Source: Candidatus Kuenenia stuttgartensis (lineage in GTDB: Bacteria; Planctomycetota; Brocadiia; Brocadiales; Brocadiaceae). From it: a stretch of DNA of 32,000 nucleotides. Under the pieces are notes generated by a model. The model was not told the origin of the DNA. It did not search any database and saw only the letters and a list, made by a program, of their open reading frames with translations. Shown one piece after another: positions 1 to 32,000 of the stretch. Location: the NCBI RefSeq assembly GCF_900232105.1, contig NZ_LT934425.1:4170001-4202000 (forward strand). Reading direction: 5' to 3'. A program made the position numbers and the translations under genes. Each line of letters begins with the position of its first letter. Position 1 is the stretch's first letter.

Positions 1-1
1 A

Positions 2-589
2 TTTATCGAAAACTACAAACAACTCAAAGAAGAGAAAGCCCCTGGAGATAAGATACTTTTTATGGATGGAGTTCATCCACAGCACAATTCTACGTCTGCA
101 TATTGCTGGATAGAGAAAGGCAAAAAGAAGGAAATACCCTCTAATACCGGCAGGAAAAGAATAAATTTAAACGGGGCTATTGACATAGAAACCTTTGAAG
201 TAACAATCCGGGAAGATGAAAGCATCAATGCTCAATCAACAATAAAGCTTTTCCATGAAATAGAGTCAAGGTATGCTCAAGCCGGTACTATTTACATAAT
301 CTCTGATAATGCTAAATATTACAGGTCTAAGTTGGTCAAAGAATACCTTGCAAATTCGAGAATAAAGATCAAATTTCTCCCTTCCTATTCGCCCAATTTA
401 AATCTCATTGAAAGATTATGGAAATTCTTTCGCAAAAAAATATTGTATAACAAGTATTATGATACTTATGAGAAGTTTAAAAACAAATGTTTAAGTTTTT
501 TCAAAAATATTAACGAGTATACAGATGAATTGTCTACTCTTTTAACTGAAAATTTTCAAATTATTGGCGAGCAAATTTCGAAAATCTGA
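2..589 (+). CDS. IS630-family (Tc1/mariner-like) DDE transposase, C-terminal catalytic part; the 5' end lies outside the window
   Basis: The frame is open from base 2 (FIENYKQLKEEKAPGDKILFMDGVHPQHN...). Motifs ILFMDGVHP, YIISDNAKYYRS and LPSYSPNLNLIERLWKFFRKK fit the IS630/DDE_3 D..D..E signature. The element appears to end near 600 next to a TA dinucleotide (gac|TA|TAtaatg). Confidence 0.85.
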   Translation, partial: FIENYKQLKEEKAPGDKILFMDGVHPQHNSTSAYCWIEKGKKKEIPSNTGRKRINLNGAIDIETFEVTIREDESINAQSTIKLFHEIESRYAQAGTIYIISDNAKYYRSKLVKEYLANSRIKIKFLPSYSPNLNLIERLWKFFRKKILYNKYYDTYEKFKNKCLSFFKNINEYTDELSTLLTENFQIIGEQISKI

Positions 590-989
590 TTTGTTTGACT
601 ATATAATGAATGCGCCAAAGACTTCCTGTTTTCCCAGGTTCCTTTACTGTTGTTGCATCAAATAAGCGAAGATGAAAATTATTCCGTTTATTAATTTGGA
701 GGCCACGCTCACGGAATAAAGATAAACATAATTTATATAGCCATTCTTTGCTCTTTTTTAATCGCTTTAATAAGGCAACATCGGATAAATCTGCTAAGTT
801 AGCACGCTTGGCTCGAACTACTGTTTCACGCAATGAATAGCCACATCCTAAATGAATTAATAATGTTCGAAGAAGCTTTTCTTCAGATTTATCCTTGCGC
901 AAGCCTTTTAAAGCATTTGTATCAACGGCTAAACTTTTCCAATCGTTTGGGAAGAAAGTTCTTAGAAGATCCCAATCTTCTCTCATCAT
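561..989 (-). pseudogene. IS4-family transposase, N-terminal fragment truncated by the IS630 insertion
   Basis: The stretch ALKGLRKDKSEEKLLRTLLIHLGCGYSLRETVVRAKRANLADLSDVALLKRLKKSKEWL...TVKEPGKTGSLWRIHY is a typical IS4-family N-terminus. Homology stops at about base 603. The last 13 codons (IVKQIRFSKFARQ) read into the IS630 end. Confidence 0.6.
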
Positions 990-1247
990 GGCTTTATCCT
1001 CCTATAGAGTGATTAGCGGGATAATTAATATAAAAATACCATGATGAATAAAATTTGTCAATAAAACAAGTTAGCGCTTATGGGGCACCGCCCCCGCAGC
1101 TCCTTATGAAGCAAATTATGTAATCGATCATTTTCTGAAAATTCTATGCTTTACCATCGTGCGTATCACCAATGAATTGCTGCCTTTCATCGGTGTTCAG
1201 GCAATTTGCAATGGTAATGAAAAGAATACACCGAAGTAAAATAATTT

Positions 1248-3287
1248 ATGGAAAACATACAAATAAATATTAACCATTTGTGGGTGATTATGGCGGCCTG
1301 CATGGTATTCCTGATGCAGTTGGGTTTTACCTCTTACGAAACCGGATTTTCCCAGTCCAAAAATGCCATCAGTATTGCATTGAGAAATCTCGTAGATACC
1401 CTTATCTCATCACTCGTTTTTTTCAGTGTGGGCTTTGGGTTCATGTTTGGCAAAAGCTACATGGGATTGATCGGAATAGATCTTTTCTTCGCAAATGATT
1501 TGGCATTGCATCCCAATACGTTATCGTATTCATTCTTTTTTTTCCAAATGGTCTTTGCATCCACAGCCGCCACAATATTAACAGGCGCCATAGCAGAACG
1601 CTCCGGTTTTATTCCCAATATAGCAGGTACCGCATTTATTGTTGCCATTATCTATCCAATCTTCGGGCACTGGGCATGGGGCAATCTCTTTTCCCCCGAT
1701 CAAACCGGCTGGTTAAAAGAATTGGGTTTTATTGATTTTGCAGGTGCAACGGTAGTACATTCCATCGGCGGCTGGTTTGCCATGGCGGCGGCTATAATGG
1801 TAGGGCCAAGAATAGACAAATACAATCCTGACGGATCTTCTAACCGGATTGGGTTACATAATGTACCACTAGCCACATTAGGCACTTTTTTTCTGTGGTT
1901 TGGTTGGTTTGGTTTTAACGGCGGAAGTCTTTTGAGAGTGAGCGCAAATATCGGATTGGTAATCCTGAATACGAACATGGCCGCCGCCTCTGCCGGGGTT
2001 TCCGCCCTCATATTTATTTATGCAACAAGAAAAAGGATCGAAGCAGGAAGTCTCTTCACTGCGATACTTGCCGGATTAGTTGCCATAACGGCAAGTTCAA
2101 ATATGGTTACCCCAGTCAGCGCAGTAGCTATCGGCCTCATTACCGGCATACTGGCAATCATTGCAGAAGGTTTTATTGAAAAGACTTTGAAAATCGACGA
2201 CCCCGTAAGCGCCATTGCCGTGCACGGAGTCGGCGGGGTAATAGGTACGCTCTGCGTCGCAATATTTGCGCAAAAATCGTATCTTCTTGCGGAAAACGGA
2301 AGCAGAATGCATCAGTTAGGCATACAGGCGTTAGGCGTTATCGTCGCCTTTTCGTGGTCATTCGGGCTGGGCATGCTTTTCTTCTTATGCCTAAAGAAAG
2401 TAAAGAGATTACGGGTAACCCCTGAAGAAGAAAAGAGAGGACTGAATGTCGCCGAATATGAAGACGTTGCGTCGTGGCTTGATTTTATAAGAATAACACG
2501 GCTGCAGGATATAAATACAATACTTGAAAAAAGGGTGCAGGAAAAGACAGCAGACCTTCAAATGGCAAATGTTGCTTTAGAAAAGGCAAACAGGCTGAAA
2601 TCTGAATTCCTGACAACAATGTCACATGAGCTGCGCACTCCTTTAAACGCAATCATTGGATTCGCAGAAGTCTTACGTGACGAAATCGCCGGTTCTCTCA
2701 GCAAAGACCAAAAAGAATACGTAACCGATATTCACAGCAGCGGCCATCATCTGCTTGATATGATTAACAACATATTGGACCTTTCAAAAATTGAAACGGG
2801 GAAAATGCATCTTCAATACGAGGAATTTTGCATTGAAGATGCAATTAATGACACACTGACAATTATAAACGCATCCGCCAACAATAAAGGAATTTCCGTT
2901 CATACAAATATACAGGATAACACGCCACTGCTATCCGCTGACAAAACAAAATTCAGGCAGATTCTTTATAATTTGCTATCAAATGCAGTGAAATTTACCC
3001 CTGAAAATGGCAAAATTACTATAAACGTTTTCCAAAAAGACAACTCTCTGCAATTTGAAATAGTTGATACCGGCATTGGTATAAAGCCTGAAGACAAAGA
3101 GAAATTATTCGAAGCATTTCACCAGGCAGATGCATCGCTTACAAGAGAATATGAGGGTACAGGGCTTGGATTGCATCTGACAAAACGTCTTGTAGAATTA
3201 CATGGTGGCAAGATATGGGCAGAAAGTACCTTTGGAAAAGGAAGCACCTTCTTTTTTATCTTGCCCATAAATCCAGTGAACAAGTAA
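1248..3287 (+). CDS. Amt/MEP ammonium channel fused to a histidine kinase (ammonium sensor kinase, Ks-Amt5-like architecture)
   Basis: The N-terminal ~390 aa form a polytopic Amt domain with twin-His contexts (GATVVHSIGGWFAMAAAIMVGPR and AIAVHGVGGVIGTL). A coiled-coil linker follows, then HisKA (MSHELRTPLNAIIGF) and HATPase_c (LLSNAVKFTP, VDTGIGI, GTGLGLHLTKRLVELHGGKIW). No response regulator gene is adjacent. Confidence 0.9.
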   Translation: MENIQININHLWVIMAACMVFLMQLGFTSYETGFSQSKNAISIALRNLVDTLISSLVFFSVGFGFMFGKSYMGLIGIDLFFANDLALHPNTLSYSFFFFQMVFASTAATILTGAIAERSGFIPNIAGTAFIVAIIYPIFGHWAWGNLFSPDQTGWLKELGFIDFAGATVVHSIGGWFAMAAAIMVGPRIDKYNPDGSSNRIGLHNVPLATLGTFFLWFGWFGFNGGSLLRVSANIGLVILNTNMAAASAGVSALIFIYATRKRIEAGSLFTAILAGLVAITASSNMVTPVSAVAIGLITGILAIIAEGFIEKTLKIDDPVSAIAVHGVGGVIGTLCVAIFAQKSYLLAENGSRMHQLGIQALGVIVAFSWSFGLGMLFFLCLKKVKRLRVTPEEEKRGLNVAEYEDVASWLDFIRITRLQDINTILEKRVQEKTADLQMANVALEKANRLKSEFLTTMSHELRTPLNAIIGFAEVLRDEIAGSLSKDQKEYVTDIHSSGHHLLDMINNILDLSKIETGKMHLQYEEFCIEDAINDTLTIINASANNKGISVHTNIQDNTPLLSADKTKFRQILYNLLSNAVKFTPENGKITINVFQKDNSLQFEIVDTGIGIKPEDKEKLFEAFHQADASLTREYEGTGLGLHLTKRLVELHGGKIWAESTFGKGSTFFFILPINPVNK

Positions 3288-3370
3288 GATATGCGACGCA
3301 CTACGTTAAAGTTTAAATTCCTTCCCGTATCTTGCGGAGAAAGAAACCGGAAGGAGGCATTATTTCATAA

Positions 3371-3407
3371 CCACCCCTTAATCCCTTCCTTGCATAGGAG
3401 AGGAAAG
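3371..3407. repeat. GC-rich hairpin repeat with a GGGATTAAGGGGTGG-type tail (copy 1, tail motif on the minus strand)
   Basis: ccaccccttaatcccttccttgcataggagaggaaag. The reverse complement aligns with the copy at 9006-9055 (aaggaagggattaaggggtgg versus gaaggaatgtattaaggggtgg). Confidence 0.4.
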
Positions 3408-3426
3408 CTCTCTCTGTTCGTACCTT

Positions 3427-3601
3427 TGACAAAATGATTTGAAATGCTAAGCAAATGCATCTTTTGTATCTCGCATTTCGTGCTTCATAATTGTTGTATG
3501 TTTTGGATTTGTTTTGAATTTTATGCTTTGTTATTCGGATTTGTTTCGTATTTCGTACCTCGAGTTTCGTATTTTTTATTTCGTGCTTGTTTGGTTCTGG
3601 C
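3427..3601 (+). repeat. Dispersed AT-rich intergenic repeat, copy A (copy B at 11143-11256, same orientation)
   Basis: tgacaaaatgatttgaaatgctaagcaa...attgttgtatgttttggatttgttttgaattttatgctttgtt...gtttggttctgg aligns with tgacaaaatgatttgaaatgttaaacaa...attgttggatgttttgaatttgtgttgaattttatgtttgtttggttccgg. Copy A carries an extra insert rich in tttcgta motifs. Confidence 0.6.
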
Positions 3602-3616
3602 TATGCCAGCTTAGGT

Positions 3617-5206
3617 ATGACCAATAAATTTAACTATATACTCCTCTTAAGTGTTTTAATTATCACCCCGTTATTCTTTTTGCCATTTACTCCGGAAGAC
3701 CCTTTTCTGCTTCCCAAAAGAGCAGTTTCTACCTTACTTTCATGCGGTGTAATTATTTTTGTTTTCTTCCCTGCGAACAAATTATTAACGACTTTATCAT
3801 CTTCACTCTTTTCAGCAACGTTGCTATTACTCACCTGTTTTGCCGTAACTATTCCATACAGTACAAATTATCATGAGGGCTTCGATGAATTAAAAAGATG
3901 GGCATGCCTTTTCACTCTTTTCCTTGCGGCTTCACAAATAAGGTGGTCCCGAAATATACTTCTGCCACTGATAAAGATCTGCATGGGAATAAGTTGTTTT
4001 ATCGCACTATATGCATTGTTAGAGTATTTTGAAATACTCTCCTTCTATCCATGCGGTTTTTCAAAAAAAAGAATATATTCTTTTTTTGGTTATCAAAATA
4101 TACTGGCGCAATATTTATCCATCATGGTTTTGTGGAGCCTTGGAATCCTGGTAAATTGTTCATCAATTAAAACAAAAATAACGACCATTTCCTGCATATC
4201 CATATCCTTGCTAGCCTTGTTTTTTACTTTTTGCAGAGGGGCGATGGTTTCAACTATAATTGGAGGCATATTCTTTTCAGTTTATTATCTCAGCATAAAA
4301 TTAAAAACCTCGTCTATTTCCCCAATAGTCTCACTATGTTCATCAAAGAAAAGAGTAATCTTTTTTTTGTGCATCATATCGTTTATGTTTGCACTGCCTG
4401 TTGCCGCTTTATGGGGAAAAATTCCAATTAAACACAAAAAAACATCACGCCATATTTCAACGATAATCAGCAGAAAAGATAATTTACGTTTTACTCTTTG
4501 GAAAGACTCGGCAAAAATGCTGATTCAGGAACCTGTCAGGGGAGTGGGTTTAGGAAATTATTTTATTAAATACCCTCTTTACAAATCGGGAAAATGGAAA
4601 TGGATGACCATGTATGCACACAACGAATTATTACACATGGTTACAGAAACAGGTATCGTGGGTTTTTGCGGCATTTGCATTTTCCTCTTTGTTATTATAA
4701 GGGCTATTTTGCGGAATTTTCTTTTTAAATATACTACTGAAACAAAACTATTATTCCTTGCGCCTGCCGCAGGATGCATTGCTGCGTTGTCTCAATCGAT
4801 GGTAAGTTACAACCTGCACTCATCTACCTCTTCCGTGTATTTTTTCATCGGACTGGGAATTATTTGCTCAGGGAAATTTGAAGAAACAAAAACCGAAACG
4901 CTCTTCTTTAATACTTTGTTTAAAAAAATCCTTGTTATCGTTCCCGTTATTTTTATTTCGATTTGGGGGATGTATGGCGAATACAGGAAAATTATCGGTC
5001 ATTATTATTACAATAATGCTTTAAACGCATTGATTGAAGAAGACCCTCAGGAGTGCATTGAATATTCTTTAAAGGCGATAGAACTTCAGCCATACAATTC
5101 AAAATACCATCGTTTAATAAGCATTGCCTATGAAGATTCAGATCAGCAGGAACTTGCAGAACAACATTATAGAAAAGTCCTGACACTGACACCGAATCAT
5201 AAATAA
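3617..5206 (+). CDS. O-antigen ligase/polymerase-like (Wzy_C-type) polytopic membrane protein with C-terminal TPR repeats
   Basis: Multiple TM helices. The signature MYAHNELLHMVTETGIVGF is typical of the O-antigen ligase family. The C-terminus (YYNNALNALIEEDPQECIEYSLKAIELQPYNSKYHRLISIAYE...) is TPR-like. The ATG at 3617 is preferred over the TTG at 3587 used by the ORF track. Confidence 0.75.
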   Translation: MTNKFNYILLLSVLIITPLFFLPFTPEDPFLLPKRAVSTLLSCGVIIFVFFPANKLLTTLSSSLFSATLLLLTCFAVTIPYSTNYHEGFDELKRWACLFTLFLAASQIRWSRNILLPLIKICMGISCFIALYALLEYFEILSFYPCGFSKKRIYSFFGYQNILAQYLSIMVLWSLGILVNCSSIKTKITTISCISISLLALFFTFCRGAMVSTIIGGIFFSVYYLSIKLKTSSISPIVSLCSSKKRVIFFLCIISFMFALPVAALWGKIPIKHKKTSRHISTIISRKDNLRFTLWKDSAKMLIQEPVRGVGLGNYFIKYPLYKSGKWKWMTMYAHNELLHMVTETGIVGFCGICIFLFVIIRAILRNFLFKYTTETKLLFLAPAAGCIAALSQSMVSYNLHSSTSSVYFFIGLGIICSGKFEETKTETLFFNTLFKKILVIVPVIFISIWGMYGEYRKIIGHYYYNNALNALIEEDPQECIEYSLKAIELQPYNSKYHRLISIAYEDSDQQELAEQHYRKVLTLTPNHK

Positions 5207-5553
5207 TGAGTAACAACATGTAATGCATATAAAGACGGCTGACGCCTGCCTATGCGATGCATGCAGACAGGTGCGATCAACTAACAGGCAGGCAATACCA
5301 AACCCACAGTGTACCTTTTTTCGTCAAGCAATGAATACCCCCCTACACGGCAACGTCAAAGTCACCCTACGAAAGACGCGGATCAAGAATTTGTGCCAAA
5401 AGCTCCCGTCAATAAGTGGAGAAGAAAGTAAAAAACGATAGAATTCCCATATAAATCGGCAGAAATGAGCAAAACAAGCAAAATGTAACGGGAGTATCCC
5501 TGTGGTAACGAAAGAGATAGTAAAAAAATAAAGGCTTTTTTTTGTTCTCTACA

Positions 5554-7313
5554 TTACAAGCGAAGCATTTGAAGTGCAAGAAAAGGTCTTGCCGCAAAAT
5601 TTCTGAGCGTCTTTGCAATATTTGGTACATTGAGAAAATGAAACAGCCCAACCACAAGGTTCTTCAAAGAAGCCATTGCCCTTGGGGCATTTTGTGTGCG
5701 TATTTGAGAATGGTCTTCACGGAAGGAGGTATCACGCACATAATGAAGTCCATTTTCTATTGACCAGTGTCCGCGGGAAAACTTAAGAATGGTTTTGGGA
5801 CTTGCTTTTTGTTGTGTCAGGCTGGTAATACCGTAAACAATTTCCTCGGTCTTTTTGCCGGTCTTGACTTTTGTAAATATTCTATGAATGCAAAATACCT
5901 GCTTAACGTAGGGGAAATCAAGTTATTCGTTTAATTCGGTGCTGGTCCAAATCCTGCGGATTTCAATGCGGCCATGGCCTTTTTCAATTGTTTCGTGCTG
6001 AGGGGGGGAAAAGAACTGAGATTCAGTTCCTTGATGGCTTGTTTTATGGTTTTTTGATTATCTTTCACCGTGAATATATATTCTGCCTTTTTGTCTTCTA
6101 CCAGATAACGGGCGGTTTCCTTTTGCGCATGTAAGGCATCGAAAGTAACGACACGGTCTTTTATGTCTAAATCATCAAACAATACCGGAACCATCGGTAT
6201 TTCGTTTGTTTTGCGGTCTACCTGAGTTTGTGCGAGAACTATACCCTGTTTATGAAGAAAAGCGGCAAGCAAATGTACCTGTTTGCCGTCAGGCTGTCTT
6301 GCACCGCAAAGGGTTTTCCCGTCAACCGCAATGGGCAGGCTTTTATCACCTACAGATTGAAACCAACGCGAGAGGACTTTATCAACTGCTTCTGCATCCA
6401 CCTGCTGTAAGAAACGCCTGATGGTAGGTTCACTCGGTGGTTCGTATCGTTTCGTTTTTGCATTGTAACGGCAGGAGAGACGTTTGAGCATATTTTGCGG
6501 ACAACGCTTTGCCCACTCTGCAATGGCGGCAAAGCTCCAGGCATTGCAGATGATAGCACAGATAGAAATTGCCAGGATAGAACGTTTCCTGTGGCGAACG
6601 CCTCTGGGCATGCGATGTTCAGGGATTTGCTGCAATAATTCGTCAAGAAATTCCGCATCTTTTAAAGATAATTTCATAGGCTTTGTCTCCTTTCTTAATT
6701 GTATGGTAAGATTAAGGTTGTTAAGTTGTTTTTGGACTTGTGCTTTCAATGAGCGAACAAAGACCATCTTTGGCTTATTGTGCAGAAGATAGCCTTGTGA
6801 TGATCTGGCAAAACCGGTTGAATGTCCTAAAAAAATCCATCCTGCGGCCTTATAGCAGACGCCTTTAAAAAAACGAGGATCGACAAAGGTCTCCACAAGC
6901 CAGATTGGATGCCCATAGACCTTAGTCCAGTCTTGTGATAAGCGCTTAAGGTTAAGAGAAAGAATACGGGAGGCAAGGTTTGGTACGTGTATCTGAGGAA
7001 GGATCAGGAAACGTGAGTTGTTTGCTATGAGTTTCAGTCGTTGCGATTTTAAAAATGGCGGCCATCCAATCCACTTATCGCGAACGGTACATTTTAATGC
7101 TGCGGCAGCCCAGCCGATCAAGGCAAGCCATTGTCCCTGTGATTCCGCTACGTAGCGAATTGATTCTCCTACGAGAGAATGAAATCCAAGGTAATGATGC
7201 TGGCGCATCAGTGTGTCCCAATTTGCCTGGTCGTTTTGTGAAACAGGACGAACGGTAATTGAATGAAGTAGTTCGTTGTGTGTGTTATCGATTGGTGTTG
7301 TATGCTGGTTCAT
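5554..7313 (-). pseudogene. ISAs1-family (H-repeat-associated) transposase with an extra N-terminal DUF4338-like domain; the reading frame is broken near 5931
   Basis: The 460-aa ORF (7313-5931) has two parts. The N-terminal ~210 aa carry motifs I recognise as DUF4338-like (HHYLGFHSLVGESIRYVA, IANNSRFLILPQIHVPNLASRIL, LVETFVDPRFFKGVCYKAAGW). An ISAs1 N-terminal region (RGVRHRKRSILAISICAIICNAWSFAAIAEWAK) and the start of the DDE core (IAVDGKTLCGA...VTFDALHAQKETARYL) follow. The transposase C-terminus (HWSIENGLHYVRDTSFREDHSQIRTQNAPRAMASLKNL) continues in another frame at 5770-5554. Confidence 0.7.
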
Positions 7314-7589
7314 GCCCTATAATATAAAATATTTTAGGGGGAATGTCCACGTTTTTTTACATATCTTTGTATATTATGCGCTTATGGAAAACTTTGACAG
7401 CGCCGTGGTAGGAAGATAGTCTTCCTCTTTCATGACGAAGTCGATAGATATACCCTAAGGGGCTCTCTTAGAGATGCAGAGATTGATATTGATGAGTTTG
7501 TGAAGAATCTGTAGGGTTAGTTTTTTATGAAGGGGTGATTGGTAAAAAGTTTCTAACTTAATAAGGTACAAGGATCACAAATAGAAAAC

Positions 7590-7648
7590 ACCTAACAATT
7601 CAATACAGCGGACGGCAAAAACCGCTGCCGCTGATTTCTGCGTTAGCC
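7590..7648 (+). other. attC-like (59-base-element-like) recombination site, upstream boundary of the TA cassette
   Basis: ACCTAACAATTCAATACAGCGGACGGCAAAAACCGCTGCCGCTGATTTCTGCGTTAGCC. The inverse core ACCTAAC fits RYYYAAC exactly. The core GTTAGCC fits GTTRRRY with one mismatch. The internal arms pair imperfectly (CAGCGG..CGG / CCG..CCGCTG) with bulged bases. The CTAACAATTC start resembles classical class 1 attC sites. Confidence 0.55.
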
Positions 7649-7680
7649 CAAAAAACAATACTTCTATTATTCATGTGACG

Positions 7681-7689
7681 TGCTATACT
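7681..7689 (+). promoter_or_regulatory. Candidate extended -10 promoter element (TGcTATACT) for the TA pair
   Basis: TGCTATACT lies 38 nt upstream of the antitoxin ATG, and the RBS-like GAGGGGA lies at 7714-7720. No clear -35 element. Confidence 0.3.
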
Positions 7690-7727
7690 ACTAAAAACAA
7701 TAACCTTGAATTTGAGGGGAGAACAGA

Positions 7728-7928
7728 ATGTCAACAGTAAGCAAAATCAAAGAAGCGATAGAAACCCTTCCAGAGAATGATTATGTACAATTGAGGCAGT
7801 GGTTTTCGGAAAAAGACTGGAAAAAATGGGATAATCAGATTTTAGCGGATTCAGAAGCAGGAACGCTGGATTTCCTGATTAAGGAAGCCCTTGAAGAAAA
7901 ATCGAAGGGAAAGCTTAAAGAACTATAA
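7728..7928 (+). CDS. Type II antitoxin (small acidic partner of a RelE/ParE-like toxin)
   Basis: 66 aa with a RBS. The stop TAA abuts the toxin ATG directly (TAAATG). The pattern IKEAIETLPENDYVQLRQWFSEKDWKKWDNQILADSEAGTLDFLIKEA is typical of antitoxins paired with HPSL-motif RelE/ParE toxins. Confidence 0.7.
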   Translation: MSTVSKIKEAIETLPENDYVQLRQWFSEKDWKKWDNQILADSEAGTLDFLIKEALEEKSKGKLKEL

Positions 7929-8189
7929 ATGCATCGGACAACAAATCGATTCTGGAAATATTTTGAGAATCTTCCACCACTTGTTCAAAAGAGAGCTAGG
8001 AAGAATTTTGAGCTTCTCAAAAAGAACCATTCGCATCCATCTCTTCATTTTAAAAAAGGTGGAGTGCTTTGGTCAGCCAGAGTCGGAATGAATCATAGGG
8101 CACTTTCAGTTGAAGATGGTAAAGATTATATTTGGGTTTGGATAGGTACTCACGATGAGTACGAGCGTATGATTAATAAAAAGGGCTAA
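7929..8189 (+). CDS. RelE/ParE-superfamily type II toxin
   Basis: 86 aa. The sequence NHSHPSLHFKKGGVLWSARVGMNHRALSVEDGKDYIWVWIGTHDEYERMI matches the RelE/ParE toxin pattern (HPSL..KK...S.R....RAL......W.WIG.H.EY). The stop codon lies inside the attC-like inverse core GGCTAAC. Confidence 0.75.
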   Translation: MHRTTNRFWKYFENLPPLVQKRARKNFELLKKNHSHPSLHFKKGGVLWSARVGMNHRALSVEDGKDYIWVWIGTHDEYERMINKKG

Positions 8190-8308
8190 CAAGCGCATTA
8201 AGCCAACCACCAATAACTATGCGATTTAATATTTATTGAGGCTGCCGCTTCAAGCCTTTCTTGCAAGCGTTACGCACAGGTGGTGGTTGCTTATGCGAGA
8301 CGTTAGCC
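8184..8308 (+). other. attC-like recombination site (125 bp), downstream boundary of the TA cassette
   Basis: GGCTAAC (8184-8190) and GTTAGCC (8302-8308) are perfect complements. The next arms pair as AAGCGCATTAAG-CAACCACCA against TGGTGGTTG-CTTATGCGAGAC, with one unpaired T and a variable centre. This R''-L''...L'-R' layout is what integron attC sites show. Confidence 0.55.
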
Positions 8309-8400
8309 GTACTAAACAAAAACAGGAACCAATCAGGTTATACCTGAAAGAGTTCTTTATTTCCCATCATAACTTCATGCATTAGACCAAAATTGTTTTA

Positions 8401-8581
8401 TGGGGGTATCCGCTTGACTCAAGTAGAGCCATATCTTGTGGTTTACGTATGTAATCGGTCACCACGAATATTTCGTCCCTTTACTGGCTCACTGGTTCAA
8501 TGTTAACAGCCTTTAGTGGGTAATCTTCTATACCCACCTATACTATATGTTGTATCTACTTGAGTCAAGCGGATACCCCCA
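8401..8581. mobile_element. MITE-like non-autonomous element, 181 bp, with 27-bp perfect terminal inverted repeats and an 8-bp target-site duplication
   Basis: The left TIR TGGGGGTATCCGCTTGACTCAAGTAGA (8401-8427) is the exact reverse complement of 8555-8581. The direct repeat TTGTTTTA flanks both ends (8393-8400 and 8582-8589). No ORF inside. Confidence 0.8.
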
Positions 8582-8623
8582 TTGTTTTATTTATAAGACT
8601 TTCTACAGAAAGGAATCGGAACG

Positions 8624-8932
8624 ATGAATATGCATAACTACCTGTTACCGTTACTGCTGACTCTTGCATTTGTATTTTTTTTATCAATGCCAGGGAGCAA
8701 GGCGAGTAATTGTTTTGCCGGGGATGCATATGCAGGAGATAAATATGAATACAAGGTGGCGCGTATCACTACTGTGGGAATCCCTGAAGAATTGCTTAAT
8801 GCTTCAGGTGATGAGGGATGGGAACTTGTACTGATCCATCAGGAACAGAGATTTAAATACTTAATATTTAAAAGAAAGGTTGTTGATGATTATGAGAAAA
8901 ACAAACAGGTTGCTGTTCCTTCTGGGAAATAA
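8624..8932 (+). CDS. Small secreted protein of unknown function
   Basis: The N-terminal signal peptide is LLPLLLTLAFVFFLSMPGSKA. The compact C-terminal domain is YEYKVARITTVGIPEELLNASGDEGWELVLIHQEQRFKYLIFKRK. The RBS aaagga lies upstream. Confidence 0.5.
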   Translation: MNMHNYLLPLLLTLAFVFFLSMPGSKASNCFAGDAYAGDKYEYKVARITTVGIPEELLNASGDEGWELVLIHQEQRFKYLIFKRKVVDDYEKNKQVAVPSGK

Positions 8933-9005
8933 TACCTCCTTATCGTATCGCATGAATTGAACACCTCTGGGATAAACCAATCATAAAGCCTTTGAACCGC
9001 AGAAT

Positions 9006-9055
9006 CCCCCCCCCTCCTCTTTCCCCAGCTTACGAAGGAATGTATTAAGGGGTGG
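9006..9055. repeat. GC-rich hairpin repeat with a GGATTAAGGGGTGG-type tail (copy 2, plus orientation)
   Basis: ccccccccctcctctttccccagcttacgaaggaatgtattaaggggtgg. Confidence 0.4.
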
Positions 9056-9136
9056 CAAAAAACTTATTTTAAAAAAGAGGTTTTACCGGATAATACTATC
9101 CGATGTTTTCGTTTCGTTTCATTTCATCGCATCCCT

Positions 9137-10873
9137 TTACATAGTACGTTTCCCATGCTTTCGTTTCTTTTTACAAAAGGACTTTAATTTCTCCAGCGAA
9201 AACGTATTTATCACATCTTGCGATTCCAGCCAACCTCTTCTGGCAATTCCTACTCCCAGTTCCATCATCCACATTTGATCTGTGTGGTGGGAGTCGGTGC
9301 TAATAGCTATCTTCACTCCCCTCTCTTTTGCCTTTTTACAATATATGTCATTCAGGTCAAGCCGGTCATAATAGCAATTAATCTCCAGCGCCGTGTCGGT
9401 TTCCGCACATGCATCCAGAACTTTTTCGATATCAACATCATACCCAACGCGTTTGCTGATAAGGCGTCCCGTTGGGTGTGCGATAATGTTGACAAATGGG
9501 TTTTGTATGGCGGCAATCATTCTTTGCGTAATCTTCTCTTTTTCCTGTTTAAAACCGCTATGTATGGCCGCTATCACTACGTCAAGTTTTTCGAGCATTC
9601 TGTCTGAAAAATCAAGGGAACCATCCGTCCTGATATCAACCTCAGAGGCTTTCAATAATGTAAAGCCTTTTAAATTTTTATTGAGTTTGTCTATTTCATC
9701 AATTTCCTTAAGTAATCTTTCCTCAGTTAAACCGTTTGCTATATGGAGTGATTGTGAATGATCGGATACCACCATATATGCATATCCCCTCTTCATCGCA
9801 TGTTCCGCCATCTCCTCAAAGGTGCAGTGCCCATCGCTCCAATTGGAATGATTATGAAGATCGCCTTTTATATCGGAATACTCGATCAATTTGGGTAGTG
9901 TTTTTTCAATGGCGGCTTCAATTTCCCCCCTGTTTTCCCGCAATTCCGGAGGAATCCAATCCATCCCCAATATTTTGTAAATATCAGATTCATGCCTTCC
10001 GCCTAATTTCTTTTCTCCCTCGAAAATGCCATACTCACTGATTTTATAACCCTTTTTCTTTGCCAGTTCCCGGAGATGAACGTTATGGTCCTTTGACCCG
10101 GTAAAGTATTGCAGGGCAGCCCCATACTCCTCTTCATTTACCACTCGCAGGTCCGCCTGAACGCCCTCTTCCAGTCTGACGCTTCCCTTTGTAGTTCCGG
10201 AGGCAAGTATCTGCGTCACTTCCGGCATGGTGACAAATGACTTTATTATTTCTGCCCCATCATTTCCTGTTGCAAGGATATCAATATCGCCAACAGTTTC
10301 CTTCATCCTTCGCAAAGAACCGGCAGCCTGTATTTCCTTAACCTTTGGGTTTTGTTTTAATCGTTCAATAATCCTCTTTACTATCGGATATGCCATCCCT
10401 ATGGAAATGCGTTGCTGGCTTGTTTTGTATAATTCTATGCCTTTTACGATATTCTCAATCTTTTTTTCTCCAATACCGAACAGACCCTTCAACTTCCCAT
10501 CCCGGATTGCATTTTCTATATCAACAAGATTCACAATACCCAATTCCTTATTGAGCATCGCAACCGTCTTTGGCCCTAAACCTGGTATCTGCATGAGTGC
10601 GACCGTTTCTTCAGATATCCCCTTTGCAACCTCCTCGTATTTTGACATTTTTCCCGTTGTAATATATTCAATAATTTTATCTGCCGTGCCTTTACCTATT
10701 CCGGGAATATTGGTTAATTTATCGTCCCTTGCGAGGGCTTCAATATCTTCCGTTAAGTCCTCTATTACCCTTGCCGCCTTGCGGTAAGAGTTGATACGAA
10801 AGGTATTTTCGCCTTTCAGTTCCAGTACATCAGCAATTTTTCCGAAGAGTAATGCAACTTCGTGATTCTTCAC
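9137..10873 (-). CDS. polX: Family X DNA polymerase with C-terminal PHP domain (PolX)
   Basis: 578 aa. It has N-terminal HhH and 8-kDa-like regions (NSYRKAARVIEDL, IPGIGKGTADKI, IPGLGPKTVAML). The nucleotidyltransferase core is AGSLRRMKETVGDIDILA. The PHP motifs are GDLHNHSNWSDG, VVSDHS and ISTDSHH. Confidence 0.9.
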   Translation of the reverse strand: MKNHEVALLFGKIADVLELKGENTFRINSYRKAARVIEDLTEDIEALARDDKLTNIPGIGKGTADKIIEYITTGKMSKYEEVAKGISEETVALMQIPGLGPKTVAMLNKELGIVNLVDIENAIRDGKLKGLFGIGEKKIENIVKGIELYKTSQQRISIGMAYPIVKRIIERLKQNPKVKEIQAAGSLRRMKETVGDIDILATGNDGAEIIKSFVTMPEVTQILASGTTKGSVRLEEGVQADLRVVNEEEYGAALQYFTGSKDHNVHLRELAKKKGYKISEYGIFEGEKKLGGRHESDIYKILGMDWIPPELRENRGEIEAAIEKTLPKLIEYSDIKGDLHNHSNWSDGHCTFEEMAEHAMKRGYAYMVVSDHSQSLHIANGLTEERLLKEIDEIDKLNKNLKGFTLLKASEVDIRTDGSLDFSDRMLEKLDVVIAAIHSGFKQEKEKITQRMIAAIQNPFVNIIAHPTGRLISKRVGYDVDIEKVLDACAETDTALEINCYYDRLDLNDIYCKKAKERGVKIAISTDSHHTDQMWMMELGVGIARRGWLESQDVINTFSLEKLKSFCKKKRKHGKRTM

Positions 10874-10998
10874 ACATAAATCCTCATATATTTCTATAAA
10901 TGCTCTGTTAGTACCTTAACAGTAATTTCTTTGCATACTTCCATTCGTCAGTACGTGCTTTTTTGCAAAATATTTATTGGTGAAATACGAAATCCTAT

Positions 10999-11119
10999 AA
11001 CAATTTAGTTTTTTGAAAATTCCAGTAGGTGCGAAGCATTTGCCAGTACGAGTATGAATGCATTTATGATAATTTATAGCAAATGCTTCGCCCCTACAGT
11101 TTCAAAAAACTAAAGTGTT
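10999..11119. repeat. Long imperfect inverted repeat (about 41-45-bp arms, 35-nt loop)
   Basis: The left arm is aacaatttagttttttgaaaattccagtaggtgcgaagcatttgc. The reverse complement of the right arm is aacactttagttttttgaaactgtaggggcgaagcatttgc. The outer 20 bp match at 19 of 20 positions and the inner 13 bp (gcgaagcatttgc) match exactly, around a 7-11 nt internal bulge. Confidence 0.7.
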
Positions 11120-11142
11120 ACTAAATACGAAACAAATTCTAA

Positions 11143-11256
11143 TGACAAAATGATTTGAAATGTTAAACAAGCATATCTTTCATTTTCAAGCTTTGTATTG
11201 TTGGATGTTTTGAATTTGTGTTGAATTTTATGTTTGTTTGGTTCCGGTTTGTCAGG
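11143..11256 (+). repeat. Dispersed AT-rich intergenic repeat, copy B (see 3427-3601)
   Basis: See copy A; the shared blocks occur in the same order and orientation. Confidence 0.6.
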
Positions 11257-11282
11257 ATTTTAGGCATGTAAAAAAATAAAAA

Positions 11283-11356
11283 ACGAGGCCGACGGGAATC
11301 GAACCCGCAACATCCAGATCGACAGTCTGGTACTCTAACCAATTGAGCTACGGCCC
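11283..11356 (-). tRNA. tRNA-Asp (anticodon GUC)
   Basis: The reverse complement folds by hand into a cloverleaf: GGGGCCG TA GCTC AATTGGTTA GAGT A CCAGA CTGTCGA TCTGG ATGTT GCGGG TTCGATT CCCGT CGGCCTC G. It has a 7-bp acceptor stem, a TTCGATT T-loop, anticodon GTC and discriminator G. CCA is not encoded. Confidence 0.93.
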
Positions 11357-11524
11357 CTTAAAAGATGTTTTTTATTTTTCAAAATTGCAGTATTTTCAAC
11401 TAATTGTATATTGCTTATTGAAAGGCATTCAAGAGATGATACTGCCTTATTTCCCAATAAGCAGAAAGGATATTAGCAGGTTTTTGTATCAATTTCAAGC
11501 CTTTTGTTTTGTCTGATTTAATCG

Positions 11525-12694
11525 TTACCGTGTACTTTGGTAATATTCACTTAATATCTTTGCAACTTCGTGCCTTGTAAAGGTTGGAGGAGGCGCCTCT
11601 CCCTCGCTTAACATTCTTCGCACCTCAGTGCCGCTTAAGATGACATGATTTGCTGAGTCATGCGGACATGTCTTATAAGACGCCATACCATTGCACGCTT
11701 TACAATAAAATGTATGGTCAAAAAAGAGGGGAGTAATTCCTATTTCATGCGCATCAAATTCATCAAATATATAATGTGCGTCAAACGTCCCGTAATAATT
11801 CCCGACCCCTGCATGATCCCTTCCCACAATGAAATGCGTACAGCCATAGTTTTTTCTCAACAGCGCGTGGAAAACTGCTTCGCGCGGGCCCGCATACCTC
11901 ATTGCCGCAGGAAAGACGGACAACATCGCGCGGTCTTTCGGATAATATTTTTCTAAAAGAACTTCGTAGCTCTTAATCCTGACGTCTGCAGGGATATCAT
12001 CGCTTTTTGTCGCCCCTACCAGTGGGTGCAAAAGGATGGCGTCAACAATCTCAAGAGCACATTTTTGAATATATTCATGCGCCCTGTGAACGGGATTGCG
12101 CGTCTGGAAACCGACAATTCTCTTCCAGCCTCTTTTTACAAACAACTCCCTTGTTTCGGCAGGATCGAGTCTGTAAGCGAGGAAGTCTCCGGGTTTTGCC
12201 CTGTTAACAACACTCACTTTACCGCCAAGAAGATAATCATCCATCTTGTAAACATAATCAACACCGGGGTGTTTTTTATCGTCCGTTCCATACACTTCAA
12301 GCGATTCTTTCGTCTTATCATGATGGAATATCTCTTCCAAATGTAATATGGCAATTACTTCATTTGCTTTATCGATAAGGGCAACATCATTCCCGGGCTT
12401 AAGCCCTTCAATTTCTTCCTTACTCGCCGATAACGTCACGGGAATAGACCAAGGGAGTCCGTTTGCCAGACGCATATTATTCACAACAGTATCATAATCT
12501 TCTTTGCACATGAACCCCTCAAGCGGACTCATTGCGCCAACTGCAATCATATCGAGGTCCGTTATTTCACGGGAATCGAGTTGGATTTTTTTCATGGCGT
12601 AATTTTTCGCTTTATCCAACAACACTTCTCTATCTTCTGCGGAAGCTATCCGGTTTATAAGTTTACCCCCATGTGGAGGGATGTTCTTGACCAT
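11525..12694 (-). CDS. sat: Sulfate adenylyltransferase (ATP sulfurylase)
   Basis: 389 aa with the hallmark motifs [14 protein letters not shown] and [15 protein letters not shown], plus an N-terminal PUA-like domain. Confidence 0.92.
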
Positions 12695-12789
12695 AGTTCA
12701 CTCTTTCTCCTTTCAAAACTGTTTAAATGTATGCGATTTCTCCTGCTTTGCACCTGCTTTTATAAGGAACTAAAATTGTTGCGATAAAA

Positions 12790-13107
12790 TTAATTCCTTA
12801 CCTTTATCACAAATTCTTCTTTTTTCCCATGCGAATTCCAGATTGTCCAGATTGTTTTATCCTTAGTCATCCGTGCTTTTAATGAGGCGCTTTCGCTGCA
12901 AATCTGAAACGGCAATCTCAGTTCGATTGCCTGGACGGGGCATTCCTTTACACAGCAAGCACACGTCCAGCAAGCCGATTGGTCGCGTATTTCCGCTTTC
13001 ATATTTTCCGTACGGTAGCAGAGATTTCCCGGACATATGCGTTCGCAGCGTGCTTCCGGTAATCCTTTACAGCCATTGCAGATGGTTTTGTCGATAAAAA
13101 TGCTCAT
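12790..13107 (-). CDS. aprB: Adenylylsulfate (APS) reductase beta subunit-like 2x[4Fe-4S] ferredoxin, short form
   Basis: CNGCKGLPEARCERICPGNLC and CWTCACCVKECPVQAI parallel the AprB cluster motifs (CDGCKA...C..ICPNDL and CWEC.SCVK.CP). The start overlaps the aprA stop at 13107. At 105 aa it lacks most of the long C-terminal tail of the dissimilatory AprB I recall. Confidence 0.75.
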   Translation of the reverse strand: MSIFIDKTICNGCKGLPEARCERICPGNLCYRTENMKAEIRDQSACWTCACCVKECPVQAIELRLPFQICSESASLKARMTKDKTIWTIWNSHGKKEEFVIKVRN

Positions 13108-14780
13108 TATTGTAAGGGCCGTTCTTTCATCTTTATTTCATTTGTTTCAACGTCATAGACAGAATTTACATACTTAAGCCAGCGATTATCGTCTTTTTGG
13201 GGATAGTCCAATCTGGTTTGATAACACGCCCATCGGGTCTCCTTCCGGTAAATGAGATGTTCCACCAATGTCCTGGCAACATCAATCCGATCGATACACT
13301 CCAAGGCTTCTACGAGGTTGTAACTATCCGCCGCCATCAACTCCGTTGTATGGTTGTGCAAACATTTCAGCAATTGCCGGGCTTCCAGCAATCTGTTTTC
13401 ATGCAACATGTAATTAAAGGAAATACCCCCGGCATATTCATCCATGATTTTTTGAAGCCGTTCTCTCACATCCAATGGTGTTATCCCGTTAGTTCTGTTT
13501 AATAAATTAAAAATCCTTGCCTTTTCCTTTTCAATACTATTTTCGTCAATTTCTTCTGAAGAGACGTTATCAATGTCTTTTAGCGCCGTTAGCGCCGCAA
13601 TAGCGCCTTCAGCCCAACAGCCACTGACATATTTTTTAGGAGCCCCACCGGCGGCTTCGCCAGCGGCATAAAGCCCTGGAATGGTAGTTCTCCTTTCCGT
13701 ATCAATCCAATATCCCGCCTGGCAATGACCACCCACAACATAAGGTTCCGTACCGCGTATTTCAACGGGTTTTTTTCGCGGCTCCATTCCTTCGCTTGCC
13801 CACATAAGAACAATCTGAGGGTTCATATTCAAATAATCTTCTTTTAGTTTCCTTTCTTCTTCTTCATTCAGGTGCGTTGTGTCAAGATAACAAGGCCCAC
13901 GGCATGCCCTCATTTCCTCAAGCGTGGCAAAAAGTCTGTGTTGAGTCAAACATTTTCTTCCGCCCAAATGCTGATAATGGCAGCCAAGATAGTCTTCCCC
14001 CAGCGCATTAACCTGTTTTGAACAAACACCGATCGCAATTGTGCCTGTAGGGGCATTTACGTCTTTTACGCGCAAAGGGATAAACCTGTTCTCAAAACCT
14101 GTCATTTCGGCGCCAATACGAATCCCCATTGCATAGCCCGTCCCGGCATTCCATGGGCAATACCACATCAAATGCCTCGCGCCGCCGGTATTATTAGGTT
14201 TATATATCCCGGCAGCTCCTCCGGTAGCAACAATAACGGCTTTTGCCCGAACTACATATAAATTACCACCCCTGACGTCATAACCAAACGCACCACAAAC
14301 CCGTTTTCCATTATAGATAAAATTTGTCGCAACGACGCGGTTTAACACCTGAGCCGCCGTTTTCCTCACCGCTTCAGCAAGCATAGGCTTCAGCCTTTCG
14401 CCAAAAATGCGAATACTGCGCGTTCCCCGGTTTTTGTAAGAGCCGTCATCATTTTTTTCAATAGGCAGCCCTAACGCTTCCACCTCCTTTACCACGTCAT
14501 TAAATCTTTCCGCCATGGTAAGGACTAAATCTTTCCGTATAACCCCTTCAAACTCCCTCGCAACAAAATCAACGTATGATTCAGGGGTTTGTCCCGGATG
14601 AATATACGCATTAATAGCATTAAGCCCCATCGCCAAACAACCGCTGCGTTCAATATGTGCCTTTTCCATGATAACCACTTTGCAGCGGGAAGATTTTTTA
14701 TAAATTTGCATTGCTGCAAAGCAGCCGGCCGCACCTCCGCCGATAATTAATATGTCTGCATCAATATTTTTAATATCCAT
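13107..14780 (-). CDS. aprA: APS reductase alpha subunit-like FAD flavoprotein
   Basis: It has an FAD-binding N-terminus (ILIIGGGAAGCFAA) and an SdhA/FrdA/AprA-family core (SGCLAMGLNAINAYI, VIVATGGAAG, GLYAAGEAAGG). It is translationally coupled to aprB and adjacent to sat. Confidence 0.75.
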   Translation of the reverse strand: MDIKNIDADILIIGGGAAGCFAAMQIYKKSSRCKVVIMEKAHIERSGCLAMGLNAINAYIHPGQTPESYVDFVAREFEGVIRKDLVLTMAERFNDVVKEVEALGLPIEKNDDGSYKNRGTRSIRIFGERLKPMLAEAVRKTAAQVLNRVVATNFIYNGKRVCGAFGYDVRGGNLYVVRAKAVIVATGGAAGIYKPNNTGGARHLMWYCPWNAGTGYAMGIRIGAEMTGFENRFIPLRVKDVNAPTGTIAIGVCSKQVNALGEDYLGCHYQHLGGRKCLTQHRLFATLEEMRACRGPCYLDTTHLNEEEERKLKEDYLNMNPQIVLMWASEGMEPRKKPVEIRGTEPYVVGGHCQAGYWIDTERRTTIPGLYAAGEAAGGAPKKYVSGCWAEGAIAALTALKDIDNVSSEEIDENSIEKEKARIFNLLNRTNGITPLDVRERLQKIMDEYAGGISFNYMLHENRLLEARQLLKCLHNHTTELMAADSYNLVEALECIDRIDVARTLVEHLIYRKETRWACYQTRLDYPQKDDNRWLKYVNSVYDVETNEIKMKERPLQ

Positions 14781-15200
14781 TTATGGTAACACTTCTGGAG
14801 AAAACATTTTTAGGAAACATCAACATAATCAGAATGAAGCTGGAAAATTAATATGCTATGGATATTTTAATCTACTTTATGAGCGGTAATTTCGATTGTT
14901 CTTACACAAAGACCTTGAATTAAAGCAAGATTCCAGAGTTCATCTTTTCAAAAAATAACAAAGTGCCAATGGTACTTATATTTTATTAATATGTCAAATT
15001 GAAAACGCCCTTCTTCATCAATGTAAATTCGTATTTTTGATTTGTTAAGAAATTATGTAACTTATATTTCTTTATAAATGAACAAATCCTCCTCTATCCT
15101 TCCTGAGAGGTGATCTATCAAATTCTATTCCTGGTAAGGCCTTAAGGGATTGGTAAAATAAAAAATTGATAATGTTTCATGATATTTGTATAATGTGCCC

Positions 15201-15674
15201 ATGCCTATAACGAAAGAATTAGAGAATATACGAAAGTTTGAATCTGTCGGGTTTACTCACGATCAAGCGGAAGTTCTTACAGAGACCCTTGAACAATCGC
15301 ATGTTAACGGACAGCAAAACCTTAAGGATTTTCTTAACATTAAATTTAATGAGATGGACGTCAAATTTAATGCGATGGATGTCCAGTTTAATGCTCTTCG
15401 TAACGATATGGATGTAAAATTTAACGCTATGGATGTAAAATTTAATGTTCTTCGTAATGATGTGGATGTCAAAATTAAAGATTTCCGTAGCGATGTGGAC
15501 GTTAAGTTTAAAGACCTTCGTAACGAAATTGACTTCAGGTTTCTGGAAACCCGTAATGAGATTGTCAACCTTGAGTTTCGCATAAGGGCTTCTCACGCAG
15601 ATTTGCTTATGAAGATATTTGCAATCGTAGCCGGTTGTACCACTATTGCCGTTGCTGTAGCCAAGTTATTTTAA
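15201..15674 (+). CDS. Tail-anchored coiled-coil protein built from short tandem repeats (DUF1640-like)
   Basis: The repeats are MDVKFNA / MDVQFNA / LRNDMDVKFNA / MDVKFNV / LRNDVDVKIKD / FRSDVDVKFKD / LRNEIDFRFLE. The C-terminal TM helix is IFAIVAGCTTIAVAVAKLF. The ATG at 15201 is preferred over the TTG at 15186. Confidence 0.6.
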   Translation: MPITKELENIRKFESVGFTHDQAEVLTETLEQSHVNGQQNLKDFLNIKFNEMDVKFNAMDVQFNALRNDMDVKFNAMDVKFNVLRNDVDVKIKDFRSDVDVKFKDLRNEIDFRFLETRNEIVNLEFRIRASHADLLMKIFAIVAGCTTIAVAVAKLF

Positions 15675-15715
15675 CCCCGCCAAAGGCGATATATTCCCAT
15701 TGCCTTTCGAGAGTT

Positions 15716-16066
15716 TCACTCCGCTTTATTCTGCCTTTTTTTGATCTCCTCATAGCCGCCTGCATTTATTACATTTAGATATCCCATTTTATCCAGAATC
15801 TCTTTTGCAATACCAGACCGCCTCCCGCTTTCGCAATAAAGGAAAATTTTTTCATCCTTGTTTTTTGCAACCGACTCAATTTTCCTTCCAATTTCTTTAT
15901 ATGGAATGTTTATAGCATCCTCAATATGTCCCGACTTGTATTCCCCGGCAGTTCTTACGTCAATCCAGATTCCCTTCACATCGTTCACTTGCCCCCCAAT
16001 TACACAATTAATTACGACAGTTAAAAAACATAAAGCCATAACTAGTTTTTTCATAATCAACTCCAT
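15716..16066 (-). CDS. Secreted single-domain rhodanese-like sulfurtransferase
   Basis: Signal peptide KKLVMALCFLTVVINCVIG. Rhodanese fold with the active-site loop YCESGRRSGIA. Confidence 0.85.
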   Translation of the reverse strand: MELIMKKLVMALCFLTVVINCVIGGQVNDVKGIWIDVRTAGEYKSGHIEDAINIPYKEIGRKIESVAKNKDEKIFLYCESGRRSGIAKEILDKMGYLNVINAGGYEEIKKRQNKAE

Positions 16067-16234
16067 TTCTAAAATAATGTATCTATAAAAATTGATACCC
16101 TCTCAAATCCGGTATGCCTTTCCCTGAGTTTAGTGATTGATTAGCATTTTATTTGGAACATCTCAGTAAATTATAGCAGTAGATAGCTGTCAGTTGATAG
16201 AAAAAGAACGCCCAACTACCACCCTTGAGCTGGT

Positions 16235-17521
16235 TTAGTCATCTACGATTGGACAGACTTGAGAATTTATCCATGTATTAAGGATTACCTCTTCCTTAAC
16301 TCGTGGGATCATTAGTACTATCTTTCCGGATTTTAAAATGAGGCGAAAGGGACGAATTAAATAGTATAGACAGAGCCTCTTTGAGGACAAAGGTACTGAA
16401 AACCTGTTTGAGAGAACTTTTGGATGTGGAAATATTTCTTTAAAGAGAATCTTCACCTTCGTTTGAAATGTATCCGCGATTTGTGACTTGATAAAACTAC
16501 CGGGAACGACGGGAAGAGTATCTTCTCTGATAAGTATTCTTTTATTGATAAGCCGCACTAATTCTTTATTTAAATCCTCTGATTTAAAGCTACTAAGGGC
16601 ATTATGAAAAACGTCATCGTGCTCCCCCATGATTTCCCTTACAATGGAAAAGGTAGTATACATTAGGGTATCTATTCCGTATTTTTCGGTTTCAGACTTA
16701 AACCTTACCCAATCAATATCATCTCTATAATATTTAAGGGTTTGAAAAATATCACACAACTGGATAAGTGCACCTTTGCTACTAAAACCTCCATTTTGAT
16801 TTATAAACCGGTGTTTTAAAAAATGTAGACAGAGGTGAGTAATTAAATCCTCCGGACTGAGTATCTGTACTTTATTGCCAGAAAATTCTATCGTTCTGGC
16901 CTCTTCCCACCACCTTTCAATAATGTCATTAATAATACGAATTCTTACTGGGTGTGCCTTCCTTGCTATGTGCCAGTGAATCTCCACCGGGATATTCTTA
17001 TCTGAATGAACATAACTTATATGCTGGTGATTTTCTCTGTACCAATCCGGTTGCATTTCACCCTGGAAACGATAGTCTAATCCGGACATTATTTTCTCTG
17101 CACAAAGAAGGTCTTCTTTTTTAACGAGAAGGTCTATGTCATTCATTTGCCGTAAACCAATATCGCCATAAACAGTTTTCGCTAAAGTCGCGCCCTTTAG
17201 AACAATAACTTTCACACCTTTATCACAAAATGTCTCTAAAATCCTCTTTAATTCCGCATAAAGGTACATATTCCTGGCTAAATTTCCATGATAAGCCGTT
17301 CTCAACTGAGCCATGACCTCTTGAGGTATACAATGTCTCTTACTGATATTCTTTAAGTTGTGATACAGTAATGGGGCGATACCATGCCAAAAAGCAGAAG
17401 CTAAAACCTCTTCCCAGTTTAACGGAATGTTTATTACATCCTTAATTTTCTCTCCTGTATTCCCTGAGATGCTTGCCTGAAGACAATGGAGTAAGAGCCT
17501 ATTTTCATGTGATATGTTCAT
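16235..17521 (-). CDS. Nucleotidyltransferase of the NTP_transf_5 type found in kinase-associated lasso-like clusters
   Basis: 428 aa. VIVLKGATLAKTVYGDIGLRQMNDIDLLVKKEDL is the typical LKG...R...DIDLLV nucleotidyltransferase motif. It is the last gene of the minus-strand cluster. Confidence 0.7.
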   Translation of the reverse strand: MNISHENRLLLHCLQASISGNTGEKIKDVINIPLNWEEVLASAFWHGIAPLLYHNLKNISKRHCIPQEVMAQLRTAYHGNLARNMYLYAELKRILETFCDKGVKVIVLKGATLAKTVYGDIGLRQMNDIDLLVKKEDLLCAEKIMSGLDYRFQGEMQPDWYRENHQHISYVHSDKNIPVEIHWHIARKAHPVRIRIINDIIERWWEEARTIEFSGNKVQILSPEDLITHLCLHFLKHRFINQNGGFSSKGALIQLCDIFQTLKYYRDDIDWVRFKSETEKYGIDTLMYTTFSIVREIMGEHDDVFHNALSSFKSEDLNKELVRLINKRILIREDTLPVVPGSFIKSQIADTFQTKVKILFKEIFPHPKVLSNRFSVPLSSKRLCLYYLIRPFRLILKSGKIVLMIPRVKEEVILNTWINSQVCPIVDD

Positions 17522-17553
17522 TATCAGCCTCCAGGATAATTTTATCCAATTTA

Positions 17554-18042
17554 CTATATCTTATCAGGGAAACAATACGTCATCGTATAAGTTTTAGTTA
17601 CTTCTGCATTTCTTTCCAGAAAAATATCCCCATGATAAAGAAGCCAGGCATGGCCCTCCAATTTCTTTTTTGCCTCTCCATCAGAGAACCTCCCGTTATA
17701 TCTCACTCCAAAACAAACAAAGACGTTTATTCCCAATTTACGTAAAAAGTGATAAAGAACTAAAGACCGCCTGAGACAGATATTTTTGTCTGTCCAAAGG
17801 TTATGCCTCAATATGTAGTCTGTAAATTTTACGATCTTATCTTTCATGTTTTCCAGGTCTTTGTTACGGCAAACTCTAAAGTTCCGTGGTGCAAGCATCT
17901 TCATAACCCTGGGCAGGGACAAAAATCTGAACAGGAAAGGCAAAACGTTAATCAGGAGAAAAATTCGGGTAAAAAGCCATATCTCCCCGAAGGAGCTAAA
18001 ATGAGTCCTGAATTTTTTAATAGCACAAGTTTTGTTACCCAT
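17554..18042 (-). CDS. Lasso-peptide B2-type leader peptidase (transglutaminase-like cysteine protease)
   Basis: 162 aa with an N-terminal hydrophobic helix, a catalytic-Cys context (NICLRRSLVLYHFLRKLGINVFVCFGVR) and a His context (EGHAWLLYHGD). The start overlaps the PqqD stop by 8 nt (ATGGGTAA). Confidence 0.8.
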   Translation of the reverse strand: MGNKTCAIKKFRTHFSSFGEIWLFTRIFLLINVLPFLFRFLSLPRVMKMLAPRNFRVCRNKDLENMKDKIVKFTDYILRHNLWTDKNICLRRSLVLYHFLRKLGINVFVCFGVRYNGRFSDGEAKKKLEGHAWLLYHGDIFLERNAEVTKTYTMTYCFPDKI

Positions 18043-18319
18043 CTACAACCTTCACTAATTTTTCACGGATAAGTTCATGAATAAGTTTCAGTACACTTTC
18101 TCTGGCCTTTTCAGGTAAAACATCAAATTCATTTTGAATTATTTCGCTTATCTCTCCAGCCGTAAGACCGCTACTGAGCATTTGCCAGATCCGCAGTCCT
18201 GTTTCATTTAAGGTGAAGTACATCTTCGTGCCCAGATGGAGAAGGACGGCCTCTTTGCCCTCTAATTCAGTAATAACAACATCAGGGTCAGGCGTTACCC
18301 TATAATTTAACTCCAGCAT
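18035..18319 (-). CDS. PqqD-family RiPP recognition element (lasso B1-like)
   Basis: 94 aa. VVITELEGKEAVLLHLGTKMYFTLNETGLRIWQMLSSGLTAGEISEIIQNEFDV...VLKLIHELIREKLV matches the PqqD/RRE pattern. The strong RBS aaaggaggt lies upstream. Confidence 0.85.
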   Translation of the reverse strand: MLELNYRVTPDPDVVITELEGKEAVLLHLGTKMYFTLNETGLRIWQMLSSGLTAGEISEIIQNEFDVLPEKARESVLKLIHELIREKLVKVVDG

Positions 18320-18376
18320 CTTTTATCAACCTCCTTTTCAGTATTTCTCGTAATTATTCAATATGAAGTGAAAGAC

Positions 18377-18448
18377 CTCCCATCCCTTCCTATCTGCGAA
18401 GGAGGGGAGATAAGAAGTCCCCCCTTCAAGAGGGGATTTAGGAGTGTG
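18377..18448. repeat. GC-rich double hairpin repeat (copy 3) in the rSAM-PqqD spacer
   Basis: ctcccatcccttcctatctgcgaaggaggggag ... tccccccttcaagaggggatttaggagtgtg. It has two stem-loops plus a GGGGATTTAGGAGTG tail related to GGGATTAAGGGGTGG. Confidence 0.45.
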
Positions 18449-18464
18449 TTTAATAATCTTGATA

Positions 18465-19496
18465 TTATGCAAATATCACTTCCGTCCAAACCATGCGAGA
18501 CCAGGGGTTTCCCGAAAACTCTTTCAGCCAGTCTACCTTCTTAAAATAATTCAAACAGAACCAACAGGGAAAATAATCTGAATCTCTAAATTTACCATTG
18601 CTGTAGTGTTCAAGCTTCTCTTTTTGAAATTTCCCACTAGCCTCAACCAAACTTACATAAGCCTCAGAAAAACTCATCTCATTCAAATTGCCTATTATAT
18701 CATCGTTTCCCACATCTTCTCCATGTCCCGATAAATTACAGCACATGGTGACATTGCCTCGCCAGTCGATGTTAATCTCTTCCATTTTAAGCGAAGCGCA
18801 AGGAAAGAGTTCGGTCGTATAGTATCCCGATGCCATAACAATAGGAATGGAAAATGTTTTCTGGAGCTGACAGATGATAGTTTCTGTTTGCCTTCTTTCT
18901 ATCGGCGAAATGTCCATATTTTCTGATACGATTCGGGGAGTTGAAATAAGATGGCCAAGCCTGAGTCCCCGGCCTCCCAGTTTTGCTGCAAGCATGGCTA
19001 TTTCATTTAATTCACCCCGACTGTGGGACGTAATGACCGTATTGAAGGTGAAGGGAATATCTTTTACCACGCAAATGCTTACTGCCTGCATCACCCGGCG
19101 ATACGAACCCTTTCCACGAAGCATGTCATGTGTTTCCTCCCTTGCACCTTCTAAACTAAAGGTAATTCCAGTAAGACTATTAAGATGCGGGAGCAACTTC
19201 TCATAAATTCGGGTAAAATTCCAACCATTTGTTACAAAGCCAAAGTTATATCCAGCTTCTGATACCATCGTGAGCATCTCGGTAAATCCGGGATGCAACG
19301 TTGGCTCTCCGCCAGTAAAGGAGATGTAATCAAAGCCATGCCCCCTGGCATTCCGGAGAATTCTTTCTAAGATTTCTATTTTCAGGTCTCCGTCACCACT
19401 ATGCCTTCCATCAAGGCAATGATGGCAACTTAAATTACAGCGATTGGTAAGTTCTATCAATATTCCCGGCATTGTAGTATTACTGTATAAAAGCAT
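18465..19496 (-). CDS. Radical SAM enzyme with a C-terminal SPASM/twitch-type auxiliary cluster domain (peptide-modifying type)
   Basis: CNLSCHHC is the CX3CX2C radical SAM motif, and FTGGEPTL is the SAM-binding GGE motif. At the C-terminus, CASLKMEEINIDWRGNVTMC fits CX9-15GX4C and is followed by CWFC (CX2C). The remaining SPASM cysteines are absent, so the domain looks twitch-like. Confidence 0.85.
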   Translation of the reverse strand: MLLYSNTTMPGILIELTNRCNLSCHHCLDGRHSGDGDLKIEILERILRNARGHGFDYISFTGGEPTLHPGFTEMLTMVSEAGYNFGFVTNGWNFTRIYEKLLPHLNSLTGITFSLEGAREETHDMLRGKGSYRRVMQAVSICVVKDIPFTFNTVITSHSRGELNEIAMLAAKLGGRGLRLGHLISTPRIVSENMDISPIERRQTETIICQLQKTFSIPIVMASGYYTTELFPCASLKMEEINIDWRGNVTMCCNLSGHGEDVGNDDIIGNLNEMSFSEAYVSLVEASGKFQKEKLEHYSNGKFRDSDYFPCWFCLNYFKKVDWLKEFSGNPWSRMVWTEVIFA

Positions 19497-19763
19497 CTCT
19501 TCAGCGTAAATATTACACGATTCCCAACGGTTTCAGGTTTACAACCGTTCGGCTGGGCTCACGACGAAGCCTGAACCTATCTGTAATTTATTTGTCATTT
19601 GTTCTGCTAATAGAAGGCTGGATTGAAAGTATAAAACATTTGGTTCAGGTTACAAACCTGATAATCATATAGAAGGCACCTCCGAGCGCACTCTTCATGG
19701 TAAAATGGAGGATACCGTGAAAGGCGATTGTTAAATAATAACAAAGTAAGGAGGGAGCGAGCA

Positions 19764-20780
19764 ATGGGATATTTCGTAGGAATAGATTTACATGGTGATA
19801 ATAATTATATTGGAATACTCGATGAGGAGGATCGGAAGGTATTCAAGAGGAGAAACCGTAATGACATCAATGAAATAAAGCGCGTATTAGAGCCATACAA
19901 AAAAGAAATAAAGGGTATAGTAGTAGAATCGACCTTTAACTGGTACTGGATAGTGGATGGTCTGATGGAGGCAGGCTATCAGGTACACCTGGCAAATACA
20001 TCGGCAATGCAGCAGTATGAGGGATTAAAGTACATTGACGACACGAGGGATTCGTTTTGGTTGGCAAAGATGTTACGGTTAAAGATATTACCAGAGGGAT
20101 ATATTTATCCCAAAGAGACGCGGTCAGTGAGGGATTTACTGAGGAAGCGGATGATGTTGGTACAACAAAGGACAGCGCATATATTGAGTATGCAAACGAT
20201 GGTAAACCGTAACAAAGGAGTACCGATAAGCGGTGATACGATAAAGAAGCTGAGTAACGAAGAGGTAATGGGGATGTTCAGCGACGTGCATTTGACCATG
20301 TCAGCACAGTGCGATCACGAGGTAATAGAGGTATTAAATAAGCAGATATACAAGATAGAGAAAGCGGTATTAAAGGAGGTGAAGCTAAAGAAGCCGTATA
20401 AGAAATTGCTCAAGGTGCCAGGGATAGGCGAAATCCTGGCAATGACGATAATGCTGGAGACTGGGAACATAGAGCGATTTAGTGATGTGGGGATGTATTC
20501 ATCTTATTGCAGATGCGTATCGGCAAAAAAATTATCGAATGGTAAGAGCAAAGGGAAAGGAAACCGTAAGAACGGGAATAAATACCTTGCGTGGGCGTAT
20601 GTGGAGGCAGCGCATTTTCACGTAAGATTTTGCGAAAAGGGAAGGAAATGGCATCAGAGGAAGGCGTCAAAGAGCCATGTAGTTCTGGCAACGAAAGCCT
20701 TGAGCAATAAGCTGGCCAGGGCATGTTATTACATAATAAAGGAGCAAGTAAACTACGACGAGAAAAAAATGTTTGGGTAG
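19764..20780 (+). CDS. IS110-family DEDD (RuvC-like) transposase/recombinase
   Basis: The N-terminus MGYFVGIDLHGDNNYIGILD...VVESTFNWYWIVDGL is the DEDD_Tnp_IS110 pattern. The C-terminal domain (LLKVPGIGEILAMTIMLETGNIERFSDVGMYSSYCRCV...KGNRKNGNKYLAWAYVEAA) carries the conserved Ser-containing Tnp region. The ATG at 19764 with RBS aaggaggga is preferred over the TTG at 19728. Confidence 0.88.
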   Translation: MGYFVGIDLHGDNNYIGILDEEDRKVFKRRNRNDINEIKRVLEPYKKEIKGIVVESTFNWYWIVDGLMEAGYQVHLANTSAMQQYEGLKYIDDTRDSFWLAKMLRLKILPEGYIYPKETRSVRDLLRKRMMLVQQRTAHILSMQTMVNRNKGVPISGDTIKKLSNEEVMGMFSDVHLTMSAQCDHEVIEVLNKQIYKIEKAVLKEVKLKKPYKKLLKVPGIGEILAMTIMLETGNIERFSDVGMYSSYCRCVSAKKLSNGKSKGKGNRKNGNKYLAWAYVEAAHFHVRFCEKGRKWHQRKASKSHVVLATKALSNKLARACYYIIKEQVNYDEKKMFG

Positions 20781-20964
20781 CAAGCAGATTAGGTGGTGCA
20801 AGGAACCGGTTGCGGGTTAGGTAACCAATCCATGAAACCTGATTGGAAGTTGTTCCACCTTTTATTATGAGTTGTGCCGGTAAAGGAATCGGCGAAAAAG
20901 AATATTCCATTCTGATCTGCCCATACCATGAGCCGTGAGGTTTTGGCCGTAGAGCCGAATATTC

Positions 20965-21556
20965 TGTGAATAACGATTGGACACTGGTATGGAACCGATG
21001 GTTTTCTGGGACAGAAGATAAGTCAGGGGCGGTGAGAAAGTCTTTCACAAAGCCTTGATCCCGATGGGTGAATGGTGCGGATGAGAACGATACCAAAACA
21101 ATTGCGAAATACCACGGGCGTAGATAAACGTGAACGGTATAGTCATTTTCGTAAACAGCAGTAAGAGCGATTCCGTACTTGGAGGGGTATTCAAAACGTG
21201 AAAATGTAGATATTTTTGCGACCGGAGATATTTTGTCCTTGACAAAAGCCTTCTAATGAGTGTGAATAACGATTGGACACTGGTATGGAACCGATGGTTT
21301 TCTGGGACAGAAGATAAGTCAGGGGCGGTGAGAAAGTCTTTCACAAAGCCTTGATCCCGATGGGTGAATGGTGCGGATGAGAACGATACCAAAACAATTG
21401 CGAAATACCACGGGCGTAGATAAACGTGAACGGTATAGTCATTTTCGTAAACAGCAGTAAGAGCGATTCCGTACTTGGAGGGGTATTCAAAACGTGAAAA
21501 TGTAGATATTTTTGCGACCGGAGATATTTTGTCCTTGACAAAAGCCTTCTAATGAG
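20965..21556. repeat. Perfect tandem duplication, 2 x 296 bp, in the 3' non-coding region of the IS110-family element
   Basis: Unit 20965-21260 (tgtgaataacgattggacactgg...ccttgacaaaagccttctaatgag) is repeated at 21261-21556 with no mismatch that I could find by eye. The three overlapping minus-strand ORFs beginning MVSFSSAPFTHRDQGF are its translation artefacts. Confidence 0.9.
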
Positions 21557-21687
21557 TGAACCCGCGAAAGTATCTATGCAGCGTAAACGACGCACGGCTC
21601 GTTCCAAAACCTTGTACTAAACATAGTGAAGTATCCAGTTTGGGAATGCTTATGGATAAGCCTCCTGGATTTTCTACGCAGACAATT

Positions 21688-21721
21688 CCACCCCCTTAAT
21701 CCCCCGCCAGCGGGGGACAGG
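21688..21721. repeat. GC-rich hairpin repeat (copy 4, tail on the minus strand)
   Basis: ccacccccttaatcccccgccagcgggggacagg. The stem is CCCCCGC/GCGGGGG and the reverse-complement tail is GGGGGATTAAGGGGGTGG. Confidence 0.45.
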
Positions 21722-21924
21722 CTTGCCACGTCTCTTGCAGCTTTCATGTCGGGGGCATTCCCGGTTTTTTGTGACTTCTGCCATGTCTTAATGAAATGTA
21801 CAGTAGTATCAACCCTGTCAGAGTTGTTTTACCTGTGTTACGTGTGTTCCGTGGTTCCGTTTGAAACCCTGGCCACATGAACGGTTACAAAAAATCGGGA
21901 ATGCTCCTATTTGTGTCTTGGTAG

Positions 21925-22911
21925 CTAAACAATTAAACCTGATAAAATTTCTGAAATTCTCTCCGGCTCTTCATACAAATCGCGTCCTGCAAGGAGTTCG
22001 TAACTATCTGACTGAGATACAAGCCGCTTAATGGCCTCTAAATGTACATTGACCGCCTGACGTTTAAAAAATAGCGATGAACTTTGCCTCATCAATCTTA
22101 TAAAAGCAGTTGTTTTATCTACGGGTATCAACATACTCTCAGGTTGAAGAACTATTTGGGTGTAAATCAATACCTTTGGAAAACAGCTTGGTTGAAATCG
22201 ACCGGGGTAGACCGATTCTACATCTAAAAATCGTTTTGTATGGTTTCCCATTGCTGATCCCTTAAGATGAGGATCTATTTCAGGGAATTGCCGGGACAAG
22301 GCAGGATCAAGATAAAAATGCTTCCGAAAGGCCAGGGATTCTATCCCGTCCGCAGATGATCTAAGAAAAAGGGCATCGTCTGAGACATAGTGCCAGCCCT
22401 GACTGACCAAACTAAGGGCAGTGCTGGATTTTCCGCTCCCTGACTCCCCTAAAAACAGATAGCCCATCCCATCCCTGACAAGCCCGGCAGCATGAAGGTC
22501 GTAGAAACCCCGGGAAGAAAGGAGATGGATAAGGCCGACAAGAAAGAAGTTATACTTCGATAAAGGAGGTTTTTCCTTAAAAGAGCGATGAAGGGTTACG
22601 AGCCCTGTTCCCGCTTGAAGTTGGAGCTGAAAAACGGATAATCCGTCGGTGAGGTAAACGTGACCATCTGCCTCGTAAATCGAAGAATCATAGCCGTTGA
22701 GTGGTTGTGATGCCGTATATGGGATATGCGAGGGGACATCTGTCGCTACGAATTTCAATTCAATGTGAGCAGGCTTACCGCCATTGTATATTTGAGTAAA
22801 GGGGAAGGAATAGAAGAACTGCTCAATTTCATATCCAATCCCTTCCCCTTTCCACTGAACCCCAACGGTTATTTCGTATAAAGAATAGAAATTAACCCCT
22901 GCTTCAGTCAT
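21925..22911 (-). CDS. HPr kinase/phosphorylase C-terminal-domain-like kinase (lasso/RiPP precursor kinase type)
   Basis: 328 aa. LHAAGLVRDGMGYLFLGESGSGKSSTALSLVSQGWHYVSDDALFL is the HprK-like P-loop region, as in kinases that phosphorylate lasso precursor peptides. Confidence 0.75.
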   Translation of the reverse strand: MTEAGVNFYSLYEITVGVQWKGEGIGYEIEQFFYSFPFTQIYNGGKPAHIELKFVATDVPSHIPYTASQPLNGYDSSIYEADGHVYLTDGLSVFQLQLQAGTGLVTLHRSFKEKPPLSKYNFFLVGLIHLLSSRGFYDLHAAGLVRDGMGYLFLGESGSGKSSTALSLVSQGWHYVSDDALFLRSSADGIESLAFRKHFYLDPALSRQFPEIDPHLKGSAMGNHTKRFLDVESVYPGRFQPSCFPKVLIYTQIVLQPESMLIPVDKTTAFIRLMRQSSSLFFKRQAVNVHLEAIKRLVSQSDSYELLAGRDLYEEPERISEILSGLIV

Positions 22912-23131
22912 CTCAACTTCTTATCCTCCCAACCTCTCATCTTCCTATCTTCCCATCCTCTTTTTTATGAGTTTACTTATTATAACTAAATAAAGGCCAA
23001 CAATATAATTTACCATAATAAGTTGCTTTTATTTATCCTGAGGGAAACGAAGGATCTTTCAGAGAAGACCCTTTGCGTTGTCATGGGTAAATGAAACCTT
23101 ACATTATGATAAAATATTTCTTTATTTTCAT

Positions 23132-23308
23132 TTACGGTGTAAAGGTACCAAATAGCCCATTGCCGGTAATTTTGGTTGCATCCCCGTGTTTCGTAAGCTT
23201 TGGTTCTACGAAGGTTAATTTGGGTTCTGCAAAAGGCTTCCTGGCGTGAGAATCACCTATCCCTGTAACTACCTGGCCTATGTGTCCTGCTGAAATTTTT
23301 TCTAACAT
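23132..23308 (-). CDS. Candidate RiPP precursor peptide (58 aa), absent from the ORF track because it is below 60 aa
   Basis: MLEKISAGHIGQVVTGIGDSHARKPFAEPKLTFVEPKLTKHGDATKITGNGLFGTFTP. The RBS AGGAGA lies 7 nt upstream of the ATG, and an in-frame stop lies directly upstream. Residues 33-48 (FVEPKLTKHGDATKIT) fit the lasso leader motif Y/F-xx-P-x-L-xxx-G-xxxxx-T exactly. The gene lies directly upstream of the kinase on the same strand. Confidence 0.65.
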   Translation of the reverse strand: MLEKISAGHIGQVVTGIGDSHARKPFAEPKLTFVEPKLTKHGDATKITGNGLFGTFTP

Positions 23309-23404
23309 TTTTCATTCTCCTATCATTGTTTTTTGTGAAGAATAACCACAGGGTACGCAGGGTATTTCTCCGTGCACCCTTCTGTGTTCAAAACATATTT
23401 CTGA

Positions 23405-25330
23405 TTAAGGACGGAATCTGCCAAAGAATCTCTTACCCTTAGTCCTGGATTTTGTTTTCTTTAATTGCTTTTTGACTTGTGATGCATCTGCGCTCGTCAC
23501 TTCCTGATCCGTTTGTTCTTCCGTCTCAAACCCCAACACGTCCACAACAAAAACAAACGACTTGCTCTCCGTTAAGCAAATAATGAAAGTGACATCTACC
23601 GATTCTCCCGGGCTTAGTACACCATCCGCATAAGCATCTGCTGTCAATGGAATGGTCATTGTTGCCCCTTCTCCACCATCCCCTCCGTCTGCATTATGGA
23701 GTAGATTTCCATTTGTCAATGTTTTAACCAAAACCACAAGGCCTGTAAGGGGCGGACTGCTGCTCTTGTTTGTAAGTTTGGCACCAAAGCTAAATTTTCC
23801 AACAAATCCAGGTGGACAATCGGTGGTATCAGTAGTAATCACGTAAGTTGAACGATCCCTTACAAATCTAACAAAGTCATTAACAATCCCTGGGTACTCT
23901 ACTGCACCAATGTCGCATACAACACTACCATCGCCATTGCCATCTGTGCGAGGATTCCCAAGCTGGTCAGTTTGTGTATCAGGATAATCCTGATACACGT
24001 CATTGGCGCCTGCATCAATGGCAGGGCTGGTTGATAGCAGTGGGAAGTGGCCATTGCCAGGTGTCCCGTCATCGGTGAAGGCGCCCAAACCTGAGTCCCC
24101 TGTGAGGTCGCTTGGTTGAAGGATGATGTTGACGTGGCTACCAGTAGTATTGCCAATAAGATTATTGCCCAGTGATATGATATCACCGAAACAATCTTGC
24201 GCCGCCCCTTGTGACGCTGTATTTCCAGCAATGATGGTGTTTTGTATTTTTACGCTTGTGTTTCCTACGGGTGAAGCAATTCCGCCGCCGCCACGGCCAG
24301 CACTGTTTTCGCTGACGGTGCAGTTGATGAGCAAGCATTGTGCTAGAAAATTAACCCATATGCCACCACCATCGTGGTATGGTACAGTGTTATTAGCGAT
24401 TGTGCTGTTAATAATTGTCATCGTGCCGGTTCTGTGGTGTATTCCGCCCCCCTCGAAAACAGAATAATTACCACTAATATCGGTGTTATTTATCGTCAGG
24501 TTTCCAGAATGATTGATGATACCACCACCGCCGCCACCAGTGCCGCCATTGTCAGCATTGTCTTTGACTGTGCAACTGCTTAACGTTAAATCTCCATTGT
24601 TTCCGATTCCACCACCAGCACTAACAGTTCTTCCTATGCTCTGATTGCTGCTGATGGTGCTGTTGATGATTGTCATCGTTCCCAGGTTCCATATGCCACC
24701 ACAACTGGAATGGGCTATATTGTTGCTGATGATGCTACTGGTAATTATTGCCGTGCCTGCGTTATAGATGCCTCCAGCATCGTCACCGGCCATATTGTCG
24801 CTGACTGTGCTATTTTTTATTGTCAGTTTGCCGAGATTCCTGATACCACCGCCGTCATGTTCTGAATCCTCAGGAACTCGTTCAGTAGCAGTAGCACCTC
24901 TCATAACGGTTAGTCCATCTAACTCCAGAGTTCCTGTATCAGCAACATGAAAAATACGAAAAAAAGGTTCACTATCGCTACGTTCGATGATGGTGGTGTC
25001 AGCACCAGCACCTTTTATGGTGATATTGCTTCTGATAGAAGGTAAGCCCGTTGGTCCGTCGGTATGGGTGGTATCGTTATACACATCCGGCAGGGTATAG
25101 GTGTCAGCCGCCATGGTAATCGTATCGGTTCCCGGATGTTCAACTTCATTGTTAGCGTCATTGATTGCATTAATCAATTGTGAAACGTTACTGACAAGAA
25201 AATCAGTAGCATTAATGGTACGTGGCACAGATAGTGCGAAGACTGTGAATGAAATGAATAGCACCTGCGCATACCCCAAATAAGCAAAACTTCCATATCC
25301 CCTTTCCCTTTTGTTCCTTACCGTGTTCAT
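23405..25330 (-). CDS. Secreted right-handed beta-helix repeat protein (PbH1 / choice-of-anchor-Q-like) with a C-terminal module shared with the next gene
   Basis: It has a signal peptide and many GGGI.N.G.LT(I/L).NST(I/V)S.N repeats. The motif DQLGNPRTDGNGDGSVVCDIGAVEY is typical of this domain's end. The last ~160 aa are homologous to the C-terminus of the 25391-30085 product. The RBS AAGGAG lies upstream. Confidence 0.75.
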   Translation of the reverse strand: MNTVRNKRERGYGSFAYLGYAQVLFISFTVFALSVPRTINATDFLVSNVSQLINAINDANNEVEHPGTDTITMAADTYTLPDVYNDTTHTDGPTGLPSIRSNITIKGAGADTTIIERSDSEPFFRIFHVADTGTLELDGLTVMRGATATERVPEDSEHDGGGIRNLGKLTIKNSTVSDNMAGDDAGGIYNAGTAIITSSIISNNIAHSSCGGIWNLGTMTIINSTISSNQSIGRTVSAGGGIGNNGDLTLSSCTVKDNADNGGTGGGGGGIINHSGNLTINNTDISGNYSVFEGGGIHHRTGTMTIINSTIANNTVPYHDGGGIWVNFLAQCLLINCTVSENSAGRGGGGIASPVGNTSVKIQNTIIAGNTASQGAAQDCFGDIISLGNNLIGNTTGSHVNIILQPSDLTGDSGLGAFTDDGTPGNGHFPLLSTSPAIDAGANDVYQDYPDTQTDQLGNPRTDGNGDGSVVCDIGAVEYPGIVNDFVRFVRDRSTYVITTDTTDCPPGFVGKFSFGAKLTNKSSSPPLTGLVVLVKTLTNGNLLHNADGGDGGEGATMTIPLTADAYADGVLSPGESVDVTFIICLTESKSFVFVVDVLGFETEEQTDQEVTSADASQVKKQLKKTKSRTKGKRFFGRFRP

Positions 25331-25390
25331 ATGCCGCTCCTTTTACGCTACGTGCGTTATGTGTAGTATGTGTTCAAAACATATTTCCAA

Positions 25391-28300
25391 TTAAGGATGG
25401 AATCTGCGAAAGAAACCTTTTCTCATAAGTCCTGATCCTTTCCCGAATTTTGCAAGACCTGGTTTAATGTCTGTTGATTGGAGTTCTGCAACTTGTAAAG
25501 AATCTGTTTGTCCTTCCTTAATCCCCAATACATCCACAACGAAACCAAACGACTTGCTCTCAGTTAAGCAAATAATGAAAGAGACATCTACCGATTCCCC
25601 CGGGCTTAGTACGCCATCGGCATAATCACCAATATTTGGAACAGTCAACCTTGCTCCCACCCCGCCTGGTACTCCATCGGCATTTTGCAATACGTTGTTA
25701 TTCGTTAATTCTACAACCTCCATCACGAGATCCGTAAGCGGAGGGTTATTTCTTTTGTTTTTCAGCGTTGCATCGAAACTAAACTGCCCCACAAACTCAT
25801 CCCCACAACCGGTTGTATCAGAAGTAGTCTGATATGTTGATCGTACAGGTTTAAAGGCAACAAGGTCATTAATAATTTCCGGGCTTGGCGCTGGTGCTTC
25901 TCCAAGGACAATGTCTCCCAGTGCCGATGTATCCAAATAATTATTTGCCGTTCCTATCCAGACAACCTGTCCTTCACGACCCGACCAATCGTCGTCATCA
26001 TTGTATCCCACACTAAAGCCAATGGTCATACCTGCCGTGGGGGTAATTCCCAGATTGCTCCATGGTATGGCCAGTTCTATACTATACCCGCCAGTAATTG
26101 TCGCCCAGGCATGCAATACGTCCGTTTTCTTACCATTTTTTTCAAAAAGTGTTTCATCATTCCATCCTTTAATGAACTGACGATCGTAACTATCGTATGT
26201 CGTACCGTGATTATGGTCGCCGTCAATATAGATCTCCACACTGTCATTTTCATGCACAGACGTTGAGTCATTATAGAGGGTATCATCCAGCACCTTAACA
26301 CCTACGTAGAGGTAGGTATTATCCCAGAGTACCCCGAACGTTGCGGTGTTGTTCGTAGTCCCAATGACCACATTACTCACATCGGTTGCAATGTCCCATG
26401 CCGATTCGTCTAAGTTTCCATCCACGGCTAGATTCAGGCTCACATAAGGCACGGTCACCGGATTTGCGGAAAGATTACTGTCAAACTTTGATACAAAGGC
26501 ATCAGTAGGACCGCCACTATAACCAGCAAGAGAAGGATCATATGCATCAGTGGTTGTTGGAAAGTCTGAAGACCAAGTCGCACCAGTCACATAGACATCT
26601 CCATTTGGGGCTATCGCTATAGACATGCAAAATTCACTGCTAGCTCCTCCAAGATATGTGGATGCAAGGAGGCTGGTTAAATCACTATTGAGCTTTGATA
26701 CAAAGGCATCTTCGTTACCAGTGAGGATGCCGTTAAACGAAGTATCATAGGCGCCTCGAGTTGTTGGAAAGTCTGATGATGAAGTACTGCCAGCCACATA
26801 GACATTTTCCCATGAGTCTATGGTTAGAGAATAGCAAAACTCACCGGAAGACCCTCCAAGATATGTTGATGCAAGGAGTTTTGTTAGATCACCGCTTAAC
26901 TTTGATACAAAAGCATTTGTCCAACCATCTTTAAAAGTATCATAAGCGCTAGCGGTTGTCGGAAAGTCTGCTGAGTTAGTCCAGCCAGCTACATATACAT
27001 TCCCCCCTGAATCTATAACAATAGAACGGCCATAATCCCAATTAGTCCCCCCTAAATACGTGGATGCAAGGATGCTGGCTAAATCACCGCTGAGTTTTGA
27101 TACAAAGGCATCTTCTCTATAAGTACTACCATTGTAAGAAGTATCATAGGCACCCGTAGTTGTTGGAAAGTTTGGTGATGAAGTACTGCCAGCTACATAG
27201 ATATTTCCCCCTGAGCCTATGGCAATATCCTGGATCACCCCTCCGTTCAGAGATTTGGAAGCAATGAGGTTTGTTAATGTATCATTTAGTTTCAACACAG
27301 CAGAACCACGAGCCACATAGATATTTCCCCCTGAGTCTATGGCTATCGAATCGCCTGAACCCCAGCCAGATCCCAAATATGTTGAAGCAAGGAGGTTGGT
27401 TAGATCATTACTGAGCCTTGCTAGAAAGGCACTACCGGAAGTATTATAAGCGCCCGGGGTGGTTGGAAAGTCCGATGACAAAGTTTCACCCGTCACATAT
27501 ACATTCCCGCTTGCATCGAGGGCGATAGCATTACCATAATCATCGTCAGAACCCCCCAGATACGTGGATACAAGGAGATTTGTTAAATCGCTACTTAGCT
27601 TCGATACAAAGGCATCATGACCACCATTAAAAGAAGTGTCATAAACACCCGAGGTTGTTGGAAAACCTGACGTACTAGTCGAACCTGCTACATATACATT
27701 CCCACTTGAGTCAATAGTTACAGAAGTACCGTAATCAAAGCCACCGGAAGACCCTCCTAGATATGTGGATGCAAGAAGGTTGGTCAAATCACCGTTGAGC
27801 TTCGATACAAAGACATCATAACCATCATTAAAAGAAGTATCATAAGCACCCGGAGTTGTTGGAAAGTCTGATGACCAGGCCGAACCAGTTAAATATATAT
27901 TCCCGTTTGAGTCTATGGCTATAGCGCTAATATATCCTCCACTATCTCCATATCCTCCACCCAAATATTTTGAAGCAAGGGGGCTGGTTAAATCACCAGT
28001 AAGCTTCAATACATTAGAACCACCCGTAATATATACATTCCCCTCTGAGTCTATGGCTATATCATTGCCAGCATCACTGGCAACCCATTCCAGATATGTG
28101 GATGAAAGGAGAGTGGTTAAATCACTATTGATCTTTGATACGAAGACATTAAAATCATAATAATCATCAAAATAAGTATCATAAGCACCTGGAGTTGTTG
28201 GAAAGTCTGTTGATCCTGTTGAACCAGTCACATAGATATTTCCCCCCGAATCTATGGCTATAGCATTACCAGAATCTTCGCCATCTCCTCCCAGATAGGT

Positions 28301-30085
28301 GGATGCAAGGAGGCTCGTTAATGCACTATTAAGCTTTGATACAAAGACATCGCTACCGCCATTAAAATAATCATCATAGACACCCGAGGTTGTTGGAAAA
28401 CTTGATGACCCGGTCGAACCAGTTACATAGACATTTCCATATGAATCTATGGCTGTAGCACTGATAGATCCTCCACTCAAAGATGTGGAACCAAGGAGAC
28501 TTGTTAACGCCCCATTGAGCTTAAATACGGTGTCACCCCCCCCCACATAAATATTTCCTCCAGTGTCTATGGCTATTGAAGTGCCTGCGTTTCCCAAATA
28601 TGTAGAAGCAAGGAGGCTGGTTAGATCATTACTTAGCCTTGATACAAAGCCACTACCGGAAGTATTATAAGCACCCGGGGTAGTTGGAAAGTCTGTTGAC
28701 CCGGTTGAACCAGTCACATAAATATTTCCCCCAGAATCTATGGCTATAGCATTGCCAGAATCTTCGCCAACTCCTCCCAAATAGGTGGATGCAAGGAGGC
28801 TGGTTAAGTCACTATTGAGCTTTGACACAAAGGCATAATCACTACCATTAAAAAAAGTATCATAGGCGCCGGGAGTTGTGGGAAAGTCTGGTGACCCAGT
28901 CGAACCAGTCACATAGATATTTCCCCCTGAATCTATGGCTATAGCATTACCATAGTCCGCACCAGATCCTCCGGATCCTCCCAAGTATGTGGACTCAAGG
29001 AGTGGGTCAATTACAACCTCCCGTGACCTGTCATAGTCTTCAAGTTTAAAACTATACTCATTACCTATTACAACATAAGCAGCCTCAATGTATTGTCTGT
29101 CACTGAGATCCCCCTCACCCCTACCCTTTCCCGCAAGGGGAGCGGAAGAACGGCTTTTTTTTGTAGTGGTAGAAGGAACTTTGGATTCCTGATAGACTAT
29201 GGGCTTTGTGAACTTGACGATACCTAACGCCGTCTCCGCCTCAAGCAGTCCATCTTCATTTACTTTTAATGTCTTTGCACCGCTCAGTCTCAGTTTTATC
29301 GCCGTGGGGTCTGCGCCAGGCTTTACATAAAAGAGTTTTTCGACGTTATTCCCGTACGCCTTCAGTTTTAGTTCTATTCCATTATAAACTTCCCCAAGCG
29401 TCACCACATCATACGTCTGGATATTGGTCTTCCACTTCGATTGATCATTTCCTCTGAAGTCGTTCACAGTTGTGGTGGCCTTCTTTTCCCCTTTTATCTT
29501 ACCAATCCAGCCGCCTACCATCTCCTCTTTCAATACTACTCCCCTTGTCCCTTGTTTCTTTTTATTTTCGGAATGGCCTTGTTTACCGTCATCCTGCTTC
29601 GTATCATTCTGTCCGCCAGCCTTTACTGACGGGCTATTTGCAGGCGAGTGATGATGCATACCGTCAAATCCCCCTGCATTTCCCTTTTCCCCTTTGTTAA
29701 TGGGGGATTTATGAGGATTTACCGGTCTGTTGTGGGCATGGACGTCGGCCCCTCCATTTTTTCGTTGGGGCAGGGAATAGACAATCTCTCCATTCTTCGT
29801 TACAAATACCGTTCCCCCAAATGTGTTAGCATAGAACATTACCCTTTCATCGGTTTGCCCTTCATTGGCTATAAAAGGCATCTGAAGTTTCCTTGTCCTT
29901 TGAACAACCTCTGCCATACTCAATTGCTCATCCCCGGTCGAAGCCGGAGAGAGGTTTTTGATTACAGATTGCGGACTTATTGGTTTAGACAATGGTTTAC
30001 CTGTATCAGCCAGGAGGATTTTGAAGAAAAAAACGACCGGCAAAAGAACCGCAAGTAATACAAAAAACTTGTTCTTCTTTTTCAT
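25391..30085 (-). CDS. Giant secreted SBBP (beta-propeller) repeat protein with a CBM9-like domain and the shared C-terminal module
   Basis: It has a signal peptide (MKKKNKFFVLLAVLLPVVFFF) and about 14 repeats of STYLGG..D.G.AIAIDSGGNIYVTG.T.S.DFPTTPGAYDT...G..DAFVSKL. A CBM9-like block (LNLAVDGNLDESAWD...WDNTYLYVGVKVLDD...DSVEIYIDGDH...GYSIELAIPWSNLG) follows, then the shared C-terminal module. The ATG at 30085 with RBS GGAGGA is preferred over 30100. Confidence 0.85.
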   Translation of the reverse strand: MKKKNKFFVLLAVLLPVVFFFKILLADTGKPLSKPISPQSVIKNLSPASTGDEQLSMAEVVQRTRKLQMPFIANEGQTDERVMFYANTFGGTVFVTKNGEIVYSLPQRKNGGADVHAHNRPVNPHKSPINKGEKGNAGGFDGMHHHSPANSPSVKAGGQNDTKQDDGKQGHSENKKKQGTRGVVLKEEMVGGWIGKIKGEKKATTTVNDFRGNDQSKWKTNIQTYDVVTLGEVYNGIELKLKAYGNNVEKLFYVKPGADPTAIKLRLSGAKTLKVNEDGLLEAETALGIVKFTKPIVYQESKVPSTTTKKSRSSAPLAGKGRGEGDLSDRQYIEAAYVVIGNEYSFKLEDYDRSREVVIDPLLESTYLGGSGGSGADYGNAIAIDSGGNIYVTGSTGSPDFPTTPGAYDTFFNGSDYAFVSKLNSDLTSLLASTYLGGVGEDSGNAIAIDSGGNIYVTGSTGSTDFPTTPGAYNTSGSGFVSRLSNDLTSLLASTYLGNAGTSIAIDTGGNIYVGGGDTVFKLNGALTSLLGSTSLSGGSISATAIDSYGNVYVTGSTGSSSFPTTSGVYDDYFNGGSDVFVSKLNSALTSLLASTYLGGDGEDSGNAIAIDSGGNIYVTGSTGSTDFPTTPGAYDTYFDDYYDFNVFVSKINSDLTTLLSSTYLEWVASDAGNDIAIDSEGNVYITGGSNVLKLTGDLTSPLASKYLGGGYGDSGGYISAIAIDSNGNIYLTGSAWSSDFPTTPGAYDTSFNDGYDVFVSKLNGDLTNLLASTYLGGSSGGFDYGTSVTIDSSGNVYVAGSTSTSGFPTTSGVYDTSFNGGHDAFVSKLSSDLTNLLVSTYLGGSDDDYGNAIALDASGNVYVTGETLSSDFPTTPGAYNTSGSAFLARLSNDLTNLLASTYLGSGWGSGDSIAIDSGGNIYVARGSAVLKLNDTLTNLIASKSLNGGVIQDIAIGSGGNIYVAGSTSSPNFPTTTGAYDTSYNGSTYREDAFVSKLSGDLASILASTYLGGTNWDYGRSIVIDSGGNVYVAGWTNSADFPTTASAYDTFKDGWTNAFVSKLSGDLTKLLASTYLGGSSGEFCYSLTIDSWENVYVAGSTSSSDFPTTRGAYDTSFNGILTGNEDAFVSKLNSDLTSLLASTYLGGASSEFCMSIAIAPNGDVYVTGATWSSDFPTTTDAYDPSLAGYSGGPTDAFVSKFDSNLSANPVTVPYVSLNLAVDGNLDESAWDIATDVSNVVIGTTNNTATFGVLWDNTYLYVGVKVLDDTLYNDSTSVHENDSVEIYIDGDHNHGTTYDSYDRQFIKGWNDETLFEKNGKKTDVLHAWATITGGYSIELAIPWSNLGITPTAGMTIGFSVGYNDDDDWSGREGQVVWIGTANNYLDTSALGDIVLGEAPAPSPEIINDLVAFKPVRSTYQTTSDTTGCGDEFVGQFSFDATLKNKRNNPPLTDLVMEVVELTNNNVLQNADGVPGGVGARLTVPNIGDYADGVLSPGESVDVSFIICLTESKSFGFVVDVLGIKEGQTDSLQVAELQSTDIKPGLAKFGKGSGLMRKGFFRRFHP

Positions 30086-30294
30086 TTTACCATCCTCCAT
30101 TATTGATTATATGAAAACCCGTATCTCACAACGCACACTACTTTGAAACTACAAAATACTTTGATACGGAACATTGGCCAGCCACAAGGGTTGCGGCGCT
30201 ACATTTCCATGCTTCCCCATGCGCCCTTAGGGAATGAGGTTTTTTGCAAATATTCATTAAAAAACCTATAGCATATAGCATATTAAAAATAATT

Positions 30295-30330
30295 CATTTG
30301 TATATACCCTATTTTGGGTGTATACAAATG
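30295..30330. promoter_or_regulatory. 15-bp inverted repeat (operator-like) upstream of the large surface-protein gene
   Basis: CATTTGTATATACCC tatttt GGGTGTATACAAATG matches at 14 of 15 positions. It lies about 210-245 bp upstream of the 30085 start on the minus strand. Confidence 0.3.
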
Positions 30331-30898
30331 GATGCCTACTTTTGGGTTAATGGATACATGCGTTTGCGCTTCTGTCAAACTACCGAAATACGACAGGCCT
30401 GAAGGATTGAAAGCATATAGCCAAGGGCTTGGGTCATACGCATCAACCTAACTTGGCAGTAGTTGTAAAGGTTAGCATTGCAAGAACATGTGATATTAAG
30501 TGTGGGTAGGTGAAGCGTTATCGTGCTTATTTATTTGTGCGTTGTACGCTGAGAGGATATAAAAAACCGGCATTTAAAGCAAGGGAGAGGTTAAAAACAA
30601 CAATTTTTCAAAGAGAGGGCAAAATTTTTTTTAAATAAACACATTTTTTTCGGGACATACCTAAATTTTTTTGATATAAGGAAAATATAACTTACACCTA
30701 AATCCTGCAAACGATTTTCGCAATGCGAAAATCAGTATTTTCCACTACCAAGATTGGCAAAAAGCGATAACAGATATCCGTTTTTTAGCAATTGTGGTAG
30801 CGCTATTGTACTACTTTAAACATTACTTTGTTAAAGAAAGCGTCTGAAAAAATATTTTTAAGTCGTAAGTCGAGTCGGCCACAACTTATGACTTAGCA

Positions 30899-31999
30899 AT
30901 GCTTTGCGATAAATATTTACTCTTGATTTTGCTCGTTACTTCCGGTATTAATTGCACTTGTAAATTTTTTACACAATCAATTACCGGAGCAAAGGATTTG
31001 AGTATTTTCAGAACAAACATACCGTTATTAAATAAATTTCTTGAACATTTTGCATCGTGTTTTACTAAAAAACAATTTGCAATGTTTCTACTTGTCGTCT
31101 ACGCAATGTTTAAAGACTATAAAAGAAATTCACTGGAGGCCATGGCGCAAGCCGTTCATACGGATTACCAGAAATTTCAATGCTTCTTTTCTGAATCCAA
31201 ATGGGATTTACCCGCATTAAAGCAGAAAAGAATGGACATTATCCAAAAACAAAGAACCACGGCATTGACAAAAGACAGCATCCTTACCATAGATGATACC
31301 GGATGTCCAAAGCCCTATGCTAAAAATACAGAGGCAGCCAAATGGCAATATTGCGGTCCGCTTAAAAGGCCGGAAACCTGCAATGTTGTTGTTGGCGCGG
31401 CATTTGTCTCAAAAACAAAACATTTTCCCCTGGATGTTATTCCCTACCTTCCTGCCGATGAGTTCGGGGAAGGGAAAAATGATCCCAAATTTAAAGACAA
31501 AATACAAATAGCAATGGATATGTTTGATGCTGCTTCTAACGTCTTTGATTTTTCAGCTATTGCCTTCGACACATGGTATGCCTCTCAACGGTTTCTCGAA
31601 CATATTCACGCAAAAAAGAAACACTTTTTTTCAGAAATAAAATCAAACAGAAATATCTCCATGTACCATCCGGAAAAACAAAAATATTGCATAATCAAAC
31701 CAGATGAGCTCGTGACCCTCATCAAAAAGCATTATGCCGACAAAACCAAGTATGTTACTTTAAAATCCGCGGATGGAAGTGAAGTTTCCTATAAAACCTA
31801 CACGTTTGACGCCAAACTGAATGGTTGCAATGTCCCGTTGAAGTTTGTGGTAATTTTGGGAAAATGGAACAAGGAAGATGATAAAAAATATCATGTCCTT
31901 ATCACCAATCAACTCGACGCCTCTGTAAAAACGGTTATCACAAACTATCTGTTGCGTTGGGGTATTGAACACTGTTTCAAGGAATTGAAGGATACTTTT
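30899..31999 (+). CDS. IS701-family (DDE_5-like) transposase, 3'-truncated by the window end; absent from the ORF track
   Basis: The frame is open from the stop at 30866 to base 32000. The translation includes ILTIDDTGCPKPYAKNTEAAKWQYCGPLKRPETCNVVVGAAF (the DDTG...QYCG...NC.V pattern), AFDTWYAS and YLLRWGIEHCFKELKDTF. The start is uncertain (ATG 30899 or TTG 30998). Confidence 0.75.
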   Translation, partial: MLCDKYLLLILLVTSGINCTCKFFTQSITGAKDLSIFRTNIPLLNKFLEHFASCFTKKQFAMFLLVVYAMFKDYKRNSLEAMAQAVHTDYQKFQCFFSESKWDLPALKQKRMDIIQKQRTTALTKDSILTIDDTGCPKPYAKNTEAAKWQYCGPLKRPETCNVVVGAAFVSKTKHFPLDVIPYLPADEFGEGKNDPKFKDKIQIAMDMFDAASNVFDFSAIAFDTWYASQRFLEHIHAKKKHFFSEIKSNRNISMYHPEKQKYCIIKPDELVTLIKKHYADKTKYVTLKSADGSEVSYKTYTFDAKLNGCNVPLKFVVILGKWNKEDDKKYHVLITNQLDASVKTVITNYLLRWGIEHCFKELKDTF

Positions 32000-32000
32000 T

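Follow-up and report, generated by a model that had tools for sequence, protein, structure and literature searches.

The gene cluster described here most probably represents, at a probability of about 0.7, a conserved and experimentally uncharacterised RiPP-type pathway that reuses the leader-handling module of lasso peptide systems and makes no lasso. It lies within a 32,000-nucleotide stretch of the Candidatus Kuenenia stuttgartensis genome (hereafter, the window). All seven ORFs proposed in the first-pass annotation were found at the expected coordinates and on the expected strands:

23132–23308, minus strand: precursor peptide, 58 aa, with a lasso-type leader and the core GNGLFGTFTP (homologue alignment, NCBIfam matches)
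21925–22911, minus strand: HprK/ScmC-like P-loop kinase, 328 aa (Pfam, NCBIfam, conserved motifs)
19497–21924, no strand: spacer of 2,428 nt between the kinase and radical SAM genes, holding the IS110 insertion (gap comparison with other loci)
19728–20780, plus strand: IS110-family transposase, 350 aa (NF033542 and Pfam)
18465–19496, minus strand: radical SAM enzyme with a twitch/partial-SPASM C-terminal domain (Pfam, NCBIfam, Cys motifs, structure matches)
18035–18319, minus strand: discrete, B1-like PqqD-family RiPP recognition element (RRE), 94 aa (Pfam PqqD, best PDB match TbiB1)
17554–18042, minus strand: lasso-type B2 transglutaminase-like cysteine protease, 162 aa (NF033537, conserved catalytic residues)
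16235–17521, minus strand: NTP_transf_5 nucleotidyltransferase-fold enzyme, 428 aa (Pfam, conserved motifs)

Profile searches upheld the family assignments made earlier for the kinase, the transposase, the radical SAM enzyme with its SPASM/twitch domain, the RRE, the B2 protease and the nucleotidyltransferase. The 94-aa protein is assigned to the PqqD family (Pfam PqqD, 60.4 bits) and its best homologue of known structure in the PDB is the lasso B1 protein TbiB1 (E = 2.7e-6); the lasso-specific PqqD models score 48.8 and 45.5 on it, against cut-offs of 80 and 70. The gene of the 162-aa protein overlaps the PqqD stop by 8 nt. This protein is assigned to B2 by both Transglut_core3 (40.6 bits, GA 26) and lasso_biosyn_B2 (NF033537, 47.2 bits, cut-off 33), and its residues C89, H131 and E143 are conserved in 13 homologues. 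The nucleotidyltransferase matches NTP_transf_5 at 216 bits (E = 7e-64), with G110 and D128-x-D130 invariant in 16 homologues. The kinase scores 31.8 bits with Hpr_kinase_C, slightly below the GA of 33.3, with the P-loop and DD motif intact: G155-x-S-G-x-G-K161 and D178-D179 are conserved in 23 homologues, and the homologues bear precomputed matches to Pfam PF27840 (ScmC).

The radical SAM enzyme (Pfam Radical_SAM, 78.2 bits; SPASM, 23.2 bits, GA 21.5) has the CxxxCxxC core (C20x3C24x2C27) and the C-terminal auxiliary-cluster domain that define SPASM/twitch peptide maturases. In the family alignment C142, C233, C252, C253, C311 and C314 are invariant, as are the patterns Cx13Gx4C and C311xxC314. 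Since the full 7-Cys SPASM motif is absent, the C-terminal domain is predicted from the sequence to be twitch-like. No RRE is found at the N-terminus, the protein beginning directly at the CxxxCxxC core; translation probably begins at Met9 (19472). Among known structures, it most resembles BlsE, SkfB, SuiB and PqqE. The best NCBIfam match is the mycofactocin maturase, far under its cut-off, and equivalog level is reached neither for MftC (81 vs 265) nor for PqqE (61 vs 381).

The transposase (NF033542, transpos_IS110, 170.8 bits, cut-off 140; Pfam DEDD_Tnp_IS110 and Transposase_20) sits in the spacer between the kinase and radical SAM genes and breaks no ORF. In most other loci this gap is between −29 and +57 nt, against 2,428 nt in the window; in the IS-free sister species (L085), which has the same gene set, it is 423 nt. 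The insertion leaves all ORFs whole yet splits the operon, and it may silence the four genes downstream.

In the leader of the 58-aa peptide, a tandem FxEPKLT unit occurs together with a lasso-type FxxPxLx3Gx5Tx motif, the latter found in the window precursor as FVEPKLTKHGDATKITG. Thirteen leader columns are invariant among 49 precursor homologues, and all 49 of these close relatives weakly match the model lasso_cyano, as 45 of them do lasso_leader_L3, in every case below the cut-offs. The sequence that follows the KIT of the leader, GNGLFGTFTP, contains neither Asp nor Glu, as had been observed for the candidate core. The precursor family comprises 215 cluster representatives and has a short, C-terminal and strongly conserved core, GFFGxFxP, which in the window reads GLFGTFTP. 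Among 135 cores, with a median length of 10 residues, FFGxF occurs in 93; Cys is present in 5, Asp or Glu at positions 7–9 in 8, and at least one Ser, Thr or Tyr in every one. The C-terminal residue is Pro in 78 of the 135, and Ser or Thr is found in the penultimate position or at motif position 5. Between the leader Thr and the FFG motif lie 1 to 10 residues. The GFFGxFxP core cannot form a lasso.

A common gene order is found in 26 loci spread over at least six phyla. The arrangement is far from chance, and synteny, suggested earlier as a check, is strong and crosses phyla. Carriers include anammox Planctomycetota, Nitrospirota, Chloroflexota, Deinococcota, Acidobacteriota and Proteobacteria. 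The radical SAM gene is present in all 26 loci, as a single copy in each, followed by PqqD (25), the kinase (24), the precursor (20), the nucleotidyltransferase (17) and B2 (13). The near-universal core is formed by precursor, kinase, radical SAM enzyme and PqqD, with B2 (13/26) and the nucleotidyltransferase (17/26) as accessories. The first-pass annotation had considered the kinase and nucleotidyltransferase as tailoring enzymes. Both enzyme types are present with intact motifs. The kinase is, however, a core partner rather than a peripheral tailoring enzyme, because just one half to two-thirds of the loci, approximately, have B2 and the nucleotidyltransferase, and the kinase and radical SAM genes overlap or abut in most loci.

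Like lasso clusters of the paeninodin/pseudomycoidin type (split B1/B2, kinase PadeK/PsmK, PsmN), the cassette has a discrete PqqD RRE, a B2 protease, the FxxPxLx3Gx5Tx leader, an HprK-like P-loop kinase and an NTP_transf_5 enzyme. Unlike them, it lacks both an Asn-synthetase-like cyclase and an acidic ring acceptor, its core ends in Pro with Ser/Thr penultimate instead of a C-terminal Ser, its invariant modifying enzyme is of the radical SAM type, the kinase belongs to the core, and B2 and the nucleotidyltransferase are optional. The trio of ScmC-like P-loop protein, PqqD homologue and radical SAM/SPASM enzyme is shared with the uncharacterised SynChlorMet (SCM) cassette of NCBIfam/TIGRFAMs (ScmC, ScmD, ScmE, ScmF). 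Equivalog matches to these four models are not reached (24.5/125, 32.9/100, 63.6/400 and 71.3/400, respectively), and, unlike the SCM cassette with its two radical SAM proteins, ours has one, along with an identifiable lasso-type precursor and, often, B2 and the nucleotidyltransferase.

The closest relatives of the radical SAM enzyme in sequence and fold are PqqE, MftC, SkfB and SuiB, at an identity of only 14–22% and TM-scores of ~0.6–0.66. As in the PqqE/PqqD and MftC/MftB pairs, it lacks an RRE of its own and adjoins a discrete PqqD gene. By contrast, its Cys pattern, Cx13Gx4C(C)...CxxC, is twitch-like, not 7-Cys SPASM, and GFFGxFxP lacks Cys, a Glu/Tyr pair and a C-terminal Tyr, unlike the substrates of these enzymes. 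Triceptides are three-residue cyclophane RiPPs in which radical SAM/SPASM enzymes cross-link aromatic-x-x motifs. The Phe-rich core, in which F-G-T and F-S-P are the two aromatic-x-x triplets, and the pairing of radical SAM enzyme and RRE resemble these systems. However, with Gly at motif position 5 in 8 cores, a Phe-to-Cβ link at that triplet cannot be universal, and to our knowledge the kinase, B2 and the nucleotidyltransferase have no counterpart among triceptide systems. The literature searched contains no description of the cassette, in line with the earlier statement that no characterised example was known. The association itself has been partly noticed bioinformatically, in the SCM cassette of NCBIfam and by RRE-Finder, where ~300 'discrete lasso RRE' matches adjoining radical SAM enzymes were classed as false positives (PMC7470986).

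The following pathway is proposed; each catalytic step is assigned by homology and the product is a predicted one. The discrete PqqD/B1-like RRE would bind the 58-aa precursor through its lasso-type leader, with the tandem FxEPKLT and a Thr two residues before the putative cleavage site. It would then hand the GFFGxFxP core to the radical SAM twitch/SPASM enzyme for a radical-mediated modification within the Phe-rich motif, conceivably an intramolecular cross-link, for example a three-residue cyclophane or another C–C or C–O link, at F-G-T and/or F-S-P. The HprK/ScmC-like kinase, whose gene is normally translationally coupled to that of the radical SAM enzyme, would phosphorylate a core hydroxyl. 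In lineages such as Kuenenia, the NTP_transf_5 enzyme could decorate the phosphate, as PsmN does in pseudomycoidin, where PsmK/PsmN provide a precedent for phosphorylation followed by decoration (PMC9266682). The RRE-activated B2 cysteine protease would remove the leader; B2 is missing in half of the loci while the leader Thr is conserved there, so that this mode of removal is not general. The variable distance from the leader Thr to the FFG motif and the lack of a conserved exporter in the loci also count against the scheme.

Might the cluster instead be a degenerate or split lasso cluster, with the cyclase lost or encoded elsewhere and the radical SAM enzyme as a tailoring enzyme? A B1-like RRE, B2, a lasso-type leader and a kinase and nucleotidyltransferase of the paeninodin/pseudomycoidin type are all in place. 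Of the features expected of a lasso cluster, the window has B2 and the leader pattern and lacks the cyclase and Asp or Glu at core positions 7–9. A domain scan of the 32-kb window, as claimed before, found no Asn_synthase domain among its ORFs of at least 328 aa, and no ORF of at least 300 aa in 27 loci, from at least six phyla, contains the SGGxDS PP-loop. The orthologous loci thus show neither a cyclase nor an acidic core of lasso type, Asp or Glu standing at positions 7–9 in only 8 of 135 cores; the two together would have marked a decayed lasso cluster. Furthermore, the motif is anchored at the C-terminus behind a variable N-terminal spacer, the core is often of 8–10 residues, too short for a ring and threaded tail, and the minimal cassette lacks B2 entirely. 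Absence of the cyclase across loci, a short non-acidic core and conservation of the cassette in at least six phyla largely refute this explanation, which we regard as highly improbable. A somewhat better, still unlikely, candidate is a small molecule or cofactor derived from the peptide, in the manner of PQQ or mycofactocin biosynthesis, for which the radical SAM enzyme and PqqD would cross-link the motif, a peptidase excise it, and the kinase and nucleotidyltransferase add a phospho- or nucleotidyl handle. Like PqqA/MftA and unlike typical antimicrobial RiPPs, the core is conserved across phyla; the PqqD partner is discrete, no conserved exporter was found among the cassette loci, and both the top NCBIfam match (mycofactocin maturase) and PqqE among the best solved homologues point in this direction. 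However, the MftC and PqqE scores are far under their cut-offs, no conserved downstream oxidoreductase or dependent enzyme was found in the cassette loci, and the peptidase is absent from half of them. The reading in which a lasso leader module has been recruited into a radical SAM pathway, as suggested originally, is supported by the HMM matches, the synteny and the lack of a cyclase in orthologous loci.

The cassette also appears to be linked with a group of large secreted proteins that share an unannotated C-terminal β-sandwich domain (CTD). Two are encoded in the window:

23405–25330, minus strand: secreted beta-helix/choice-of-anchor-Q protein, 641 aa, with CTD and precursor-like tail (...GKRFFGRFRP) encoded at ~23405–23920
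25391–30100, minus strand: secreted SBBP/CBM9 protein, 1,569 aa, with the same type of CTD and the tail DIKPGLAKFGKGSGLMRKGFFRRFHP, encoded at ~25391–25918

CTD genes lie within 7–10 kb of the cassette in 15/26 loci, which ranks them fifth among the families by frequency, above B2, and 22 of 27 CTD ORFs are co-oriented with it. Several, in different phyla, are located ~100–1,000 nt upstream of the precursor gene, and in one locus (L012) the CTD gene is inside the cassette. In Kuenenia, Loosdrechtia and the IS-free sister species, CTD proteins end in tails homologous to the end of the precursor leader plus the core, with ungapped BLOSUM62 scores of 52, 52 and 37 versus a background maximum of 31 over 189,395 26-mers (shuffles, 0/100,000). 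The pattern [FL]F..F.P.?$ occurs at the C-terminus of 4/684 large ORFs, all four tailed CTD proteins, and in the AF2 model the end of the tail forms a β-strand beside the confident CTD. These data raise the possibility that the cassette is mainly a maturation or partner system for secreted CTD proteins, in which the tails are processed too, or the peptide or tail binds the CTD (e.g. by strand addition) and the free peptide serves as ligand, cap or regulator; we consider this possible, though the less likely option. The tails are restricted to one anammox sub-lineage, CTD proteins elsewhere stopping right after the domain, and may merely record fusion of a precursor gene to an upstream CTD gene. 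In addition, 11/26 loci have no CTD gene nearby, the enzymes are cytoplasmic whereas CTD proteins carry signal peptides, and AF2 confidence for the tail is low (pLDDT ~70). With similar reserve, the RRE/radical SAM/kinase machinery might be more than a small-peptide pathway and be coupled to large secreted proteins through their common CTD, the built-in precursor tail of Kuenenia and Loosdrechtia being modified or cleaved by the same enzymes or docked onto the CTD.

Conservation of the core across phyla, together with the genomic link to secreted CTD proteins, argues that the product acts on a conserved partner and is not a fast-evolving antibiotic. The cassette represents a widespread family in which lasso-type leader handling is joined to a radical SAM enzyme in place of the ring-forming enzyme. 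If the tentative coupling to CTD proteins were true, a RiPP-style system would act on full-length surface proteins, or serve as their ligand, in anammox and other bacteria.

The window cassette lies on the minus strand, from the 58-aa precursor (23132-23308) to the NTP_transf_5 nucleotidyltransferase (NTase, 16235-17521), with an IS110 element between the kinase and radical SAM (rSAM) genes. All ORFs listed in the first-pass annotation are present at their coordinates, including the 8-nt overlap between B2 and the PqqD stop, and profile HMMs support each assignment for the five proteins that it had asked to be checked. The scores are 216 bits for NTP_transf_5 in the NTase, 40.6 for Transglut_core3 in B2, 60.4 for PqqD, and 78.2 for Radical_SAM plus 23.2 for SPASM in the rSAM enzyme; Hpr_kinase_C in the kinase reaches 31.8 bits, slightly under its gathering score of 33.3. 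Pfam also finds IS110 transposase domains in the window. Two proteins exceed curated NCBIfam cut-offs, namely, the 162-aa B2 protein (lasso_biosyn_B2, 47.2 vs 33) and the transposase (IS110, 170.8 vs 140). The best solved homologue of the PqqD protein is TbiB1, a lasso B1 protein; no solved homologue of B2 is detectable by sequence. The rSAM protein shares 99% identity with an entry from Kuenenia, an anammox planctomycete, and exact copies of the other proteins occur in Kuenenia genomes. Public records label the parts singly, as 'lasso peptide biosynthesis B2 protein', 'PqqD family protein', 'radical SAM/SPASM' and a hypothetical peptide, and no record of the window proteins names the system.

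The same cassette is found in distant lineages. There are 587 rSAM homologues at E <= 1e-10, and we read gene neighbourhoods in Scalindua, a Nitrospiraceae MAG, Loosdrechtia, a Dehalococcoidia MAG, the Kuenenia sister species and ~20 further reference genomes. The order in all of them is small peptide(s), kinase, rSAM and PqqD, then often B2 and NTP_transf_5. Iterative HMM searches of 26 non-redundant loci, which belong to Planctomycetota, Nitrospirota, Chloroflexota, Deinococcota, Acidobacteriota and Proteobacteria, recovered rSAM in all 26, PqqD in 25, the kinase in 24, the precursor in 20, the NTase in 17, a protein bearing the C-terminal domain (CTD) described below in 15, and B2 in 13. 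In several phyla PqqD is the last gene of the cassette and the opposite strand follows; therefore, the minimal system consists of precursor, kinase, rSAM and PqqD. These four stand from the gene set proposed initially, whereas B2 (13/26) and the NTase (17/26) are not universal. The gaps between the kinase and rSAM genes are -29 to +57 nt in most loci, so that the genes overlap or abut, which suggests translational coupling. No transporter or cyclase family recurs in the surveyed loci. A GNAT acetyltransferase is located within or beside the cassette in five loci (L001 9221-9763, L004 11348-11878, L006, L013 and L025), and an uncharacterised ~180-aa family recurs in five (L005, L006, L011, L012 and L013). 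Both may represent extra tailoring or accessory genes.

The rSAM enzyme starts right at the C20x3C24x2C27 motif and therefore lacks an RRE. Its invariant residues include C142, C233-x13-G-x4-C252, C253 and C311-x2-C314, and the protein is probably twitch-like, i.e. with a single auxiliary cluster. The closest folds to its AF2 model (pLDDT 84.6) are BlsE, SkfB, SuiB and PqqE (TM 0.58-0.66), with SkfB and PqqE leading in sequence comparison. Scores against the named NCBIfam rSAM families, including MftC, ScmE/F and PqqE, are all far under the cut-offs. In 23 homologues of the kinase, the HprK P-loop (G155-x-S-G-x-G-K161) and D178-D179 are conserved; B2 keeps C89, H131 and E143, and the NTase keeps G110 and D128-x-D130. 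With these motifs conserved, all four enzymes look catalytically competent. In lasso peptide biosynthesis, PsmK phosphorylates a C-terminal Ser and PsmN decorates that phosphate (PMC9266682), which by analogy supports a lasso precedent for the kinase and NTase.

An exhaustive profile search over 1.84 billion representatives yielded 215 members of the precursor family at E <= 0.001, nearly all of 45-90 aa. Close homologues share 13 invariant leader columns in the alignment. The leader contains a tandem FxEPKLT unit, the second copy of which, together with the residues after it, forms the lasso leader pattern FxxPxLx3Gx5Tx. The NCBI models lasso_cyano and lasso_leader_L3 weakly match 49/49 and 45/49 close precursors, respectively, always below cut-offs. 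One 242-aa protein from the same search (P0242) consists mostly of tandem STFAEPRLTF repeats, with six matches to the leader FxEPKLT unit; it is a poly-leader protein or else results from spuriously translated repetitive DNA. Among 135 cores the median length is 10 residues and the most frequent sequence is (A)GFFGTFSP. FFGxF is found in 93 cores and a terminal Pro in 78; motif positions 5 and 7 are mostly Thr/Ser and Ser/Thr, respectively, and a Ser, Thr or Tyr is present in all 135. The motif is anchored at the C-terminus, preceded by a spacer of 1-10 residues. Antimicrobial RiPPs do not usually have a core that is conserved between phyla.

The lasso-type leader and the B1- and B2-like proteins would fit a decayed lasso cluster. 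We reject this reading. The claim that the 32 kb contain no Asn-synthetase-like cyclase holds, with no Asn-synthetase domain in Pfam scans of all remaining large ORFs, and it extends to the orthologous loci: no ORF of at least 300 aa with an SGGxDS PP-loop is found in 27 loci. Asp or Glu at positions 7-9 is present in only 8/135 cores. A sactipeptide or ranthipeptide is likewise rejected, as Cys is found in only 5/135 cores. Thus, core features exclude both lasso and thioether (sacti/ranthi) chemistry. Chance juxtaposition of the genes is rejected by the gene order recurring across loci. The observation made in the first-pass annotation is confirmed, and its interpretation is supported with the refinements given here. 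The family likely represents a new RiPP class.

The effect of the IS110 element can be considered by comparison with L085, the IS-free locus of a Kuenenia sister species, which has the same genes with ~84-94% nucleotide identity in aligned blocks. The spacer between the kinase and rSAM genes is 423 nt in L085 versus 2,428 nt in the window, where it holds the IS110 transposase on the strand opposite to the cassette. The C-terminus of the kinase and the N-terminus of the rSAM enzyme match orthologues; therefore, the insertion lies between genes and leaves every ORF intact, but the four downstream genes may be uncoupled by it. The ends of the element are not definable from this comparison because the two spacers are unalignable except for a 20-nt palindrome, GGTTCAGGTTACAAACCTGA (window 19642-19661, L085 9949-9968), the sole part common to both. 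This may be a REP-like hairpin and IS110 target. Within the spacer, just downstream of the transposase gene, a 296-nt unit is repeated in tandem with 100% identity (window 20965-21556); the repeat may belong to the element, have arisen by recent duplication or reflect an assembly artefact. The spacer matched nothing in the plasmid collection and no Rfam family, such as bridge RNA, and a promoter/terminator scan gave counts near those of shuffled sequence, with no clear operon signal.

Several other window genes deserve mention. An ammonium transporter (Amt) fused to a histidine kinase (HisKA + HATPase_c) is encoded at 1248-3287 (plus strand); presumably, it is of the known Kuenenia ammonium-sensor kinase type. 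In a 460-aa ORF at 5931-7313 (minus), a Druantia DruA-like N-terminal region is joined to DDE_Tnp_1 transposase domains. A sat/apr-like trio at 11525-14780 (minus), immediately downstream of the cluster, encodes ATP sulfurylase, a small ferredoxin-like protein and an FAD flavoprotein; the arrangement is kept in L085 and is probably unrelated to the cassette. A separate 162-aa ORF at 15186-15674 (plus) has internal DVKFNAMDVKF-type repeats, a C-terminal hydrophobic helix and a weak CCDC90-like match.

A CTD of ~110 aa is common to the two large secreted proteins encoded upstream of the precursor:

Window 23405-25330, minus strand: secreted 641-aa protein (β-helix, choice-of-anchor Q)
Window 25391-30100, minus strand: secreted 1,569-aa protein (SBBP, CBM9)
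Window 23405-23920 and 25391-25918, minus strand: CTD (with tail) of these two proteins
L003 2192-3676 and 5496-8207; L085 1-8288: CTD proteins of two other loci

In both window proteins, the CTD region lacks any Pfam or NCBIfam match. AF2 predicts a confident β-sandwich (pLDDT > 90), for which Foldseek against the PDB gives only generic β-sandwich matches (TM <= 0.37), so no function is transferable. The CTD is terminal in every case, behind N-terminal parts of many different kinds. Its genes lie no more than 7-10 kb from the cassette in 15/26 loci, often directly upstream of the precursor gene, and 22/27 CTD ORFs are co-oriented with the cassette. Only in Kuenenia, L085 and Loosdrechtia does the protein continue past the CTD, with a tail of ~40 aa that has GFFGRFRP or GFFRRFHP at its end. 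For two of the tails, an ungapped alignment to the precursor takes in the PxLxxxG and Thr positions (AIKPSLTKFGKGSGVTRKGFFRRFHP vs FVEPKLTKHGDATKITGNGLFGTFTP; ...MATRISGNGFFGRFRP vs ...DATKITGNGLFGTFTP). The ungapped scores of 52, 52 and 37 compare with maxima of 31 among 189,395 background 26-mers and 18 among 680 other C-termini, and 0/100,000 shuffles reach them. The C-terminal pattern [FL]F..F.P.?$ is present in 4/684 large ORFs, all four being these tailed CTD proteins. The precursor HMM gives a single marginal match among large ORFs (E 0.029), so the case for tail homology depends on ungapped scoring and the C-terminal pattern. Most simply, the tails would have arisen when the precursor gene fused to the CTD gene directly upstream. 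That several paralogues have kept them at the exact C-terminus suggests that they are in use. AF2 models the last tail residues as a β-strand at pLDDT ~70, which weakly supports docking of the tail onto the CTD.

We found no description or characterisation of the cassette in the literature searched, where 'ScmC/SynChlorMet' retrieves only unrelated acronyms and the locus tag an unrelated exeA gene. The uncharacterised SynChlorMet cassette of NCBIfam has the same protein types, but the Kuenenia proteins are not equivalogs of its members. In RRE-Finder, ~300 discrete lasso RRE model hits that adjoin rSAM enzymes were treated as false positives (PMC7470986); the cassette accounts for part of these. 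C96 transglutaminase-like proteases have been reviewed for lasso peptides only (PMC10885120). If our reading is true, the module by which lasso pathways recognise and remove the leader (B1 + B2, the C96 protease), known until now from lasso peptides alone (PMC10885120), can be moved between pathways and has here been coupled to radical SAM chemistry. In this family, which reaches at least six phyla and takes in the environmentally important anammox bacteria, the 8-residue core GFFGxFxP is unusually well conserved. If the link to the CTD proteins is functional, it would join RiPP enzymology to cell-surface or matrix protein biology in hard-to-culture organisms.

Follow-up and report, generated by a model that had tools for sequence, protein, structure and literature searches.

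A conserved short peptide gene of Candidatus Kuenenia stuttgartensis probably encodes the precursor of a cyclase-free, lasso-related RiPP pathway found in many bacterial phyla

In paeninodin/pseudomycoidin-type lasso clusters (A, B1, B2, C, K, N), a precursor with a [Y/W/F]xxPxL...T(-2) leader is accompanied by a stand-alone PqqD RiPP recognition element (RRE), a transglutaminase-like B2 peptidase, a PF14907 enzyme, a kinase with a His-Lys-Asp-Asp tetrad, a cyclase and an ABC exporter; the cores carry a ring-forming Asp or Glu and are ~15-25 residues long, and the hosts are mainly Bacillota. The tetrad is essential in lasso kinases (PMC9266682), and the B1/B2 module has so far been reviewed as confined to lasso peptides (PMC10885120). 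The linear polyphosphorylated peptides (LPPs; Popov et al. 2026, PMC13381572), whose clusters are lasso-related and lack a cyclase, are a precedent for a linear lasso relative. They have an RRE, an HprK-like kinase, a PF14907 nucleotidyltransferase and a lasso-like YxxPx[L/V] box, with precursors of 35-200 aa, variable cores, a SipW-like signal peptidase, an MsbA-like exporter and no radical-SAM enzyme. A trio of HprK-like, PqqD-like and radical-SAM/SPASM proteins is found in the SynChlorMet cassette (NCBIfam TIGR04248-TIGR04251: ScmC, ScmD, ScmE and ScmF), which is computationally defined and has no known product. Mycofactocin (MftA/B/C) and PQQ (PqqA/D/E) both arise from a short conserved C-terminal core with the help of a stand-alone PqqD-family chaperone, a radical-SAM maturase and later trimming by a peptidase. 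Triceptides (Xye, Grr, Fxs) are radical-SAM RiPPs in which three-residue cyclophanes are formed at aromatic-x-x motifs near the C-terminus.

We analysed a window of 32,000 nucleotides of K. stuttgartensis DNA carrying a 58-codon ORF, which is likely to be the precursor (A) peptide of a cyclase-free, lasso-related RiPP pathway of anammox Planctomycetota and many other phyla. All the enzymology and function of this pathway are inferred, with no expression, mass-spectrometry or binding data. The locus resembles the paeninodin/pseudomycoidin-type clusters in its leader, stand-alone PqqD RRE, transglutaminase-like B2, PF14907 enzyme and kinase tetrad, and its core may, like theirs, take up phosphate at a Ser/Thr near the C-terminus. 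It differs from them in having no cyclase, no ring-forming Asp/Glu and no ABC exporter, in its added radical-SAM enzyme, in a nearly invariant core of only 7-9 residues, and in its Gram-negative and uncultured host phyla. It shares with the LPPs the absence of a cyclase, the RRE, the kinase, the nucleotidyltransferase and the box, but has B2 where the LPPs have a SipW-like peptidase. Neither a SipW-like peptidase nor an MsbA-like exporter turned up in the window or at the related loci, and the LPP leader consensus YxxPxVLxHQxIxFETxxS was missing from the family leader.

The precursor gene lies at 23132..23308 on the minus strand and encodes 58 aa plus a stop, with its ATG at 23306-23308 in the ORF list; the translation is exactly MLEKISAGHIGQVVTGIGDSHARKPFAEPKLTFVEPKLTKHGDATKITGNGLFGTFTP. 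A Shine-Dalgarno sequence, AGGAGA (23316..23321, minus strand), was read from the sequence 7 nt from the ATG (spacer ATGAAAA). The preceding in-frame codons are ...GAA TGA AAA ATG, so an in-frame stop lies two codons 5' of the start. An earlier note, made from sequence alone, had claimed this ORF, ribosome-binding site and upstream stop, and all three held against the sequence and the ORF list. It had also called the ORF unannotated; NCBI records name the homologues 'hypothetical protein', and a Pfam scan gave no match for the peptide.

Searching 5.8 billion sequences returned 48 precursor homologues (E-values 2.6e-29 to 2.4e-7), and a profile search (E <= 1e-3) widened the family to at least 215 clusters at 50% identity. 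The family spans at least 8 phyla, and its hosts include anammox Planctomycetota, Acidobacteriota, Nitrospirota, Desulfobacterota, Chloroflexota, Gammaproteobacteria and others. Most of these organisms are uncultured, and they are environmentally important. When the precursor was compared with its orthologues, synonymous change was saturated (dS ~0.6-2.4) against dN <=0.08, and the leader block gave a dN/dS of ~0.03-0.05; this estimate is biased, because the orthologues were picked by protein or motif similarity. A rival reading is that the ORF is spurious or decayed and has no product of its own. In its favour, the ORF is short, the peptide has no Pfam match and an IS110 element disrupts the cluster in the window. 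Against it, the protein is kept despite saturated synonymous change, the Shine-Dalgarno sequence is good and the operon position of the gene is constant across phyla, and we regard this reading as very improbable. The 58-codon ORF is a real gene under strong purifying selection. It probably belongs to an uncharacterised, widespread family of modified peptides, of which we found no published description in the literature searched (motif, Pfam, SynChlorMet/ScmC, and anammox plus lasso).

The predicted leader comprises residues 1-49 (23162..23308, minus strand) and ends at T48-G49. The motif F33-x-x-P36-x-L38-x3-G42-x5-T48 was found in the precursor; T48 never varies among 49 close homologues, its conservation in the wide family is 90% or more, and the spacing from P36 to T48 is constant across the family. 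Two [FWY]xxPxL boxes precede T48. The first, F26-A-E-P-K-L31 (23216..23233, minus strand), is kept family-wide, with F26, K30 and L31 invariant in the close-homologue alignment and P29 in the wide-family alignment. The second, F33-V-E-P-K-L38 (23195..23212, minus strand), lies in register with G42 and T48 and is the putative site of RRE binding; here P36, L38 and G42 are invariant in the wide-family alignment, and the region matches NCBIfam lasso leader models. Relatives exceeded the curated cut-off of lasso_leader_L3 (NF033521; 23.6 and 22.7 bits versus 19), and the window peptide gave a sub-threshold lasso_cyano match alone (18 bits versus a cut-off of 33). The lasso-type nature of the leader is thus shown for the relatives by NF033521, the window peptide itself being sub-threshold. 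These results upheld the lasso motif and the internal duplication that the earlier note had claimed. Its T48-G49 cleavage signal also held as a motif; the actual cut site is an inference from the lasso Thr(-2) rule (PMC10885120).

The predicted core is NGLFGTFTP, residues 50-58 (23135..23161, minus strand), with the heptad LFGTFTP at 23135-23155. As had been claimed, it contains no Asp, Glu or Cys; we refine its boundary: the functional core is better described as the heptad F-F-G-x-F-x-P (L52-P58 here) after a variable linker. The family consensus consists of tandem [FWY]xxPxL boxes, Gx5T, 0-9 linker residues and F-F-G-x-F-x-P, mostly at the C-terminus. Conservation across 170 cores was 93% for F1, 93% for F2, 94% for G3, 99% for F5 and 86% for P7; Leu at the first position, as in the window, is a rare variant. 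The minimal family core is FFGTFSP, of 7 residues, and the heptad tolerates a variable linker before it and 0-20 follower residues after it. Ser, Thr or Tyr occupies heptad position 4 or 6 in 163/170 cores, and in five of the seven exceptions a Ser stands at position 3 instead. Taken singly, neither position 4 nor position 6 is conserved as Ser/Thr; the penultimate position is Ser/Thr in 72% of cores, and the final residue is Pro.

The peptide loci were partly found with a degenerate DNA pattern for EPKLx[FY][VI]xPKL, which returned 48 stretches, 37 of them true peptide genes and 11 chance matches. We found that 42 separate peptide loci from at least 8 phyla carried a kinase (38), a radical-SAM enzyme (31), a PqqD protein (23), B2 (24) or a nucleotidyltransferase (15), counts that are limited by the 8-kb locus size; none of these genes lay near the 11 chance matches. 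The HprK-like kinase gene adjoins the peptide gene in 38/42 loci, usually followed by the radical-SAM, PqqD, B2 and PF14907 genes. The kinase, radical-SAM, PqqD and B2 neighbours that the earlier note had claimed were confirmed, and the PF14907 nucleotidyltransferase was there as well. That note had allowed that its interpretation would fall if the ORF were not kept at homologous clusters or if another conserved small ORF were found in them; the ORF is kept in 42 loci, which supports the interpretation, and no other small ORF replaces the peptide.

In the window, all five of these neighbouring genes are on the minus strand. The HprK-like (ScmC-like) kinase (328 aa, 21925..22911) matched Pfam Hpr_kinase_C and NCBIfam HprK_rel_A/B and ScmC, all below cut-offs. 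Its P-loop and the His-Lys-Asp-Asp tetrad H140, K161, D178 and D179 (>=90%) are conserved in 18 orthologues. The radical-SAM enzyme (343 aa, 18465..19496) has a truncated SPASM (Twitch-like) C-terminal domain (Pfam Radical_SAM 78 bits, SPASM 23 bits) and conserved cysteines C20/C24/C27, C233-x13-G-x4-C252/C253 and C311-x2-C314. It has remote similarity only to MftC, its best match, SkfB (E = 1.7e-17) and PqqE, and because it has no close characterised relative its reaction remains a guess. The PqqD-family RRE (B1; 94 aa, 18035..18319) scored 60.4 bits against the Pfam PqqD cut-off of 23.4, and fell below the curated lasso-specific models (lasso_PqqD_Bac, 48.8 versus 80; another, 45.5 versus 70). 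The lasso-type, transglutaminase-like B2 leader peptidase (162 aa, 17554..18042) matched NF033537 lasso_biosyn_B2 with 47.2 bits versus 33, with C89 and H131 conserved among 15 orthologues. Six loci that cover the rest of the cluster (L007, L034, L036, L046, L049 and L053) yielded no B2, so B2 cleavage is perhaps not universal. The PF14907 nucleotidyltransferase (428 aa, 16235..17521) matched NTP_transf_5 with 216 bits and has conserved G110 and D128-x-D130.

No PF00733 lasso cyclase was found among the scanned window ORFs, nor among called genes within ~10 kb in four loci (L001, L003, L004 and L053). Because the core has no Asp/Glu and no such cyclase was found, macrolactam chemistry is excluded, as the earlier note had proposed; a canonical lasso peptide was rejected on the same two grounds. 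The peptide could still be an ordinary lasso precursor whose cyclase is encoded elsewhere in the genome. This reading is favoured by the lasso-type leader, PqqD protein and B2, and by a view limited to 32 kb of the genome. Against it stand the acid-free core, a minimal family core of 7 residues, the lack of PF00733 in the window and the ~10-kb flanks, and a radical-SAM gene that holds a conserved slot beside the kinase gene, and we consider it very unlikely.

In the window, a 2.4-kb insertion (19497..21924, no strand assigned) splits the cluster. It contains an IS110 transposase at 19728-20780 on the plus strand (NF033542, 170.8 bits) and a perfect 296-bp tandem duplication at 20965-21556 (100% identity). 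It cuts off the peptide and kinase genes from those for the radical-SAM enzyme, PqqD, B2 and the nucleotidyltransferase. At other loci the kinase gene abuts the radical-SAM gene or overlaps with it. It is conceivable that the insertion has uncoupled or silenced the downstream genes here. A hairpin after the peptide gene had been proposed as a partial terminator. The 9-bp stem (AAGGGUCUU/AAGAUCCUU) does exist in the minimum-free-energy fold; the attenuator role is unsupported and was rejected, since there is no U-tract, a terminator scan found nothing and, in folding, the 224-nt spacer does not outperform shuffled sequence (z = -0.43). The sole match in an Rfam scan of the window was a tRNA at 11284-11357.

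From these genes we propose a pathway, each step of which is inferred. The PqqD protein would bind one or both [FWY]xxPxL boxes and present the peptide to the enzymes. The HprK-like kinase would phosphorylate a heptad Ser/Thr (T55 or T57) while the precursor is still full-length, in the manner of PadeK, ThcoK and LppK, and the nucleotidyltransferase may extend the phosphate with a hexose or nucleotide, as PsmN does. The radical-SAM enzyme, with one auxiliary-cluster domain, would modify the Phe-rich heptad, possibly by a C-C cross-link or epimerisation; this is the least certain step. B2 would then cut after T48-G49, releasing a modified product 7 to 9 residues long, and no macrolactam would be formed.

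The radical-SAM step invites comparison with other families. The HprK-like, PqqD-like and radical-SAM/SPASM trio is like that of SynChlorMet, and a Scalindua kinase orthologue has a precomputed Pfam ScmC match. However, none of the SynChlorMet cut-offs was met (ScmC 24.5 versus 125, ScmD 32.9 versus 100, ScmE 63.6 versus 400 and ScmF 71.3 versus 400), and the present cluster has one radical-SAM enzyme rather than two and adds B2 and the nucleotidyltransferase. Like triceptides, the system has a radical-SAM enzyme and aromatic motifs in the core, F-G-T and F-T-P. Unlike in triceptides, the third residue of the first motif is not conserved and may be Gly, and the leader-processing module is different; no triceptide maturase model was among the 25 best of 66 radical-SAM matches in NCBIfam.

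A further rival holds that the peptide is a cofactor or small-molecule precursor, its FFGxFxP tail being consumed inside the cell as in PQQ and mycofactocin, and not a secreted bioactive peptide. Several points favour it: the core is almost invariant over at least 8 phyla, unlike the variable cores of antimicrobial RiPPs; the radical-SAM enzyme, stand-alone PqqD protein and peptidase reproduce the PQQ/mycofactocin layout; the best matches of the radical-SAM enzyme include MftC and PqqE; and no conserved transporter or immunity gene was found in the cluster at the related loci. However, the enzyme scored far under the equivalog cut-offs (MftC, 81 bits versus 265; PqqE, 61 versus 381) and lacks the full two-cluster SPASM domain, retaining only a CX13GX4C and CX2C remnant. 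In addition, the core is different, a kinase and nucleotidyltransferase are present, no redox enzyme is linked and no conserved cofactor-dependent dehydrogenase lies nearby. The heptad can be preceded by a variable linker and trailed by 0-20 follower residues, and the conserved neighbours are secreted proteins. We regard the cofactor reading as unlikely.

The earlier note missed that both large proteins encoded upstream of the peptide gene end in its motif. One is a secreted beta-helix protein of 641 aa (23405..25330, minus strand) that carries a 'VDVLG' beta-sandwich domain at the C-terminal end and a basic tail whose last residues are RFFGRFRP; in its AF2 model the block-mean pLDDT is 84-96 (mostly >90) for the VDVLG domain and 53-60 for the tail. 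The other is a secreted SBBP/CBM9 protein of 1569 aa (25391..30100, minus strand) with a VDVLG C-terminal domain and a tail ending GFFRRFHP. A VDVLG-domain protein lies within a few kb in 27/42 peptide loci, among Acidobacteriota, Nitrospirota, Desulfobacterota, Chloroflexota and Brocadiia, and [KR]xFF[GR]RFxP closes 11 distinct anammox proteins with this domain. When 8313 ORFs were scanned for the C-terminal pattern, the matches were peptides, VDVLG tails and one chance ORF only. Furthermore, one anammox tail retains ATRISG-NGFFGRFRP, like the leader end ATKITG, and an orphan peptide copy adjoins a VDVLG-domain protein (L055).

These observations favour a third rival, in which FFGxFxP is a shared C-terminal tag tied to secreted VDVLG-domain proteins, in trans in most phyla and also in cis in anammox bacteria (GFFGRFRP); the peptide would then bind, be attached to or compete with VDVLG proteins for anchoring or sorting. 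We consider it unlikely. The tails have no RRE-binding boxes and escape the peptide HMMs, and their x positions are Arg, with no hydroxyl residue (FFGRFRP), rather than Ser/Thr. Of the three VDVLG-domain proteins on long contigs that were informative, two lack a cluster within 10 kb. The domain is a generic beta-sandwich: a Foldseek search of its model against the PDB returned generic beta-sandwiches only and no match with E < 1e-3. The enzymes are cytoplasmic and the proteins carry signal peptides, and a simple gene-fusion remnant would equally account for the tails. Because the HMMs miss the tails and the DNA identity between tail and peptide 3'-end is ~49-56%, neither homology beyond the last ~8 residues nor recent gene conversion has been demonstrated. 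A profile search with the anammox tails returned one fragment only and was uninformative on their abundance.

The preferred reading remains a lasso-related RiPP pathway without a cyclase. It is weakened by the lack of a conserved transporter in the cluster, by motif-bearing protein tails (FFGRFRP) without a hydroxyl residue, by heptad positions 4 and 6 that are not singly conserved as Ser/Thr, by the loci that yielded no B2 and by the radical-SAM enzyme's distance from characterised relatives, and in the window by the IS110 insertion. Current Pfam and NCBIfam models miss these peptides or label them as lasso leaders only, and the signature supplied here describes them. If the pathway is as proposed, the lasso B1/B2 recognition-cleavage module has been reused with a radical-SAM enzyme to make a different, very short and highly conserved product. 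That the core is invariant in so many phyla suggests a part in housekeeping or signalling, not antibiosis. The link to secreted proteins and the motif tails on anammox surface proteins offer a concrete route to function; should the tag reading prove true, lasso-derived machinery would serve a previously unknown cell-surface protein tagging, anchoring or ligand system, and not an antibiotic.

An earlier note had read the 58-aa ORF at 23132..23308 (-), which starts with ATG and is present in the ORF list, as a candidate RiPP precursor gene. We found that its hand translation matched the sequence exactly, and that the ribosome-binding site (AGGAGA at 23316-23321, 7-nt spacer to the ATG), the upstream in-frame stop (TGA two codons before the ATG), the leader motif (F33-x-x-P36-x-L38-x3-G42-x5-T48), the duplicated leader box (F26-AEPKL31 / F33-VEPKL38) and a C-terminus, NGLFGTFTP, without acidic residues or Cys were all as claimed. 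The observation was thus confirmed and its interpretation supported, with the exception of a downstream hairpin. Its stem (AAGGGUCUU/AAGAUCCUU) exists; the proposed terminator role is unsupported, because there was no U-tract, the terminator scan was empty and the 224-nt spacer showed no more folding stability than shuffled sequence (z = -0.43).

Among 5.8 billion proteins searched, 48 homologues of the peptide were recovered (52-70 aa; E 2.6e-29 to 2.4e-7); their sources, where a name is given, were Brocadiaceae, Scalindua, Loosdrechtia and 'Planctomycetia'. In the 49 aligned sequences F26, K30, L31, F33, P36, K37, L38, H41, G42, D43, A44, T45 and T48 were invariant, and F53 and F56 nearly so. 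When a profile of this alignment was run against 1.84 billion cluster representatives, 215 clusters matched at E <= 1e-3, nearly all of them peptides of 45-90 aa. The leader block (24 codons) compared with orthologues gave dN 0.02-0.08 and dS 0.6-2.4 (ratio of means 0.046), a ratio biased downwards since orthologues were picked via protein or motif similarity. We conclude that the ORF is a real, conserved gene.

About 200 family sequences share the pattern [FWY]-x-E-P-K-L-x-[FY]-[VI]-x-P-K-L-x-x-x-G-x4-[VIL]-T-x, followed by a linker of 0-9 residues and a core heptad, F-F-G-x-F-x-P (L52-P58 in the window peptide). The heptad is conserved: in the 170 scorable sequences its composition was F (93%), F (93%), G (94%), T or S (60%), F (99%), S or T (72%) and P (86%) at positions 1 to 7. 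The Pro was the last residue in 120/170 peptides, the others extending 1-20 residues beyond it. If cleavage is lasso-type after T-x, the minimal core is inferred to be FFGTFSP. The window core, LFGTFTP, is preceded by a two-residue linker, N-G, and carries a Leu at position 1 that is rare in the family (3/170). Ser, Thr or Tyr occupied position 4 or 6 in 163/170 cores, and in five of the seven exceptions Ser replaced Gly at position 3, suggesting that each heptad needs one hydroxyl residue; those five cores belong to close anammox relatives and so represent few independent events.

Variant precursors were also observed. Two paralogues lie on one Competibacteraceae contig (JAXMFU010000002.1; L006 3480-3749 and L007 5137-5349), one with Phe-Phe replaced by Cys-Cys (…TAQCCFGPFSPEEDG) and the other with an unrelated acidic core (…TAQQQEDDAIS); another family protein, P0138, has the heptad variant CCFGEFSP. 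Some Acidobacteriota precursors (L008, L015, L024; P0157, P0177) have a strongly basic linker ahead of the heptad (…TGKRKRNGFFGEFSP), resembling the basic stretch that precedes FFGRFRP in anammox protein tails. In P0210 (136 aa) a B2 peptidase's C-terminal portion is fused to a complete precursor peptide (…QEPKLTFVKPKLIKHGEFKEVTGFFGQFTPQ), which is likely a gene-calling read-through where B2 lies directly upstream, with a genuine fusion not excluded.

The minus-strand gene order in the window is 1569-aa SBBP/CBM9 protein, 641-aa beta-helix protein, peptide, the adjoining HprK-like kinase (21925-22911), a 2.4-kb insertion (19497-21924), radical-SAM enzyme (18465-19496), PqqD (18035-18319), B2 peptidase (17554-18042) and PF14907 nucleotidyltransferase (16235-17521). 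The insertion carries an IS110-family transposase on the plus strand, opposite to the cluster (19728-20780; NF033542, 170.8 bits), and separates the kinase gene from the radical-SAM gene, which abut or overlap in other genomes; the genes flanking it appear intact. It also holds a perfect 296-bp tandem duplication (20965-21260 / 21261-21556), which yields repeated pseudo-ORFs and may be either genuine or an assembly artefact. Synteny is conserved: the order is identical at three loci that encode homologous peptides (in Loosdrechtia, in Scalindua and on a 5.1-Mb contig). No asparagine-synthetase-like cyclase was found in the window, nor any cyclase within 10 kb at those three loci.

The spread of the family was examined by scanning 185,579 species genomes with a degenerate DNA pattern for EPKLx[FY][VI]xPKL, which returned 48 stretches, 37 of them real peptide genes on translation. 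Hosts included anammox bacteria (Brocadia, Kuenenia, Jettenia, Scalindua, Anammoxibacter, Loosdrechtia), Acidobacteriota (including Vicinamibacterales, Terriglobia and Pyrinomonadaceae), Nitrospira/Nitrospirales, Thermodesulfovibrionia, Desulfosarcina and other 'delta proteobacteria', Competibacteraceae, Ectothiorhodospiraceae, Ignavibacteriales, Dehalococcoidia, Chloroflexia and Acidimicrobiia. Cluster-protein HMMs were applied to every locus; the 42 distinct peptide loci contained the kinase in at least 38, the radical-SAM enzyme in at least 31, B2 in at least 24, PqqD in at least 23 and the nucleotidyltransferase in at least 15, these counts being lower bounds because most loci were off-centre 8-kb slices. 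None of these five genes was found by the HMMs at the 11 chance pattern matches. B2 follows PqqD or lies immediately upstream of the peptide, depending on lineage, and was not found in six loci spanning the remainder of the cluster. In a few loci a GNAT-type acetyltransferase gene, possibly adding a further tailoring step, interrupts or flanks the cluster (Scalindua, L003 11221-11763; a deltaproteobacterial MAG, L037 6247-6765; a Dehalococcoidia MAG, L036 1001-1582). The 14.7-kb contig of an orphan peptide copy (L055 7513-7686, GCA_024449835.1) lacked genes for a kinase, a radical-SAM enzyme and PqqD; this copy is flanked by a peptidase-S8 protein with a VDVLG domain (a C-terminal domain described below), a caspase-like Sel1 protein and an autotransporter. 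At another locus (L056 10707-16236) a VDVLG-domain protein adjoins nucleotidyltransferase fragments, an ABC transporter and an additional PqqD gene, with a set comprising B2, peptide, kinase and radical-SAM genes ~8 kb away; genes there appear fragmented, possibly through long-read assembly frameshifts.

Elsewhere in the window, a 679-aa single ORF (1248-3287, +) joins an ammonium transporter domain (373 bits) with a HisKA/HATPase_c histidine kinase and could be an ammonium-sensing kinase in this anammox-type genome. In a 460-aa ORF (5931-7313, -), DDE_Tnp_1_assoc and DDE_Tnp_1 transposase domains accompany a DruA-like N-terminal region (82 bits). A tRNA occupies 11284-11357. At 11525-14780 (-) the gene for a sulfate adenylyltransferase adjoins a small ferredoxin-like ORF and an FAD-binding fumarate-reductase-family flavoprotein, the latter two resembling AprB and AprA by position and size (an identity resting on Pfam matches only). 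A 162-aa ORF (15186-15674, +) contains tandem repeats, roughly 'DV(K/Q)FNA(M/L)…', with a weak CCDC90-like match and a hydrophobic C-terminal helix, and the repeat also produces long antisense ORFs (15219-15596 and 15263-15583, -).

The two large secreted proteins encoded upstream of the peptide gene, the 641-aa beta-helix protein (23405-25330, -) and the 1569-aa SBBP/CBM9 protein (25391-30100, -), end in ...GKRFFGRFRP and ...RKGFFRRFHP, echoing the peptide end GNGLFGTFTP. Both tails follow a common C-terminal domain of ~115 aa, the VDVLG domain (consensus ...LSPGExVDVPFVICL....F.FFVDVLG), which AlphaFold predicted to be a beta-sandwich (block-mean pLDDT 84-96, mostly >90) with a disordered tail (pLDDT 53-60); the domain model had no informative match in PDB. 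The domain is C-terminal in diverse proteins (beta-helix, SBBP, FG-GAP, RHS, CLIPPER, peptidase S8, laminin-G) of Nitrospirota, 'Deltaproteobacteria' and other groups, which usually end 2-4 residues past VDVLG. A VDVLG-domain protein occurred within a few kb at 27/42 peptide loci across phyla (for example L001 3661-5142 and 6962-9673; also L010, L014, L020, L025, L039 and L040). The reverse link was looser, as four VDVLG-domain proteins on long contigs comprised one beside a cluster, two that were not and one uninformative case. Basic 30-47-aa tails ending [KR]xFF[GR]RFxP (eleven distinct examples) were confined to anammox lineages, VDVLG-domain proteins near the peptide being tail-less elsewhere. 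The C-terminal pattern, sought among 8313 ORFs, was found only in peptides, anammox tails and one chance ORF match. One tail, ...ATRISGNGFFGRFRP, is close to the leader end ATKITG. The peptide HMM did not detect the tails. The tails may be extra substrates, a fusion remnant, or a shared tag or ligand; of these the tag idea is given a low probability.

The leader and B2 are of lasso type, and catalytic residues are intact. B2 exceeded the curated lasso B2 cut-off (47.2 bits vs 33) and keeps its Cys and His (C89, H131), while PqqD scored above the Pfam PqqD cut-off (60.4 bits) and below the lasso-specific NCBIfam cut-offs. The kinase-like protein matched HprK-family models weakly; it keeps the P-loop and H140, K161, D178 and D179, which correspond to the His-Lys-Asp-Asp tetrad that mutagenesis proved essential in PadeK and ThcoK, two kinases that tailor lasso peptides (PMC9266682). 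The PF14907 enzyme keeps G110 and D128-x-D130; its homologue PsmN adds hexose onto the phospho-Ser of pseudomycoidin (PMC9266682), and LppN was silent under heterologous expression (PMC13381572). The radical-SAM enzyme has CX3CX2C and only a SPASM remnant (C233-x13-G-x4-C252/C253 and C311-x2-C314), conserved Cys from which we infer a single, Twitch-like auxiliary cluster. Its best matches were all remote (MftC, 81 bits vs a cut-off of 265; SkfB, E = 1.7e-17; BlsE; PqqE).

The system has the leader, B1, B2, kinase and nucleotidyltransferase in common with paeninodin-type lasso clusters, whereas neither of the two defining lasso features was present: no cyclase in the window or the related loci examined, and no acidic ring residue. 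Lasso peptide identity was therefore rejected. The linear polyphosphorylated peptides (PMC13381572) are likewise a cyclase-free linear relative, but differ in peptidase, leader, exporter and core, and a radical-SAM enzyme is present here. The kinase-like, PqqD and radical-SAM trio is similar to the SynChlorMet cassette, although all scores fell far under the cassette cut-offs. In a 2023 review, lasso peptides are the only class for which C96 (B2-type) proteases are listed (PMC10885120). The literature searched mentioned neither this motif nor this architecture, which does not prove the family unpublished.

The ORF is likely a genuine precursor in this cluster's pathway. By analogy, PqqD would bind the [FWY]xxPxL box or boxes, the kinase would phosphorylate the full-length precursor at a Ser or Thr of the heptad, the nucleotidyltransferase might extend the phosphate, the radical-SAM enzyme would alter the Phe-rich heptad (cross-link and epimerisation are possible and not discriminated), and B2 would cleave after T48-G49. 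No particular chemistry can be assigned with more than low confidence. It is conceivable, as speculation, that the tandem leader boxes let two RRE-dependent enzymes engage simultaneously. The lack of an exporter and the invariant core both weigh against a role as a diversifying antimicrobial. In summary, the ORF encodes the likely precursor of a cyclase-free radical-SAM RiPP family, related to lasso peptides, that is widespread, apparently undescribed and marked by a near-invariant FFGxFxP core.
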